Below, piece by piece: positions 1 to 64,000 of a DNA stretch of 64,000 nt (positions are counted from its first letter, which is position 1; each line of letters starts with the position of its first letter). Under the pieces are notes generated by a model, which was given only the letters and a program-made list of their open reading frames with translations, was not told the origin of the DNA and did not search any database. The position numbers were made by a program, and so were the translations under genes. Origin of the DNA: Armatimonadota bacterium (lineage in GTDB: Bacteria; Armatimonadota; SYMT01); assembly GCA_041690135.1 (NCBI GenBank), contig JAWLHY010000016.1:1-64000 (forward strand), written 5' to 3'.

Positions 1-104
1 CTTTCACCACGTGTGTCTGGCAGGACCGGATGCGTTCCCTTTCTCCGTTTTTCGCTCGCTTCTACTCTCATGGGGCGGGCGCTTATGAAGTACACTCAGC
101 CCGG

Positions 105-144
105 ACACCTGAACACCTGAACACCCGAACACCCGAACACCTGA
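105..144. repeat. 8-bp tandem repeat ACACCYGA x5
   Basis: acacctga acacctga acacccga acacccga acacctga read directly. Confidence 0.9.
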
Positions 145-181
145 ATACCTTCTGGCGGGCGAGACGCCCGCGCTCCGTCCC

Positions 182-208
182 GTTTGCCCCGATTGCCCGA
201 GGGGGTAT
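182..208 (+). promoter_or_regulatory. putative SigB/SigF-type promoter
   Basis: GTTT-N17-GGGTAT ending 27 nt upstream of the BON gene ATG; matches the SigB/SigF-group consensus. Confidence 0.6.
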
Positions 209-235
209 CACCCGGTGACAGCAGGGGAGGTAGCG

Positions 236-739
236 ATGACGAAGACACTACTGACGGGACTGGCGGCATTGAGCCTGGTAACCCTGGGGGGCTGTACCGC
301 GCAGGATAACGCGGCGGTCCGCGAGGACGTGCAGGGCGTGCGGGAGCAGATCCGCGGCGCGGCGGAGAACGCCCAGCAAGCGGCGGCCAACGCGGCGCTG
401 GCGGGCAAGATCAAGTCCGCCCTGGAGACCCGCAAGGGCCTGGACGCGGACCACATCGACGTGGAGGTCCAGTCCGGCGTCGTAACCCTGAAGGGCGACG
501 TCGCCTCGCGCGAGCAAGCCGAGCTGGCGGAGCGGGTCACGCAAGCCACCGAAGGCGTGCAGACCGTCGACAATCAGTTGATGGTCCGCGTCCCCGCCAA
601 GGAAGTTCCACCCAGCCAGACCCAAACCGGCGAAAGCCCGGTGATGGGCGCCCCGGCGACGGAAACCCCTCTCCACGGCGCCCCACTCCGGGAAGCCCCG
701 CTGCGGGAGACCCCGTCGACTGCGCCAGCGCCTTACTAA
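236..739 (+). CDS. BON-domain (OsmY-like) lipoprotein
   Basis: RBS GGGGAGG; lipobox LGGC; BON signature KIKSAL...IDVEVQSGVVTLKG.V...GVQTVDNQL. Confidence 0.9.
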   Translation: MTKTLLTGLAALSLVTLGGCTAQDNAAVREDVQGVREQIRGAAENAQQAAANAALAGKIKSALETRKGLDADHIDVEVQSGVVTLKGDVASREQAELAERVTQATEGVQTVDNQLMVRVPAKEVPPSQTQTGESPVMGAPATETPLHGAPLREAPLRETPSTAPAPY

Positions 740-747
740 CGGGCGTA

Positions 748-774
748 CCTTCCTCCTCGCACCGAGGGGGAAGG
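748..774. terminator. hairpin just after BON gene stop
   Basis: ccttcctcctcg-cac-cgagggggaagg near-perfect inverted repeat; no U-tract. Confidence 0.4.
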
Positions 775-1165
775 CAAGCGCCAGCGAGTCGGAGGAGTTG
801 GGGAGTTACCGGGCAGGGTTGAACCCACGACATGAACCTCCATCTCCGTTTGGGGCAGCGAGGCTCCCCCTTCTCTGCGTCGGAGCCGGGCACCCCTTGG
901 GTGGCGGGCACCTTTTGGGTGGCGGGGGGATGAGGTTACCACGAGCACCGCACTTGCCAGAGTGCACGCAGTTGGGGCTGGATGCCCGTTGGTTATCTCT
1001 TCCACACGAGAAGAACCTCCGGGATGGGAGTCCGGACGAAGTCCGGTTCCCCCTTGCGACCACCGTGCCCGAACCCCGGACTGGCGCACGGCTGACCCCC
1101 AATGTAACCCGCGTTGCGTGCGCGAACACCTGTGCAGTCCCATTTCAGCTACTGCGCGCCAAAAC

Positions 1166-1211
1166 AATTTGCAATTTGCAATTCTCAATCTGCAATTTGA
1201 AATCTGCAATC
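1166..1211. repeat. degenerate heptamer tandem repeat (AATYTGC-like) x6.5
   Basis: aatttgc aatttgc aattctc aatctgc aatttga aatctgc aatc. Confidence 0.85.
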
Positions 1212-1220
1212 CCCCGACCC

Positions 1221-1940
1221 TCAGTCCGGGTTCTCCAAAATCCACCGTTCCAGCGCCTCGTTCTCCGCGGTCAGCACGTCCGCGTTCAACAGGCCCCGCC
1301 GCAGTCCCTCGAACACGGCCCGGTTGCGGGGACTGAACATACTACCGGGCTCCTCTTCCCGCTCCACCCCCAGCTTCAGGTAAAGGCTATGGAGACGGTT
1401 CTGGGCTCCGCGGCGGGAAAGGTAGCGGCGGCGCGCGATGCCGCGGTCCGTCAGACCCAGGGCGATATCGATCATCGCCTCGAATTCCGCCTCGGTGAGA
1501 GCGCTGGGGGACTGGAGCGCCCGCGCCTGGATGCCGCGGATCTCCCGGTCCAGCCAGCACTGCTCGTCCAGCAGCACCGCCTTGATCGCCTGGATCAGCT
1601 TCTCATCCGGGCTGCTCTTCAGCACGTAGCCGTAAACCGTCTCCGGCGGCACGATCTGTGAGAGCCGCCGGACATAGATCTCGTCCTTGAACTGTGACCA
1701 GAAAACGATGCGGGTCTCCGGCTGTTCCTTCCAGAGCGCGCGCGCGATATCGATGCCGTTCATCCCCGGAAGCTGGATGTCCAGCAGCAGCAGCTCCGGC
1801 CGCTCCGCGCGAGCCCGCGTCAGCGCCTGGGTCCCATCCGCCGCCGTCCCCGCCGGCAAGGCCTGCGGCAACCGGTCCCGCAGCAACCGCTCCATATGTT
1901 CCCGTTGGGCAGTATTGTCTTCGACGATTAACGTTTTCAT
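1221..1940 (-). CDS. NarL/LuxR-type response regulator (receiver + HTH)
   Basis: MKTLIVEDN...LLLDIQLPGMNG...GYVLKSS receiver; C-terminal LTEAE...GLTDRGIA HTH. Start ATG 1940 overlaps the kinase stop (ATGA); the ORF-track N-terminal extension is spurious. Confidence 0.9.
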   Translation of the reverse strand: MKTLIVEDNTAQREHMERLLRDRLPQALPAGTAADGTQALTRARAERPELLLLDIQLPGMNGIDIARALWKEQPETRIVFWSQFKDEIYVRRLSQIVPPETVYGYVLKSSPDEKLIQAIKAVLLDEQCWLDREIRGIQARALQSPSALTEAEFEAMIDIALGLTDRGIARRRYLSRRGAQNRLHSLYLKLGVEREEEPGSMFSPRNRAVFEGLRRGLLNADVLTAENEALERWILENPD

Positions 1941-4105
1941 TTCGCGCTCTCCACAAGTGGTAATGTTACCGCGAAGGCCGTCCCCTCCGGCTCCAGGCGT
2001 CGCCACTCCACCTGCGCCCCGATCAGGTCCGCCCGGTACCGGATGTTCAGCAGCCCGTGCCCCGTGCCCAGGCACCGCTCCACGTCGAACCCGCAGCCCC
2101 GGTCGGTCATCGTGATGGAGAGTGCCTCCTCGCCCGCATCCACCTCCAGCAGGATCGACCGGGTACCGGAGTGCTTGAGGATGTTGTTCACCGCCTCCTG
2201 GCAGATCCGGTAGAGCGCCAGGCTCTGGTCCGGCGAGAGGACCGGCTCCTCTCCCTTGCGGCGGACGATCACCGCGACCGGCGGCTCCTGGCGGGAGGCG
2301 CAATTGCGAACGTAGCTCTCCAGCGCGGCGGTGAGGCCCAGCATATCGAGGGCGCTGGGTCGCAGGGCCTCCATCACCTCCCGCACGCTGTCCATCGTCC
2401 CCCGGATCTCCCCCTCCAGGCGCGCGAGTTCCGGGGCCAGCCCGTTAGCATTCCGCTGCAGGCGCTCCACGTCCCCCGCGATCTGGCGCAGTTCCGGTAG
2501 CACCTGGTCGTGCAGGTCGGCGGCCAGCCGGCGGCGCTCCTCTTCGGCGCCTGCCAAAACCCCCGCGGTCCGGGCCGCGAGCTCCGTCCGTTGCTGCTCC
2601 AGCAGGGCGGCGCTCAGGCGGGCATTTTCCAGCGCGACCGCCGCCTGGACCGCGGCCGACCCCAGGAGGCGCCGCTCCTCTGAACTGTAGGCTTCGCCGT
2701 TCCGCTTGGGTCCTAGTTCCAGGTAGCCCAGGAGACGTTCCCCGCGATGGATGGGGATCCGCTCCTCAAGACCTTTGGCGGGGGCGGCCTCCGGGGGAGC
2801 GATCTGCACGGAGACCGGGTCCAGGGCCTGCCGCACGCCCCGATCCAGGGTGCCGTATACGCCCTCCGCCGTGGTCTGTTCGCCCAGGTCGTGAGCCAGT
2901 TGAATCAGGGCGACGCGCGTCGCCTCGACATCGCGGAAAAACCGGCGGTCCAGGCGCTGCAGCACTTCCTGCCGCTTGCCGGAGAGCACGGCGACGATGA
3001 ACATCCAGAGCAGGTAGGGAAAGGCGTCGCCCGATCCCCCGCCGTCCGGTTTGACGGAAAGCTGCCCAAATCGCCAGACGAGCACGAAGCCGGGGATGAG
3101 GAAGAGGGTGCCCAGGGTCCACCGCGCCAGAAGGTACTGGAGCGTCCGGCGGGCCATCACCCGCACTTCGAGCGCGCGGAGGCGGAAGACAAGATGCCCC
3201 ACCGCCGCGCTGAAGAGCGCCGCTGGGAGCAAGTGGGCCGGAATGAACTGGTCCGAGATCACCCACCAGTGCTGGGAGATGCCCAGCAGCACGGCCAGCA
3301 GGATGGCGCCCGCGGCCACGGTGAGGGTGCGGACGACGGGCCGGTCTGCCTCCGTTGCCCCCTTCCAGCGGGAGAGCACCTTGCGCAGCCCGAAGAGCGC
3401 GTAGCCCACCGCCAGGAGGTTGAACAGGAACGCCGCTCCCTTCCGGTCGCCGTCCTCCCACATCGCCGCTCCCAGAAAACCGAGGACGATGAAGGGGAGA
3501 TAGATCCGCACGGCACGGAGACACTCGGCACGCCGGCCCAGGGGAAGGGCGGGCGGAGGGAAGATGGCGAAGAAGTGGGCCGCGAGCGCCAGGGTAGCCA
3601 GGCGCGGTTCACGGGGAAATGCGAACACCGGCGCCGCCATCAGTACCAGCCCGAGAAGAACCGCCCGACCATCTTGGGGCCGCTGCCAGAAGAGCGCGAG
3701 GGCCAGGGCGGCGAGGGCGGTGTTGAGCAGCCCCACCAGCGACCAGGCCAGCCGCACCGGCCAGGCGGGAGGCGCCGGGCGGATGGTGAGCCACTGGCTC
3801 TTTCCGCTCCGTTTCACCTCGACCTTTCCGGAGCGGGGAATGCCTCCCTTCCAGCGGAGCGCGCGCAGGGGATCGGTCTTCGTCCCGCCCAGCTCGACGG
3901 TCTCACCCTGGACGAACCGGTCGGCGTTCTGGGCTCCCGCCCGGCTGAGGGGGCCGCCGGGCCGTACGTAGAGGAGTCCGTCCTTCAGCAGTACGAACCC
4001 GCCCGGCTCGGTGCTGGTAGCCCCGACCATCGGTCGGAACGCGGCGGTGAGCAGGGCCAGGACCCCTACGAACATAAGGAGGTACGTGTACCAGGGACGG
4101 CGCAT
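1937..4105 (-). CDS. membrane sensor histidine kinase (HisKA_3/HATPase, GAF-like segment, multiple TM helices)
   Basis: EEERRRLAADLHD H-box; QEAVNNILKHS N-box; DRGCGF and GHGL G-boxes. Confidence 0.9.
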   Translation of the reverse strand: MRRPWYTYLLMFVGVLALLTAAFRPMVGATSTEPGGFVLLKDGLLYVRPGGPLSRAGAQNADRFVQGETVELGGTKTDPLRALRWKGGIPRSGKVEVKRSGKSQWLTIRPAPPAWPVRLAWSLVGLLNTALAALALALFWQRPQDGRAVLLGLVLMAAPVFAFPREPRLATLALAAHFFAIFPPPALPLGRRAECLRAVRIYLPFIVLGFLGAAMWEDGDRKGAAFLFNLLAVGYALFGLRKVLSRWKGATEADRPVVRTLTVAAGAILLAVLLGISQHWWVISDQFIPAHLLPAALFSAAVGHLVFRLRALEVRVMARRTLQYLLARWTLGTLFLIPGFVLVWRFGQLSVKPDGGGSGDAFPYLLWMFIVAVLSGKRQEVLQRLDRRFFRDVEATRVALIQLAHDLGEQTTAEGVYGTLDRGVRQALDPVSVQIAPPEAAPAKGLEERIPIHRGERLLGYLELGPKRNGEAYSSEERRLLGSAAVQAAVALENARLSAALLEQQRTELAARTAGVLAGAEEERRRLAADLHDQVLPELRQIAGDVERLQRNANGLAPELARLEGEIRGTMDSVREVMEALRPSALDMLGLTAALESYVRNCASRQEPPVAVIVRRKGEEPVLSPDQSLALYRICQEAVNNILKHSGTRSILLEVDAGEEALSITMTDRGCGFDVERCLGTGHGLLNIRYRADLIGAQVEWRRLEPEGTAFAVTLPLVESAK

Positions 4106-4162
4106 GCCTACTTTTAGCCCATTCCCCTCCCCGGCGCAACGGGCGAAAGCACAGCGCCGGTT

Positions 4163-5689
4163 CTACCCCAGGAGATGCCGGGACAGGTAATCGCGGTAGA
4201 GTTGGCAACGCAGCCGGGCCTCCCGGGGCAGGTCCCCCACGATCACCCCGGCGCTCCGCAAACGGTAGAACGTCTGCAGCGTGGGGCAGGGGCGGCCCTG
4301 CAGCACCTCGCGCACCGCGTCGCACATTTCCGGATCCCGGCCCAGGAGCAGGAGCATCCGCCCCAGGTGATCGCTGAAGATGCCGTTGTCCTCGCGCCCC
4401 GCCTGCTGCTCGAACTGTTCTACGGAAAGTTCGCGGACCACCATTTCATGGAGCCCACGGCGCACAAGGTAGGGGTGCCCGTTGACCAACCGGTAATAAC
4501 GCTCCAGGTCGCGGGTCGATCCCAGGGGGGACCCGTACCGTTCGTTCAGGTCCTGGACCTGTTCCAGGGTGAAATCCTGCAGCGTCAGGCGGGTCCCCAC
4601 GTTGAACGGGGATTGGTGGATGTCCGAAATGAACAGGTGCGCTTCCGTGGCGTACGCTATGGCGAGGGTGAACCGGTTCCAGGGCCCCGTGGGGTCCAGC
4701 GACCGCTCGTAGTGCCATGATCGCAGCAGCGAAAAGAACTCGCTGGAGTAAGGGCGGCCGAACAAGCGGTCCACTTCGTCCATGCCCCACACCACCGTCC
4801 CCGGCAGCTCCGGCAGCACCTCCCGGCGGAGATACAGGTCGAAGTTCACGGAAGGGGCGTGATTGGGAGCCCACACGTCCCCTGGCAGCACATCCAGATC
4901 CAATTGGTCCGCGATCCACTCCCCCAGCGCTATGAGCAGCGTCTCGGGGGAGTCGAAATCGTCTTCGTTCAACTTCTGGAAGTCGGTGAGGATCACCCGC
5001 GCCCCGGCCTGCCGGGCCTGCTGGAGGCCGCGCGCCAGCAGAGAGGTTTTTCCCATCTGCCGCGCGCCCTTCACCAGCACGATGCTGTCGCGACGCGCGA
5101 TCGCGGCACGAAAGGCTTCATCGGTGTCTCGTTCCACGTAGAAGGCCGAGTCGAGCGGTACGGCCCCCCCCACCGGTTCCAACTTGCGGGACGCGGTTGA
5201 GGATGGCGCGCCCGTTCCCTCCCGGAGGGCGGCGGTGAGTGTCCGGAGCAACTCTTCCGTGGACTCCGGGCCCTTCCACGCCAACGGCGGGGTAGCGGCG
5301 ATCAACGGACTGAGCACAGGCGGCAGGGCGCCATCGAAATCGACGTAGATCGGGACCAATCGGGGCCGGCCCTGGCGGCGGGAGACTTCCGCCGCGATCT
5401 GCACCTCCAGGGAAAGCGTCTCGCTCTGGATCGATTGGGGCGAGACCAGTGCGATCAGGACGTCGGACCCGGTGATGCGCTCCTCGACCTCCGCCGCCCA
5501 CTCCACACCGACGCTAAGATGCCGGTCCACAAAGACGTTCCAGCCTTCCTCCGCCAGCCGGCTTTCCAGGTCGTGGAGCAACTCCTCGTCCGGGTACGTG
5601 CCCCGGCTATAGAGGATGACGATCCTGGCGGGCGGCGGCGCCGCGGGACCACGGGCCGGTTGTGCGGGTGTGGGAGGATGTGCGCACAT
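4163..5689 (-). CDS. TIR domain + AAA_35-type P-loop ATPase
   Basis: [37 protein letters not shown]; [13 protein letters not shown], Walker [10 protein letters not shown], Walker B WGMDEVD, SPFNVG, GHPYL. Confidence 0.85.
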
Positions 5690-5697
5690 AGCAGGCC

Positions 5698-7782
5698 CTA
5701 GAGGAGGTGGCGCTTCAAGTAGCTTTCGTAAAGCCGGCAGCGGAGCCGCGCTTCTCGCGGAGCCTCACCCGAGAGAATACCAGACGCCCGCAGCCGATAG
5801 AACCCTTCCGGCGTCGGACAGGGATTGCCGCGCAGCACCTCTCGCAGTTGTTGCGTCAGTCCCGGGTCCTTACTCAGCAGCACCAGCATCCGCCGCAGGT
5901 GGTCTCCGTAAAATCCTTCCTCGCGATCCGCCTGTGCCTCGAACGCGTTGATATCCATCCCGCGCATGACCATCTCGTGGAGCCCGCGCCGCACCAGGTA
6001 CGGCTGACCGCTCAATACGCGGTAGAAACGGGCCGTCTCCGTCTCTCCCCGCAACGGAGCCCCATACCGCTGATTGAGGTCCTCCACCTGCTCGAAATGG
6101 AAGTCCTCCATCACCAGGCGGGTTCCCACGTTGAATGGGGACTGGTTGATGTCGGAGATGAACAGGTGGGCTTCCGTGGCGTAGGCAATGGCGAGCGTGA
6201 GCCGTGACCACGGCCCCGAGGGATCGAGGGATCGCTCGTTGTGCCAGGAGCGGAACAGTCCGAAGACCTCGCTGGCGTAATCCCGCTCAAAGAGCCGATC
6301 GACCTCGTCCATCGCCCACACCAACGGCTTCTCGATCTTGTTGAGCACCTCCCGGCGGAGATAGCGCTCGAAGTTCACGCTGGGCCCGCGGCGCTCGTTC
6401 CATACCGCGTCCGGGTAGACATCCAGGTCGAGCTGGTCCGCGATCCACTCGCCCAGGGCCAGGAAAAGGCTCTGGGCGGATTCTAGCTGGTTGGAGTTCA
6501 GCTTCTGGAAGTCGGTCGGGACGACCGTGGCCCCTCCCTGGCGGGCCTGGTGGAGTCCCCTCGCCAGGAGCGAGGTCTTGCCCATCTGCCGGGCGCCCTT
6601 GATGAGGATGATGCTGTCCTGGCGGGAGATCGCCGTCCGGAACTCGTCGTCGGTGTTCCGCACCACGTAGAACGTGGAGTCGAGCGGCACCGCTCCCCCC
6701 ACGGGCTCCAGTTTGGTGCGGGGCACTACCTTCACGGTCTCCGTCGGACCGGATAGTGCGACCTTCAAGTTGGCCAGTATGCGATCGGTATCGTCGTCCC
6801 CCTCCCACAGTGCGTACTCGATGGGGTCCAGAATGGGAGCCAGCGTTTCGGGAAGCGGACCGGTGAAATTGACCCGGATCGGCAGCAACTGCGGTTTTCC
6901 GCGATGCTGTGCTTCTTCGTTGGCGCTCTGGATTTCATAGGAGACCATTTCGCTCTGCACGGAAGCCTGCGACAACAGCGGAATGACCGCGTCCGAGGAG
7001 CGAATCTGGCGGTCGATCTCCGCCGCCCACTGCATCCCCACTACCAGGTTGCGGTCCACGAAGACGTCGTGACCGTGGGTCACCAGGAACTGCTCGATCA
7101 TCTTGAGCAGCTCTTCGTCCGGTTGAGCATCGCGTTTGTAAAGCAAGCACACTTTCAACCGACGTGAAGCAGCGAGGGCGGCCGGCGCGGAGATGATGAC
7201 CGTTCCGTGGGGGCGTAATTTCGTGGGGAGACGGGGATTGCCGACAGAACCGGTATAGAGGTTATAGAGCCAGAGCACTTCTCCATGCTTGACTTCACAC
7301 TTTCCCAGGTCCTGAAGGGGCCAGTGGCCGACCTGCGCCACCAGGTCGCGGTACTCGCGAGTTACGAGAATGTGCTTGGCGTCACCGCAGTCCATGACCC
7401 TTTGGGCATAATTGATGCCGCTCCCGGAAACGTTAGCGTTGGAGTTAATATCCTGCACCCGATAGACCGGTCCATGGTGGATGCCCATTCGCAGTTCAAC
7501 GTCGGGCAACTCTTCCACCGCTGCGGCAACCTGCATGGCACATTGGATGGGCGCCACCACGTCTCGGAAGAACACCAGCGCCATGCCATCTCCGGTGGGC
7601 AATGTAATCAGATCCCCCGTGGCTTCGGATCGCCGGTACTCCGGTGTACCACGCACCATCTGCTGGAGTTCACGCACTACGCGAAGCTGGAAGTCCATAG
7701 GCATCGCGGAGTACCCAACGATATCCATGAACAGGACACACGCTGGTTCGCTGGTGGGCGTAGGACTGGGGTGGACTGACAT
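5698..7782 (-). CDS. class III nucleotide cyclase + TIR + AAA_35-type ATPase
   Basis: [32 protein letters not shown] cyclase motifs; TIR ([21 protein letters not shown]); GARQMGKTS and WAMDEVD ATPase motifs. Confidence 0.85.
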
Positions 7783-7906
7783 GGACCGCACCTGCAAGGG
7801 AGAGGAGAAGACACAACCAAACGCCTTCCACTCTCCATTTTAACCTTGCGCGGGGCCAATCCCACAGTTCGTCTTGAGGTGTTTCTCGCCGTGGAAGCCC
7901 TAATGC

Positions 7907-9886
7907 TCACCGGGCCTCACGGATAGCGTCCAGCGTCGCCGGGTTTTCCAGGCTGCTCAGGTCGCCGGCCTCTTTGCCGAGATAAACGGAGCGGATCACG
8001 CGCCGCAGCACCTTGGCATTCCGGGTCTTCGGCAGGTCGGTCGCGAACAGCACCTTCTCCGGGCGCAGCGCCTTCCCCAGGGAAGCCGCCACCTGGTCGC
8101 GTATGGCGGCGCGCAATTCGTCCGTCGGCTGTTGGTCCGCGCCAAGGACGGCGAATACCACCACCGCCTCTCCCTTGATCGCATCCGGCACGCCGATGGC
8201 GGCGGCCTCGCGGACCGCCCGGTGCTCGCAGGCGGCGGACTCCACCTCCGCCGGCCCCACCCGCTTGCCGGCTACTTTGAGTGTGTCGTCGCTGCGCCCC
8301 AGGATGTACCAGAACCCCTCGTCGTCCACCAGTGCCCAGTCGCCGTGGACCCACACGCCGGGCCAGCGCGACCAGTAGGTGTCGAGGTACCGTTGGGGAT
8401 CGCGCCAGAATCCCCGCGTCATGCCGGGCCAGGCGTTGGTGAGCACCAGTTCGCCGACTGCGTTGCGGACCGGTCGCGCCTCCTCGTCATAGACCTCGGC
8501 GGCCATGCCCGGGACGACGGTGTTGAAGCTGCAGGGCTTCAGCGGGCGGAGGGAGACACAGCCCAGGATACCGCCGGAAATCTCCGTGCCGCCGCTGTAG
8601 TTGATGATGGGGCAGCGCCCACCTCCGACCTTTTCCAGAAACCACTGCCAGGGTCCGGGATTCCACGGCTCGCCCGAGGCTCCCAGGATCCGCAGGCTGG
8701 AGAGGTCATACTTCGCGGGCCACTCATCGCCGTGGGCCATCAGGGCGCGGATCGCCGTGGGGGCGATACCCAATACGCTGATGCGGTGCCGCTCCACCAG
8801 TTCCCAAACACGGCCGGGGTGTGGGAAATCCGGCGTCCCTTCGAACAGCACGCACGCTGCCCCGAGCGAGAGAGAGCCCATAATCGCCCAGGGCCCCATC
8901 ATCCATCCGAGGTCGGAGAACCAGAATAGGGTGTCCCCTTCCCCCACGTCGAAGAGGTGGGCCATGTCTTGCGTGGCTTTTACGGGGAAGCCGCAGTGCG
9001 GATGCAGCGCCCCTTTGGGCCGTCCGGTCGTGCCGGAAGTGTAGATAATGAGACAGGGGTCTTCCGGGTCGGTCCGCTCGGTCTCGACCATTCCGACCGC
9101 TGTCATGCCACTCGCCGAATCAGTGAGTTGGGACCAGGTCAGGTCGCGGCCCTCCCGCATCGGCACCGGGCGGTCCAGGCGCGGAAAGACGATAACGCGT
9201 TCTATGGATGGCGACAGCTCCACCGCGGCATCGGCGGTTTCCTTCATCCGGATCGTGGAGCCCCGCCGGAGGAATCCGTCGGCCGTGATGAGGAAGCGCG
9301 CTTCCGCATCCTGGAGGCGCTGGGCCACCGCCTCCGGCCCATAGCCGGAGAAGATCGGGATGTAAATGGCGCCAAGCTTGTTGACCGCCAGCGTGGCGGC
9401 CACTGTCTCGGGCAGCATCGGCATGAAGATGCCGACCCGGTCGCCCTTCTCTAGCCCCAGCGCCCGCAGCCCCGCGGCGGCACGGTCGACCTCCGCGGCC
9501 AGCTCCCCATAGGTCCAGCGCCGGACGGCTCCGTCGTCCCCTTCCCAGATGAGGCAGATCCGCCCCCGGACCGGCCCCGCCGCCCACTTGTCGAGCGCAT
9601 TATGGACGTAGTTGTACTTCCCGCCGCGGAACCAGGTGGTCCACTCCTTACCCCGGCTCTGGTCCATCACCTGCTCGTACGGCTCGTAGAACTGCAGGTC
9701 CAGGTCCTCCATTGTGGCGCGCCAGAAGGCTTCCGGCTCTTCCACGGACCAGCGGAGGAAGGCCTCGTATTCGGCGTGACCCTGCTGGAGCATGAAGCGG
9801 CGCAATCGCGAGGCCGCCAGGTGTTCTTCGCCTGGTCGCCAGGCGATCGGCAATTCCGTCAACGAGGCTGTGTCTTCAAAGGACAT
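7907..9886 (-). CDS. acetyl-CoA synthetase-like AMP-forming acyl-CoA ligase
   Basis: YTSGTTGRPKG, SGEPWN, YSGGTE, HGD, GRSDD.LKVAGKR, LPKTRNAK; start could alternatively be 9952. Confidence 0.9.
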   Translation of the reverse strand: MSFEDTASLTELPIAWRPGEEHLAASRLRRFMLQQGHAEYEAFLRWSVEEPEAFWRATMEDLDLQFYEPYEQVMDQSRGKEWTTWFRGGKYNYVHNALDKWAAGPVRGRICLIWEGDDGAVRRWTYGELAAEVDRAAAGLRALGLEKGDRVGIFMPMLPETVAATLAVNKLGAIYIPIFSGYGPEAVAQRLQDAEARFLITADGFLRRGSTIRMKETADAAVELSPSIERVIVFPRLDRPVPMREGRDLTWSQLTDSASGMTAVGMVETERTDPEDPCLIIYTSGTTGRPKGALHPHCGFPVKATQDMAHLFDVGEGDTLFWFSDLGWMMGPWAIMGSLSLGAACVLFEGTPDFPHPGRVWELVERHRISVLGIAPTAIRALMAHGDEWPAKYDLSSLRILGASGEPWNPGPWQWFLEKVGGGRCPIINYSGGTEISGGILGCVSLRPLKPCSFNTVVPGMAAEVYDEEARPVRNAVGELVLTNAWPGMTRGFWRDPQRYLDTYWSRWPGVWVHGDWALVDDEGFWYILGRSDDTLKVAGKRVGPAEVESAACEHRAVREAAAIGVPDAIKGEAVVVFAVLGADQQPTDELRAAIRDQVAASLGKALRPEKVLFATDLPKTRNAKVLRRVIRSVYLGKEAGDLSSLENPATLDAIREAR

Positions 9887-10107
9887 GGTCTTGTCTCTGG
9901 CGGACGAGACGTCCGCGCTCCGTAAACTGGTCTTCAAAGGATCGGGTCTCATCTCCGGCAGACGAAACGGCCGCTCTCCGACAACGCGAAGGCCTTATCC
10001 TTTTATGCCCACCCGGCGGTTGTTTTCCTACCGCCATCTCGCGCAGTTTGCCTTATGATAGGTTCAGCACTGCTATCCGGCATTTGAGCCGATGAGGGAA
10101 CCAAGAG

Positions 10108-10602
10108 ATGCCAAAGCTGGAAAACGGCCAGGATATCGACATCGTGCTGCGGGATACCGAGGGGCAGGAGTGGCGCTCCCGCGATCACCTCGGCAAGATG
10201 ATCATCATCCACGCGGGACGGGGCGAGTTTTGACACACCACTCGGGGCGAGTTCGCCCTGTGGAGCACCTTCAAGCACATCATGGACACCATGAACACGG
10301 AGTTGGTGTTTATGGTCCGGGGCGGTCGGGAAGAGCATCGCCGATTCCGCGAGGAGTTCAAGATCCGTCCCCGCATTCTGGTCGATGACGACGGAGCCGT
10401 CGGGGATGCCCTCGAGATCTACCAGCCGCACCAGCAGCTTCGCGAAGACTACATGTACTACATGGCCCCGTCGGTGTTTCTCATCGACAGCAAGGGCAAG
10501 CTGTCCTGCTACTGGATTCTAAGCGGCCCCCGCGGGCGACCCAGCCCGGAAGCCCTGCTGGGGATCCTGGCCCTGGCCAAAGAGAACGACTGGACCTATT
10601 AG
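10108..10602 (+). CDS. AhpC/TSA peroxiredoxin-like protein, probable selenoprotein (UGA at codon 42)
   Basis: RBS GAGGG, ATG 10108. Frame reads MPKLENGQDIDIVLRDTEGQEWRSRDHLGKMIIIHAGRGEF-(TGA 10231)-HTTRGEFALW... into ORF 10282..10602 (PSVFLIDSKGKL, RGRP). SECIS-like hairpin follows the TGA. Confidence 0.8.
10238..10263 (+). promoter_or_regulatory. putative bacterial SECIS element
   Basis: CCAC-(UC bulge)-GGGGCG-AGUU-CGCCCU-GUGG; 16 nt between the UGA and the apical loop, GU in the loop. Confidence 0.7.
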
Positions 10603-10935
10603 AGCCTGCACCCGGCAAGAGAGGACCCGATTATTTCTTAATCGGACCACGTTCGACGGTGTGCCACGGGTTCATGACACCAGGCTTTGGATAGCGGAAG
10701 CTGTAGGGAACGTCTCGCCGTAGCGTTCCGGCGTACTGGAGGTGATCTCGATCTGCCAACTCGAAGCCGTCCTGGATCAGGACAGGACCGGATTGGCGCA
10801 ATGGGATCAGGTCCACTGCTTGCGGAATGGAACGGCGTCACATTCCCTACCGTCCGGGGTCTGCCGTGGCTGCGATGTCGTTCGCGGAAAACTCAACCGG
10901 AAACCCCGGTTGCACCACTGAATCCAGATGCGAAA

Positions 10936-10969
10936 GGGGAAGGGATAGCTCCGTGGCTATTCCCTCCCC
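10936..10969. terminator. hairpin between convergent genes
   Basis: ggggaagggatagc-tccgtg-gctattccctcccc imperfect inverted repeat. Confidence 0.4.
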
Positions 10970-11010
10970 CTACTTCCCATTGGCGGTAGGTAATCCCTAC
11001 CAGTTGCGAG

Positions 11011-11493
11011 TTAGCGGCTACCGGAAGCCATCAGCTTCTGGCGCCGTTGCTGCATCTGCTGCCCCAGTTCGTTGACCCGGTCCCCCAGCTTCCGCTTGGC
11101 GCCCGGCAGCATCTCTTCCTCTTCTTCCTCAATGTGATGCTGCACGTTCTCGCACAGCACGGTCATCTTGGCGTCGTACTGCTCGTGGTGCGGATCCATC
11201 CCGCGGAGCTCCTCGATGAGCAGGTCCACCACGTGGTGCTCCTCGATCCCCTCCGCGACGATCTCGCCGACTTCCGCTTCCGCCGCCTGCCGCGCTGCCG
11301 GATAGAAGATCTCTTCTTCCAGGGCGGAGTGGATCTCCAGTTCGTGGAAGATCTGCTCCGCCAGCTTCTGCTTCGTCTGGTACGCCCGGTCTCCGGCCTG
11401 GGAGAACTGCTTGAACAGGTCCTGCACCTTCCGGTGATCGGCAATCAATATCTCAACGGCGTCGGTGGTCCGTGTATTTGTCTTCGTCGCCAT
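11011..11493 (-). CDS. hemerythrin-like (HHE) cation-binding protein
   Basis: DAVEILIADHRKV, HSALEEEIFYP, EEHHVV, HHIEEEE. Confidence 0.9.
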   Translation of the reverse strand: MATKTNTRTTDAVEILIADHRKVQDLFKQFSQAGDRAYQTKQKLAEQIFHELEIHSALEEEIFYPAARQAAEAEVGEIVAEGIEEHHVVDLLIEELRGMDPHHEQYDAKMTVLCENVQHHIEEEEEEMLPGAKRKLGDRVNELGQQMQQRRQKLMASGSR

Positions 11494-11534
11494 GTTCTCT
11501 CCTCTCCGGCCACCCGAAGTGGCCCCGTCCGGTG

Positions 11535-11561
11535 TTTCCCGGAGCAGGAGAAAGCGGAAAC
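11535..11561 (-). promoter_or_regulatory. putative SigB/SigF-type promoter
   Basis: minus strand GTTT-N17-GGGAAA upstream of the hemerythrin gene. Confidence 0.55.
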
Positions 11562-11570
11562 GCGCAAACC

Positions 11571-12593
11571 CTACCGAATCTTCGTGGGCTTGTTGAACAG
11601 GCCCGTTTCCGTACCTTTTGCACCGACTACTTGTGCCTGGGCCGCGGTGCCGCCGGCCGGCACCCGCTGGATTCGATGGTTGCCCGTGTCGGCGATGTAT
11701 ACGTCTCCGGAATCGGTGACGGTTACCCCTTCCGGCGCCCGCACCGAGCCGACGGCGGTCCCCTTGGGCAGGAGGACGCTCCAGCCGGCCGCCGTACCGT
11801 CCGTGTTTACCTGAATCCGGGAGTTGCCGGTATCCGCCACGTAGACCCGGTTCTGTTCATCCACGTGGAGCGCCGTGGGGCGGAGCATCCGACCCACCTG
11901 GCGACCATGCGTGGCGCCCGCGAAGATCTTCGCTACGTAACGCTTGCCCGAATTGTCGAGGGTGTAATACTCGATGCGGTTGTTGCCGCAGTCGGCGATC
12001 CAGACGTCGCCGTTGGCGCTGATCGCCAACCCGGCCGGTCTTCGGACCCGCCCGACGGCACGACCCGGGCCGGCATACAGGGCCCACTCCGGCTCGAAGG
12101 TGCTGGCGCCCACGGCACATTGGACGCGGTTGTTCAGGGTATCGGCCACGAACAGGATGTCATTGGCGCCCAGGCCCTGGTCGGTCTCGTTGTAGGCCAG
12201 GCCCAGGGGGGCTTTGAAACGTCCGATCTTGCTGCCGCGGCCCCCCATCACCTCCCAGGTCGTTCCCCCATCGAGCGAGCGCTGGATGCGGTGGTTGCCG
12301 GTATCCGCCACGAAGATGCGCGTCCCCGAAGCGCTGGCCGCCACTCCACTGGGATTGAGGAATTGGCCCGGCTGTTTTCCCTTGCCGTTCCCCAGCGATT
12401 CCCAGGTAGCGCCTCCATCCGTGGAACGCTGGATACGATGGTTCTTGGTGTCGGCGACGTAGAGCACCGGACGATCGATGATCCCCTGGACTTGGAGCGG
12501 CGGGCGTGAGGCTGCGGGGACCGAGGTGGCCGTGCCCGTCATTACCAGGCCGGCCGCCACCACGGCCAATCGAAGTATGTGAGTGCCACGCAT
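11571..12593 (-). CDS. secreted NHL-repeat beta-propeller protein
   Basis: signal peptide; six (Y/F/W)(V/I)AD..N.R(I/V) repeats with G.F..P.G(V/L)A segments. Confidence 0.85.
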   Translation of the reverse strand: MRGTHILRLAVVAAGLVMTGTATSVPAASRPPLQVQGIIDRPVLYVADTKNHRIQRSTDGGATWESLGNGKGKQPGQFLNPSGVAASASGTRIFVADTGNHRIQRSLDGGTTWEVMGGRGSKIGRFKAPLGLAYNETDQGLGANDILFVADTLNNRVQCAVGASTFEPEWALYAGPGRAVGRVRRPAGLAISANGDVWIADCGNNRIEYYTLDNSGKRYVAKIFAGATHGRQVGRMLRPTALHVDEQNRVYVADTGNSRIQVNTDGTAAGWSVLLPKGTAVGSVRAPEGVTVTDSGDVYIADTGNHRIQRVPAGGTAAQAQVVGAKGTETGLFNKPTKIR

Positions 12594-12931
12594 AGCGTCA
12601 GTCTCTTTGGAAGGTTAAAAAAAGCGGGGGAGAATGGCTCCCAGATCCGGATTCACCCCACTTTGATGTCGGCTCACGCGCGGATCGAATACAGGATGCA
12701 CGCCGTCCGTTCTCCGGCCGGAACTTTTTTTGGCAAAACGGAGGAGATTGTGGTAACGGGTTGCAAAGATTCGGTAGCCCAGTTTTCGACCGCTGCTCGC
12801 ACGACCGGCCCCGACCCCTTTGTCAGGACCAACTGCCAGGGCAGGATCAAAAGCAGGGAATTACGCCTACGCCCGGAAGGGCCATTTGGGGATAGGTCCG
12901 GGTCCGGCAGTTACCCGGAAGATAGGTTACG

Positions 12932-13372
12932 ATGAGCAAGCGTCTTTATGTGGGCAACCTGCCCTACAACGTCTCCGAGCAGGATCTCCTGAACGCCTTC
13001 GCCCAGTGGGGAGCCACCTCGGCGGCCATCCCGGTGAATGACACCGGCCGCTCCAAGGGGTTCGGCTTCGTGGAAGTCTCCGATGACCAGGTGGACGCCG
13101 CGATCGCCGCGATGCACAACGCTCCGTTTGGGGGCCGCACCCTCACGGTGAATGAGGCTCGTCCGCGCGAAGATCGTCCCCGCCGGTCCGAAGGTTACGG
13201 CGGTGGCGGTGGTGGCGGCTACGGCGGTGGTGGCGGCTACGGCGGCGGTGGTGGTTACGGTGGCGGTGGCGGTTACGGCGGTGACCGCGGCGGCGATCGT
13301 GGCGGTTACGGCGGTGGCGGTGACCGCGGTGGGCGCCGGGGAGATCGACGCGGGGGCGGCGAGCGCTGGTAG
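12932..13372 (+). CDS. RRM RNA-binding protein with Gly/Arg-rich tail
   Basis: RNP2 LYVGNL; RNP1 KGFGFVE; VNEARPRE; GGGGY repeats. Confidence 0.95.
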   Translation: MSKRLYVGNLPYNVSEQDLLNAFAQWGATSAAIPVNDTGRSKGFGFVEVSDDQVDAAIAAMHNAPFGGRTLTVNEARPREDRPRRSEGYGGGGGGGYGGGGGYGGGGGYGGGGGYGGDRGGDRGGYGGGGDRGGRRGDRRGGGERW

Positions 13373-13393
13373 TATCGACGCTTTAGGAAACCA

Positions 13394-13423
13394 GGCCGCA
13401 GGCGGCCCGATTCGCCTGCGGCC
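13394..13423. terminator. 11-bp hairpin after RRM gene
   Basis: ggccgcaggcg-gcccgatt-cgcctgcggcc; no U-tract. Confidence 0.45.
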
Positions 13424-13597
13424 CGGTCGCCTGTACCTGTCGCACTGTTCAGATACGGTCGTTTGGTTTATAATGGCGACCGTTGAGGGAAGTACGGCCC
13501 AGGCATGGCTTTCCGCATACTCGCGGAAGCTCGCAACAACGCTCGACCGGATTCCGGGCCAAGGTACCCGGCGAGCAGGAGAGGATGATCAGACTAT

Positions 13598-13816
13598 ATG
13601 CCGCGTGAGGATATGATTACCGTCGAGGGCGTGGTTGTGCAGCGACTGCCCGCGGCGGAATTCAAGATTGAATTACCGACCGGACACACGATTACCGGAT
13701 ACCTTTCCGGGAAAACTCGCCGGAACTTTATCCGGATTCTGCAGGGCGACCGCGTCCGCGTGGAGCTCTCCCCATACGACCTGACTCGGGGTCGCATCGT
13801 CTACCGGCTCAAGTAG
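13598..13816 (+). CDS. infA: translation initiation factor IF-1
   Basis: 72 aa; [12 protein letters not shown]...F..EL..GH...[32 protein letters not shown]; outside a ribosomal operon, so possibly a second copy. Confidence 0.95.
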
Positions 13817-14037
13817 CGGCCGGCAGACATCCTCGCCGCTTCCAGTACGACCTGGAAGTGGGTGCCCTTCCGGCCCAGCGCACCGCACTGGGCTTTCGTG
13901 TTCTTGCGCCTCTCTCACTCTCCCGCATACGCCATGGGTGCGTTGGGGCAGCCGCACGTGTCGGCATGCCTCCGCGGAGTTTCAGGGTGAGAAAACAGAT
14001 GCAACAAGCATGGGTAGAAGCTGCGTCTCACATAATA

Positions 14038-14061
14038 GGTAAAACTGGTACTCCTTTTACC
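14038..14061. promoter_or_regulatory. putative Rrf2 operator palindrome
   Basis: GGTAAAA-N10-TTTTACC between a -10-like CATAAT (14031-14036) and the rrf2 ATG. Confidence 0.6.
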
Positions 14062-14069
14062 GCATTTCT

Positions 14070-14516
14070 ATGATCAGGCTCAACCTCGCCACCGACTACG
14101 CCTTGCGAACTCTGCTATACCTGGCAACTCAGCCGGGCAAACAGATCTCGACCCGCGAGATTGCCGAGTTCCACGGCATTTCCACCGACCACGTCAGCAA
14201 GGTGGTTCAGCACCTGGTGCACGCGGGCTACCTTCGAGCCGAGCGTGGGCGGCACGGTGGGCTGCGGCTGGCGCGGCCCGCGGAACAGGTCTCGGTGGGC
14301 GACGTGGTGGAGTTGTTCGAAGGCCCCGTTGCGCTGCTGGATTGCGTGAGCACCTCCGATGTGTGCGTCATTCAACCGGCCTGCCGCCTCCGGCGGGTGC
14401 TCGACCGCGCCGGCACTCGCCTGATCATGGAACTGCGTAAGGTAACCCTGGCTGACTTGATCGCCCCGCCCGCCGGGGAGCTGGTGCAGCTTGGGGAGAT
14501 GAGTGCCGAAGCCTAA
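14070..14516 (+). CDS. Rrf2-family Fe-S transcriptional regulator (NsrR-like)
   Basis: TDYALRTLLYLA, RG.HGGLRLARP; three Cys in DCVSTSDVCVIQPAC. Confidence 0.92.
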   Translation: MIRLNLATDYALRTLLYLATQPGKQISTREIAEFHGISTDHVSKVVQHLVHAGYLRAERGRHGGLRLARPAEQVSVGDVVELFEGPVALLDCVSTSDVCVIQPACRLRRVLDRAGTRLIMELRKVTLADLIAPPAGELVQLGEMSAEA

Positions 14517-14571
14517 CAACACCGTAGACGGGACAAAGTTGCCCCCTACCAGCCTCTGGAGACGCAGACCC

Positions 14572-15105
14572 ATGAATCGATCGAAGCTTTCCTGGGCGGT
14601 GCTTGCCGCCTCCGCCGCTGGCGTTATCGCCAGCATCTCGGTCGCCAGCCAGGCGACCGGGGCTGAAGAGCCGGTCGCTCCGAAGAAAATGACCCTGGAA
14701 CAGGCCCGGCGGACCGTGTCGATGCTGAACGATCTCTACGTCAACTCGGTGGTCGTGACGCACAGCACTTACGTTAAGGACCCGGGCACGCCGGCAGCGG
14801 CCGTAGTGGCACGCAAGGTATTCGAGGCGATGGCGGAGAAGGGCTGGCCCAAGACGCGCTGGCTCTCCACCACGGGTCGGCAATTCAACCCCGACGCAAA
14901 GCCGAAAGACCAGTTCGAGAAGGACGCGGTGGTGGCGCTTAAGAAGGGGCAGGCGCGGTTCGAGCGCGTGGAGAACGGCCAACTCCGCGTGGCCACCCTT
15001 ATTCCGCTGGTGGATAAGAGCTGCCAGATGTGCCACACCAAGGACAAGGTCGGCGATCCTATCGGCGGCCTCTCCTATACCATCGACCTGATCGGCAAGA
15101 AGTAA
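14572..15105 (+). CDS. exported c-type heme protein (DUF3365/Tll0287-like)
   Basis: signal peptide; FNPDAKPKDQFEKDA; CQMCH; GDPIGGLSY; RBS GGAG. Confidence 0.8.
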   Translation: MNRSKLSWAVLAASAAGVIASISVASQATGAEEPVAPKKMTLEQARRTVSMLNDLYVNSVVVTHSTYVKDPGTPAAAVVARKVFEAMAEKGWPKTRWLSTTGRQFNPDAKPKDQFEKDAVVALKKGQARFERVENGQLRVATLIPLVDKSCQMCHTKDKVGDPIGGLSYTIDLIGKK

Positions 15106-15147
15106 GCGTCTGCGTTGCAGGTGAGCCGCTTCGACAGGAGGAGTGGG

Positions 15148-15684
15148 ATGAGGAACGCACGCTTGGCTGTGGCGGTTGCCGGGGGAGTCGCTCTCCCGGC
15201 GCTGCTCTTCACGACCGTCCTGGCGGGCAACCCCGCGACCGCCGCGCCTCCAGCTCCTGTGCGCCTGGAACTGGAAGAGGCACGCCGCACCGTCCGGCTG
15301 ATGAACGACATCTACGTGACCGGGGTGCTCGTTACGCACGACATGTATGTGAAGGATCCCGGCAATCCCGCGGCTGTGAGTTGGGGGAAGCAGGTGATCC
15401 GCCAGATTCGCGCTAAAGGCTGGCCGGACGCCCACATCTTCGATACAACCGGACGCCCGTTAAATCCCGAGAACAACCCACAGAACCCCTTCGAGAAAGC
15501 GGCCGTGGCTGCTTTCAAGTCCGGTAAGAGCAGCTATGAAGAGGTCTCGGCGGAGTCCTACCGGTACGCGACGAGCATTCGGATGACCGACGAGAGCTGC
15601 CTGACGTGCCACGTGCGGGCCAAAGTGGGCGATCTGGTGGGAGGGATCAGTTACCTCGCGCCGCTAAAGCCCGCTCGGCGGTAG
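15148..15684 (+). CDS. exported c-type heme protein (DUF3365/Tll0287-like), paralog
   Basis: RBS AGGAGG; signal peptide; LNPENNPQNPFEKAA; CLTCH; GDLVGGISY. Confidence 0.8.
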   Translation: MRNARLAVAVAGGVALPALLFTTVLAGNPATAAPPAPVRLELEEARRTVRLMNDIYVTGVLVTHDMYVKDPGNPAAVSWGKQVIRQIRAKGWPDAHIFDTTGRPLNPENNPQNPFEKAAVAAFKSGKSSYEEVSAESYRYATSIRMTDESCLTCHVRAKVGDLVGGISYLAPLKPARR

Positions 15685-15802
15685 CCGCCTGAAACCGGTA
15701 GTAGCCAGCGGTGACCGCCGGTGACCGCCGGAAGGAAATGCATACTCCCCTTGCCAAACTGCCTCCATGCTCCGGTGAAATGCACGGGAGCATGGAGGCA
15801 CG

Positions 15803-16648
15803 ATGGCATACGCACAGCGAGTGGATGGACGCAAAAAGGTCCGTCTGGCGGAGATCGACCCCCACGTCGACGGCGGGCTGAGTAAAGCCCAGGGCAAGCT
15901 GGAGCTTCAACAACTCGGGCAGGAGTTCGCCGAGCTCGAAGATCTCCTCTTCTACGCCAGCCACCACTCGCTGTTGATCATCCTCCAGGGGCGCGATACC
16001 GCGGGGAAAGACGGTGCGATCCGGCGAGTGCTGGAATTCAGCAACGCCCAATCGATCCGGGTCGTGCCGTTCAAGGTCCCTACGCCCCGGGAGCTGGCTC
16101 ACGACTTTCTCTGGCGCGTTCACCCGCATGCACCCGGACGGGGGATGACCGCCATCTTCAATCGCTCCCATTATGAGGACGTGCTGGTGAGCCGGGTCCG
16201 CGGGCTCGTTCCCCCGGAAGTGTGGGAGCGCCGGTACCAGCACATCAACCACTTCGAATCCCTGCTCCACGATAGCAACACGCTGATCCTCAAGTTCTAC
16301 CTGCACATCAGCAAGGAAGAACAGGAGCGGCGCCTCCTCGATCGAGAGAAGGAGACGGAGAAGGCCTGGAAACTTTCCGTCCAGGACTGGAAGGAGCGGG
16401 AGTACTGGGATGCCTACACCGCGGCCTACGAAGACGCCATCAACCGCTGCGCCACCCCGCACGCTCCCTGGTACGTGGTGCCTGCGGACCGGAAGTGGTA
16501 TCGGGACCTGGCGGTGATGCAGCGCATCGTCGAGGAGTTGCGGCCGCACCGGGAAACCTGGCTGCAAACTCTCCGCAAGATCGGTGACCAGGCGCTCGTG
16601 GAGCTACGGGCTTACCGCCAGTCACTCCAGGGCGGTGGCGGCGACTAG
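15803..16648 (+). CDS. ppk2: polyphosphate kinase 2 family (class III-like)
   Basis: LQGRDTAGKDG, FKVPT..ELAHDFLWR, FNRSHYEDVL, KFYLHISKEEQ, APWYVVPADRKWYR. Confidence 0.93.
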   Translation: MAYAQRVDGRKKVRLAEIDPHVDGGLSKAQGKLELQQLGQEFAELEDLLFYASHHSLLIILQGRDTAGKDGAIRRVLEFSNAQSIRVVPFKVPTPRELAHDFLWRVHPHAPGRGMTAIFNRSHYEDVLVSRVRGLVPPEVWERRYQHINHFESLLHDSNTLILKFYLHISKEEQERRLLDREKETEKAWKLSVQDWKEREYWDAYTAAYEDAINRCATPHAPWYVVPADRKWYRDLAVMQRIVEELRPHRETWLQTLRKIGDQALVELRAYRQSLQGGGGD

Positions 16649-17866
16649 GCGTGGGGAGGGAAAGGCGGCGGTGCGCGCGGCGGAGAAGAGGTCCTGGGCC
16701 GTGCGTCCGCTGTCCGGGAAGGTGGCCGATGCGGCATGCACCGGGCCTCCAATGATCTGATGGAGATGCTCGGCCAGCCGCACCGCTACCTGGCCGGCAA
16801 CCGTCCCCGTGTTCGGAAGGATTACCGTAAATTCGCGGTGGCCCGTGCGCGAAGGCACGTCCGCCTTGCGAATTCTCCGGCGCAAAGTTTGCGCGGCTTC
16901 GCGCACTACGTCTTCCGGACAATCGGCCGGTAGTTGCAGGCAGCAGACCGAGACGGACTGCCCTTCCCGCTGTGCCCGGCTGATTTCCTCATTCAGACGC
17001 CGGTCAAAATATTCCTTACCGTATAGCCCCGTCGATTCGTCCAGCACGGTTTCGTCGGGGGGGACGTCATTTGGGTGCCCCGCGGTGATCCGCTCGTGCG
17101 GTAATCGCTCGCGCATGTGCTTGAGCCCGTTCCGGAGCACGTAGCCAGCGTAGTTCACCGAAATGCCCAGGGCCCGCGCAATCTCACTCTGGTTGTTGTC
17201 CTGGAAGAAGAAGCGGCGAAGCACCTGCTGCTCGAGGTCCTTGAGCTTACAGAGGGCGTTCTCCAGCATCACGCGATCTTCGATCGGCAGCTCGAAAGTT
17301 ACGTAGTCGCGACTGCGGAACTTCTCCGGGTCGACTTCCATGAAGTCGTCGTCCCCGTCGTCGCTCCGGGTCTCCATCCGGAGGACCTGGACCGCTTGCC
17401 GGGCCGCGAACAACTCTTCCACGCCCTCCTCGGAGATGTTAGCCGCCCGAGCGATCTCCTCCACCGTGGGAGGGCGGTGCAGCCGCTGCTCCAATTCGGC
17501 GGAAATGCGCTGGACCTTGCTGTTGAGCTCCTGCAGCCATGCAGGCTGACGGATGAGATGCCCGCGATCCCGGAGGTAGTGTCGGATTTGCCCGGCAATG
17601 AGGTGGGTGGCAAAGGTGCTGAAGCGCGTGCCTCGCCCCGGCGTGTAGCGGTCCACCGCACGCACCAGGCCCACGTAACCTTCGCTCTCCAGGTCTTCCA
17701 GGGGTTCCCGTCCGGCAAACTTGCGGGCGATCGATCGCACCAGCGGACGCATGTGCTCGACGACTGCGTCGCGGATACGCCCGTCTCCGGTTCGCTGGTA
17801 CTCCGCCAGGAGCTCCGCCACCCGGGCATCGCTATAGGTCTGTCGGTCGCCCCGTCGTTCCAGCAT
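16622..17866 (-). CDS. SigB/SigF-type RNA polymerase sigma factor fused to a degenerate GGDEF domain
   Basis: regions 2-4: EDLESEGYVGLVRAVDRY..GRGTRFSTFA..I.GQIRHYLRD, RPPTVEEIA, NQSEIARALGIS; C-terminal DESTGLY..YFDRRLNEEISRAQR...RKADVPSRTGHREFTVILPNT. Confidence 0.88.
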   Translation of the reverse strand: MLERRGDRQTYSDARVAELLAEYQRTGDGRIRDAVVEHMRPLVRSIARKFAGREPLEDLESEGYVGLVRAVDRYTPGRGTRFSTFATHLIAGQIRHYLRDRGHLIRQPAWLQELNSKVQRISAELEQRLHRPPTVEEIARAANISEEGVEELFAARQAVQVLRMETRSDDGDDDFMEVDPEKFRSRDYVTFELPIEDRVMLENALCKLKDLEQQVLRRFFFQDNNQSEIARALGISVNYAGYVLRNGLKHMRERLPHERITAGHPNDVPPDETVLDESTGLYGKEYFDRRLNEEISRAQREGQSVSVCCLQLPADCPEDVVREAAQTLRRRIRKADVPSRTGHREFTVILPNTGTVAGQVAVRLAEHLHQIIGGPVHAASATFPDSGRTAQDLFSAARTAAFPSPRLVAATALE

Positions 17867-17992
17867 ATCCCTCTCGCCGCGCCTGCCCGGTCCGAAGACC
17901 GGATCCGGGGGCAGGGCTCAACATGCCAGGAGAGCCCTGCCCTGTTCCTCATCCAAACAAGGAGTTACAGCAACCGAGTTGCCGTGTCACTC

Positions 17993-19210
17993 CTACTTCT
18001 GGATGGCATTGATCAGGGTGAACATCGGCACCATAATCGAGCCGACGATGAAGCCGACGATCCCGCCCAGGAAGATGATGAGCGCCGGTTCGATGAGAGA
18101 GGTGAGCGCCTTGACGGCCACGTCCACCTCGTTGTCGTAGAAGGTAGCCACCTTCACAAGCATTTCGCTCATGCGTCCGGTTTCCTCGCCGATGTCCATC
18201 ATCTGCGTGACCATCTGCGGGAACCAGCCGCTTGCCGCCAGCGGAGCGCTGATTCGCTGCCCTTCCCGCACGCTGGCGCGGGCTTCTTCCACGGCCCGGG
18301 CGATGACGACGTTGCCGGCGGTCTCGGCCACAATCTCCAGGGCGCGCAGCACGGGGACGCCGCTGTTCACCAGCGTGCCCAGGGTGCGACTGAACCGGGA
18401 GATGGCCATCTTCAGCACCAGCTCGCCGATGACCGGAATGCGGAGTTTGAGCTTATCGAGGTTCCAATGCCCCTGCTCGGTGCGGTAGTACGCCTTCACC
18501 CCCATCACGGTGCCGAAGGGAATGAGCAGCAGCAAGTACCAGTGTGCGCGGATGAAGTCGCTGATCATGAACAGCATTTTCGTGATCAGCGGCAGTTCCG
18601 TACCGGAATCTCGGAAGATGTCCTTGAAGGTCGGAAGCACGAAGATGAACATCGCGATGACCATCAGGATCGCGAAGACCAGGACGCAGACGGGGTAGAC
18701 CATCGCGCCCTTGATGCGTCCGATCACCTCCTGCTCTTTTTCCAGGAAGGTCGCGAGGCGGTCGAGGATCAAGTCGAGGATACCGCCGACCTCGGCCGCG
18801 CGCACCATGCTGATGAACAACTTCGAGAAGACCTTGGGGTGCTTGCTGAGCGCGTCCGTGAGGCTCGAGCCGCCCACCACGTCCTTGCGGAGTTCGGTGA
18901 TGACCGGTTTGAGGACCGGGTCTTTGGTCTGGGCCTCGAGGATGTCGAGACACTTCAGGATATTGATGCCGGCGTTCACCATCGTAGCGAACTGCCGACT
19001 GAAGATGACGAGCGAGTTCAGCTTGACTTTGCCGCCCGCCTTCGCCCCGAAAAGCGACGACCCACCCGAGGCGCGACTTTCGGCGACGTCGACCACGGTG
19101 TAGTTCAGGGTCTGCAATTTGCTGAGCACAATCGCGGCGTTTTCGGCGTCAATCTTGCCCTTGACGACCCTTCCGCTCGGCTCCACGGCTTCATATGTAA
19201 ACGAGGGCAT
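17993..19210 (-). CDS. pilC: type IV pilus platform protein PilC (GspF family)
   Basis: FSRQFATMVNAG, MVRAAEVGG.LD.IL.RLA, YP, FSRTLGTLVNSGVP, GEETG.M..ML, LIEP. Confidence 0.95.
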   Translation of the reverse strand: MPSFTYEAVEPSGRVVKGKIDAENAAIVLSKLQTLNYTVVDVAESRASGGSSLFGAKAGGKVKLNSLVIFSRQFATMVNAGINILKCLDILEAQTKDPVLKPVITELRKDVVGGSSLTDALSKHPKVFSKLFISMVRAAEVGGILDLILDRLATFLEKEQEVIGRIKGAMVYPVCVLVFAILMVIAMFIFVLPTFKDIFRDSGTELPLITKMLFMISDFIRAHWYLLLLIPFGTVMGVKAYYRTEQGHWNLDKLKLRIPVIGELVLKMAISRFSRTLGTLVNSGVPVLRALEIVAETAGNVVIARAVEEARASVREGQRISAPLAASGWFPQMVTQMMDIGEETGRMSEMLVKVATFYDNEVDVAVKALTSLIEPALIIFLGGIVGFIVGSIMVPMFTLINAIQK

Positions 19211-19563
19211 CCGTAAATACTCCGTCCAGGCGTGCGTCTAGCCGTCTGTTATCTTTCGGGATTCTGGCGCGCTACCCACTGCTTCTTTAGGGCCTTCGGT
19301 CGAATCAGGTGGGATGACAAGACCTTTTGTCGTCGCACGCGGGGAAAGAGCGGCCAGGGAGTGCAGAAGCAGCGGGAGTGAGGGTGAGAGTGGGAGAAGG
19401 CGTCGGAACGGCGGGCGTGAGTGTGGGGAGGGAGCAAGCGCAGGATTAGGAGTAAGAGTTGGAAACAGGAACGCGGGACGGGAGGGGTGGCAGGTGGATG
19501 CGGCTGGCGGGGAGAGGACGGGGCCGGAGCGACGCGGTCGCCGTTCCGGCCAGGGAGCGCTCT

Positions 19564-20727
19564 CTAAAGCTGGGCGTAGCTCTTGAGGAGACGGTTAAAG
19601 GTATCGGGGTCGAGGCTGGAAGCGCGAGCGTTCTCCGTGGTGATGGTGCCCATACGCACGAGGTTGACGAGGGCCTTATCCAGCGTCTGCATACCACTCT
19701 GCGCGCCGATTTCCATACAGGAGTACAGCTGGTCGGTGCGGCCCTCCCGGATCAGATTCCGGACGGCGCTGTTTGCCAGCATGATCTCCACGGCGGGCAC
19801 CCGCCCGCCGCCCGTACGTGGAAGCAGTTGCTGGGCCACCACGGCCTCGAGGGCATTGGCAAGCTGGACCTTGATCTGGTCTTGCTGATAGGGCGGAAAG
19901 ACATCGACGATGCGGTCGATGGTCTGCGGCGCGTTCCGGGTGTGAAGGGTGGCAAACACCAGGTGGCCCGTTTCGGCCAGCGTAATGGCGGAGGAAATGG
20001 TGATCAGGTCACGCATTTCCCCGACCAGGATCACATCGGGGTCCTCGCGCAGAATCGAGCGCAGAGCATTGTCGAAAGTGTGGGTGTCCTGGCCGAGCTC
20101 CCGCTGGTGAATCATCGCCTTCTTGTGGCTGTGCAGGTACTCGATCGGGTCCTCGATCGTCATGATGTGACAATCCCGCTCGTTGTTGATGATGTCGATC
20201 ATACTGGCGAGCGTGGTGGACTTGCCAGCGCCGGTGGCACCGGTCACCAGGATCAAGCCGCTGGGCTTCCGGGTGAGCTCCCGCAGGAGCGGCGGCAGGC
20301 GCAGTTCCTCGAGCGTCGGCACTTTCGTGGGAATCGCCCGTAGCGCTGCCCCGATAACGCCGCGCTGGCGGTAGACGTTGAACCGGTACCTCCCCACCCC
20401 AATCAGCCCATAGGAGAAGTCCAGTTCGTAGTTCTTCTCGAACGTCTGGATCTGCTGGTTGGTGAGCACTTCGTAGACGAGCCGCTGGACATCCATGTTG
20501 GTGAGCGGCTCGTAGTTGAGGCGCACCAGCCGGCCGTCGAGACGCACGACCGGCGGGAGACTCACCGAGAGATGGATATCCGAAGCGCCGCGCTGGCCGG
20601 CCTCCACGAGGAGATCGTCGATGTGGAGGTCACCAATGGGAAGTGCGGCATTCCCGGGGACCTGGGAGCCGAGGTCCAGGGGATTCGACAACGGTTCCTG
20701 AAGCCAGTTACCCACTGTAAATGACAC
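19564..20727 (-). CDS. pilT: type IV pilus retraction ATPase PilT
   Basis: ASDIHL, GATGAGKSTT, TIEDPIEY, LREDPDVILVGEMRD, AETGHLV.ATLH, AVRNLIRE, GMQTLD; GTG start with GGAGGAG RBS overlaps the pilB 3' end. Confidence 0.95.
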   Translation of the reverse strand: MSFTVGNWLQEPLSNPLDLGSQVPGNAALPIGDLHIDDLLVEAGQRGASDIHLSVSLPPVVRLDGRLVRLNYEPLTNMDVQRLVYEVLTNQQIQTFEKNYELDFSYGLIGVGRYRFNVYRQRGVIGAALRAIPTKVPTLEELRLPPLLRELTRKPSGLILVTGATGAGKSTTLASMIDIINNERDCHIMTIEDPIEYLHSHKKAMIHQRELGQDTHTFDNALRSILREDPDVILVGEMRDLITISSAITLAETGHLVFATLHTRNAPQTIDRIVDVFPPYQQDQIKVQLANALEAVVAQQLLPRTGGGRVPAVEIMLANSAVRNLIREGRTDQLYSCMEIGAQSGMQTLDKALVNLVRMGTITTENARASSLDPDTFNRLLKSYAQL

Positions 20728-22432
20728 GCAGGGTCTCCTCCAAAGTGGTAATGCCGAGCAAGACCTTTTCAGTCGCGTCGGACTTGAGCGTCACCATGCC
20801 GTTGCGGATGGCGGCCTCGCGGATACGGTGCCCACTCTCGCGGTTCAGCGCGAGATCGCGGACCTCGTCGTTGACGGCCATCAGCTCATAGATTCCCGTC
20901 CGTCCCTTGTAACCGGTGCCCTTGCAGTACTCGCAGCCGCGTCCGCGGTAGAACTTGACGCCCTGCGTGTTCTCCGACGTGAGCCCCAGGCGACGGACCG
21001 CATCCATCGGCGGCTGGTAGGCCATTTTGCAGCGGGGACAGATGACGCGGGCCAGGCGCTGGGCGAGCACCCCGACGACCGCGGAGGAGATCAGGAACGG
21101 CTCCACCTCCATATCCAGGAGGCGCGCAATAGCACCGGGTGCGTCGTTGGTGTGGAGCGTCGAAAGCACCAGGTGGCCGGTCAGCGCCGCTTCTACGGCG
21201 ATCAGCGCCGTTTCGCCGTCTCGGATCTCACCGACCATGATGATGTTGGGGTCCTGGCGGAGCATACACCGCAGACCGGCCGCAAAGGTGAGCCCGGCGC
21301 GGGGGTTCACCCCGACCTGCGTGATTCCCGGCAATTCGTATTCCACCGGATCCTCAATGGTGAGGATGTTCTTCTCGGTGCTGTTGAGCTTGGAGAGCAC
21401 CGAGTAAAGGGTCGTGGATTTACCGGATCCGGTGGGCCCCGTTACGAGAATGATGCCGTAGGTTCGCTGGATCAGGTTCTCGAACTGCTCCAGCGTCTTG
21501 GGCATGATCCCGAGCCGGTGGAGGCCAACGCTAATGGCGCTCTTGTCGAGAACGCGGAGCACCACCTTTTCCCCGAATACGGAGGGCAGGGTGGAAACGC
21601 GGTAGTCCCACTGCTTGCCTTCCACCATCAGGCTGATGCGTCCGTCCTGTGGGGCGCGCTTCTCCGCAATGTCCATCGAGGCCATGATTTTGATGCGGGA
21701 GACCAGGGACTGCTGCACCTTCTTAGGCAGTTGCATCTGTTCCTGGAGGATGCCGTCAATGCGGTAACGCACGCGCATTCCCTCGCGAGTCGGCTCGATG
21801 TGGATGTCGCTGGCTCCGTCCTTGACCGCCTGGCCCAAGATCAGGTTCGACAGGCGTACGACCGGCGCTTCATCGACGAGTTCGCGTAGCTGGCTCTCGC
21901 TGACTTCCGTTTCATTATCCATCGAGGCCGTGGTGACCTCGATGCTGTCGATGTCAATGTCTTTGAGCGCGTTCTGGACTGCCTGCTGCGAGGTGCCGTC
22001 GTCCGCATAGAAGCGCGAGATGGCGCTGAGGATGTCCTCTTCCTCGGCCATCACGGGTTCCACATCGAGCCCCAGAATCAGGCGCAGGGCGTCGATGGCG
22101 TAAATATCGTTCGGCTCCTTCATCGCGACCACGACCCGGCCATTCGGGCGCGAGATGGGGATCGCTTTGTAGCGGCGGCAGATCTCCTGGCCGACGGAAC
22201 GCACGATATCGTTGTCGACGGGGAAAGAATCGAGCTCTACGAACTCGACCCCCCACTGCTCGGCGAGGCACCGCAATTTGTCCCGCTGGGAGAGGTATCC
22301 CATGCTGACGAGGGTATCCCCGAGGGCCTCGTTGGTGGGAAGGCCGCTTTGTGCTTCCAGGGCGGTATTGAGCTGTTCCCGGGTGATATAGCCTTTGGAG
22401 ACGAGAATCTCCCCCAATTGCATCCTGGCCAT
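20708..22432 (-). CDS. pilB: type IV pilus extension ATPase PilB with MshEN-like N-terminus
   Basis: ASDIHIEP, DIAEKRAPQDG, GPTGSGKSTT, LRQDPNIIMVGEIRD, Zn site CPRC...CEYC. Confidence 0.95.
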   Translation of the reverse strand: MARMQLGEILVSKGYITREQLNTALEAQSGLPTNEALGDTLVSMGYLSQRDKLRCLAEQWGVEFVELDSFPVDNDIVRSVGQEICRRYKAIPISRPNGRVVVAMKEPNDIYAIDALRLILGLDVEPVMAEEEDILSAISRFYADDGTSQQAVQNALKDIDIDSIEVTTASMDNETEVSESQLRELVDEAPVVRLSNLILGQAVKDGASDIHIEPTREGMRVRYRIDGILQEQMQLPKKVQQSLVSRIKIMASMDIAEKRAPQDGRISLMVEGKQWDYRVSTLPSVFGEKVVLRVLDKSAISVGLHRLGIMPKTLEQFENLIQRTYGIILVTGPTGSGKSTTLYSVLSKLNSTEKNILTIEDPVEYELPGITQVGVNPRAGLTFAAGLRCMLRQDPNIIMVGEIRDGETALIAVEAALTGHLVLSTLHTNDAPGAIARLLDMEVEPFLISSAVVGVLAQRLARVICPRCKMAYQPPMDAVRRLGLTSENTQGVKFYRGRGCEYCKGTGYKGRTGIYELMAVNDEVRDLALNRESGHRIREAAIRNGMVTLKSDATEKVLLGITTLEETLRVIYSG

Positions 22433-22490
22433 GGTGTTGTGGATTACCCCCGATAAAGCTGAAGACAGACGAACGACCCTGGGAAACCGG

Positions 22491-22541
22491 GAACGGGCCG
22501 GGGGAGCGGGAGGGACCCCGGCTGCGCCACTCGGCCCGTTC
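22491..22541. terminator. hairpin between pilP-like gene and pilB
   Basis: gaacgggccg...cggcccgttc 10-bp outer stem with additional imperfect pairing. Confidence 0.4.
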
Positions 22542-22578
22542 GTATTAACAAGCCCGGAAGGGATCCGGGTTGGCGACC

Positions 22579-23295
22579 TTAACCTTGCGGCGGGGTTAAC
22601 GTCGCGTCGATCGGCGCGGCAGCGGCGGCCTCATCCTTCTTCCCGAGGGTCACGAAGTACTTGTCGGTGCCGTTGATCAGAAGAATGCCGTCCATCGCGA
22701 TCTTTTTCACCCGGTAGTTATTGGCTACTACGTCGCCGACCTGAAGGATGCGTCGATCCTTTCCGTCCAGCACCGCCAGCGCCATATCGTCGCCGTCTTC
22801 CACGTCGATGACACCGGTAAGCACCACGGTCGGCCGCACCGGTCCGGGAGGCGGCGCCGGGGTAATGACGGAAGGCTGCGCCGGCGGCAGACCTTCGTTC
22901 CCTCCCAGGCTAGGCAGGCCTTCGAAGGTAGGCCACTTCGGCAAACGAGCCGTCCGCGTGGGCGCGGGTGCCGGTGCCGGAGCGGGCGCGGGGGGCGGCG
23001 TGGCCACGGGTTTGCCGGTCTTGAGCGGACGGAACGGATCGGGATTGAAAGTCCCCGGCAACTGGAGGCCCGGAGCACCCGTCTGGGTGATCTGCACGCC
23101 CGCTTCCGCTTCCGGCGTGGTGGACGTCGCTCCGGCCGGCTCACTGGTAGCTGAAGCCTGTTCGGCGGCAGGCGCCGGCTTCTTCTCCCCTCCGACGGCC
23201 TGCATTACCCCGTAGCCGAGCACCCCCACGCAAAGAACGCCGAGGACGATGACCTGGGGCATCTGCTTTTGATCCAGCTTCTCAAACTTTGCCAT
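22579..23295 (-). CDS. PilP/GspC-like pilus assembly protein (TM anchor, Pro-rich linker, beta domain)
   Basis: position after pilO; N-terminal TM; PDPFRP; LTGVI...ALAVLDG...VGDVV...YRVKKI. Confidence 0.65.
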   Translation of the reverse strand: MAKFEKLDQKQMPQVIVLGVLCVGVLGYGVMQAVGGEKKPAPAAEQASATSEPAGATSTTPEAEAGVQITQTGAPGLQLPGTFNPDPFRPLKTGKPVATPPPAPAPAPAPAPTRTARLPKWPTFEGLPSLGGNEGLPPAQPSVITPAPPPGPVRPTVVLTGVIDVEDGDDMALAVLDGKDRRILQVGDVVANNYRVKKIAMDGILLINGTDKYFVTLGKKDEAAAAAPIDATLTPPQG

Positions 23296-23999
23296 TAGTT
23301 GATCCCTCCGGAGGCGGCAATCGCCGTGGTGGTCGGCTTGGCGGTCGTGGGCTCCTTCATAATGAAGGCGGTCAGGCGCAGGTCCACGTCCAGGAGCGCC
23401 GCGCTCTCATCCCTTTGCACACCCCCTTCGGCCCGGTGCGGTCGCAGCTGCATTTCTTCCACGGCAAGAATCTTGGGGAAGCGCGTCAGGTGGTCCGTAA
23501 AGGCCTGAACGGTGCGGTAGCTGCCGACCATGTTCACCTGGATGCCCAGCCGGGTGTAAGGCTCGGGAGCCTTCGTTTCTTCCTTCTTGTCGCCCTCTTG
23601 CTTGTCCCCGTTGGCCTGTGCCTCGGGGTCGCGGCGCTGCTGAAGGCGCGTCGGTGCTTCCTGCACCACCTGCGGGCGCACACCGATCACCCGATTGTTG
23701 GTGTTGATCGCCAACTCTTCCAACTGCTTCAGCAGGGTGGGCACGAACGCCGCGTCGGAAACGGCCGTCTCCAGGAACTGGAGCTTGGCCTGGTCCGCCT
23801 CCAGGTCGAGGCGGGCCTGCTCGCGCCGCTTGGCGATTTTACGACCCTCGGTGACTTCCACTTCTTTCCGCCCCAGGGTGGCACGGGCACTGGTGAGCAC
23901 CGACTGCTGCCAGTAGACGACCCCACCGAAAAGCAGGAGCATCAGAGCCACCCCGCCGCCGAGGATGTAGATGGTGGTCTTAGTTGGTTTTAGTCGCAT
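23295..23999 (-). CDS. pilO: type IV pilus assembly protein PilO
   Basis: TM + coiled coil + VPTLLKQLEELA...GSY...F...L.RFPKILAV; synteny. Confidence 0.85.
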   Translation of the reverse strand: MRLKPTKTTIYILGGGVALMLLLFGGVVYWQQSVLTSARATLGRKEVEVTEGRKIAKRREQARLDLEADQAKLQFLETAVSDAAFVPTLLKQLEELAINTNNRVIGVRPQVVQEAPTRLQQRRDPEAQANGDKQEGDKKEETKAPEPYTRLGIQVNMVGSYRTVQAFTDHLTRFPKILAVEEMQLRPHRAEGGVQRDESAALLDVDLRLTAFIMKEPTTAKPTTTAIAASGGIN

Positions 24000-24582
24000 C
24001 CCCTTCTCCTGGCTTCGCGGCTTCTTCGGGTTGGCTCAACATGGCGGCCAGCTCGAACTCGACGTTCTCACGGTCCTGCAGTTTGATGGTCTGGGTGTAG
24101 CGCAGGTCCACCTTCTGGTAGTGCTCCGCCTGCTGCGTGAGACGATACATCGTCTCGCCCACTCGGGACTGGTTGGCCGTGATGCCGTTGACGCGAATGG
24201 ACATCTCGCCTTCGCCGCCGCGCTCCACGGAGAGGCTCGTGAGCCAGGTCTCTTCCGGAACGGCTCGCTTCATGCCTTCCATAATCCCGTACCACCGGCG
24301 GGTCCGGGCCTGCGCTTCCGTAAGGGTTTCGAGCTTGGGAACCAGGCGGCGCCGGGCTTCTTCATCGGTCTTGATCTGGTCCAGGATGGGATTCAGCTTG
24401 GCCAGTTCTTCGTCGAGACCCCGAATGGCCTGGTTGGTCCCGACGATGTGCGCCGTCTGGAAAGCCACGCCTCCCAGCCCGATACCAGAAGTTGCGATCG
24501 CCGCAAACATGAGCCCTTTGGCGATCTTGGTCAACCGGACCCGCTCCGCGCGCCGCGTGGAAATCAGGTTGATATTGGCCAT
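23980..24582 (-). CDS. pilN: type IV pilus assembly protein PilN
   Basis: MANINLI (INLL-type PilM-binding motif), TM, coiled coil, VPEETWLTSL; TGATG coupling to the pilM stop. Confidence 0.88.
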   Translation of the reverse strand: MANINLISTRRAERVRLTKIAKGLMFAAIATSGIGLGGVAFQTAHIVGTNQAIRGLDEELAKLNPILDQIKTDEEARRRLVPKLETLTEAQARTRRWYGIMEGMKRAVPEETWLTSLSVERGGEGEMSIRVNGITANQSRVGETMYRLTQQAEHYQKVDLRYTQTIKLQDRENVEFELAAMLSQPEEAAKPGEGDATKTN

Positions 24583-25670
24583 CAGTTGTACTCCTTCAGG
24601 GCGAGCCCGGTCGCGACTGCGAGTTCCGGTCCCCGAGAATGCCACTCGGTGGAGACGGCGCGATCACGGAACGGATCCAGCGTCTGGACGTCGATGCCTA
24701 GGCGCTCGCGGAGGTATTCGGGGAGCCCGGGAAGCTGGGTGCCGCCACCCGCCAGTACGAGCTGCTCGACGGCCACTGCCATGCCTGCTTCGGCCGCCTG
24801 GGACTGGAAGTAAATGATGGAACGCCGCAGCTCGCGGATCAGTTCGTCCACGAACGGGAGCGTCACCTGGCGGCCGGGATCCGGCGAATGGAGCATGCCC
24901 ATCTCCGCCATTTCCTGGCTGGAGAGCGGCGTGATATCGATGTGGCGCTTGTGCTGCTCCGCTTCGTCGCCGGGCACGTTCATCACGGACGCGATACTGG
25001 AGGTGAGTGCGTTCCCGCCGATCGGGATCGAGCGGGTTACGGCGACCTCGCTGCCTACCACGATATTCAGGTCCGTGTAGGTGGCGCCCATATCCATGAC
25101 GACCGTGGCCTGTCCGGGTGGCGGCATCAGGCCGGAAGCTTCCATCGAACGGAGGAGGGCGAAGCATTCCACATCGACAGCCACCGGCTCCAGCCCCGCG
25201 CCTTCGATGACGTTGACGCGCCCGTTGACCATCGGCAACGGCGCGACCACCAGCAGCACGTCGAGCTGAGCCGGACTACCACTACGCCCGAGGACTTCAT
25301 ACTCGAGGGCGCTGTTGTCGATGGACACCCCACTGGTGCCCTGATCAACGTGCTTTGCGGCCTCGAAGCGGATCGAGCGCTTGAGGGTGGCGGCGTTCAT
25401 GTCCGGCACCTTGATGGAGCGCACGAGCACGTGCGAGCCGGAGACCGCCGCGATGGTGTCCGTGGTCGGAATGCGCGCGTCGCGGAACAACTGTCGCACG
25501 GCCTCCGTGACGCGGGGCACGTCGAGAATGACACCGTCTTGGACCGCTTCGGGTGGCGTGTTGATGATCCCTGCGTTAATCAGAGACCATCTCCCGCGGC
25601 CCCGCTCCAGGTGAACGGCCTTGATCTGGCTGCTCCCTATATCCAGCCCCACCACACTACTGGCGGCCAT
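24582..25670 (-). CDS. pilM: type IV pilus assembly protein PilM
   Basis: VGLDIGSSQIKAV, DMGATYT, RSIPIGG, ELRRSIIYF, LAGGG..LPGL, AVATGLAL. Confidence 0.95.
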   Translation of the reverse strand: MAASSVVGLDIGSSQIKAVHLERGRGRWSLINAGIINTPPEAVQDGVILDVPRVTEAVRQLFRDARIPTTDTIAAVSGSHVLVRSIKVPDMNAATLKRSIRFEAAKHVDQGTSGVSIDNSALEYEVLGRSGSPAQLDVLLVVAPLPMVNGRVNVIEGAGLEPVAVDVECFALLRSMEASGLMPPPGQATVVMDMGATYTDLNIVVGSEVAVTRSIPIGGNALTSSIASVMNVPGDEAEQHKRHIDITPLSSQEMAEMGMLHSPDPGRQVTLPFVDELIRELRRSIIYFQSQAAEAGMAVAVEQLVLAGGGTQLPGLPEYLRERLGIDVQTLDPFRDRAVSTEWHSRGPELAVATGLALKEYN

Positions 25671-25724
25671 GCTTCTTTACTCCTGCACTCCCCCGCGGAT
25701 GTGGACCATCCGGTCCGGGAGTTT

Positions 25725-25780
25725 GGTTGAAGGTTGAAGGGTCTAGGTTGAAAGTTGAAAGCTCAAAGTTGAAGGTTGCG
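25725..25780. repeat. degenerate heptamer tandem repeat (RGTTGAA) x8
   Basis: ggttgaa ggttgaa gggtcta ggttgaa agttgaa agctcaa agttgaa ggttgcg, in the pilM leader. Confidence 0.85.
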
Positions 25781-26187
25781 TGGGACGAGACCAGCGGCGT
25801 TACCTCAACCCGGCCCCGTCCGTCTCCGGTGTTCGGCCCCGGCAGGGCTCTTTCCCGGCTGCGAACCGATTATTGGCAGAGTTTCTCCTCACCTAGAGGG
25901 GGGCCTTGGATCGGGGCGGCATGGCAGTTAGAAGGAAGCGGCCCGGTGCAGGATACCCCCAGGAGTAGCAAGGCGATTACATCTCAAGTAGTAGAATAGC
26001 CGGCCTGGCAAATGAGAGCAAGAATTGCGATTGGGGCAGAGCTGCCGCCGCGCCGCCGGTAAGTCTTGGGGTCGGCGTGGGACGCGGTCGGCAACGAACC
26101 GCGAGGCGAGGCAGTGTGGGGGGATGGGAATGCGGTGGTCGCCGCTGCAGCAACCACCGCATTCGCCGGTCTAACAACGCTTCGGAG

Positions 26188-27660
26188 CTACTTCGCGGAC
26201 TTGAGATCGTTGAGGAGTTCGAGAAGCGTGGATGCGATGCGGGGAGAGGCGCCCACCTCCAGATAGCTGGAGCGAGCGCGCCAGGTTTCGTAGCCACCCA
26301 GGGCGTGATGTTCCGGGGTCGGCAGGTAGCCGTTGTAGCCGTTGGCGAGGGAGATGGTGAAGTTCGGTTTCAGCGGGCTGCGTTTCTTCAGGTCGAGGCC
26401 GATCTCCACAAAGACTTCGCAGGGTATGGCCGTAATGGAGAGGTCGCCGATGCGCATCGCCTGGAGGATCACGGGGACCTGGTCGGGGTACTCCGCAAGC
26501 AGGACCGATTCGCGCGCGTAGATGGCTTCTACCGTGGTGAGAGGTCCGGGCTTCGCCTTTGCGAGTTCCTCCCTCTTGAGGATGTCCTTCGCCCGGACGA
26601 GCTCCGCGGGCTGCGGCTTGCGGACGCCGAGCTGGATCTCCCGCTGCGCCACTCCCAGCGGCACCCAATCGTGGTGGCGGATCGACTGCTGCACCCGGAC
26701 GGCTTCGGCGGCGACCTTATGAGCGACTTCACGCATCTTCTCATACGGCTTCGGGCGGGTTACCGCCGGACCGCGCCAGTTGATGTTGTTGATGTCGCCA
26801 CTGGTCCCGTTGCTCATAATCCCCACGAATCCGGGGTCCTGGCGATCCGCTTTGAGTAACTCCTGCACCCGGTCGGCGAACATCCCAAAGTAGTCCGCGG
26901 AGATGTGCCCAGGACCGGTGCCGCCCACATAGTGCAGGGAGTAGTTGGCCAACAGGGCAATCGGCCGATTTTCCTTGGTTACCACCGATAGCACGGAGAC
27001 TTCCGGGTCGGTCGGACCGGCGGGCTCCACCAGGTTCGGACTCGCGACGCCGGGATTCATTTTCACCTGGTCCGTACCGCCGAAGGGGTTGGGCATCGGG
27101 GTGCCGGGCTTCAGCTTCCAGCGCCGGTTGAACACCTCATCCGGAACGGAGCCACTCCCCCACCCGATTTTCGCCGGGGCGAGGTTGTTGGTGGCGCGGC
27201 GGATGCCGTCGGCGACTTTCCGGGCAACGTACTTCGGATACTCCGGGTCGGGATCGCTCTGGAAGACCGAGGCGCAAGTGCCGCCGGAGTGGGAGTGGGT
27301 GGCGGAGATGAGGATCCGCTCCTGGGAAATCCCCGCCTCGTCTTGCACCAGGCGGCGGGCCTCGTCCGTGAGCGTGCGGGGAAGCATGCAGGCGTCCACC
27401 ACGGCGAATGCCACCCGCGTCTTACCGTCGTCCAGAACCAGGCAGCGGGCGTGGAGTTCGTCGTGGACGTGCTGTGCGCGAACGTCACGCATGTTGCCGT
27501 TGATGGAGGTGCCCAACTTCGGGGTGATGTTGCTGGTGGCGGCTCCGGCCTGGAACACGCGGGCCGCCTCCTGGGCTCCCGCGTGAGCGGTCGCGGAGAG
27601 TACGGCACCGGCCAAACCGATGCCGAGAAGAACGCGCTGAACTGGGGTTGCGGACATCAT
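26188..27660 (-). CDS. secreted neutral/alkaline ceramidase-like metallohydrolase
   Basis: signal peptide; HDELHARCLVLDDG, ISATHSHS, GPTDPEV, NYSLHY, GTSGDIN, ANGYNGYLPT...GGYE. Confidence 0.8.
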   Translation of the reverse strand: MMSATPVQRVLLGIGLAGAVLSATAHAGAQEAARVFQAGAATSNITPKLGTSINGNMRDVRAQHVHDELHARCLVLDDGKTRVAFAVVDACMLPRTLTDEARRLVQDEAGISQERILISATHSHSGGTCASVFQSDPDPEYPKYVARKVADGIRRATNNLAPAKIGWGSGSVPDEVFNRRWKLKPGTPMPNPFGGTDQVKMNPGVASPNLVEPAGPTDPEVSVLSVVTKENRPIALLANYSLHYVGGTGPGHISADYFGMFADRVQELLKADRQDPGFVGIMSNGTSGDINNINWRGPAVTRPKPYEKMREVAHKVAAEAVRVQQSIRHHDWVPLGVAQREIQLGVRKPQPAELVRAKDILKREELAKAKPGPLTTVEAIYARESVLLAEYPDQVPVILQAMRIGDLSITAIPCEVFVEIGLDLKKRSPLKPNFTISLANGYNGYLPTPEHHALGGYETWRARSSYLEVGASPRIASTLLELLNDLKSAK

Positions 27661-27960
27661 GACAGTGTAGCTACCAGTGAGAAGAGTGCGACGCTCGGGG
27701 GCGTCAGGGAACGGTTCGACGGGCATAACGGCAAGGACCTGCCCGAAGATTCCCGTGGTGGCGCAAGTTCCATGGTTACCACCGCGGGCTGGGGACGAGG
27801 AAAGCTACCAAGCGGTTGAGATCGGAGAGCCTCGTTCTCGGCATGCGGTGGGTAGGAAGTAAGTGGCGTTGGGGTGTATTTCTCACCCTCTCCTGGGAAG
27901 CAACAGCAGGGTGTTCTGAGCCGGGGTCCCCACCCCGGATACCGGCAGTGGACCGCGGGA

Positions 27961-29019
27961 ATGACGATGCTGGAGCTGTTGGAACCACGAGGGGACCTGG
28001 AAAAGGTCGCCGTCATCTTCAACCCGGCTTGCGGGACGCTGGATCCTCAACTCCGCAGGTCGCACCTGGAAGGCCTAGCCCATGCCGCTGGGCTTTCATG
28101 CCCGCTGGGGGAAACAGATGCTGAGCTAGGCGCTGAACCGCTGGCACAGAAGGCCGTGGCGGACGGGATGGAACGGGTGCTGGTGTCGGGCGGCGACGGA
28201 ACCGTGAAAGAAGCGGCCGAGGCGCTGGTGGGGACCGGGGTGGACCTGGCGGTCTTGCCGGCGGGTACCGGCAACCTGTTGGCGGTGAACGTGGGCATTC
28301 CGAACGATACGGAAGCGGCGATGCGCCTGGCGCTTTCCGGAGAGGCTCTTCCAACCGATGTCGGCCGGGCCAACGGGCAGGTATTCCTGATCATGGCCGG
28401 GATAGGCGCCGATGCCCGGATGATCCGGGACGCCGACCGCAACCTGAAACGCCGCCTGGGTCCCCTGGCGTACTTCGCCGCGGCACTGCGCAACCTGGGG
28501 CGACCTCGAACACTTTTCACGATCACCGTGGACGGGAGACAGGTCCGGCGCCACGCGCAGACCGTCCTCGTGGCGAACCTGGGGCGGATCACGGGCGGGA
28601 TCGAGTTGATCCCCGGCGCCGACCCTGCCGATGGACTCCTGCAGGTAGCCGTGCTCCGGGCCCGCACCTTGCGGGAAATGGGGGAACTGGCGTGGGGCGC
28701 GCTACTCGGCCGCGTCCGCAGCGACGACCGGTTGGAAATCTATTCGGGACGGGACGTCCTCATCGAGTCGGACACGCCGCAGCCGGTGGAATTGGACGGG
28801 AATGACGTGGGAACTACCTCGCGCCTGCAGGTAACCGTGGAGCCGGGAGCGCTGCGCCTTATCCGGCCCTCGGAATTCGAGCGTTCTCCCGTGGCCCTTC
28901 CCGCCGTGGCTGGGGATGTGCTTTCCCGGCCGTGGCGCGCGGCAGCGGTATTGGGAGCGCTGGGAGTGGCCGCGGCTGCGGGCTACCTGGTGTGGCGGCG
29001 AGGCCGAAAGCCGAGATAG
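27961..29019 (+). CDS. diacylglycerol/lipid kinase family protein (YegS/BmrU-like)
   Basis: IFNPACG, SGGDGT, LPAGTGNLLA, AGIGADA, ELDG; C-terminal TM. Confidence 0.9.
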   Translation: MTMLELLEPRGDLEKVAVIFNPACGTLDPQLRRSHLEGLAHAAGLSCPLGETDAELGAEPLAQKAVADGMERVLVSGGDGTVKEAAEALVGTGVDLAVLPAGTGNLLAVNVGIPNDTEAAMRLALSGEALPTDVGRANGQVFLIMAGIGADARMIRDADRNLKRRLGPLAYFAAALRNLGRPRTLFTITVDGRQVRRHAQTVLVANLGRITGGIELIPGADPADGLLQVAVLRARTLREMGELAWGALLGRVRSDDRLEIYSGRDVLIESDTPQPVELDGNDVGTTSRLQVTVEPGALRLIRPSEFERSPVALPAVAGDVLSRPWRAAAVLGALGVAAAAGYLVWRRGRKPR

Positions 29020-29044
29020 GCCGGTGCTACTGAGTAGTGCTGCG

Positions 29045-29091
29045 AGACCCGCGACGGCGAATGGGCTCTCCCCATTCACTGTCGCGGGTCT
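29045..29091. terminator. long hairpin between convergent genes
   Basis: agacccgcgacggcgaatggg-ctctc-cccattcactgtcgcgggtct. Confidence 0.6.
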
Positions 29092-29134
29092 GGAAGAATC
29101 TCCGGCAGCGGGCAACGCGCCCATAACGCGTACC

Positions 29135-29935
29135 CTAATACTTGAAATTGATGTAGGTCTCCGCGCTCTCTTCCAGCCGTTCCACGACCTCGCAGCGAAG
29201 CAGCTTCCGGGTGGCTTCGGGTAGCCTCTCGTAGTAGTCGCGCGGTACGCGGAGGTCCACCTGGGGCGTATGGAGCCAGTGCATCACGAAGCCCATGACC
29301 ACCATGGGCCGCGGCTGCTCGGAGCGGTTGGGGCTACCCCGATGTAGGGCGAGCGGCGTGCGGATGGAAACGTCGCCCGGCTTCATGTAGAACGACTCCA
29401 TCGGGATGTCGCCGTTTCGGACTTTGTCCAGCGCCTCATCGCGCCCCATCACGTGCGTCCCGCGCGCCTGCTGGAAGGGACCGTTCTCGTCCGTTACTTC
29501 CACCAGCGGAAAGTTGACTGCCAGTGCATAGAGCGGCGTGACCACGTCGTCCGTAAACAAGGGCCGGTAATCGCGGTGGATTTCCTGATGTTCCGCGCCC
29601 TTGATAGGAACGTCGACCCCCATCTGAACGAGCACGTACTCCTGAGCGAAGACGCGGTTGAGGACCCCCAGGATGGTGGGGTTGGCGAAGACGTGTTCAT
29701 CCGCGAAGGGCGGGCGCCAGGGCAACGTCAGGTAATAGCGGTTCTTCTCACGGGGCGCCAGACCGCCTTCCTGTGCCATCCTTTCCTGGAAGAGCTGCAT
29801 GAATGCGGACCGCCACTCCTCGATCATGGCTGGATCGAAAAGCCCCCGGAGGGTGCAGATGCCGTCCCGGTTGAGGTCTTCCACCAGGCGGTCCAGCTCC
29901 GTATCCGTGAATTGTCGCGTCTCCACTGCCGTCAT
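29135..29935 (-). CDS. phytanoyl-CoA dioxygenase-family Fe(II)/2OG oxygenase
   Basis: QEIHRD, NFPLVEVTDENGP...GTH, PGDV...LHRGSPN; start MTAVETRQ with RBS AAGGAG. Confidence 0.88.
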   Translation of the reverse strand: MTAVETRQFTDTELDRLVEDLNRDGICTLRGLFDPAMIEEWRSAFMQLFQERMAQEGGLAPREKNRYYLTLPWRPPFADEHVFANPTILGVLNRVFAQEYVLVQMGVDVPIKGAEHQEIHRDYRPLFTDDVVTPLYALAVNFPLVEVTDENGPFQQARGTHVMGRDEALDKVRNGDIPMESFYMKPGDVSIRTPLALHRGSPNRSEQPRPMVVMGFVMHWLHTPQVDLRVPRDYYERLPEATRKLLRCEVVERLEESAETYINFKY

Positions 29936-29981
29936 GCGTTTCTCCTTGCCTTTCCTGTTCCGAATTCGAACCACCGCGGTG

Positions 29982-30545
29982 TTACCCGCGATGGCTTGAA
30001 TTATGCGTGGGCTCTTTCCGGTCGGACGTGTCCCAGCCGGGGGAAGAAAGCATTGGCGGAGAGGTTTCGACCAGAAGGCGGATCTCCCGGCGCGGAGGAA
30101 CAAACCCCAAGGGCCACCGCGTGGCTTCGTCGTAGACTGCGTCGCGCAGATCGACGCCTTCCAGACAGGCCAACTCGAGATCCGTACCCGCCAGAACCGT
30201 CCCCCGAAGATCCGCGCCGCACAGGCATGTTTCCGCCAGGCAACACCGGCTCAGGTCCGCCCCGCGCAGATCCACCTCGTTCAAAGTGGCGCCGCACAAC
30301 CCGGCGCCTTCCATACCGGTCAGATCGGCATGTCGGAGGTCAGTCCAGTTCAGTTGTGCGTCTCGAAGGCGTGCTCCAGCCAGGTCCGCGGCGCACAGCC
30401 GGGTGGCCGTTAGGTTCGTCCCGGTGAGGTCATAGTTCCGCATGGCCGCATCGGACAGATCCAATCCGCGAAGTTGGGCACCCGATATCATATTTAAAGC
30501 TACAGTTCGCGGGATCCGACCCATGGTTCGATGGCAAATGCGCAA
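29982..30545 (-). CDS. pentapeptide repeat protein
   Basis: many A(D/N)Lxx repeats; typical terminus DAVYDEATRWPLGF; start uncertain (30545 or 30491). Confidence 0.8.
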   Translation of the reverse strand: MRICHRTMGRIPRTVALNMISGAQLRGLDLSDAAMRNYDLTGTNLTATRLCAADLAGARLRDAQLNWTDLRHADLTGMEGAGLCGATLNEVDLRGADLSRCCLAETCLCGADLRGTVLAGTDLELACLEGVDLRDAVYDEATRWPLGFVPPRREIRLLVETSPPMLSSPGWDTSDRKEPTHNSSHRG

Positions 30546-30757
30546 GGTGCAAATCCCTTTTCAAGTGCTCCATTGTCCTGGGCTCCATCCCATGGGTAGG
30601 TGCACATCCGGCCTACGGCGGTGTTTTGTACCCGTGCGTGCGCGAGGGAAACACCCGCCCTCGACAAATTCTGAAGCCACCGGCACTCCTCGAGAAAAGG
30701 GGGTACGCGTACCCCTCTTCTCTGATCTATCGAATGTGCGCCGGGTCGCTTCCAACG

Positions 30758-30784
30758 GTTTGAGCGGGGCAGCCAGGAGGGAAT
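30758..30784 (+). promoter_or_regulatory. putative SigB/SigF-type promoter
   Basis: GTTT-N17-GGGAAT upstream of the GH1-RmlD gene. Confidence 0.5.
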
Positions 30785-30957
30785 TACGCGCGTAGCCTAG
30801 CTGGTTCGGCAACCCGGCTTCAGTCCATCAGCCGACGCCGGGTTGCCGAAAGAGGGCGCCGCGATTGGAGACGCGCTTGCCGCAGGAGATGCGGTGCAGG
30901 TGCTTGAGGAGTTGGGTTTCAACAGCTCCTCCCCGGCCGCGGCGCGAGATAGAGAAT

Positions 30958-33363
30958 ATGCTGAACTTGAACTACCGCGAGACCACTGCCACTGATAACC
31001 TGGAGACCCCTGAAAACCCCGTTAACTCTCCGGCCGCGCACGGCGGCGGCCGGCCACAACCCTCCGCGGAATTAGAGCTGTGGGGGGGAATCGAGTGCAC
31101 CGTCAACCGTGTGGGTGACGAGTACTTCGATCAGTTGGAGCGCAGCGGCCACGTCGACCGCCTCTCGGACCTGGACCTGCTGGCGATGCTGGGTATCCGC
31201 GCCCTGCGTTACCCCGTCTTGTGGGAGCGAACCGCGCCCGAGGGGCCGGCGCAGGCCGATTGGCGCTGGGCCGATGAACGACTGGCCCACCTGCGCGACC
31301 TCGGCATCCGGCCCATCGTAGGCCTGGTGCATCACGGCAGCGGACCGCGTTACACGAGCCTCATCGATCCCTGCTTTCCGGAAAAGCTGGCGGAGTACGC
31401 GGGAGCGGTGGCTGCGCGGTATCCCTGGGTCGAGGCTTACACCCCCGTCAACGAGATCCTGACCACCGCCCGCTTCAGCGGTCTCTACGGACACTGGTAT
31501 CCGCATGGGAAGGATGGACGGACCTTTGCGCGGGCCCTGATCAGCGAGTGTCGCGGCACCGTTATGGCGATGCAGGCTGTGCGCCGGGTGAACCCCACCG
31601 CGCGGCTGGTGCAAACCGATGACCTGGCCAAGACGTACAGCACCCCCGCGTTGGCATACCAGAGGGACTTCGATAACGAGCGGCGCTGGCTGGGGTGGGA
31701 CCTAACCAGCGGGCGGGTGAACGCCGAGCACCCCATGTGGAATCACCTCCAGCAGGACGGCATCCCGCAGGTAGAACTGGAGTGGTTCCTGGAGAACCCG
31801 TGTCCTCCGGACGTACTGGGGATCAACTACTACCCCAACAGCGAGCGCATCCTCGACGAGCGCATGGAGCGCTATCCCGAGTGGTCGCATGGCGGTAATG
31901 CCCTGCAGGCCTACGCGGACGTGGAGGCGGTGCGGGTCATCGCGGAGGGGCTTGCTGGCCCGAAGGTCATCCTGCGGGAAGCCTGGGAGCGATACGGAAT
32001 TCCCATCGCGATTACGGAAGTCCATCACGGCTGCACCCGCGAGGAGCAGATGCGCTGGCTGCTGCAGGTGTGGCAGGCGGCCCGTTGGCTCCGAGGGCAG
32101 GGCGTGGATGTGCGCGCGGTGACGGCCTGGGCGATGCTCGGGCTTTACGACTGGAATGTGCTGTGTGTGAGCTGCAACGGCCACTACGAACCGGGGGTGT
32201 ACGACGTGCGCTCCGGCACGCCCCGCCCTACGGCGCTTGCCGGGATGCTGGCGGAACTAGGCGCCGGGCGAACCCCGCACCACCCCGTACTCGCTGCGCC
32301 CGGCTGGTGGGAGCGGGCCGACCGGCTGCATTACCCGCCGGTCCGGGCGTCGGATGGCCTGGATGCCGTACCCGCGGAACCGGCCCGCAAGGCGGAACCG
32401 CCCCGCGAGCGCGAGAGCGGCTCGTCTCGCAGAGCCCGGCCGCTGTTGATTACGGGCGCCACGGGTACCCTGGGACGGGCCTTCGCCCGCCTTTGTGAGG
32501 TCCGGGGACTCCCTTACCGCCTCCTGCGGCGCCAGGAAATGGATATTGCCGTGCCGTTCGCCGTGGAAGAGGTGCTCGACGAACTGGAGCCGTGGGCGGT
32601 GATCAATACAGCCGGCTACGTGCGCGTGGATGCAGCGGAGGCGGAGGCGGAGCGGTGCTACCGCGAAAACGTGGAAGGACCCGAGATCCTGGCTCGCGTA
32701 TGCGCGAAGCGGGGAATACCCCTGGTGACCTATTCGTCGGACCTGGTATTCGACGGGACCAAGGCGGAGCCTTATTGCGAGAGCGATCCTACCCGGCCGC
32801 TCTCCGTTTACGGCCGCAGCAAGATCGAGGCGGAGCAGCGGGTTCTCGATCGGCATCCGGCGGCGCTGGTCCTGCGTACCAGTGCTTTCTTCGGGCCGTG
32901 GGATGAACATAACTTCGTCACCCTGGCGCTGCGGGAACTGCAGGCCGGGAAGCCCTTCGTGGCCATGCAAGACGCCGTCGTTTCACCCACCTACGTGCCG
33001 GACCTGGTCCATGCCACCCTGGACCTCCTGATCGACGGAGAAAGCGGCTTGTGGCACCTCGCCAACCGCGGCGCCGTCACCTGGCTGGATCTCGCGCGGC
33101 AGGCGGCAACGGCGGCCGGAGTCGATCCGGTTCGCCTGGAAGGGCGACCGGCTGCGGCATTTGATCTACCGGCCCGCCGGCCGGTGTGGAGCGTGCTGGG
33201 TAGCGAGCGGGGATTGCTGCTACCGCCGCTGGAAGACGCCCTGGGGCGCTATCTCCGGGAGCGGGTGCCCCTCCCGGCAGCAGAGGTCACCAGTAGTATC
33301 CCAACCCTGGCGGCAGCGGATCTCCAGGTGGAAGAGCGGGCGCTCGCAGGCGCGCAGGCGTAG
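30958..33363 (+). CDS. GH1-like glycoside hydrolase / dTDP-4-dehydrorhamnose reductase (RmlD-like) fusion
   Basis: LWGGIECT, LRYPVLWE, GLVHHGSGP, TPVNE, ITE; then ITGATGTLG, NTAGYVRVD, SSDLVFDG, YGRSK, SPTYVPDL. Confidence 0.88.
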   Translation: MLNLNYRETTATDNLETPENPVNSPAAHGGGRPQPSAELELWGGIECTVNRVGDEYFDQLERSGHVDRLSDLDLLAMLGIRALRYPVLWERTAPEGPAQADWRWADERLAHLRDLGIRPIVGLVHHGSGPRYTSLIDPCFPEKLAEYAGAVAARYPWVEAYTPVNEILTTARFSGLYGHWYPHGKDGRTFARALISECRGTVMAMQAVRRVNPTARLVQTDDLAKTYSTPALAYQRDFDNERRWLGWDLTSGRVNAEHPMWNHLQQDGIPQVELEWFLENPCPPDVLGINYYPNSERILDERMERYPEWSHGGNALQAYADVEAVRVIAEGLAGPKVILREAWERYGIPIAITEVHHGCTREEQMRWLLQVWQAARWLRGQGVDVRAVTAWAMLGLYDWNVLCVSCNGHYEPGVYDVRSGTPRPTALAGMLAELGAGRTPHHPVLAAPGWWERADRLHYPPVRASDGLDAVPAEPARKAEPPRERESGSSRRARPLLITGATGTLGRAFARLCEVRGLPYRLLRRQEMDIAVPFAVEEVLDELEPWAVINTAGYVRVDAAEAEAERCYRENVEGPEILARVCAKRGIPLVTYSSDLVFDGTKAEPYCESDPTRPLSVYGRSKIEAEQRVLDRHPAALVLRTSAFFGPWDEHNFVTLALRELQAGKPFVAMQDAVVSPTYVPDLVHATLDLLIDGESGLWHLANRGAVTWLDLARQAATAAGVDPVRLEGRPAAAFDLPARRPVWSVLGSERGLLLPPLEDALGRYLRERVPLPAAEVTSSIPTLAAADLQVEERALAGAQA

Positions 33364-33408
33364 GATGGCTCTCGGCGTCCGACTTGCGTTTTAGCACCCC
33401 AGCACGAC

Positions 33409-33434
33409 GGTAGCCGCCGGAGACGGCGGCTACC
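33409..33434. terminator. perfect 11-bp hairpin with GAGA tetraloop between convergent genes
   Basis: ggtagccgccg-gaga-cggcggctacc. Confidence 0.6.
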
Positions 33435-33485
33435 ATTAATTCCAGTTGTTCCCGGGGAGCCTGCTATCCCCGATGCGCGGTAACG

Positions 33486-34004
33486 CTATGCGGCCTGGAG
33501 ATAGGCCTCTTCGCCGGTTTCGAAGCTCGGGCGAGCGAGAGAGAGGACCTCGTAGCGGAGCAGGCCGACCGGGGCTTCGACTTCGATGGTCTCCCCTACC
33601 CGCTTGTTCAGTAGCGCGGCGCCGACGGGACATTCGCTGGAGATCCAGTCCCGCAGCGGGTCCGCTTCGGCGGAACTGACCACGCGCAACTCCCAGGTAT
33701 CGTCCGACTCCAGGTCCCGCAGCGTTACCTGCGAGCCGAGACCTACGTAATCGGTGGGAATCTCTTCGGCACTCAATGGCACGGCCGCGCCCACCACGTA
33801 CTGAAGCAGGGCAATCCGCTCATCGAGGAAAGAGGCCTCCGTGCTGTTGTCCTCGCCCTCATCCTCGTCGATCTTGCGTCCGTTTGCCTGGAGCTCGCGC
33901 ACCCGCTCTGCCACTTCCGAACGGCGCGCCGCGCGCAACTCCTGCAGCTCATTCTCCAATCTGCGGAGCCCGGCCTCGGTTACGAAGAGAGTTCTATCTT
34001 CCAT
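33486..34004 (-). CDS. GreA/GreB-family transcription factor (atypical acidic tip)
   Basis: TEAGLRRLENELQEL coiled coil; VGLGSQVTL, EADP...ISSECPVGAALL.K.VG..IEVEAP.G...YEV. Confidence 0.88.
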   Translation of the reverse strand: MEDRTLFVTEAGLRRLENELQELRAARRSEVAERVRELQANGRKIDEDEGEDNSTEASFLDERIALLQYVVGAAVPLSAEEIPTDYVGLGSQVTLRDLESDDTWELRVVSSAEADPLRDWISSECPVGAALLNKRVGETIEVEAPVGLLRYEVLSLARPSFETGEEAYLQAA

Positions 34005-34171
34005 TTCCTTTTTTCCATATACAGTAGAAGCAGGGCCGGTTCGACCCATGCCGAACCGGCCCCATTCAGATCCACCGAGCACGCAGACCCCCAAGGCCGT
34101 AGAACCGACGGAGGCAGGCAGACGACCCAGGGGAACTGCCTGGGAGTACTCTCGGGTGAACCGCCCATGAT

Positions 34172-34196
34172 CTACCCACAATTCGCGCGGAAAAAC
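34172..34196 (-). promoter_or_regulatory. putative SigB/SigF-type promoter
   Basis: minus strand GTTT-N15-GGGTAG about 170 nt upstream of the Gre-like gene. Confidence 0.45.
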
Positions 34197-34216
34197 CCGG
34201 GTGGCTGCGCGGATTA

Positions 34217-34319
34217 GGATGAGGATGAAGATTAGGATGAGGAGGGGCGGACTGGATGAGGATGAAGATTAGGATGAGGAGGGCGGATTGGATGAGGATG
34301 AAGATTAGGATGAGGAGGG
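34217..34319. repeat. purine-rich tandem repeat, 3 x 36-37 bp
   Basis: GGATGAGGATGAAGATTAGGATGAGGAGG at 34217, 34254 and 34290. Confidence 0.9.
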
Positions 34320-34612
34320 TGGTACGCGTACCCCAGGGGCGTGAGGCGTGATTAGTGATGCGTAACGCGTAAGGGGGCGAACGAGGGGGTGATGGGGTTA
34401 CTGGGGGGCGGTGCGCGCGCAGGAGCGTTAGGCTTGAGGGAACGAGTAGGGGGCAGGGGTGTTGGTTGGGGGGCGGGCGGGGGTTGGTTGGGGGGGCGGT
34501 CTGACGGGCGGAGGGGACGGGGCGGGTAAGAGCCAGGGAGAGATGAAAAGCGAGCCGGAGTCCAGGTCTACTGGAATGCGGCCTGGTTCTCCAGGAGAAC
34601 AGGGAGGAAGGA

Positions 34613-35011
34613 ATGGCGATTATCTCGACCCGGGTCCACGGGATCCTCGACTACGCCACGGCTGGACTGATCGTCGTCCTGGCGTGGTTCGCGGGCTGGG
34701 GCACGGTGCTCTCCGGAGTGCTGCTGGCGTTCGCGGTGGCGATCACCGCCGTCAGTCTCTGCACAAACTACGAGCTGGGGGTCTTCCGTATCCTGCCGAT
34801 GACCGCGCACCTGGGATTGGACTACCTGATGGGCGGCTTATTGCTGGTTGCGGCGTTCCTGGTAGGAGGGGGCGCCGGTTGGATCCAGGCGGCCCTGGTG
34901 ATCCTGGCGATTGCGGAGTTTGGCGTGGCGCTGATCACCAACCCGGTGCCGGCGGAGCAGTCGCCGGTAGAAGCAGGCACTGCCGGGCGGAACCGCGCGC
35001 AGACGTTCTGA
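34613..35011 (+). CDS. small membrane protein (SPW-repeat-like)
   Basis: ISTRVHGILDY...SLCTNYELG.FR.LPM.AHL.LD; four hydrophobic segments; RBS. Confidence 0.75.
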   Translation: MAIISTRVHGILDYATAGLIVVLAWFAGWGTVLSGVLLAFAVAITAVSLCTNYELGVFRILPMTAHLGLDYLMGGLLLVAAFLVGGGAGWIQAALVILAIAEFGVALITNPVPAEQSPVEAGTAGRNRAQTF

Positions 35012-35404
35012 TGCGTGGTACGTGTTGTGTAATGGTTCGTGCGGGGTGGCTGCGGTGGCAGAGGGGCTACCCCGGGCGAGTATGTAACGATGGGTGACGC
35101 GTGAAAGTCTAGGGCAGAAGTTGGATCGGCCCCCCTCGGAAGCTGAAGTTTGCCTGTAGGGGCTGTGACTGCGTGTCGCGAGAGGCGTGACGCCATGCGG
35201 CGTGGCTTTGCCTGCGGGGAAACCGGAGCGCCGGTAGGCTTGCAGTCGGATCCGGAACATCAGAGGCGGGGCGGGTGTGGAGCGGTGGGAAAACCGGAGT
35301 ACCCGTCCCGCTCTTTGATGTTGCTCCAGTGCTGAAAGCGCCGGTTGCCCGGAATGCGTCTACAACTGCTATGTGTTAGGGATTTGCGGGAGGCAAACGA
35401 ACCG

Positions 35405-35845
35405 ATGAGCGAGGTCAGTGCGGAGAGGCTGCTGGAGCGTCTGGAGACGCTCGAGGAGCGGGTTCAGGCTCAGGAGCGAGAGTTAGACCACCTGCGGCGC
35501 CAGTGCGGAGTGCACCGAACTCCTTTCCGGATAGTGGACGACCAGGGCCGGACAATCGTCGACATCCACTCGACGGAAAGTGGCACCCACCTCCGCTTGC
35601 TCGACGGTACCGGTCGGTTCCTGGTGTCCCTTGCCGGGGTCGGAAGCGGTGGAAGCCTTGTTATCCACAACAATACGGGTGCGGAAGTGGTGGGATTGGC
35701 GGCAGGCCATCACGGCGGCGGTATCGTCGTGTCATCCAACGAAGGCCAACTCGCAAGCTGGATGAATGTGACCGGGGCAGGAGGGCATGTGGTTACCCGG
35801 ACTGCGGAAGGCGTCATCTCCGGGTCAATTCCGCCAGTTGATTAG
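35405..35845 (+). CDS. hypothetical protein (N-terminal coiled coil, repeated beta-hairpin C-terminus)
   Basis: RBS GGAGG; LERLETLEERV coil; repeating L.I.D..G.....L.....GG units. Confidence 0.6.
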   Translation: MSEVSAERLLERLETLEERVQAQERELDHLRRQCGVHRTPFRIVDDQGRTIVDIHSTESGTHLRLLDGTGRFLVSLAGVGSGGSLVIHNNTGAEVVGLAAGHHGGGIVVSSNEGQLASWMNVTGAGGHVVTRTAEGVISGSIPPVD

Positions 35846-36188
35846 CCACCCGGCCTGGTCTCCGCTCGGTCTCCCGTGCCCCGGCCCACGGTGTCGCCAC
35901 CGTTCGAGAAGCGTGATGCGGACGTAGCACCAGGTGCCGCAAGATGCGGGCGCTCGAGGGCGGTCTGCAATCTCGATCCACGAATGAGATGACTGCAATG
36001 AAGGACGGGCCTTCTGGTGCCACACCGTTCATTAGGGGTTACTGTGAGTCGCGCGTCACAGCATGTGCAGATATTCAACATGATCGGGTATGATCGTTAG
36101 AGTAATCGATGAGCGGTAAAATGCCCGTAGTGCCACAGCACCATGCGAGCGACAACTGGCGGACTGCCGAACACCTTGGGTTGCAGTT

Positions 36189-37205
36189 GTGATGAGAGAA
36201 GCCCCCACCTTTCCGGCATCCCCCGAGTCCTCATCCGACGGGAATTCGGTCCCCTCTTCCTCTCCTCACACGGCACCAGGTCCGGTGGCGATTGTGGAGA
36301 TTCCAATCGAGCATCTCGCGCCCGACCCATTTCAGCCACGGTCGCGCTTTACCGAGGAAACAATCCGGCAATTGGCCGAGTCGATCCACCACCACGGGGT
36401 CCTGCAACCCCTACTGCTGCGTCCGATGCAGGGTCCGAACAGCCGCGAGCGTTATTGGATCGTGGCCGGAGAGCGGCGTTATCGCGCCGCACAACTCCTG
36501 GGGCTCAAGACTCTCCCCTGCCGGGTGATGCCCTATGAGAATCTGGCGGCGGCCGTAATCGCCCTGGCGGAAAACGTGCACCGGGAGGACCTCAGCGAGA
36601 TTGACAAGGCCGCGGCGTTGCTCCGCCTCAAGACGCTGACCGACCGCACCTGGGATGAGGTGGCGGAAATCGTGAAACTTTCTCGGGACTATGTGAAACG
36701 GCTAGCCGGGCTGTTGCGGCTGGAGCAAGCCGTACAGGAGCAGGTTCGCAATGGGCTGATCTCCGTGCGCACGGCGATCGCCTTACGTCCCCTGGAGGCA
36801 CGGCAGCAGGTGGAGATGGCCGAAAGGGTAATCAGGGAGGGTCTCACGGCCGAACAGGTCCGCGAGGAAGTGGCCCGGCGCCGCGCCGCGCGCTCCGGAA
36901 AGAAACGCGGGCAGAGCGAAGATCCCGCCGGAACTGCCGCGGCGACCGAGAAGGCAAACGCGCGTCCCACTAAGGTGACCGGTCGCCTTGAACAGTACAC
37001 CGAGATCATTCGCGAGATCGATACCTGGCTGGAAAGCCGGGAGTGGGCCCCCAGCCGGGTCAGCGAGCGCCAACGAGCACGGCTGGAAGACCTTTATGAG
37101 GGAGTCAGCCTGCTCCAGCAGCAACTGGCGGCCATCCGGCGCGGTCTCCGGGATGCGGAAGTTTCCGATGCGGAGAAGCTACGTCGCGTGGATCTTCCCT
37201 TCTAA
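36189..37205 (+). CDS. ParB/Spo0J-family protein
   Basis: PDPFQPRSRF...LAESI..HGVLQPLLLR, IVAGERRYRAA (Box II), ALAENVHREDL; start uncertain. Confidence 0.9.
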   Translation: MMREAPTFPASPESSSDGNSVPSSSPHTAPGPVAIVEIPIEHLAPDPFQPRSRFTEETIRQLAESIHHHGVLQPLLLRPMQGPNSRERYWIVAGERRYRAAQLLGLKTLPCRVMPYENLAAAVIALAENVHREDLSEIDKAAALLRLKTLTDRTWDEVAEIVKLSRDYVKRLAGLLRLEQAVQEQVRNGLISVRTAIALRPLEARQQVEMAERVIREGLTAEQVREEVARRRAARSGKKRGQSEDPAGTAAATEKANARPTKVTGRLEQYTEIIREIDTWLESREWAPSRVSERQRARLEDLYEGVSLLQQQLAAIRRGLRDAEVSDAEKLRRVDLPF

Positions 37206-37206
37206 G

Positions 37207-38034
37207 TCAGGTGAGGAGAGCGCGAAGACGAGAGAGCGCGCGGCGTTCGAGACGAGAAACGTGCATCTGGGAGATGCCCAGTTTCGCCGCGACTTCGCCC
37301 TGGGTGGCCTCGCCAAAGAAACGCTCCTGGATGATCCGGCGTTCCCGTTCATCCAGGCAGGAGAGGGCCTGCGCGATAGTTTCGCGGATCTCCAGCGACT
37401 CGAACGCCGGCTCTTCCGTCCCGATCGCATCCAGGTAGTGGCCGCTGCGGTCATCATCCTCCCAGGTCCGTGAGTCCAGGGAGACCGGATAGTAGAGGAG
37501 GTCGACCTCCATCGCCTCGATGACACGCTCTTCCGGCGCCTCTACCGCGCGGGCCAATTCGGCGGTGGTGGGGCTCCTTCCCAATTCCTGTTCGAGAGTC
37601 AGGCGCACCACCCGGATGCGGTTCGCCAGCTCTCGCAAGCGACGTGGCGCGTAAACGAACCAGGTATGATCGCGCAGGTAATGCTTGATCACCCCCACGA
37701 TCGTCGGCATCGCGAAGGAGGTGAAGCTGAGACCGAGATCCGGGTCGTACCGTTCGATGGCGGCGATCAGCCCAATATAGCCGACCTGAAGGAGATCTTC
37801 CGAGGTGACGGCCTCTCCGGGCGAAAAGCGACCCGCGAGAAAACGCACGAGACGAGTGTGGCGGAGTACGATCTCGTTCCGCAGCCGGAGGTCCCGGGTC
37901 CGATGATAGGTACGTAACAATCGCTCGCATTCCCGCCGCTCACGCGCGAGGGCGGTGTTTTCTGCCTCCGTGCGAGGCGTGCGCGCGACATCGCGTAGGG
38001 GTGGGCGCCCAGGAACCCGATTTGCTTGGTGCAT
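37207..38034 (-). CDS. SigB/SigF/SigG-family RNA polymerase sigma factor
   Basis: EDLLQVGYIGLIAAIERYDP..G.SF.SFAMPTIVG.IKHYLRD, PRRLREL, RSPT.AELA, TQGEVAAKLGISQMHVSRL. Confidence 0.93.
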   Translation of the reverse strand: MHQANRVPGRPPLRDVARTPRTEAENTALARERRECERLLRTYHRTRDLRLRNEIVLRHTRLVRFLAGRFSPGEAVTSEDLLQVGYIGLIAAIERYDPDLGLSFTSFAMPTIVGVIKHYLRDHTWFVYAPRRLRELANRIRVVRLTLEQELGRSPTTAELARAVEAPEERVIEAMEVDLLYYPVSLDSRTWEDDDRSGHYLDAIGTEEPAFESLEIRETIAQALSCLDERERRIIQERFFGEATQGEVAAKLGISQMHVSRLERRALSRLRALLT

Positions 38035-38460
38035 GATGGTTCATTGGTTTAGAGGTCATCAGGAAAAACCCGGCCAGGCTAAGGCACCGGCGAATTTGCC
38101 GGATTCTCTCGCCCGACCGGGCGACGCAGAAGGACCTCGTACATGGCATTGAGAGGCTAACGGCCATCTATACCACCGCGTCACGCGCGTAAAACGGGAA
38201 TTGCGCGCGAAAACTCCAGGTCTTTCTGACGCATTTGGTACAGAGGTACGCGTACCACCGACGCATGCCGGCGCCCGCGCTGGCTCGGGTTGCGGCGGAA
38301 ATCACGGGCCGTGGCCGCGGGGTCAAGGTGAACATCGACGAAGCGCCGGGCCTCGCTCACCCAATGCGGGTGCATGCGGTACCGGGCCTGACGATCTTCT
38401 GAAACGGAACGGTGGTGGGCGCGCTGAAGGGGTGGCAGTCCGTAAAAGTGCTGATCGGAC

Positions 38461-38494
38461 AAATAAAAACGCCGCATCCCAGAGGAATGCGGCG
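38461..38494 (-). terminator. Rho-independent terminator of the tRNA operon
   Basis: cgccgcat/atgcggcg stem followed on the minus strand by GTTTTTATTT. Confidence 0.8.
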
Positions 38495-38508
38495 GGCCTG
38501 GTTAACCA

Positions 38509-38580
38509 AGCCGACGGTCGGATTCGAACCGACGGCCTGCTGTTTACGAAACAGCTGCTCTACCACTGAGCTACGTCGGC
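38509..38580 (-). tRNA. tRNA-Thr(CGT)
   Basis: GCCGACGTAGCTCAGTGGTAGAGCA GCTGT-TTCGTAA-ACAGC AGGCCGTCGGTTCGAATCCGACCGTCGGCT; CCA not encoded. Confidence 0.96.
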
Positions 38581-38600
38581 GCAGCCGCCGGACGACGGCA

Positions 38601-38673
<73 letters not shown>

Positions 38674-38714
38674 GTATCGGGAGTGAACTGCGTTCACCGA
38701 ACCGAACGAGCGCA

Positions 38715-38743
38715 ATTATAGGAAAAGGCGAGCGGGCCGTCAA
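38715..38743 (-). promoter_or_regulatory. sigma70 promoter of the tRNA operon
   Basis: TTGACG-N17-TATAAT on the minus strand, followed by a GC-rich discriminator. Confidence 0.85.
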
Positions 38744-38956
38744 GGGGTTTCGCGTGGCGATTTCTACCGGAAGAGCCGGAGCGCAGCGGCGAGTGGAACT
38801 GCCCCCTGAAATGACAACTGCCATGCTAACTCTGTGGTGGATCCGTTTCGTAGAAGGAAACGGGAACCACTAGAGGCGAACCAGTCCCCAAACGTATAAC
38901 GTATAGGTGGTTGGACCGCGAGTTTACCCCCAGCCCCAGAAGGAGTTCGATCCCCC

Positions 38957-40111
38957 ATGGCAGGTGTGACGCTGAAAAAGCTGACCAAGGCCTTCAAGGA
39001 AGTGGTCGCTGTGGACCAGGTGGACCTGGACATTAAAGACAAGGAGTTCATGGTTCTGGTCGGCCCCTCCGGTTGTGGCAAGTCCACCTGTCTCCGGATG
39101 ATCGCGGGCCTGGAGGAGTCGACTTCGGGCGAGATCTATATTGGGGACCGGCTGGTCAACGACGTGTCGCCGAAGGATCGCGACATCGCCATGGTGTTCC
39201 AGAACTACGCTCTCTACCCGCACATGACCGTCTACGAGAACATGGCGTTCGGCCTGAAACTGCGGATGTTGGGGGGGATGTTCTGGCAGTTGACCCACTG
39301 GGGAGAAGCGCAGAAGCGGAAGGCGGAGATTCGCCAGCGGGTGCTGGACGCGGCCCGGCGCCTCGATCTGGAGAAACTGCTGGAGCGCAAGCCGAAGCAG
39401 CTTTCCGGCGGACAGCGCCAGCGCGTAGCCCTGGGACGGGCCATCGTCCGCGAGCCGCAGGTCTTCCTGATGGACGAACCGCTCTCCAACCTGGACGCCA
39501 AACTGCGCGTCCAGACCCGGGCCGAGCTCATCAAACTCCACCGCAGCCTGGGGGTCACCACCGTCTACGTCACCCACGATCAGGTCGAGGCCATGACGAT
39601 GGGAGACCGGATCACGGTGATGAAGGATGGCCTGATCCAGCAGTGCGACACCCCGTTGAACCTGTATCACCACCCCGCGAATATGTTCGTCGCCGGGTTC
39701 ATCGGCAGCCCCAGCATGAATTTCATCGACGCGAAGGTCGAGAAGAACTCCGAGGGCTATGTTCTCGATGCCGGGAGCATCAATGTGCAGGCGCCTAAGC
39801 TGGCGACCGAGCGCCTGGGCGCCTATGCCGGGCAGACCGTGGTCTTCGGCTTCCGACCGTCCGACATCTACGGCACGGACCGCCTGCCCCCCAACCTCAC
39901 GGGCCACGGGGGTAACACCATCCGCGCCCTCTGCGAGGTGACGGAGCCGATGGGCGACCGCATGCACCTCTACCTCTCCAACGCTCCGCACACCTTCGTG
40001 GCGGACGTGGACTCGGAGACGAAGGTCGCCGAAGAGCGAGAGGTCGAGCTCGTCATCGACATGGAACGCACGCACGCCTTCGATAAGAAGACGGAGCAGG
40101 CGATCTACTGA
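38957..40111 (+). CDS. sugar ABC transporter ATP-binding protein (MalK/MsmX/UgpC family)
   Basis: [57 protein letters not shown]. Confidence 0.95.
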
Positions 40112-40118
40112 TCCGCCC

Positions 40119-41468
40119 GTGACGTACCAAGAAGCCGTCGACTACCTCGACTCGCTGGCGCAGTTCGGCTGGAAGCTGGACCTCGCCCGGATCGAGAGGC
40201 TGTGCGCCCTGGCGGACCACCCCGAACGCCGGTTTCCCGCAGTGCTCGTGGGCGGTAGCGCCGGCAAGGGATCTACCTGCGGGTTTCTTTCTGCCATACT
40301 CCAGGCGGCCGGCCTGCGGTCGGGCACGGCCCCAAAGCCGCACCTGCACACCCACCGCGAGCGGGTGCAGGTCGACGGTGAACTGATCTCCGCGGAGCAG
40401 TTCGCTGCCATAATGGAACGGATCGTGCCATTGTCCGCGCGTGTCACCGAGGAAGAGGGTTCCCCCACCGTCTTCGAGGTGATGACGCTGCTCTCTTTTC
40501 TGCACTTTGCCGAGAGCGGAGTGGACCGCGCTGTTATCGAGGTGGGACTCGGAGGGCGGTTCGACGCCACCAATGTGCTGCCCGCCGACCTCTCCATCAT
40601 CACGATGATCGGTTTGGACCACACGGACCGGCTCGGGGATACGGTCGAGCAGATCGCCTTCGAAAAGGCCGGCATCATCAAGCCCGGACGGCGGCTGGTA
40701 ACCGGCGCCTCCGGGGGGGCGCTAGAGGTGATCGAGGCCGTAGCGCGAGAACGGGCCGCCGAGATCTGGAGACTCCATCGCGAGATCCGGTATGGGAACG
40801 TACGGGCTGGTCGTTACGGGAGCACGTTCGATCTGGAAACGCCGCTGGGTTTCCTGGCCGACCTGCAGGTGGCAATGACCGGTGAGCACCAGGTCCACAA
40901 CGCCTCCCTGGCCGCCGCGGCCGCGCTCTGGCTGCGGGACGCACACATTGGGTTGGACGAAGCAAGCGTGCGGACCGGACTGGAACGGACGCGGGTTCCC
41001 GGACGCCTAGAGGTAGTCGGGGAAAGGCCGCTCGTGCTCGTTGATGCCGCTCACAGCCCCGACCGGGCGGAAGCCCTGGCCGCCAGCCTGCGCGATCTGT
41101 ATCTGCCGGAACAGCCCGGCGCACGGCTCATCCTGGTCATCGGCTGTTCCACCGGACATGCGCCCGAGGTGGTGGTCAGCCGTCTGGCGCCCCTGGCAGC
41201 AGAACTTATCGCCACTCGCAGCCGGCACCCGGCGGCCATTCCTACGAGCGAGATCGCCGCTTCCGCCCGGACCACCGGCGTTCCGGTGACGGAAATCGAA
41301 CCGGTCGCCGCCGCGCTCAACCACGCCCGGTCGCTAGCACGCCCCGAAGACATCGTGCTGGTGACCGGTTCCCTGTTCGTGGCGGGCGAGGCACTGGAAG
41401 CCTGGGGAACGGACGCTACGGTTGGGCGAGTGAACTCGCGCCTCCACACGGCGAGGCCTCACCCCTAG
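40119..41468 (+). CDS. folC: folylpolyglutamate/dihydrofolate synthase
   Basis: GSAGKGST, PHL...RER, EVGLGGRFDATNV, IGLDHT..LG.T...IA.EKAGIIK, PGRLE, DAAH, TGSLF. Confidence 0.92.
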   Translation: MTYQEAVDYLDSLAQFGWKLDLARIERLCALADHPERRFPAVLVGGSAGKGSTCGFLSAILQAAGLRSGTAPKPHLHTHRERVQVDGELISAEQFAAIMERIVPLSARVTEEEGSPTVFEVMTLLSFLHFAESGVDRAVIEVGLGGRFDATNVLPADLSIITMIGLDHTDRLGDTVEQIAFEKAGIIKPGRRLVTGASGGALEVIEAVARERAAEIWRLHREIRYGNVRAGRYGSTFDLETPLGFLADLQVAMTGEHQVHNASLAAAAALWLRDAHIGLDEASVRTGLERTRVPGRLEVVGERPLVLVDAAHSPDRAEALAASLRDLYLPEQPGARLILVIGCSTGHAPEVVVSRLAPLAAELIATRSRHPAAIPTSEIAASARTTGVPVTEIEPVAAALNHARSLARPEDIVLVTGSLFVAGEALEAWGTDATVGRVNSRLHTARPHP

Positions 41469-41518
41469 GGTTCCCGCCGCAGGCTAACCCGAGAGAAGCG
41501 GTTCTTCCTTAGCAGCGC

Positions 41519-41977
41519 CTAACCGAGTGCTTCCGCCCCAAGACCCACCTTCCGACAGAGACGTCCCAGCTCTTCCTGCTCCTCGGGAGTGAGAACCGAT
41601 ATTTCGCGGACGATAGCGGCAGCGTGGTTGGGGAAAATGCCGGCGATCAGGTCGCGGCCCGCGTCGGTGAGATGCACAGTAATGTAACGGCGGTCCGCCG
41701 TGGAGCGCTCCCGCCGCACCAGGTTTCGCTTCTCCAGGTTATCCAGCACCAGCGTGATGTTGCCGCTGCTTTTGAGGAGCTTCTCCCCCAGTTCCTTCTG
41801 GCAGAGCGGCCCCAGGTGATAGAGGGCCTCCAGGGCGCCGAACTGGCTGAAGGTGAGATTCGCCTCGTTCAGGTGTCCCTGCAGCCGACTGGTGACGGAC
41901 TCCGCCGCCCGGACCAGCTTGGTATACGTGCCCAGGGCACGGCGTTCTTCTTCGGTTCCCCCGTGGTGACAGGGCAA
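41519..41977 (-). CDS. MarR-family transcriptional regulator
   Basis: LTFSQFGALEALYHLGPL.QKELG.KLLKSSGNIT.VLDNLEKR...DRR; likely TTG start at 41977 with GGAG RBS. Confidence 0.9.
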   Translation of the reverse strand: MPCHHGGTEEERRALGTYTKLVRAAESVTSRLQGHLNEANLTFSQFGALEALYHLGPLCQKELGEKLLKSSGNITLVLDNLEKRNLVRRERSTADRRYITVHLTDAGRDLIAGIFPNHAAAIVREISVLTPEEQEELGRLCRKVGLGAEALG

Positions 41978-42253
41978 AATGCGTTCTCCAGATCTTTCAG
42001 CATCAAATGGTTTGGTGTTGAATGTACCAGAGGCACCGATACTCGTCAACCGATCGGAAACGGGACCCGGGGATGCGACAAGCGGCCCCAACCGGAACCA
42101 GGAGATCCGAAAGGGACTCCGGTTCAGCCGGACCAACTCAAAAGCATCGAGAAAATGTCCCGAACCGTGCACCGCCGGCCAACGTAGTACTCAAGACACC
42201 GGATTGGGGCGAGGAGAGTCGTTCACCGCCCCACTTCCGGTGTTGACCTGAGT

Positions 42254-43570
42254 ATGAATCGCCGTCGCTTCCTCACCCAGGCTTCCGCCCTCCTCGGCCT
42301 TCCCGTGCTGGGGTTCTGTTCGGGTGGCTGCGGTGGAGCCGCAACCAACCGCGATGGTCGGCTCACCCTGCGCTACATGGCCTGGGGCGGTCCGGAACAG
42401 ATCCGGGTCGAGCGACGGATCTGCGCCGCGTTCGAGGAACTCCACCCGGAGATCCACGTGCACCTCTTTATGGTGCCCGGCCAGGCCTATGCGGACAAGC
42501 TGCAACTGATGCTCGCCTCGCGCACCGCGCCGGACGTGATGCGCGTGGACCAGTACTTCTTCCCCGCGCTGGCGCGCAAGGAGTACTTCCTATCGCTGGA
42601 CCCGTTCATCGCCGCCGAACCGCTGGACTTCCTGGAAGACTTCCACCCCATCGCCCGCGAGGAGGGTCGCTGGCAGGGTCGGGTCTACGGTCTCAACGTC
42701 CTCTGGGGCGGGATCATGATCTACTACAACCAGGGGCTCTTCCGCGCCGCCGGTCTTCCCGATCCCTACCGGCTCTTCCTTCAAGACCGCTGGACATGGG
42801 AGCAGTTCGTCGAATGCGCAGTGGCCCTGACCCGGAAAGTGGGTGGGCGAGTCGTCCAGTTTGGGACGAATCATGTGCTGTTCCCTCTTTATGCCTCCGT
42901 GATCTGGAACCATGGGGGAGAAGTGATGGACCCGGACATGACGCGGCTGGTGATGGCTGAGGACCCCGGCGCGGTGCTGGGGTTCCAGCGATATGCCGAC
43001 CTGCGTTGGAAACACCAGTGTGCTCCTTCGCCCGCGGAGAACGCACTTTCCCCGTTCGCTTTCGAGTCGGGCAGAACAGGTATGGTCTGGGGTTGGGCCG
43101 GAGAGACCCCGCGGTATCGCAGAAGCATCCGGGACTTTCCCTGGGACATCTGCCCCACCCCGGCGGGCCCCACCGGGCATCATACCCTGGTCAAAGGCAA
43201 CCAGCTCGTCATCAACCGCGAGACGAGGTATCCGGAAGCCGCGTGGAAGTTCTTGAAGTACATGACCAGCCCCGACGCGGAAAGACTGCTCTGTACCCGG
43301 CTGCGGCGTTCCGTACCCACCCGGCTTTCGGTCCTCCGCGATCCGGCGTACCTCAAGACGGACCAACCGCCCTTCCAGACGGAGGTCTTCCTGGAGACGA
43401 GCGAACGCGGGCGAGTTTTCCCGATCGATTGGCGCTATCAGGAATGGGTGGAGCAGTTCAACACGGGGATGGAACCGCTGTTCGCTATGAACGAGCGCGA
43501 TGCGCGTTCCGCCCTGACGGATGCATGTGCCCGGGCCAACGCCGTGCTGGCGGGCGAGGACGGCTTCTGA
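42254..43570 (+). CDS. sugar ABC transporter solute-binding (lipo)protein with Tat signal
   Basis: NRRRFL Tat motif; APDV, YYN..LF..AGL, PEAAWKFLKY. Confidence 0.88.
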   Translation: MNRRRFLTQASALLGLPVLGFCSGGCGGAATNRDGRLTLRYMAWGGPEQIRVERRICAAFEELHPEIHVHLFMVPGQAYADKLQLMLASRTAPDVMRVDQYFFPALARKEYFLSLDPFIAAEPLDFLEDFHPIAREEGRWQGRVYGLNVLWGGIMIYYNQGLFRAAGLPDPYRLFLQDRWTWEQFVECAVALTRKVGGRVVQFGTNHVLFPLYASVIWNHGGEVMDPDMTRLVMAEDPGAVLGFQRYADLRWKHQCAPSPAENALSPFAFESGRTGMVWGWAGETPRYRRSIRDFPWDICPTPAGPTGHHTLVKGNQLVINRETRYPEAAWKFLKYMTSPDAERLLCTRLRRSVPTRLSVLRDPAYLKTDQPPFQTEVFLETSERGRVFPIDWRYQEWVEQFNTGMEPLFAMNERDARSALTDACARANAVLAGEDGF

Positions 43571-44481
43571 TGGTGCCCCTAAAGGCCAGGCGAAAGCCTC
43601 TCTGGCGGCGGAGGGATGCGTGGGGATACGTCTTCATCGCTCCCTGGCTGGCAGGGTTCCTGCTCTTTACGGCGGGACCGCTGCTCGGTTCGTTGTACCT
43701 CTCGCTCTGCAAGTACGACCTGCACACGCTCGAGTGGGTGGGAACGAAGAATTACCAGGTACTGCTGACGCGCGACCCGCTGTTCTGGAAATCACTGGTC
43801 AACACGGCGATCTACGTCCTGGTGTCGGTGCCGCTCGGCCTGACCGGTTCCCTCGTGTTGGCGTTGCTCCTGAACCAGTCGGTACGGGGAATTGCCGTCT
43901 TCCGAACCCTGTTCTACCTGCCCTCATTGGTACCGGCGGTGGCATCGGCGCTATTGTGGGCCTGGATCTTCCATCCGGAAGCCGGCCTATTGAACTACGG
44001 CCTGTCCCTTGTGGGTATCCGGGGGCCCGAGTGGCTGCAGGACCCGAGTACGGCCCTGGCCTCACTCATTCTGATGAGTCTGTGGGGGATTGGGGGCAGC
44101 CGCATGATCATCTTCCTGGCGGGCCTCCAGGGGATCTCGGAGGAACTGTATGAGGCCGGCGCGCTCGACGGGGCGCGAGGCTGGACCGCCTTCCGGCACA
44201 TCACGCTGCCGATGCTTTCCCCCACGATCCTGTTCAACCTCGTATTGGGCGTCATCGGTTCTTTCCAGGTGTTCACCTCGGCCTACGTACTCACCAACGG
44301 AGGACCGAACAACGCCACGCTGATGTACGTGCTCTACCTCTATAACAACGCCTTCCGCTACTTCAAGCTGGGAAAGGCCTCGGCGATGGCGTGGGTCCTG
44401 TTTGTGATCTTGCTCTTGTTCACCACGATCCAGTTCCGGCACGCCGCGAAGTGGGTCCACTACGAAGGCGAGGCGGCGTAG
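43570..44481 (+). CDS. carbohydrate ABC transporter permease (MalF-type)
   Basis: YVFIAPW..GF..FT.GP, FRTLFYLPS, ELYEAGALDGA (EAA loop), ITLPMLSP; TGATG coupling; start 43570, not 43006. Confidence 0.93.
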   Translation: MVPLKARRKPLWRRRDAWGYVFIAPWLAGFLLFTAGPLLGSLYLSLCKYDLHTLEWVGTKNYQVLLTRDPLFWKSLVNTAIYVLVSVPLGLTGSLVLALLLNQSVRGIAVFRTLFYLPSLVPAVASALLWAWIFHPEAGLLNYGLSLVGIRGPEWLQDPSTALASLILMSLWGIGGSRMIIFLAGLQGISEELYEAGALDGARGWTAFRHITLPMLSPTILFNLVLGVIGSFQVFTSAYVLTNGGPNNATLMYVLYLYNNAFRYFKLGKASAMAWVLFVILLLFTTIQFRHAAKWVHYEGEAA

Positions 44482-44484
44482 GCC

Positions 44485-45330
44485 ATGGTAGCGCGGGGCA
44501 AACGTGAACAACGCCTGCGGCAGGCCCTCCTCCTACTCATGCTTTGCCTCGGCGCAGCGCTGTTTTCGGTTCCGTTCCTCTGGACCGTCAGCACGGCGCT
44601 CAAGACGAACCAGCAGGTGTTTGAGGTTCCGCCGCAATGGATCCCCCATCCACCCCAGTGGGAGAACTTCCGCCGGGCCTGGACAGAGCTGCCGTTCCCC
44701 CGGTTCGTTCTCAACACGGTGTTGATCACCGGGGTGGCGGTGGTCGGCCAGGTGGTTTCCGCCTCCCTCGTCGCCTATGGGTTTGCCCGCTTCCGGTTTC
44801 CGGGGCGCAACTTTCTCTTCATGCTCATGCTCTCCACCATGATGCTGCCGGCGCAGGTGACTATGATCCCGGTTTTCCTGTTCTGGCGGGAACTGCGGGC
44901 CATCGACACCTTCGCCCCGCTTACGGTCCCGTCATTCTTCGGCGGTGGAGCCTTCACCATCTTCTTGCTCCGCCAGTTCTTCCTGACGATCCCGCGGGAA
45001 CTGGACGAAGCGGCCATGATTGACGGCGCTTCCCCATTCGCCATCTGGTGGCGCGTGCTGCTCCCGCTCTCTCGTCCCGCCCTGGTGACGGTGGTCCTCT
45101 TCTCCTTCCTCTCCCACTGGGACGACTTCATGGGCCCGCTGATCTACCTGAATTCAATGGAGAAGTACACCGTCTCCATCGGCCTGCGGATGTTCCAGGA
45201 CATGTTCGGGACGCAACTCGAGCTGTTGATGGCCGCCTCCCTGATCCACATCCTGCCGACGGTGGTGCTCTTCTTCCTCGGGCAGAAGTACTTCGTTAAG
45301 GGAGTCGCTCTCACAGGGCTCAAGGGTTAG
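44485..45330 (+). CDS. carbohydrate ABC transporter permease (MalG-type)
   Basis: AYGFARFRF, FLLRQFF.TIP.ELDEAA.IDGA, WDDFMGPLIYL, QKYFVKG. Confidence 0.93.
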   Translation: MVARGKREQRLRQALLLLMLCLGAALFSVPFLWTVSTALKTNQQVFEVPPQWIPHPPQWENFRRAWTELPFPRFVLNTVLITGVAVVGQVVSASLVAYGFARFRFPGRNFLFMLMLSTMMLPAQVTMIPVFLFWRELRAIDTFAPLTVPSFFGGGAFTIFLLRQFFLTIPRELDEAAMIDGASPFAIWWRVLLPLSRPALVTVVLFSFLSHWDDFMGPLIYLNSMEKYTVSIGLRMFQDMFGTQLELLMAASLIHILPTVVLFFLGQKYFVKGVALTGLKG

Positions 45331-45380
45331 CACGCATTAGTCACGGTAGCCACTTGTCACTAACCACAGAGACATATCCG

Positions 45381-45932
45381 ATGTCAAAACGTAGACCGCT
45401 CCCTTTCCCCTGGCCCACCGGATCTTTTGAAGAGGAAACCGACGACGGCTTCACCCTCGTGAGCCCTCCCGCGAGCGACGAGGATATGGCGCGGTACGAA
45501 GCGGCGTTGGAGACCGACCCGGACGCACGCGAAGTTCGAGAGTTCTACGCCCATGCACTCCACCGGCGTGGCCTTACAACGGAAGCGCTCGCAAACTGGC
45601 GCATCCTGGTAGAGGCGGACCCGGAAAACGAACATTAACAGTTCACACTCGGTGCCTGGGAGCGAGAAGCAGGAAACTTCGAGGCTGCACTGACGGCCTG
45701 CCGGAAGGCTCTGGATCTGCGGGCAGCACAGGGGGAAACGGACGAACAGGGCGAGGCGATCATCCGCTGGGGGCTCTTCGAAACGCTCCGCGCCCTGGGA
45801 GACCGGGACGGCGCGCTCCGCGAAATCCGCCGGGCGGTAGAGTTGATGGAGGCGGGGGTGAGTCGCGAGTGTGCCAGCCTCCAGCTTCTGGGGCAACTGC
45901 GGAGAACTCTTGCAAAATGGGAAAGCGGATGA
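45381..45932 (+). pseudogene. TPR-like protein interrupted by an in-frame TAA (45636-45638)
   Basis: frame continues DPENEH*QFTLGAWEREAGNFEAALTACRKALDL...GDRDGALREIRRAVEL to TGA 45932. Confidence 0.65.
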
Positions 45933-46113
45933 CGAGAGCCGAGATTGAGTACATGAGCTACCTGCAGCACACGTGTTAGGGTTCGTCTGGACCTCGCGCG
46001 GGCTATCCCCACCACTAATCATCTCCTGCGGATACGATAAACCGGTTCCGTGACGATCCGTGCCACCCCGTGCGGGCGTGTTTGTCACCGTCTGTATCCA
46101 GAGGCGACCCCTG

Positions 46114-47394
46114 ATGACTCCCGAAGAGATCGAGGCGCTGGTCGAGAAGACCGCGCAGCAGTACAGCGAACACCTGAACCCCAACCTGCCGAACCTGTTG
46201 AAGTTCATGGGCTTCGGCACCGTGAGCCAGTCAACGGACGGGATGTATCTCACCGACGTGGAGGGCCACCACTGGCTGGATTTCCTGGGCGGGCTGGGGG
46301 TGTTCAGCCTGGGGCACCGTCACCCCAAGGTGGTGGCGGCCGTCCAGGACCAGTTGCAGCGGATGCCGCTGACGATCCCGATCTTCTTCAACCAGCTCCA
46401 GGCCGAGTTGGCGGTTCGGCTGGCGGAGATCCTGCCGGGGCGCATTGAGTACTCCTTCTTCTGCTCCAGTGGGACGGAAGCGGTGGAAGGCGCGCTGAAG
46501 CTGGCGCGCGTGAGCACGGGGCGGACCGAGATCATCTCCGCGGAAGCGGCCTACCACGGGAAGACGATGGGCTCGCTCAGCGCCAGCGGCCGGGACCTGT
46601 ACAAGACGCCGTTCGAGCCGCTGGTGCCGGAATGCCGGCAGGTTCCGTTCGGGGATATCGCAGCCCTGGATGCGGCGGTGACCGACCAGACGGCGGCCGT
46701 AATCCTGGAGCCGGTACAGGGCGAAGGCGGCGTGAATGTCCCTCCGCCGGATTACCTGCCCGCCGTGCGCCGGATCTGCACGGAGCGAGGCGCGCTACTG
46801 ATCGCAGACGAAGTCCAGACCGGCTTCGGGCGCACCGGCAAGATGTTCGCCGTGGAGCATTGGGGAGTTGAGCCGGACATGGTCTGCCTGGCCAAGGCGC
46901 TCGGCGGCGGGGTGATGCCGCTTGGGGCGTTCTGCGGGACCGCCGAGGTCTGGGAGCCGTTCCGCAAGAAACCGTGGATTCACACCAGCACCTTCGGTAG
47001 CCCCGGCGGCAACCCGATGGCGTGCGCCGCCGGCTTGGCAACCCTCGACGTGCTGCGGGAAGAGCGGCTCGACCTGCGCGCGGCCGAGATGGGCGCCTAC
47101 TTCCTGGAGCAACTCCAGGCGTTGAAGGCGGAGTTCCCCAGCGTTATCAAGGAAGTCCGCGGCATGGGCCTGCTGCTGGGCCTGGAGTTCTTCAACGAGG
47201 ACGTCGCCGGCCTCACCATCGCCGGGGTCGCGCGCCGCCGCGTGGTGGTCGCCTACTACCTGAGCAACCCGCGGGTGTTCCGGTTCGAGCCGCCGCTCAT
47301 CGTTAACCGCGAGCAGATCGACTTCGCCATCCAGGTGTTCCGCGAGTCGCTCGCCGAAACGCTGGTCCTGGTGGAGGGTCTGGAGGAGGAGTAA
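46114..47394 (+). CDS. class III PLP aminotransferase (putrescine/acetylornithine type)
   Basis: [59 protein letters not shown]. Confidence 0.92.
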
Positions 47395-47417
47395 TTCTCC
47401 TCAAGCGTCCGCTTCTT

Positions 47418-47689
47418 GACACGGATGGACACGGATCGAACGGATCTCCACGGGGAGCGACGAAGCACTGCTGCGAAAATGAGCATCGCTGTTCCCTGGT
47501 ATTGCAGTGGGGAGAATGCCGCTGCAAATCGCCTGGAACTGGATGCAAGCCGCCAAGGAACCGCCTCGGACGCGATACCATTGAAGGGGCGTAGAGGCTA
47601 TCCCTGGTGTGTCCGTGCTGACCATACAACGGTCCGCGAGTTCAGGTGTCCTCTGTGTTCCTCTGTTCCAATCTGTATCCGTCTGTGTC
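47418..47689. repeat. about 40-bp imperfect inverted repeats (ACACGGAT-type) enclosing about 190 bp
   Basis: gacacggatggacacggatcgaacggat... versus reverse complement of the right arm gacacagacggatacagattggaacagagg. Confidence 0.55.
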
Positions 47690-47722
47690 GGAAATCAGAA
47701 GATCGTCCGGGAGAGTGAGCCG

Positions 47723-48805
47723 ATGAGTGTGGTGGTCGAGCGGAAAGGTGACCTCAGCGATATCGCGGAGAAGGTGTGGGCGGGAGAGCGGCTCACCTTC
47801 GAGGACGGGCTGCGCCTGTTCGAGACGGAGGACCTCCTGCTGCTCGGATCGCTGGCCGACCTGGTGCGCCAGCGGAAGCACCCGAACCGGATGGTCACCT
47901 TCAACATCGGGCGGAACATCAACTACACCAACGTCTGCTGGGTGCGGTGCAAGTTCTGCGCGTTCTACCGGGTGCCGGGACACGAAGAGGGCTACGTCCT
48001 CACCGACGAAGACGTCCTGCAGAAGTGTAAAGAACTGGTGGACCTCGGCGGGCGGGAGATCCTGATCCAGGGCGGCCTGAACCCGAAGCTGAAGATCGAC
48101 TATTACGAAGGACTCTTCCGCACCATTAAAGAGGCCTTCCCCACCATCGACATCCACGGCCTCTCCAGCGCCGAGATCAACTACGTCGCACACATCAGCA
48201 AACTCCCCCTGGAAGAGGCGCTGGTCCGGCTCCGGAACGCTGGTATGAACACCATTCCCGGCGCCGGGGAGATGCTGGTGGATGAGGTCCGGGAGATGAT
48301 CGCGCCCCTCAAGGAGAAGACGGAGCGCTGGGTTCATCTGATGCGGACGGCGCACGGCCTGGGGATCCGCAGCTCCGCCACCATGGTGTACGGCTGGGGG
48401 GAGAGCTACGCGCAGCGCCTGGAGCACATGCTGCGGGTGCGCGAGCTGCAGGATGAGACCGGGGGCTTCACCGCCTGGATCAGCTGGAGCTTCCAGCCGG
48501 ACGGCACGGAACTGGGCGGCACCAAGGCAAGCGGGTGGGACTACCTGAAGAACACGGCGGTCTCACGCCTGATGCTGGACAACGTGCCGAACCTGCAAGC
48601 CTCCTGGGTGACCCAGGGTCCGAAGCTGGCGCAGATCGCGCTGAAGTACGGTCTGAACGACTTCGGCAGCACCATGATGGAAGAGAACGTCGTCTCCGCT
48701 ACCGGAACCAACTTCTTGATGCAGATCGACGAGATCCGGCGCCTGATCCGGGAAGCCGGTTACGAGCCGCGGGTGCGGGATACGCTTTACAACCTGCTGG
48801 ATTGA
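47723..48805 (+). CDS. mqnC: cyclic dehypoxanthine futalosine synthase (radical SAM)
   Basis: RNINYTNVCWVRCKFCAFYR, IQGG, SATM, LQDETGGFTA, NLQASWVTQG, NDFGSTMMEENVV. Confidence 0.88.
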   Translation: MSVVVERKGDLSDIAEKVWAGERLTFEDGLRLFETEDLLLLGSLADLVRQRKHPNRMVTFNIGRNINYTNVCWVRCKFCAFYRVPGHEEGYVLTDEDVLQKCKELVDLGGREILIQGGLNPKLKIDYYEGLFRTIKEAFPTIDIHGLSSAEINYVAHISKLPLEEALVRLRNAGMNTIPGAGEMLVDEVREMIAPLKEKTERWVHLMRTAHGLGIRSSATMVYGWGESYAQRLEHMLRVRELQDETGGFTAWISWSFQPDGTELGGTKASGWDYLKNTAVSRLMLDNVPNLQASWVTQGPKLAQIALKYGLNDFGSTMMEENVVSATGTNFLMQIDEIRRLIREAGYEPRVRDTLYNLLD

Positions 48806-48822
48806 GGCAGCGCCCTTGGCTG

Positions 48823-49641
48823 CTAGGATTGACCTTCGGATTGCCCGACGGCCGCGAGTGCGCGGCACGAGTGCGCGGCCGGGTCGCTGAGGGCGAGGCC
48901 CTGCCCCCTGGCTTTCCTCAGGAGGAGCTTCCGCGACGACCCGGCTGCCATTGCAAACACCGCCGAAAGCGCATTGCCAGCAGCTAAAACCGGGAGCGCA
49001 AGGTAAATCTCCAGACAGGCGGTGTCTATTACTCTATGCCCAAACACTGCCTGGAATAACGCATAACCCAAGGGCCAGGTTGCCAGCGTTGCATAGCCGA
49101 TCAGGATGCAGATATTTCTGGCGTTGCGCTCATCCCTGTAGGCGGAGTGGATCAGACCCTGCAACAATTCCGGACTATAGGGAAGCCGTTCAGTCCGTAT
49201 CAGCTCTGCATGACTGATGAGCTGAACCATCTCCGGCAGCAGGGGAGTGTAAGGTCCGTTCGACACTGCTTCGGGAAGGCTGATGGCGCGGCATCGCGAA
49301 CAACGGATGAGCCACCGCCTCCAGATCCGGCCGGCTGTCACCAGAAGCGCCGCTGCGGGTGGCGTGATCAAATAGCAAAGCCAGAGCCAGTAGACGAGTA
49401 CTCCCCCGACCTCCTGACCATTCCACACAACCGGTGGCAGGAGGATGAAGAAGAGGATCGCCAACCCCGCCACGCAACCACTGATCACGCACGCAGTTCC
49501 ACCCAGGGCCTCCATGTGCGTTGCCCAGGCCAGCCGGTGGAGCATCGCTCTCCGGCGTTCATCCCTGGCGAGACGGTCCGCCGCCAGCCCGAGGGTGAGT
49601 TGACTGCCGCGTGTCTGATCCATAGGGGGAGTGTACTTCAC
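48823..49641 (-). CDS. hypothetical membrane protein (lower GC)
   Basis: about 4 hydrophobic segments; GTGA overlap with the upstream gene stop. Confidence 0.55.
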   Translation of the reverse strand: MKYTPPMDQTRGSQLTLGLAADRLARDERRRAMLHRLAWATHMEALGGTACVISGCVAGLAILFFILLPPVVWNGQEVGGVLVYWLWLCYLITPPAAALLVTAGRIWRRWLIRCSRCRAISLPEAVSNGPYTPLLPEMVQLISHAELIRTERLPYSPELLQGLIHSAYRDERNARNICILIGYATLATWPLGYALFQAVFGHRVIDTACLEIYLALPVLAAGNALSAVFAMAAGSSRKLLLRKARGQGLALSDPAAHSCRALAAVGQSEGQS

Positions 49642-50708
49642 GCGATCAGTTCGCGCCTGATTTTGATTCCTATCTCGGGATCTCGCATTGCGGCGGTGGC
49701 GAGGTGGATGGAGGCGGCGCCGGCGTCCAGGTAAGAGCGCACGTCGGCGGCGGTGGCGGCGCCTCCCACGCCGATGATTTCGAGAGGCACCTTGAGGTCC
49801 CGGATGACTTCGGCGAAGCGGGCGACCTGGGCCAGGGAAGCCTCGCGAATGGCCGTGCCGCCGATGCCGCGCGCTTCACCGTTGAATAGCGGCATCCCGT
49901 CCTCGCCCCGGACGGTGGCGGGGAGGCAGTTCACCATTGAAAGGGCCTGTACGTAAGGGGCCACAGCGGCTACCAGTGCGGCGGCCTCCGAACGCTGGGG
50001 CACGTGCCCGATCTTGAGGATGAGTGGCGTGCCATCGATGGCTTCCCGCACGGCCGCGGCCACACGCCGCGCGTCTTCCGGCACCTGGTAGAGTTGGCCG
50101 TCGCGGCTCTGGACGTTGGGGCAGGAGAGGTTCGCCTCCACGCAGTCGGCCCCGCTTTCCACCGCCCAGCGAGCGCAGAGGGCGTAGTCTTCGGCCAACT
50201 CCTCCAACGACCAGCCGGGTTGCATCGTTCCCACCACGGAGACCGAGAGGACCTTCTCCGCCGGCAGGTGCTTCCGGGTCCGCTCCACGTCCCGCCGCCA
50301 GACCTCGGGTTCCATGGAGGGCATCCCGAAAGACACGGCCCAACTACCGCCCCCCTCCCCCATTGTCTCGATGGCGGGCAGGTCGCGCTCCCCGCCCCAG
50401 AGGGTAGGGGCGAGGACAGGCTGGAGGTTGGGCAACTCGTAACACGCGCGGAAGCGACTGCGGACCGTTTTGTAAGTGACCACATCGAAGCCGAGGGCGG
50501 CGTAATAAAGGCACCACCGTCCGTTGAGCAGCGGACCGGCCGGCATGCCCAACGGAGACGGGACCGGCCGCCCACAAAACCGCCACTCCCCCGGGACGTC
50601 CGGGACGGATCGCCGGACGGCATCGCCCCCCTCCGGCCCCGGTGCATGTTCGTAATTCCAGGCATAGGATTGCCCGAAGTCGTAACGAGGGAGTATTGCA
50701 TCCGGCAC
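49638..50708 (-). CDS. dihydroorotate dehydrogenase-like FMN oxidoreductase
   Basis: PLGMPAGP, TYKTV, EANLSCPN, LILKIG, IIGVGG, GA..I.LATA. Confidence 0.78.
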   Translation of the reverse strand: MPDAILPRYDFGQSYAWNYEHAPGPEGGDAVRRSVPDVPGEWRFCGRPVPSPLGMPAGPLLNGRWCLYYAALGFDVVTYKTVRSRFRACYELPNLQPVLAPTLWGGERDLPAIETMGEGGGSWAVSFGMPSMEPEVWRRDVERTRKHLPAEKVLSVSVVGTMQPGWSLEELAEDYALCARWAVESGADCVEANLSCPNVQSRDGQLYQVPEDARRVAAAVREAIDGTPLILKIGHVPQRSEAAALVAAVAPYVQALSMVNCLPATVRGEDGMPLFNGEARGIGGTAIREASLAQVARFAEVIRDLKVPLEIIGVGGAATAADVRSYLDAGAASIHLATAAMRDPEIGIKIRRELIA

Positions 50709-50722
50709 GGTAGGCGTCTCCG

Positions 50723-51598
50723 CTAAAGCGATCTCACAACACCGCGCAGATAGCCGACCGTCTCGGCGAGGCCGGGGAGTGGATCGTCCGCGTCCTTTTC
50801 ATACTCGATGCCGACGTGGTGCGGGAACCGGATGGAAAGCAGCGCCTTCATGATGGCCGGCAGGTCGAGGACCCCGCGGCCGACCTCGACGTTCACCGCT
50901 TTCACCCCGGTGTTCGCCAGGTCCTTGAGGTGGACGTCGTAGAGGCGTTCCCGGCATTTGCGGATCGCCTCCGCGGGGTCCGTTTTCGCGCGGGCGGTGT
51001 GGCCCACGTCGATGCAGAGGCCGATGCGGCGGTCGTAACCTTCGATGGCCTTCATCACGTCATAGGGACCAGGAAGTTTCTTGTCCTCGGGGCCGTGGTT
51101 GTGGATGGCGAGGCGGATATCGAACTCTTTGACCATGCGATCGAGGAGCGGCATCGAGGCGGGGTCGGGGCTGCAGACGATGGTGGTGAACCCGGCTTCG
51201 CGCGCGTATTCGAATGCCTCGCGCACGTTCGCCTCATCGTTCTTCATGGTAATCACGCCGCAACTCAGGGGCGTGATGCCGGCATCCTTGAATCTCCGCA
51301 CCGCCGCCTTGCGTTCATCGGCCGTGCTCTTGAGCGGGAGATGAAAGTCTTTAACGGAGACGTACTGCAATCCCACGCGCTGAATCGCGGCAATGGCGGT
51401 GTCGAGCGGCAACTTGCGCAGCGTGTAGGAAGCGACGCCCACTTTGAGTCCCTTCCACGCGTCGCCAGCCTGTGCGGCCGCCGCCCGGTTCCCGCTCTCG
51501 GCCTGCACGATGCTACCAAGCAGTCCAGCGGTAGCCGTTCCCAGGCATAGTTTCCTGCGCGAGAGGACGTGCGTTTCACTCGCGATCCGATCAGACAT
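50723..51598 (-). CDS. Tat-exported sugar phosphate isomerase/epimerase (TIM barrel)
   Basis: SRRKL Tat-like motif; AIHNHG, CIDVGH, VHLKD, G.GVLD, IEYE. Confidence 0.88.
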
Positions 51599-52050
51599 CT
51601 GTGTTACCTCCACCGTGCCGGCAGTTGGCGCCCAATACCAGGCTCCATTCCGCCGGAGATGAAAGGAATCCTGCCTCCAATCGCGGAGATGACGCCCGGC
51701 TTGCAGGCGGAAAGGGAACCCTGTACGACGGTGTTACGGAGTACGAGGCAGACTGCCGTGATTTTCGCAGCATTCAACCGCGACATGGGGAGTGCGGACT
51801 GAAAGAATAGAAGGGGTCGCGCCCGGTGTAAAGCGGGCAAGGCGGGTACCAACCGCAAACGGGGAATGACCGGGTGTTCGAATGGGAAACATGGTCTGTC
51901 CGGCGGTTCTATGTGTGTCGAGGATATTAGCGGGTGGAACCGCGCCTGCGGTGAGGCGGTCCAAACAGGGGGCGCCGCGGGAGGTCCCGGCGGGTCTAAT
52001 CTATGGCGGGGCGGATATTGGCCCAAAGGTGTGGGAGATCGGGAACCGGA

Positions 52051-53967
52051 ATGTCAAGCAGAATCAAACGGCCAATGCGTAGAAGGGTCCATGGAGTGGG
52101 TCTGGGAATCTCCCTTACTGCTCTCGCCCTGGCAGGGTTGAGCGCCTCCGCGCAGGAGCAGTCGCCAAGAACAGCACCGCCTCCGGTGTTGAACCTGCCG
52201 GCCCCCGCCAACGGTGCGGTGGCCCCCGCCAACGGCGCAGCTCCGGTCCGGCCGGTGGATCCGCTGTCGCAGGAGCTCTCGCTCGAGGTACGCAGCGCGA
52301 TCCTGGGAGAACTGACGGAGAAGCTGGCAGATTCGCTGAAGGTGGGATTGGATGTCGATCCGGACCTGGCCGGTCACAGCATCACCCTGCTGGCGGACGA
52401 GACGCAGGTAAGTGACCTCCAGAATGCCCTGAGCGCGCTGTTCGGTACCGGCTGGCAGAAGCGGGGAGAAGGCGCTGCGGCGCGATACTACCTGCCCCAG
52501 AACGCCGACCTGCAGTTGCGCGCGCAGGAGTTAATGAAAGAGCGCCGAACGCTCTTCCTGAACAACCTGCTGCAGACGGGCCGCGCCGTGCAGCAGCAGG
52601 GGGCGCCCACGGTAGCCCGCGATCTCCGGGCCGGAGTGGCGCGGCGTCTCACCTATCTTCCACAAGAAGAGGTGAACGAGATCTCCGCCGACTACGTGCG
52701 GCAAACCCTTTTGCTGGCGCCCCTGCCCCGCGGGATGGGAGCCGTGCTTACCCGCAGCGGCAGCGCCTGGACGCCTTTCCGCACATTGCCCGCGGCCTAT
52801 CAGCAACTCTTTGCTTCCTTTTTCGTGGAACAGTACCAGGCGGGCGGATCCGCATCTCAGGTCGTCGACGGCCGCTCTAATCCGCTGATCTTGAACTACC
52901 CGCAGGCCCGCCTGGAGTACCGGCTGTTGCACGGCGACCGCTGGACGGGGCCGCTGCTGTTGACGCGAGTGGGTGCCTCGGACAACTGGGCGAATTCATA
53001 CCTGCCCGCATCGCTGTACAACCTGCCGGATTATTCCACCCTCTACCCGGAAGTGGCGGAAAGACCCACCGGCCCGGAGGTGCGCCGGCCGCTCGAGATC
53101 CTCATCGACACGGAAAAGATGAACTGGGATCAGGCGCTGTTGCACCTGGCGCGCACGGCGAAGATCAATGTCCTGAGTGACGCCTTCCCGCGCCCCATGG
53201 TCTTCCGCCCGGCGGGTCGAGGGCCGATCATCGGCGGGACCGACGTGGGCCACACGCTGGACAGGCTTTGCGACTACTACGGCTACTTCTGGTGGAAGGA
53301 AGGGAACTTCTACCTCTTCCGCAACCGCCTGTGGGCGGAAGAAGAGAAGGTGGCGGTACCGCAGCGGGTACGCCAGCAGATCGGTCAGCGCCTGTCTCGC
53401 AGCAGCCGGCTGGCGACGCAAGACCTGATCTCCCTGGCCGCCCTCTCGGACGAGCAGCTTCTTTCCATGCGTCTCTACGGTGCGGCGGCAGGTGAGCCTT
53501 ATGCTCCGCCGGATGCTTTCGATTTCAACGAGATCCAGGTGGTTCGGGCCGGTTTGAACCTGTTGGGACAGATGAACGATGCCCAGCGGGAGCAGGCGCG
53601 CGCGGAAGGGCTGCCGTTCCTCCTGATGTCGCCTGCGCAGCAGTACATCTTCGCCTCCACCGCTTACGACCGCGGCCTGGTGCTGAATCCCGAAGAGTCC
53701 GACCAGTGGCGTATCCGCTTCAGCGACCATTTCGAGCGGCAACGGCTGCCCAGCGGATGGTCGGAAGTGGGCGAGCTCCGAGTCGACTTCCAGTACGGAG
53801 CGAATACGGCGCGGCGCGCGATTCTGCCGATCCGGGTCCCGGCGGCGGTGGCGCCCCCCGGAGCGGCTGCGGCGGCGGCGGCTCCCGTAGCAGAGACAAA
53901 AACCAGGCCTGTCGTATCCCCAAAGACGGAGATTGAGATCCCAAAGAGGGCTCCCGGTTCCCGGTGA
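52051..53967 (+). CDS. secreted hypothetical protein with two STN/secretin-N-like modules
   Basis: signal peptide; LSLEVRSAILGELTEKLA...ITL..D...DLQNALS..FG..W; second module DQALLHLARTAKINVLSD...LDRLCDYYGYFW. Confidence 0.65.
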   Translation: MSSRIKRPMRRRVHGVGLGISLTALALAGLSASAQEQSPRTAPPPVLNLPAPANGAVAPANGAAPVRPVDPLSQELSLEVRSAILGELTEKLADSLKVGLDVDPDLAGHSITLLADETQVSDLQNALSALFGTGWQKRGEGAAARYYLPQNADLQLRAQELMKERRTLFLNNLLQTGRAVQQQGAPTVARDLRAGVARRLTYLPQEEVNEISADYVRQTLLLAPLPRGMGAVLTRSGSAWTPFRTLPAAYQQLFASFFVEQYQAGGSASQVVDGRSNPLILNYPQARLEYRLLHGDRWTGPLLLTRVGASDNWANSYLPASLYNLPDYSTLYPEVAERPTGPEVRRPLEILIDTEKMNWDQALLHLARTAKINVLSDAFPRPMVFRPAGRGPIIGGTDVGHTLDRLCDYYGYFWWKEGNFYLFRNRLWAEEEKVAVPQRVRQQIGQRLSRSSRLATQDLISLAALSDEQLLSMRLYGAAAGEPYAPPDAFDFNEIQVVRAGLNLLGQMNDAQREQARAEGLPFLLMSPAQQYIFASTAYDRGLVLNPEESDQWRIRFSDHFERQRLPSGWSEVGELRVDFQYGANTARRAILPIRVPAAVAPPGAAAAAAAPVAETKTRPVVSPKTEIEIPKRAPGSR

Positions 53968-53984
53968 GCCCAGGAGGAGGGCCG

Positions 53985-54731
53985 ATGACACATAGATTAA
54001 ATGCTTCGCTCGCGCTAGCCGCACTGCTGATCATCCCGGCCGCGGCCCAACAGGGCGATACTGACCGCCGCCCGGTGCCGACGTTGACCGTCAATGGCAC
54101 CGGGGAGATTCGTGTAGCACCCGACGAGGCCACGGTCCGCCTGGGGGTCACGCGCCAGGCGCCCACCGCGCAGGCGGCCCAGGAGCAGGTGAATCAGGTC
54201 GCCCAGGCGATCCTGACGGCGATCACCCGCCTCGGCATCCGGCGCGAGGACATCCAGACGTCGCAGTTGACGCTGTACCCGGTTTACGCCCCCCAGAACC
54301 CGCGCCAGCAGCAAGAAGAAGAACCGCGGATCGTCGCCTACCGGGCCTCCAACATCGTGTCCGTGCGTGTCGAGCGGTTGGGGCAGGTCGGTCCAGTGAT
54401 TGATGCCGGCCTTAAGGCAGGCGCCAACCAGCTCGAGGGGGTCTTCTTCAGCCTGCGGGACGACCTGCCGGCGCGCGAACGGGCGCTCCGCCAGGCCGTG
54501 CAGGAAGCCCGCCGCAAGGCTACAACGCTGGCCGAAGCCGCGGACGTGCGCCTCGACGGCATCCTGCAATTGGAAGAGGGCGGCGTCTCTATCCGACCGC
54601 TCGTCGTGCAGGAGCGAGCGGCGTTCGCCATGGCGGGTCGGGGCGGCGCGGATACCCCCGTGTCTCCCGGTGAGATCACCGTGAACGCCAGCGTAACGAT
54701 CCGGTACCGGATCACCGAAGGCCGGCGTTAA
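53985..54731 (+). CDS. SIMPL/DUF541 domain protein (YggE-like)
   Basis: TLTVNGTGEIRVAPDEA, DIQTS.L.LYP.Y, GANQL.G..F, AL..AV..AR.KA, PGE.TV.ASV. Confidence 0.92.
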   Translation: MTHRLNASLALAALLIIPAAAQQGDTDRRPVPTLTVNGTGEIRVAPDEATVRLGVTRQAPTAQAAQEQVNQVAQAILTAITRLGIRREDIQTSQLTLYPVYAPQNPRQQQEEEPRIVAYRASNIVSVRVERLGQVGPVIDAGLKAGANQLEGVFFSLRDDLPARERALRQAVQEARRKATTLAEAADVRLDGILQLEEGGVSIRPLVVQERAAFAMAGRGGADTPVSPGEITVNASVTIRYRITEGRR

Positions 54732-55725
54732 CGTCCGCTGTTAGAGATTGAACAGCTTCGACGGCCGTTTGGAAACGGGCGTCCCACGTGCCGCTGATGC
54801 GGACGTAGGGACGCCCCCTTGACTTCAGCTCGTGCTCGCAGCGGTCGAAGAAGGAACGGCGCTCTTCCGGAAGGTAGCGGATGACGTCCTCCACCCAGGG
54901 CACGTCCACGTCGGTCAGGAGATAGAGGTCGTACGTGCGGCGCTCGGCCTCCTCGCGGATCCATTCCTCGCAGGAGCCGAAGAGCACGTCGCTCCAGATG
55001 GTGGTGGTAAGCGGGTCCGTGTCGCAGAAGAGGAGGCGGTGGGCGCTGCGGGCGAGGGCGTCCTCCGAGGCGACCTGGCCGCGGACGATGCGTCCCATGT
55101 CCTCCAGGCGCACTTCGCCGTTCCGGGCTTCCAGGACCGTGCGGGCATACTCCGGAACGGCCACGGTGCCGAAGTGTTCCGCCAGTTGGCGCGTGAGGGT
55201 GCTCTTCCCCGTCGACTCCGGGCCGAAGACGCATACCCGCTTGACGAAGTAAGGGCGTACGCAGCGGGGCAGGTACTCCCAATTCGTCCAGGGGTCCTCG
55301 CGGATCGCCGTGCCGCTGACGGGGATAATAGATCGATCGATGTCCACGGGAACGAACTCCGCCCCCAGGATCTCGGCGAGCTTGTGCCCGTAATCTTCCG
55401 AGGCGAAGACGTAGTCCGGCTTCCAGGGGAGCACGCGCGTGAGGCTGTCGTACCAGATCTGCCAGAAGTCGGCGTGCTCGTGGGGGTACTGGGGGTTCTC
55501 ATCGGTCAGGTGGAGGACGCGGCAGTCCGGGAAAAGCTCCCGCATCCAGCCGTAGCGCAGGGCCCCAGGGATCGGTTCGGCCTGCAGGGTGCCGACCACG
55601 ATTGCCAGGTCCTCCACGTAGTTGCGCGCGAACTCCGCCAGGTACAGGTGCCCCAGATGCGGGGGCATGAACTTGCCGAGGAGCATTCCCCGGCCGGATT
55701 TGGGCAGCGTGTTGGGCGAGTTCAT
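54712..55725 (-). CDS. nadR: NadR-like HxGH nucleotidyltransferase + P-loop kinase (no HTH)
   Basis: GKFMPPHLGH, SGTAIR.DP...WEYLP..VRPYFVKRV, GPESTGKST, PEYAR, CDTD, WVED..R; ATG 55725 overlaps the NRPS stop. Confidence 0.85.
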   Translation of the reverse strand: MNSPNTLPKSGRGMLLGKFMPPHLGHLYLAEFARNYVEDLAIVVGTLQAEPIPGALRYGWMRELFPDCRVLHLTDENPQYPHEHADFWQIWYDSLTRVLPWKPDYVFASEDYGHKLAEILGAEFVPVDIDRSIIPVSGTAIREDPWTNWEYLPRCVRPYFVKRVCVFGPESTGKSTLTRQLAEHFGTVAVPEYARTVLEARNGEVRLEDMGRIVRGQVASEDALARSAHRLLFCDTDPLTTTIWSDVLFGSCEEWIREEAERRTYDLYLLTDVDVPWVEDVIRYLPEERRSFFDRCEHELKSRGRPYVRISGTWDARFQTAVEAVQSLTADVNAGLR

Positions 55726-58700
55726 CTTGTGGTCCGATGCTTGAGGCTTTGGCGCGCATAGAGTTGGAGCAGTTCCGGGGTGACCGGGGGGCACCGGATC
55801 CCGGATCCTGCCAGGGCGGCCTGGGTGTTGTCCACGGCAAACTCGGCGCCGGTGGACTGGAACAGGTCGAGTGTCCGCTGCCGCTGGAAGGCTGCGTCCC
55901 CCTCGGCAGAGCGGCAGAGGCTCAGGAAAGCGGTCGAGATCGCCTCGGCGCCGGCGGTGCTCCCGTGCCGCGCCACCCGCGCTCGCCACTCTGCCTCCCC
56001 TACCCGCTCCAGAGGAACCCCGGAGTCCCGCGCGGCGCAGATCAAGTCTTCGGCGGTGGCGCCGGTAGGATGGGCGATATGGAAGGTGGTGAGCCCCGGC
56101 CGTGGGTCGGCTCCAAGCGAGAGGTGAGCCATGGCCGCGGCGGCATAGTCCACGGGGGTGATATCGACCCGAAGATCGCTCCGAACCGCCTCGGGCACGC
56201 AGCCGAGGCGGGCCAGGCCGCGGAGGAACAGCCCCAACTGGTCGCGTTCCGGAGCGTATCCGGTGCGGGTATCGCCCGTGATAAGACCGAGGCGGTAAAC
56301 GGTCACACTGCGGAGCGCGGGTCGAGCCAGGCGGACGAGATGCTCTGCGGCCCACTTGCTCTGGCCGTAGCCGCCGTAGACCCATCCCGTTTCGGAAAGG
56401 TCGTCTCCCTCTTCCATGCGGCCGGTGTTCCGATCGGTGGAGACGAAGACGGAGAGGGTGGAGGCATAGTGCAGGTGCTTCGGCCTGCCTGCCGCCATCA
56501 ACCGCAGGATCTCGCCGGTGCCCCCCAGGTTGACTGGGCGCAACTGCTCGTAGGAATGGACCATGTTCACCCACGCGCCGCAGTGGTGGACCGTGTCCAC
56601 CTCCGCGCAAAGGCTTTCCCATGCGGCCGGGGGCAATCCCAGATACGGTTGGGTCAGGTCTCCACACAGGGGAGCGACGCGCGCCCATGCCGCCGGCGGG
56701 AGGTGCACCCCGTGCCGCTCCACGGCCTCCCGGATACGGGCCAGCCCAGCTCCTTCCTCTTCCGCGCGCACCAGGCACCGGACCTGGGCGTCCGTCCGGT
56801 GGAGTAGCTCATACAGGAGGCGCGAGCCCAGGAAGCCCGTGGCGCCCGTCAAGAGACGGACGGGCAACCCGGAGCGGCTAATGGGTGGGTGCAAGTAACT
56901 GGGCAGGTGCTGTTTCCCAGAGGGGGGCCGACACCCGCTCCCGCGGGTACCCGGCGCCGTCACTCCGGCAAGGCTCGCCGATCTGGGTGAAGAGACAGGA
57001 TCGTGCCCAGCGGTCAAGAACTGTTCAGATACTTCCCCCCACCCCACAGTAGCAGTCAACTCCAGTTTGCGGAGGTACTCCTCTACCTCCTCTCGTAACC
57101 GGGCGGCGGTCATTCCGCCCCAGGTTTCCGGCGTGGTCTCCTCGGTGGTCCCCGTGATGGCCGCGATGGTCCGGTCCCGGATCACCTGGGCGGGCGAGAG
57201 GGGCAGGCCGCGCGCCTCGGCCAGGGCCGCGATCCGCAGCACGGCCAGAGAGTCGCCGCCCAGATCGAAGAAGTCGTCGTCGATCCCGATAACAGGCCGC
57301 TCGAGTACCTCCCGCCAGATCTCCGCGAGTTGCTGCTGCCGCGGCGTGGTCACGGTGGTGCGGAGTGATATCGCTGCAACTGCTGCCAGATCGAGGTGAG
57401 ATAGTGCCTCCAGGTCGGTCTTTCCCGTGCGGGTGACCGGAAGCCGGTCGAGAAACCGGAAGAGTTGCGGCACCATCCAGGGCGGGAGCAATGCCTGAAG
57501 GTGGGCGCGCAGATCCCTCTCACTCGGGACGGCGGCGGTAGGAACCACAAACGCGACCAGCCCCTCGCGGTCTGCTCCGATGGGTCGTTTCAGGACAGCG
57601 GCCTGGCGTACGTCCGGGTGTTTGAGGAGGCAGGCTTCGACTTCCTCGGGCGCCACCAGTTGGCCACGGACCTTCACCTGACGGTCGGTCCGCCCGAGGT
57701 ACTCCAGGTCCCCGTCCGGATGCCGGACCACGCGGTCCCCAGTCCGGTAGAGGCGCTCCCCTTCCACCGTGAGGAAGCGAGACGCCGTCAGTTCCGGACG
57801 GTTCACGTACCCCCGTGCCAGGCCGATCCCGCCGATGAAGAGCTCCCCCGCTACGCCGGGTGGGACCGGCTGGAGGGCTTCGTCCAGCACCTGGAAGGTG
57901 ACGTTGGGCAATGGCTCGCCAAGGAGCGGGCGGTGCCAACGGTCCGCGTCACAAAGGCAGAGGCTGGCGCAGACGGTCGCCTCGGTAGGCCCGTAGACGT
58001 TGACCACCCGGCATCGTTGCGCCCACCGCCGGACCACTTCCGGAGGGCACGGTTCGCCGCCGATGACCAGGGTCTCCAGGCAAGCGGGTGCTACGTCGGG
58101 GTCCAACAGTGGCAACAGCGAGGGCGGGAGGTCCAGGTGTGTGATCCGGCGACGGCCCAGAATGCGGATCAGGTCGGCGGCAATCTCCGCAGGGGGACCG
58201 GGCTCGATGCAGAGCGTGGCGCCGGAGAGCAGCGCTGTGCCGATGTCGGAGACCGAGGCGTCGAAACTGGGCGACAGCAGCCAGAGGGCGCGAGCCCCCG
58301 GACGCAGCCCGAATGCGGGGATCTGGCCGTCGAGGAGGTTCACGATGCCTCGATGCGGCACCATCACGCCCTTGGGCGTTCCGGTCGAACCGGAGGTGTA
58401 GATGATATAGGCCAGGTCCTCGGCAGCGGGCGAGGCAAGTGCCGGGGTGGAACCATCGTCCTCCGGATCTGCCGCGCTCCCGACGAGAACCTGCGGGACA
58501 CCAAGGCGGCCCAGCGGACAGGCGACGCCCTCACTGGTGAGAAGCAGACGCACGTCTCCGTCGCGCACCATGAATGCCCGGCGCTCCGGCGGCAGCGCCG
58601 GGTCCAGCGGCAGGAAGGCACCGCCGGCATACCATACGGCGAGCATGCCGACCAGGTAGTCCGCGGACTTTGGCAGGGCGAGCGCGACTACCGTTTCCCG

Positions 58701-58850
58701 GCCGACACCGGTGGCTCGAAGGCGGCGCGCCAGGAGGGAAGCACGTTGATCTAACTCGCGGTATGTCAGGATGGTCGTCCCATCTTCCACCGCAGGTAGG
58801 CCCCGCAGCCGGGATACGACTTGCCGGAAGCGCTGCGTGAAGTGGCTCAT
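55722..58850 (-). CDS. NRPS-like adenylation-thiolation-reductase (A-T-R) enzyme
   Basis: LTYREL, YTSGSTGTPKG, FDAS, YGPTE, YRTGD, GRTDRQVKVRG, TGK; FFDLGGDSL carrier Ser; TGATGFLG and YGQSK SDR. Confidence 0.93.
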   Translation of the reverse strand: MSHFTQRFRQVVSRLRGLPAVEDGTTILTYRELDQRASLLARRLRATGVGRETVVALALPKSADYLVGMLAVWYAGGAFLPLDPALPPERRAFMVRDGDVRLLLTSEGVACPLGRLGVPQVLVGSAADPEDDGSTPALASPAAEDLAYIIYTSGSTGTPKGVMVPHRGIVNLLDGQIPAFGLRPGARALWLLSPSFDASVSDIGTALLSGATLCIEPGPPAEIAADLIRILGRRRITHLDLPPSLLPLLDPDVAPACLETLVIGGEPCPPEVVRRWAQRCRVVNVYGPTEATVCASLCLCDADRWHRPLLGEPLPNVTFQVLDEALQPVPPGVAGELFIGGIGLARGYVNRPELTASRFLTVEGERLYRTGDRVVRHPDGDLEYLGRTDRQVKVRGQLVAPEEVEACLLKHPDVRQAAVLKRPIGADREGLVAFVVPTAAVPSERDLRAHLQALLPPWMVPQLFRFLDRLPVTRTGKTDLEALSHLDLAAVAAISLRTTVTTPRQQQLAEIWREVLERPVIGIDDDFFDLGGDSLAVLRIAALAEARGLPLSPAQVIRDRTIAAITGTTEETTPETWGGMTAARLREEVEEYLRKLELTATVGWGEVSEQFLTAGHDPVSSPRSASLAGVTAPGTRGSGCRPPSGKQHLPSYLHPPISRSGLPVRLLTGATGFLGSRLLYELLHRTDAQVRCLVRAEEEGAGLARIREAVERHGVHLPPAAWARVAPLCGDLTQPYLGLPPAAWESLCAEVDTVHHCGAWVNMVHSYEQLRPVNLGGTGEILRLMAAGRPKHLHYASTLSVFVSTDRNTGRMEEGDDLSETGWVYGGYGQSKWAAEHLVRLARPALRSVTVYRLGLITGDTRTGYAPERDQLGLFLRGLARLGCVPEAVRSDLRVDITPVDYAAAAMAHLSLGADPRPGLTTFHIAHPTGATAEDLICAARDSGVPLERVGEAEWRARVARHGSTAGAEAISTAFLSLCRSAEGDAAFQRQRTLDLFQSTGAEFAVDNTQAALAGSGIRCPPVTPELLQLYARQSLKHRTTR

Positions 58851-59612
58851 TTACGGCTTCCGGGCCACCAGGATGCACCGCGAACAATCGAGTGTGAACG
58901 GACGACCGTCGACGGCCCCATACAGCTCCACCTCCACGAAACCGCAGCTCTCCAGCAGCCTGCGGAGCTCGTGCGGCAGATACATCTTGGTGCGGCTGGT
59001 CTTCCGGTGCTCCCGACCGTCCGGTGCCGTGTAACTCCAGACCTGCTCGATCATGCCGGTGAGGAAATCCGGAGTGGCGGCGCGGGTCACTTCCGTCTCG
59101 CCGTAACGGGTGCCGTAGCGGAGACGGACCGCCGGCTGGAACTCGCGGAGCAGGCGGGGCGTGCTGTAGTAGTCCAGGGCGAACCGTCCCCCGGGGCGCA
59201 GCGCTTCGAAGGCACGCCGGAGCATCTCCCGGTTGCGGGCGTCCTCGGAAGCGTAGCCGAAGCTGGACCACCAGTTAAAGGCGCCGTCACACGGGCGCTC
59301 CGGTAGGAACCGGAAAGAGTCGCCCACATAGAACTCGCAGGAGAGCTCCGCCGCCCGTGCCTGTTCCTCCGCGCGCCGGATGTAGTTGGCTGCCAGGTCC
59401 ACACCGATCGTGCGCATCCCCAGCCTGGCCAGCGGCAGGCTCATCCGGCCGAGGCCGCAGCCCTGATCGAACACAGTGTCACCGGCTCGCAGCTCCAACT
59501 TCCGGACGAGAAACTCCGCTGCTTCCGTCGCGCCTGCATCGTCCTCGGCGATAGCCATTACCACGTCCGCGAAGGTATCGTCGTAGAACCCTTCCCACCA
59601 ATCGGCACTCAC
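58851..59612 (-). CDS. class I SAM-dependent methyltransferase
   Basis: FDQGCGLGR, GVD, GD, WWSSFGY, LRPGGRF. Confidence 0.9.
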   Translation of the reverse strand: MSADWWEGFYDDTFADVVMAIAEDDAGATEAAEFLVRKLELRAGDTVFDQGCGLGRMSLPLARLGMRTIGVDLAANYIRRAEEQARAAELSCEFYVGDSFRFLPERPCDGAFNWWSSFGYASEDARNREMLRRAFEALRPGGRFALDYYSTPRLLREFQPAVRLRYGTRYGETEVTRAATPDFLTGMIEQVWSYTAPDGREHRKTSRTKMYLPHELRRLLESCGFVEVELYGAVDGRPFTLDCSRCILVARKP

Positions 59613-59624
59613 ATCCCGCTCCTT

Positions 59625-60515
59625 TCAGGCAGTCGCGGCCAGGGCGGCGGCCGTGGGTATAGGCAGAACGACACCCTCGGGAAGGCGGTAGTCGATCAGC
59701 GCAGTGCCGGTGGACCGGTTATCGGCATTGGGAGCCCCGATGCCGGCGGCGTAATCCCCCAGGTGCACCGTGCGAAAATCGATGCTGAACCGGGTGCGCC
59801 CCGTCTCGTTGGCCAGGGTGCGGTGCAACTGTGCCCCCGCGAAGACCAGTAGATCTCCCGCCCGGCACGAGAAGCCGAAGGAACGCGCGCCTGCGAGGTC
59901 ACCACGGAAGCCCGGGTAGAGAGCTTCCGTGCCGGCGTTCCGATCCTGCCAGCCGATCCGCAGACTGCGACGGTCGCGGATCCAGGTGTCGTAATCGAAC
60001 GCTTCCGAGTCGTTCTCCACGGGACGGTCGAGGTAGTCCGGATAAAAGACGAAGGTCTCCGCTTCGTCGACGTCGTGCAAGGGGATCCACCAACTGATCT
60101 GACTCTGGGGATGCGAATACCAGGTGTCCCGGTGTGTGTAGTAGATGGGCGCCGCCTGGGGAATGCGATGAGCCCCATCCGCTATGACCCGCATCCGCAG
60201 CGGGTCCAGCGCATTCTCTTCCGGCCGGAACCCAAAGCTGGAAATGATCTCCCCGATGGCGGTGAAGAAGCGGTCTTCCTGGTAGAGCCGCTTGCGCAGC
60301 CGGCCGATCGCCTGGAAGAACTCGTCACCGGACAGGCGGAACTGCGCCTCCCGAGCCGGGCCGTCCTGGCCCAACTCCGCTTCGACGAGACCGCCGACCT
60401 CACCCACCAGGCGCTCCGTGACCGGCGTGCGGTCGAGCAGAAGAACCGTTCCGTTGTAGATCGCATTCCGAAAGCTATGCTCGTCTTCCGGTGCGTGGCG
60501 TTGGATCTGGACCAT
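59625..60515 (-). CDS. putative Fe(II)/2-oxoglutarate-dependent oxygenase
   Basis: HRDTWY (HxD), WWIPL, GDLLVF.G.QLHRT (distal His), TRFSIDFR (RxS). Confidence 0.7.
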   Translation of the reverse strand: MVQIQRHAPEDEHSFRNAIYNGTVLLLDRTPVTERLVGEVGGLVEAELGQDGPAREAQFRLSGDEFFQAIGRLRKRLYQEDRFFTAIGEIISSFGFRPEENALDPLRMRVIADGAHRIPQAAPIYYTHRDTWYSHPQSQISWWIPLHDVDEAETFVFYPDYLDRPVENDSEAFDYDTWIRDRRSLRIGWQDRNAGTEALYPGFRGDLAGARSFGFSCRAGDLLVFAGAQLHRTLANETGRTRFSIDFRTVHLGDYAAGIGAPNADNRSTGTALIDYRLPEGVVLPIPTAAALAATA

Positions 60516-60527
60516 CGTTCTCTCCTC

Positions 60528-62441
60528 TCAGTACAGCCCTAACCGTTGCTGAAGAATGCCTGTACAGAGCACCGTCATCAGCACCGGGTCGGCGGCGGCG
60601 CGTTCCTGGGGCGATAAGGTGGGAAGGCGGTCGAGCCACTGTCGGAGTTTTCGCCCATCGAAGAACGGGACCGCGGGTGCGAGGGTCCGAAGCTGCTCCT
60701 CCAGGCGTGCCCCGACTTGCGGATTGCTGAAGCGACACAGGGGTGGCGCCAGGAACGGATGTTTCTCCCGGCGGTACACCGTATCCGTCAGCACCGGCCG
60801 GGCTGCTTCGCGCAGGACGTACTTTTCCACACCGCCGCGAACTTTCATACTCATTGGCATCTCGCGTATGAGTCCGGCGAGGGGGTGATCGAGGAACGGC
60901 ACCCGGCCCTCGACCGAATGCGCCATTTCCGTGCCGTCCCCCAGGGTGCGCAGGATGTAGTTCGCCAGAGCCGTCTTATTCCACAGGTAGAGGGACTGGT
61001 CTACGCGGCTACGGCCCGACAGTTGGCCCTCGACATCCGTCGCGGCGAGCAAGTCCGCGAAGGCATCGCGACCGCCGTGCTCCGCAAGGAAGTCCTCGGA
61101 GAGGACCTGGCGCATCCGGTGGCCGAAGGTCGCCTTGGCTTCCAGGAAGGTCGGTACGAAGCCGAGCCGGGAGCGGACCGACTCCAGCGGGAGTCCATCG
61201 CCGTGCGGCAGCATGATCCCCGCCGAGACCGTGTTGGTGGCAGCGAGGCGCTTCAGCACGCCCCCCTCGTCTGGCGTGTCGCTCTCTCCTACCATCAGGT
61301 CGCGTCGCAGGTGGGCGTAACCGGCCAGGATCTCGTCGGAGCCCTCTCCCGTCAGCACGACCTTGTAGCCGGCCCGCCGGATGGCGCGGGAGAGCAGAAA
61401 TTTCGCGGGAAGGTGACCGTTGATGGCCAGGCCCTCGCAGAAGGAGACCGCCTCGGGAAGGCACTCCACCAGGTCTTCCTGGGATACCCGCACCTCTTGG
61501 AGGACCGCACCCGCGCGCCGGGCGGTTTCCGCGGCGATAGCCAGTTCATCGTACGGGGCGGTATCGAAGCTCACGGTGAAGCAGTGCACCGGCGCGGAGC
61601 TGAGGCGGGCGGCAAACCCCAGGACCGCGCTGGAGTCCAGGCCCCCACTGAGGTGACATGCCACGGGCACGTCGGCCCGGAGCCGCAGCCGGACGGCCTC
61701 CTCCAGGCCCGCCCGGAACCGGTCAATCTGCTCCGCCTCCGAGGCCGGGCCGTCCGCTTTCTCACGCGGATAGTCGAGGTCCCAGTAGCGAGCGGTGCGC
61801 AGAGTATCCTCTTCCTGCAAGAGGTAGTGCCCCGGTGGAAGCTGCCGGACGTTCCGGAAGAGCGTGCGCTGGGGCAGCACATACTGCAGGGTGGCCGCAT
61901 GGAAGAAGGATTCCGGGTCCCACGCCGCCTCGGTTCCGGAGGCGAACAGCGCCTTCGCCTCGGAGGCTACTCGCAGCGTGCTCCGCTGCACGGAGTAGTA
62001 GAGTGGCTTGATCCCGAACCGGTCCCGAGCCGCGAAGAGGCGTTTCCGCCGCTCGTCCCAGAGCACGAACGCGAACTCCCCCCGCAAATACTCGAGGCAG
62101 TCCAGGCCATGCTCTTCGTAGAGGTGTACCAGGATCTCGCTGTCGCTTCCGGTCCGAAACCGGTGGCCCCGTTCCTGGAGCCGGCGGCGAATGCGCTCGA
62201 AGTCGTAGAACTCTCCATTGACGACCGCCTGGACCTGCCCGTCTTCGCTGGCAAGCGGCTGGGCGCCGCCCTGCAGGTCGATGATGCTCAGCCGGGCATG
62301 GGCCAGGCCGACGCTCCCATCCGGCGACAACCAAACCCCCTGCCCGTCCGGCCCCCGGTGGCGCATCATCCCCAGTGCCTTCTGCAGGGATTCAGGTTCG
62401 ACTGCGCTGTTCTGTGATTGGATGGCGATAATACCGCACAT
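60528..62441 (-). CDS. asnB: asparagine synthetase B-family glutamine amidotransferase
   Basis: MCGI, HRGPD, RLSIID, NGE, RDRFGIKPLY, LSGGLDSS, TGEGSDE, VEGRVPFLD. Confidence 0.93.
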   Translation of the reverse strand: MCGIIAIQSQNSAVEPESLQKALGMMRHRGPDGQGVWLSPDGSVGLAHARLSIIDLQGGAQPLASEDGQVQAVVNGEFYDFERIRRRLQERGHRFRTGSDSEILVHLYEEHGLDCLEYLRGEFAFVLWDERRKRLFAARDRFGIKPLYYSVQRSTLRVASEAKALFASGTEAAWDPESFFHAATLQYVLPQRTLFRNVRQLPPGHYLLQEEDTLRTARYWDLDYPREKADGPASEAEQIDRFRAGLEEAVRLRLRADVPVACHLSGGLDSSAVLGFAARLSSAPVHCFTVSFDTAPYDELAIAAETARRAGAVLQEVRVSQEDLVECLPEAVSFCEGLAINGHLPAKFLLSRAIRRAGYKVVLTGEGSDEILAGYAHLRRDLMVGESDTPDEGGVLKRLAATNTVSAGIMLPHGDGLPLESVRSRLGFVPTFLEAKATFGHRMRQVLSEDFLAEHGGRDAFADLLAATDVEGQLSGRSRVDQSLYLWNKTALANYILRTLGDGTEMAHSVEGRVPFLDHPLAGLIREMPMSMKVRGGVEKYVLREAARPVLTDTVYRREKHPFLAPPLCRFSNPQVGARLEEQLRTLAPAVPFFDGRKLRQWLDRLPTLSPQERAAADPVLMTVLCTGILQQRLGLY

Positions 62442-62454
62442 AGTTCGGGTATGA

Positions 62455-63405
62455 CTAGGAGGCGTTGCTGTGGGAGAGGGTCAGGAATACCTTCTTCGCT
62501 TCTCGACCGGAGGCGGCGGCAAAGGCTTCCTGGTAGGCCGCGAGGGGGTAGACCGGCCCCAACAGGTCTTCCAGTTCGAGCCCTCCGCCCGCCGCCAGAT
62601 CCAGGGCCGAGGAGAAGGGGGCGTAGTTCACCGCGTGAAAGGTGACTTCTTTCAGGACGGCGGCACGGAGGTCGAGGGCCACCGGTTGACAGGGACGACT
62701 TTTGAGCACCACTTTCCCGCCGGGACGCACCGCCCGTAACACGAAGTCCAGCGCGCTCTCCGTGGCCACAGTTTCCACCACAAAATCAAAGGAAGAATCT
62801 TCGACTTCATACGCGGATATACAAGGGTCATACGCGACCACGTCCGGGAAGCCCTGCGACTTGAGCAGAGTGAGGGTGAGTTGCGCGATGCGATTGTCGC
62901 CGTAGATGAGCCCGCGCGCGTTCGGTTGGAAACCGGCCTTCAGGACCGCCAGCGACGCCGCAATCGGTTCTGCATAAGCGGCCAGGGTGGCGGGTAGCTT
63001 TGGCGGGACAACGTACGCGTTCCGCTCCGGCACAACGACGTACTCCGCGAAGGCGCCGTCCAGGTCCACACCCAGCATGCGTGGATGGAGGCAGCGGAGC
63101 GCCGTGCCGAAGTCCGAGCAGCAGCCCCGGCACGTCCCGCACTCGATCCACGGCATTACCGCGACCCGATCGCCCACGGTCACCTTTCGGACCTGCTCCC
63201 CTACCCTCTCGACCACGCCGGAAAACTCGTGGCCGAGGATGAGCGGCTCCGGACCGGGCAGGCGTCCTTCCGCGGCATAAAGGTCCGTCCGGCAGATTCC
63301 GGCGACCTCCACGCGGATTAACACGTCATCCACGGCCCGAACCTCCGGTGGAGGCACCTCATTAAGGGTCGTCTTTCCACCGCTGCGAATTACTGCCTGC
63401 ATCAT
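62455..63405 (-). CDS. zinc-dependent MDR alcohol dehydrogenase-like protein
   Basis: GICRTD, GHE, CGTCRGC...C, DGAFAEY, EP; Rossmann glycine motif atypical. Confidence 0.85.
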   Translation of the reverse strand: MMQAVIRSGGKTTLNEVPPPEVRAVDDVLIRVEVAGICRTDLYAAEGRLPGPEPLILGHEFSGVVERVGEQVRKVTVGDRVAVMPWIECGTCRGCCSDFGTALRCLHPRMLGVDLDGAFAEYVVVPERNAYVVPPKLPATLAAYAEPIAASLAVLKAGFQPNARGLIYGDNRIAQLTLTLLKSQGFPDVVAYDPCISAYEVEDSSFDFVVETVATESALDFVLRAVRPGGKVVLKSRPCQPVALDLRAAVLKEVTFHAVNYAPFSSALDLAAGGGLELEDLLGPVYPLAAYQEAFAAASGREAKKVFLTLSHSNAS

Positions 63406-63580
63406 CCCCACCTTCGGCGCTCCTGCTCCTGGTCGTTTATCGGCCAATCGCGGTGAGCACACGATACCCCAATCGCGGGAGCCGTGTCCGCGATTTCGGC
63501 GTGCTGCTCCTCTGCTTTAGGATGCGGCAGGCGGCGTGACGGCAGCGTGACGGGCAGGAGGTGGGGAGCGTAACCGGGGG

Positions 63581-64000
63581 TCAGGATGCGGCTAATTCAC
63601 CCAGGCGGGCGAGGGCGGCTTCTACTTCGGGGGTCCAGCAGGAGGCGTTCAGGCGGAGGAAGTTGCGGTAGGCGCCCTTGGGGGAGAAGATGGGGCCGGG
63701 AGCGAAGGTGATGCCTTCTTTCAGGGCTCGCTGGTAGAGGTGCAGGGCATCGATCTGGGGCGGCAGCTCAACCCACACGATAAACCCGCCCTCGGGCCGG
63801 GTGGCGCGGGTGCCGGCGGGGAAGTAGCGTCGCACCGCCTGTGCCACTAGGCCCACCTGCCGGGCGTAGATGGCCGTCACCCGGCGGAGATACCGCTCGT
63901 AACCGCCGGCACCCAGGTACTCGGCGATGGCGAGCTGGGGCAGCGTGGCCGTGGAGAGGCTGTGGCAGAACTTGAGGTGCTCCACCTGCCGGAAGAAGCG
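63581..64000 (-). CDS. PLP-dependent MocR/GntR-type regulator or class I aminotransferase, C-terminal part (runs off the window)
   Basis: QLAIAEYL..GGYERYLRR, P.GGF.VWVELP, APG.IFS, LRLN. Confidence 0.85.
   Translation of the reverse strand, partial: RFFRQVEHLKFCHSLSTATLPQLAIAEYLGAGGYERYLRRVTAIYARQVGLVAQAVRRYFPAGTRATRPEGGFIVWVELPPQIDALHLYQRALKEGITFAPGPIFSPKGAYRNFLRLNASCWTPEVEAALARLGELAAS

Follow-up and report, generated by a model that had tools for sequence, protein, structure and literature searches.

A sigma factor fused to a catalytically degenerate GGDEF domain, a candidate direct receptor of c-di-GMP in the motility network of Armatimonadota

The last gene of a type IV pilus cluster in an Armatimonadota genome encodes a complete sigma factor that continues, through a flexible linker, into a GGDEF-fold domain with a degenerate diguanylate cyclase site and a well-conserved inhibitory site (I-site). 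This fused domain probably lets c-di-GMP act directly on the sigma factor. From sequence comparison and structure prediction, we estimate at roughly 60% the probability that the protein is a functional group-3 sigma factor carrying a receptor-type GGDEF domain, gated by c-di-GMP at the I-site and operating as a later tier under a FliA/WhiG sigma factor. The analysis covered a window of 64,000 nucleotides (positions 1 to 64,000 of contig JAWLHY010000016.1), the genome to which it belongs, and 301 sampled genomes of the phylum.

To our knowledge, c-di-GMP reaches transcription via transcription factors, riboswitches, or one anti-sigma factor (RsiG). A sigma factor with its own receptor domain would, if real, constitute the shortest possible path from the second messenger to promoter choice and a new mode of cis regulation for a sigma factor. 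The initial annotation of this DNA knew of no described example, and searches of openly available full texts likewise yielded no description of a sigma-GGDEF fusion, which may nevertheless be listed in census tables of GGDEF architectures. The portions of the 2025 effector review available to us (PMC12564702) also list no sigma-fused c-di-GMP receptor.

A sigma factor continuing into a GGDEF fold

The gene is present as a single copy in the 9.1-Mb genome. Its product runs from sigma-70 regions 2, 3, and 4 through a disordered linker into a GGDEF-fold domain (Table 1), and Pfam finds all four domains above cut-off, in agreement with the initial annotation, which had read the three sigma regions as in frame with a GGDEF fold. 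Region 2 is the best-conserved portion of the family. The Pfam match to the GGDEF domain (PF00990, residues 275-379, E 9e-12) reaches 45.5 bits for a gathering cut-off of 23.8 and spans only profile positions 3-117 of 161. An AF2 model of the C-terminal domain alone attained a pLDDT of 90.8 and a pTM of 0.84; used as a Foldseek query, it retrieved 96 matches at E <= 0.001, the best of which are all GGDEF domains, with TM scores of 0.70-0.75 to those of MorA, PleD, WspR, and DgcR. The packing of this domain relative to the sigma part is not fixed in the AF2 prediction (pTM 0.44).

The sigma part scores 78.3 on the generic sigma-70 model TIGR02937 (cut-off 42.9) and contains regions 2, 3, and 4 in order, as characteristic of group 3. 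The SigB/F type proposed initially stands as its closest affinity, since SigF (E 4e-48) and SigBFG (E 4e-46) are the best models, but not as a subfamily assignment, because both scores fall below the respective cut-offs (PRK07408, 164.3 versus 261; TIGR02980, 157.7 versus 234.35). Its closest solved chains are 8x6g_H and 1l0o_C. On the FliA_WhiG model TIGR02479 the fusion obtains only 95.4 to 97.2 bits for a cut-off of 189.6, and its identity to the paralogs of its own genome is 28-29% for the FliA-like ones versus 35-38% for the SigB/F-like ones. It resembles SigB, SigF, and SigG, which are subject to partner switching with RsbW or SpoIIAB, in its best sequence matches and in the organisation of regions 2, 3, and 4. 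Unlike them, it shows sub-cut-off scores, a family-specific signature in region 2.4/3.0 (IRQPAWLQE), a presumed C-terminal sensor, and no adjoining RsbW-type gene. The initial observation that no anti-sigma gene lies nearby holds for the RsbW type (HATPase_c_2), the type searched: none was found near the fusion, the closest on the contig being a weak match at C16:127229, unlike the closest sigma paralog (C8:325321), which has an RsbW-like gene directly upstream.

Table 1. Coordinates of the sigma-GGDEF gene, its domains and key residues, and the neighbouring pilus cluster in the window
Feature	Coordinates	Strand	Remarks
Sigma-GGDEF gene	16622..17866	-	414 aa + stop codon; Pfam sigma and GGDEF matches
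Sigma-70 region 2 (residues 36-102)	17561..17761	-	Pfam PF04542, E 6.2e-17
Sigma-70 region 3 (residues 113-172)	17351..17530	-	Pfam PF04539, E 2.8e-12
Sigma-70 region 4 (residues 204-252)	17111..17257	-	Pfam PF04545, E 2.8e-9
Flexible linker (~residues 256-274)	17045..17101	-	AF2 pLDDT <50 at residues 260-270
Degenerate GGDEF-fold domain (residues 275-402)	16661..17044	-	Pfam PF00990, AF2, Foldseek
R297, first helix; conserved R290-E294-R297 stripe	16976..16978	-	R297 pairs with Arg of PleD 'lvkRat'
RxxD I-site motif (RKAD, residues 333-336)	16859..16870	-	conserved across family
Degenerate active-site hairpin GHREF (residues 342-346)	16829..16843	-	pairs with PleD GGEEF in alignment
R363, conserved helix arginine	16778..16780	-	in 158/165 members; pairs with 'aeRir' arginine of canonical GGDEF domains
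pilC-sigma spacer, two hairpins, no U-tract	17867..17992	-	MFE -59.4 kcal/mol, z -2.85
pilC, T2SSF platform protein	17993..19210	-	Pfam PF00482, E 1e-62
Promoter-like site CCTAAAGA-N15-GCCAGAAT	19261..19291	-	81 nt upstream of pilC
pilT	19564..20727	-	cluster annotation
pilB with MshEN domain	20708..22432	-	cluster annotation
pilO	23295..23999	-	cluster annotation
Probable pilN	within 23295..25670	-	listed between pilO and pilM
pilM	24582..25670	-	cluster annotation
Sigma-28-class promoter-like site TAGG-N16-CTGCCAATAAT	25869..25895	-	starts 225 nt upstream of pilM ATG

Loss of the catalytic site and retention of the I-site

In the sigma-GGDEF protein, GHREF takes the place of GG(D/E)EF. Alignment to solved cyclases sets RKADVPSRTGHREF opposite RAIDLPCRYGGEEF of PleD and opens a 10-residue gap at the position of the metal/GTP segment D-x-FK-x-x-ND-x-x-G, which is present in PleD, DgcR, and a GGDEF domain from Geobacter (6d9m). 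Neither the canonical [GAS]G[DE]EF motif nor the D-x-FK-x-x-ND segment occurs in any of the 165 fused family members. On this sequence evidence, the domain is catalytically dead throughout the family, as first proposed for this protein. Most likely, the family's common ancestor had already lost the cyclase active site; in the clade of the window the metal/GTP segment is deleted as well.

The RxxD motif lies five residues before the hairpin in 165/165 of these members, with the arginine present in 162 and the aspartate in 163, and in 61 domains collected independently from genome sequences it is invariant (61/61). The divergent f5 variant keeps it as RAVD, followed by a 5-residue insertion. The canonical spacing noted initially for this protein, with RKAD (residues 333-336) and GHREF (342-346) placed exactly at 16870-16829, is hence a property of its orthologues as well. 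R363 is a second conserved arginine, and the R290-E294-R297 stripe of the first helix is similarly stable (159/165, 162/165, and 162/165, respectively), so that R333, D336, R363, and R297 are all conserved at 95-99%. Pairwise alignment with PleD leaves R363 ambiguous, one helical turn before R390, which we take to be the corresponding helix arginine, whereas with DgcR and the GGDEF domains of the same genome it falls on the conserved arginine (9 of the 10 canonical ones have R in this column). Across the family, mean identity is 38% in the C-terminal domain and 56% in the sigma part, and the only positions of the former conserved at >=95% are R290, E294, R297, R333, D336, R363, and P384, the same that recur as invariants in the 61 genome-derived domains.

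Arginines of the R297 and R363 types are general GGDEF features. Likewise, all ten canonical GGDEF domains of this genome have RxxD at the same spacing, so its mere presence is ancestral and only its retention after the loss of catalysis argues for a function. The sole other degenerate GGDEF domain of the genome has lost RxxD, which indicates that the motif is not needed for the fold. We consider that the allosteric inhibitory site of a diguanylate cyclase (RxxD plus the helix arginine) has probably been retained in this family under strong selection.

Distribution in the phylum and co-absence with cyclases

The same architecture occurs in more than 160 distinct proteins, and named relatives belong to Armatimonadota, where the family is present in ~200 of the 301 sampled genomes, mostly as a single copy. 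The raw count, 219/301, overstates the fusions because the two f32 genomes checked (2/2) contain no fusion, just sigma paralogs of 262-290 aa without the extra domain; the lower figure corrects it by counting, on a partly checked assumption, each of the 18 f32 matches as unfused and every other family as fused. Proteins of family f5 are true but divergent members (one by hhalign, probability 98.3%), although Pfam detects no GGDEF domain in the two examined. A profile of the C-terminal domain was discarded for counting, as canonical GGDEF domains score equal to family members (~1e-36). This conservation, together with uninterrupted reading frames and contigs as long as 4.8 Mb, rules out a pseudogene as well as the assembly artefact considered initially. 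Judged from these sequences, the fusion is genuine and ancient. It is a near-universal signature of a poorly studied phylum with cultured members (Chthonomonas, Fimbriimonas, and Armatimonas), and its proposed function is testable with recombinant protein.

The genome encodes a c-di-GMP machinery with 10 strong GGDEF, 1 EAL, and 2 PilZ matches. Across the sample, 23 genomes lack a strong canonical GGDEF domain, and the fusion was found in none of them, versus ~200 of the 278 genomes with one; these 23 genomes represent at least 13 genera. Closely related genomes do not count as independent observations. The co-loss of fusion and cyclases could partly mirror a general shrinkage of signalling genes. 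Since at least 59 sampled genomes have cyclases and no fusion, and PilC was found in 298/301, the sigma-GGDEF protein is dispensable for pili; the near ubiquity of PilC also makes a test of its co-occurrence with the fusion uninformative.

These data bear on two other explanations for the conserved pocket. The dead GGDEF domain might have a ligand-free role, either in dimerisation or in docking or auto-inhibition, with a protein of the pilus machine as one conceivable partner and RxxD serving in structure or protein contact. Degenerate GGDEF domains can indeed be protein-interaction modules (reported in part of PMC5635695), and the tight pairing of the gene with pilC would suit a physical link. 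We nevertheless find this role quite improbable, as the top-conserved residues are the I-site arginines and aspartate instead of a hydrophobic patch, the other degenerate domain of the genome shows that the fold can do without RxxD, and the fusion is missing from 23/23 cyclase-free genomes. Alternatively, the ligand of the I-site-like pocket might be GTP, (p)ppGpp, cGAMP, a different cyclic dinucleotide, or some other nucleotide: the 2025 PleD structure 9g85 is described, in the part of its record available, as containing ppGpp together with c-di-GMP, and Hypr-GGDEF enzymes produce cGAMP according to sections of PMC6456294. This has very little probability in our opinion, given that family members have lost the GTP-binding segment or carry it in degenerate form, that RxxD plus the helix arginine is the I-site signature for c-di-GMP, and that the fusion is co-absent with GGDEF cyclases.

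Genomic context and sigma-28-class promoters

The cluster is ordered pilM, pilO, pilB (with an MshEN domain), pilT, pilC, with the sigma-GGDEF gene last, on the same strand as pilC and 126 bp downstream of it, a distance given initially with which the coordinates agree. This pairing recurs among relatives, pilC being directly upstream of the fusion gene on the same strand at 14/20 and 61/96 loci, which extends the pilC synteny beyond the locus first described. Stem-loops occupy the pilC-sigma spacer position in relatives too; their spacers yielded no conserved sequence motif, and 0/59 spacers contained a sigma-28-type site. Scans for sigma-70 promoters and terminators gave nothing decisive, and the SigB-type promoter GTTT-N12-17-GGGTA had 4 matches in the window (~1 expected), 0 of them in the pil cluster.

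Stand-alone copies of the fusion gene have in common with pilM and flagellin genes a promoter of the sigma-28 class, CCCTAAAG-N14-CTGCCGATAAT. Both boxes precede 10/35 stand-alone copies, 5/5 pilM (family f1), and 3/8 flagellin genes, versus 0/752 control windows, and the -10 box alone is found at 18/35 stand-alone copies. The promoter-like site upstream of pilC (Table 1) was also seen there in three other family-f1 genomes (G005, G021, and G048). FliA/WhiG sigma factors score above the NCBIfam cut-off in all five genomes tested (240-265 bits), and the genome of the window has two (247.5 and 242.9 bits), adjoining pilin and PilC-like genes. In this genome and in G021, FlhA is absent and the pilM promoter of the sigma-28 class is present. 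Genome-wide scans with the sigma-28 pattern returned 7 and 6 matches versus 13 in a shuffled genome, that is, at or below chance, so the regulon is not readable from this genome alone.

Given these sigma-28-class promoters and the FliA/WhiG sigma factors of the 5/5 genomes tested, the sigma-GGDEF gene is probably a sigma-28 target, and the promoter result puts it into the motility hierarchy. The same result does not support the earlier proposal that the fused sigma factor transcribes the pilus genes. A version of that picture would have the fused sigma itself read the TAAAG-N-GCCGATAAT promoters, with autoregulation, direct control of pilM, pilC, and perhaps flagellin, and c-di-GMP acting at the pilus promoters. 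The position of this promoter immediately before stand-alone copies, the embedding of the fusion gene in pil clusters, the frequency of positive autoregulation among alternative sigma factors, and the persistence of such a promoter at pilM in the two genomes without FlhA all speak for it. It seems to us unlikely, however: true FliA/WhiG sigma factors are available in every genome tested, here beside pilin and PilC-like genes, flagellin, the canonical FliA target, bears the same promoter, and the fusion (95 bits on the FliA_WhiG model) is nearer in both score and paralog identity to SigB/F. TAAAG-N-GCCGATAAT also fits the classic sigma-28 consensus quoted in the accessible part of PMC8325347.

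Proposed mechanism and known counterparts

The initial proposal of a one-component sigma factor gated by c-di-GMP keeps its support from the dead domain with RxxD, the genuine fusion, the pilC linkage, and the 0/23 cyclase-free genomes; its pilus-gene transcription part is not supported as first put. In the c-di-GMP-gated scheme that we favour, intercalated c-di-GMP would bind the I-site of the fused domain and cross-link it to a second arginine-rich surface, as in product-inhibited cyclases; this surface may be the R290-E294-R297 helix of another copy or may lie on the sigma part itself. Such cross-linking would affect the ability of the sigma factor to bind core RNA polymerase, and, by analogy with RsiG-WhiG, we guess that high c-di-GMP switches it off. 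Within the motility network, the gene would usually be co-transcribed with pilC, stand-alone copies being driven by a sigma-28-class promoter as at pilM and flagellin genes, and would probably be expressed under the bona fide FliA/WhiG sigma factor, its product acting as a later, c-di-GMP-dependent tier. More tentatively, and at a little less than even odds, this protein may be the first sigma factor to read c-di-GMP directly, its cross-linking to either another copy or its own sigma body withdrawing it from polymerase or making it available to the enzyme, and it may form the last, messenger-gated tier of a cascade from sigma-28 to sigma-GGDEF by which, across Armatimonadota, the expression of pili and flagella is coupled to the choice between motile and sessile life.

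Several known systems share elements of this arrangement. Some ECF sigma factors (e.g., ECF41/42) are regulated by fused C-terminal extensions; they belong to group 4, lack region 3, and their extensions are SnoaL-like or TPR-type, with no nucleotide messenger. The control proposed here would, as in ECF41/42, be exerted in cis by the sigma factor's own C-terminal domain and not by a separate anti-sigma factor. The conserved arginines of PleD, WspR, and DgcR cross-link domains through c-di-GMP. Our domain has the same fold, the same RxxD position, and probably the same conserved arginines as these three, from which it differs by lacking the catalytic motif and any receiver or stalk helix for a catalytic dimer and by its flexible linker to region 4. 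PelD of Pseudomonas is a degenerate GGDEF receptor binding c-di-GMP through its I-site. In passages of PMC12564702, RxxD I-sites are stated to bind c-di-GMP in PleD, WspR, and the receptor PopA. Like PopA of Caulobacter and SgmT of Myxococcus (as far as described in portions of PMC12564702 and PMC3509222, respectively), the sigma-GGDEF protein combines a dead cyclase site, RxxD five residues before the hairpin, and a putative counterpart of the helix arginine in a presumed sensor fused to an output. Here the output module is an entire sigma factor with regions 2-4, whereas receptors of the PopA, PelD, and SgmT kind have a histidine kinase, receiver domains, or a GAF domain with membrane segments, and binding is here a prediction. 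Members of the window's clade differ further from these receptors by a 10-residue deletion in the GTP/metal segment.

The closest functional parallel concerns sigma factors themselves. According to sections of PMC8325347, RsiG-WhiG places a sigma factor and pilus genes under the control of c-di-GMP, and in Rubrobacter this pair is linked to sigma-28-type promoters and to the genes for type IV pili. As in the RsiG-(c-di-GMP)2-sigma WhiG complex of the Actinomycetota Streptomyces and Rubrobacter described there, c-di-GMP is predicted here to set the availability of a group-3 sigma factor. In RsiG-WhiG, however, the messenger sits on a separate coiled-coil anti-sigma factor, while the presumed GGDEF sensor is covalently fused to its sigma; the RsiG-WhiG sigma is of the WhiG/FliA type, which the fused one is not (95 bits versus 189.6), and the fused gene seemingly lies downstream of a WhiG/FliA-type sigma factor, unlike that switch. 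Armatimonadota nonetheless have, like Rubrobacter in the part of PMC8325347 concerned, TAAAG-N-GCCGATAAT promoters before pil genes, and in this parallel sigma-28-type promoters serve the pilus genes of Armatimonadota even in genomes without the flagellar export gate.

Domain architecture and fold of the sigma-GGDEF fusion

The protein encoded next to pilC combines a complete sigma factor with a dead cyclase fold that keeps a conserved I-site signature, and its gene belongs to a pilus/flagellum gene network. As the initial annotation had claimed, the sigma factor continues in frame into a GGDEF fold, with Pfam regions 2, 3 and 4 and the GGDEF match within a single open reading frame (see table). 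For the sigma part, SigB/SigF-type sigmas are the nearest solved chains and the SigF/SigBFG models the nearest in NCBIfam, with scores under their cut-offs (164 vs 261; 158 vs 234); the generic sigma-70 model is the sole NCBIfam cut-off cleared, and a model search with the fusion protein found no dedicated sigma-GGDEF model in this collection. The C-terminal 153 residues alone match solved diguanylate cyclases (DgcR 6zxm, E 2e-8; PleD 1w25, E 3e-7), with a 10-residue gap at the D-x-FK-x-x-ND-x-x-G of these enzymes. Pairwise alignment places RKADVPSRTGHREF of the C-domain opposite RAIDLPCRYGGEEF of PleD; the PleD residues R359, D362, R390 and R313 were anchored to the alignment via chain indices. 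In the AF2 model of the whole protein the domains are confident (mean pLDDT 87) and joined by a disordered linker (260-270); the pTM is just 0.44, so the model does not place the C-domain in a fixed packing against the sigma body. Folded in isolation, the C-domain reaches a pLDDT of 90.8 and a pTM of 0.84, and its Foldseek neighbours (96 matches at E <= 0.001) are GGDEF domains only, including those of MorA, T. maritima, PleD, WspR and DgcR (TM 0.70-0.75). We class the fusion as a probable variant of I-site receptor GGDEFs and c-di-GMP-controlled sigmas, outside the SigB/F and FliA subfamilies.

Features of the window and of related genomes (G000 is the window's own genome, G176 a flagellated relative; C, contig)
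Feature	Position	Strand	Remark
Sigma-GGDEF ORF	16622-17866	-	414-aa protein
Sigma70_r2	residues 36-102		Pfam
Sigma70_r3	residues 113-172		Pfam
Sigma70_r4	residues 204-252		Pfam
GGDEF	residues 275-379		Pfam, E 9e-12; spans just profile positions 3-117 of 161
PPK2 polyphosphate kinase gene	15803-16648	+	
PilB	20708-22432	-	
pilC-upstream related site	19261-19291		CCTAAAGA-N15-GCCAnAAT
pilM promoter-like site	25869-25895		starts 225 nt before ATG
SigB-type pattern match	182-207	+	outside pil cluster
SigB-type pattern matches	30629-30652, 34173-34196, 63202-63226	-	outside pil cluster
TIR/AAA_35 protein	5698-7797	-	699 aa
Rrf2-family regulator and Tll0287-like pair	14070-15684	+	
Sigma paralog match with TGA	37201-37926	-	
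Sigma paralog match with TGA	G000 C4:37970-38707		
FliA/WhiG sigma gene	G000 C3:299176-299853		locus L149
FliA/WhiG sigma gene	G000 C2:507838-508506		locus L148
Stand-alone fusion gene and flhA	G176 C2:1021887-1042047		about 17 kb apart

Conservation of the I-site signature in the absence of catalysis

Conservation was counted in the 165 fused proteins, from a set of 267, that span the motif region. The domain had been predicted to be non-catalytic and its RxxD singled out as a feature to look for in orthologues, and both points held: all 165 members are degenerate, with GG[DE]EF, [GAS]G[DE]EF and D..F[KR]..ND each found in none of them, and the RxxD motif is kept, with R333 in 162, D336 in 163 and a distance of five residues to the hairpin in 165/165. 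The hairpin itself is unconstrained, with D, E, P or H at position 2 and R, A, G or T at position 3. Similar conservation extends to the helix arginine R363 (158/165) and to a stripe on the first helix formed by R290 (159/165), E294 (162/165) and R297 (162/165). Members average 56% identity with the query over the sigma part and 38% over the C-domain, where only R290, E294, R297, R333, D336, R363 and P384 are conserved at 95% or more; an independent set of 61 genome-derived domains has identical invariants. Judged from the alignments, this pattern fits a ligand site, not a protein core.

Strand 1 and RxxD are separated by 42 residues in 50 members, a canonical length with a degenerate sequence, versus 32 in 65 others, the window's clade among them, so the deletion is a later, clade-specific step. 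The canonical GGDEF domains of the window's genome carry RxxD at identical spacing in 10/10 cases, and an arginine aligned with R363 in 9/10. RxxD is gone from the sole other degenerate GGDEF of this genome, on contig 15; the motif is therefore ancestral and dispensable for the fold. Its retention across the phylum after the loss of catalysis is, at the sequence level, an argument for function.

Distribution of the family

The sigma-GGDEF fusion is a real, old family. A word-indexed search yielded 311 matches; in the precomputed Pfam annotation of the 120 listed, PF00990 occurs beside sigma domains in 110, and the names attached to the listed matches, where present, read Armatimonadota, Fimbriimonadales, Chthonomonas, 'bacterium HR15 SigF' and, in one case, Actinomycetota. 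Further members came from an exhaustive search of 1.84 billion representatives. A named genome collection contains the fusion in Chthonomonadales, Fimbriimonadales, Armatimonas, Capsulimonadaceae, Abditibacteriales, Ca. Hebobacterum and Zipacnadia; the nearest two relatives there, at 66% and 58% identity, are MAGs that carry an Actinomycetota label, and out-of-phylum matches (Vulcanimicrobiota) are confined to the sigma part. Among 301 sampled genomes of the phylum, 219 match at E <= 1e-40, almost always with one copy each, a raw count that includes unfused sigmas and hence needs correcting: genomes of family f32 have plain sigmas only (262-290 aa, 2/2 checked), and subtracting its 18 matches leaves a partly verified count of about 200/301. 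The 9.1-Mb genome of the window has a single fusion copy plus 20 other sigma-paralog matches. A divergent branch in family f5 (loci L163 and L164, genomes G003 and G019) has a C-domain beyond Pfam recognition: no Pfam GGDEF was found in its 473-485-aa proteins (2/2 checked). In the one protein compared by profile, this domain is homologous to that of the fusion (98.3%, E 2e-14); RAVD is retained there, and a 5-residue insertion separates it from the hairpin. A full-text search of freely accessible articles found no description of a sigma-GGDEF fusion.

Gene neighbourhood

On the minus strand of the window the order is pilM, (pilN), pilO, an uncharacterised gene, the MshEN-containing pilB, pilT, pilC and the fusion. 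The synteny with pilC noted in the initial annotation recurs widely: pilC is the gene immediately upstream, in the same orientation, in 14 of 20 diverse genomes (divergent in one, absent from the 7-kb flanks in five) and at 61 of the 96 evaluable loci among a further 100 with a fused match. Of the remainder, three are divergent and 32 unlinked, the latter mostly in Chthonomonadales, Abditibacteriales and Capsulimonadaceae. In the nearest sampled relatives (G005 and G021) pilM-pilB lie on a separate contig and pilC and the sigma gene are still paired, so the conserved unit is the pilC-sigma pair. The two genes overlap by 4 bp at one extreme and are about 230 bp apart at the other, and the spacer frequently has a stem-loop; that of the window folds at -59 kcal/mol (z -2.9) and has no U-tract. 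An RsbW-like gene lies immediately upstream of the closest sigma paralog and not of the fusion, a pattern that fits a cis sensor having taken the place of partner switching.

At its 3' end the fusion gene overlaps by 27 bp a convergent PPK2 gene. The PilB N-terminus carries two tandem 24-residue MshEN-like repeats (xLGxxLVxxGY[IL]xxxxLxxxLxxQ), with Q or A at the position where the published c-di-GMP motif begins with Arg.

Promoters of the pilus and fusion genes

Footprinting in five genomes of family f1, to which the window's genome belongs, revealed a conserved TA(A/G)G-N16-CTGCC(A/G)ATAAT 5' of pilM, and the same promoter class lies about 60-170 nt 5' of stand-alone fusion genes. Of 35 such upstream regions, 18 contain the -10 box on its own (G[CG]C[AG]ATAA), vs 10 of 564 control windows; in an unbiased profile of the sequence 5' of this box, the -35 position reads CCCTAAAG. 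The two-box pattern TA[AG][AG]-N16-18-C[GA]ATAAT was counted in 5/5 pilM upstream regions of family f1, 10/35 stand-alone fusion genes, 3/8 flagellin genes of flagellated relatives, 1/45 pilC upstream regions, 0/59 pilC-sigma spacers and 0/752 control windows; the perfect stand-alone sites come mostly from genus g20 and Chthonomonadales, and these counts are not independent events. This pattern is the sigma-28 consensus, in the form quoted in PMC8325347 (TAAA / GCCGATAA).

Each of the five genomes tested encodes a FliA/WhiG sigma that, at 240-265 bits, clears the curated cut-off. The window's genome encodes two such sigmas; both genes adjoin prepilin N-methyl/DUF1559 genes and one lies 4 kb from a PilZ gene. 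FlhA is absent from the window's genome and G021 and present in three flagellated relatives. Most simply, flagellin, pilM and the fusion gene would all be transcribed by a true sigma-28, which would make the fusion a downstream tier. Alternatively, the fusion itself, found beside pilC and, in some stand-alone copies, preceded by such sites, could read these sigma-28-class promoters; its sigma part scores 95 with the FliA/WhiG model, far under the cut-off of 190. The related pilC-upstream site of family f1 shares its -35 box with the pilM-type site and has a different -10 box. Strict promoter patterns scanned across the window's genome occur at or below chance, so no regulon is derivable from the scan.

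Several observations accompany these sites. A PilC-like T2SSF gene immediately precedes one of the two FliA-type genes, giving another 'pilC then sigma' pair, and in G176 a stand-alone fusion gene shares a contig with flhA. SigB/F-like paralogs are numerous in the window's genome, and the SigB-type pattern GTTT-N12-17-GGGTA has four matches in the window vs about one expected. In Chthonomonadales (L013, L056-L058, L065, L068, L070) a conserved ...CGATGGGCACGAACGC... block about 30-40 nt 5' of the extrapolated fusion start may represent the true start codon and a conserved N-terminal peptide.

Co-occurrence with cyclases and a possible mechanism

The c-di-GMP machinery of the window's genome comprises 10 strong GGDEF, one EAL and two PilZ matches. 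Strong GGDEF matches, at a cut-off (E <= 1e-25) that leaves out the weak-scoring fused domain, are absent from 23 of the 301 genomes (G268, G274 and G277 among them). By hand comparison of the genome lists, the fusion occurs in none of these 23 and in about 200 of the 278 with cyclases. The 23 span at least 13 genera and about 12 families, and completeness is at least 90% in 19 of the 20 with a listed value; related genomes do not count as independent cases, and a general loss of signalling genes could confound the comparison. Recurrent joint absence of fusion and cyclases is nonetheless the pattern expected of a protein that depends on c-di-GMP. PilC occurs in 298/301 genomes, and the fusion is thus not required for pili.

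We suggest that c-di-GMP would bind at R333/D336/R363 and that the bound domain could be cross-linked through the R290-E294-R297 stripe, whose position is that of the secondary I-site of PleD and WspR. Such a cross-link might alter the availability of the sigma factor to core polymerase, in a direction that can be guessed by likeness to RsiG-WhiG.

Other genes

The TIR/AAA_35 protein joins a partial adenylate/guanylate-cyclase-like match to TIR and an AAA_35 ATPase, a STAND architecture that is defence-like or signalling-like. An in-frame TGA is present in two SigB/F-like sigma paralog matches; a pseudogene, sequencing error or split gene could account for it. After the Rrf2-family regulator come two Tll0287-like paralogues that carry CxxCH haem motifs.
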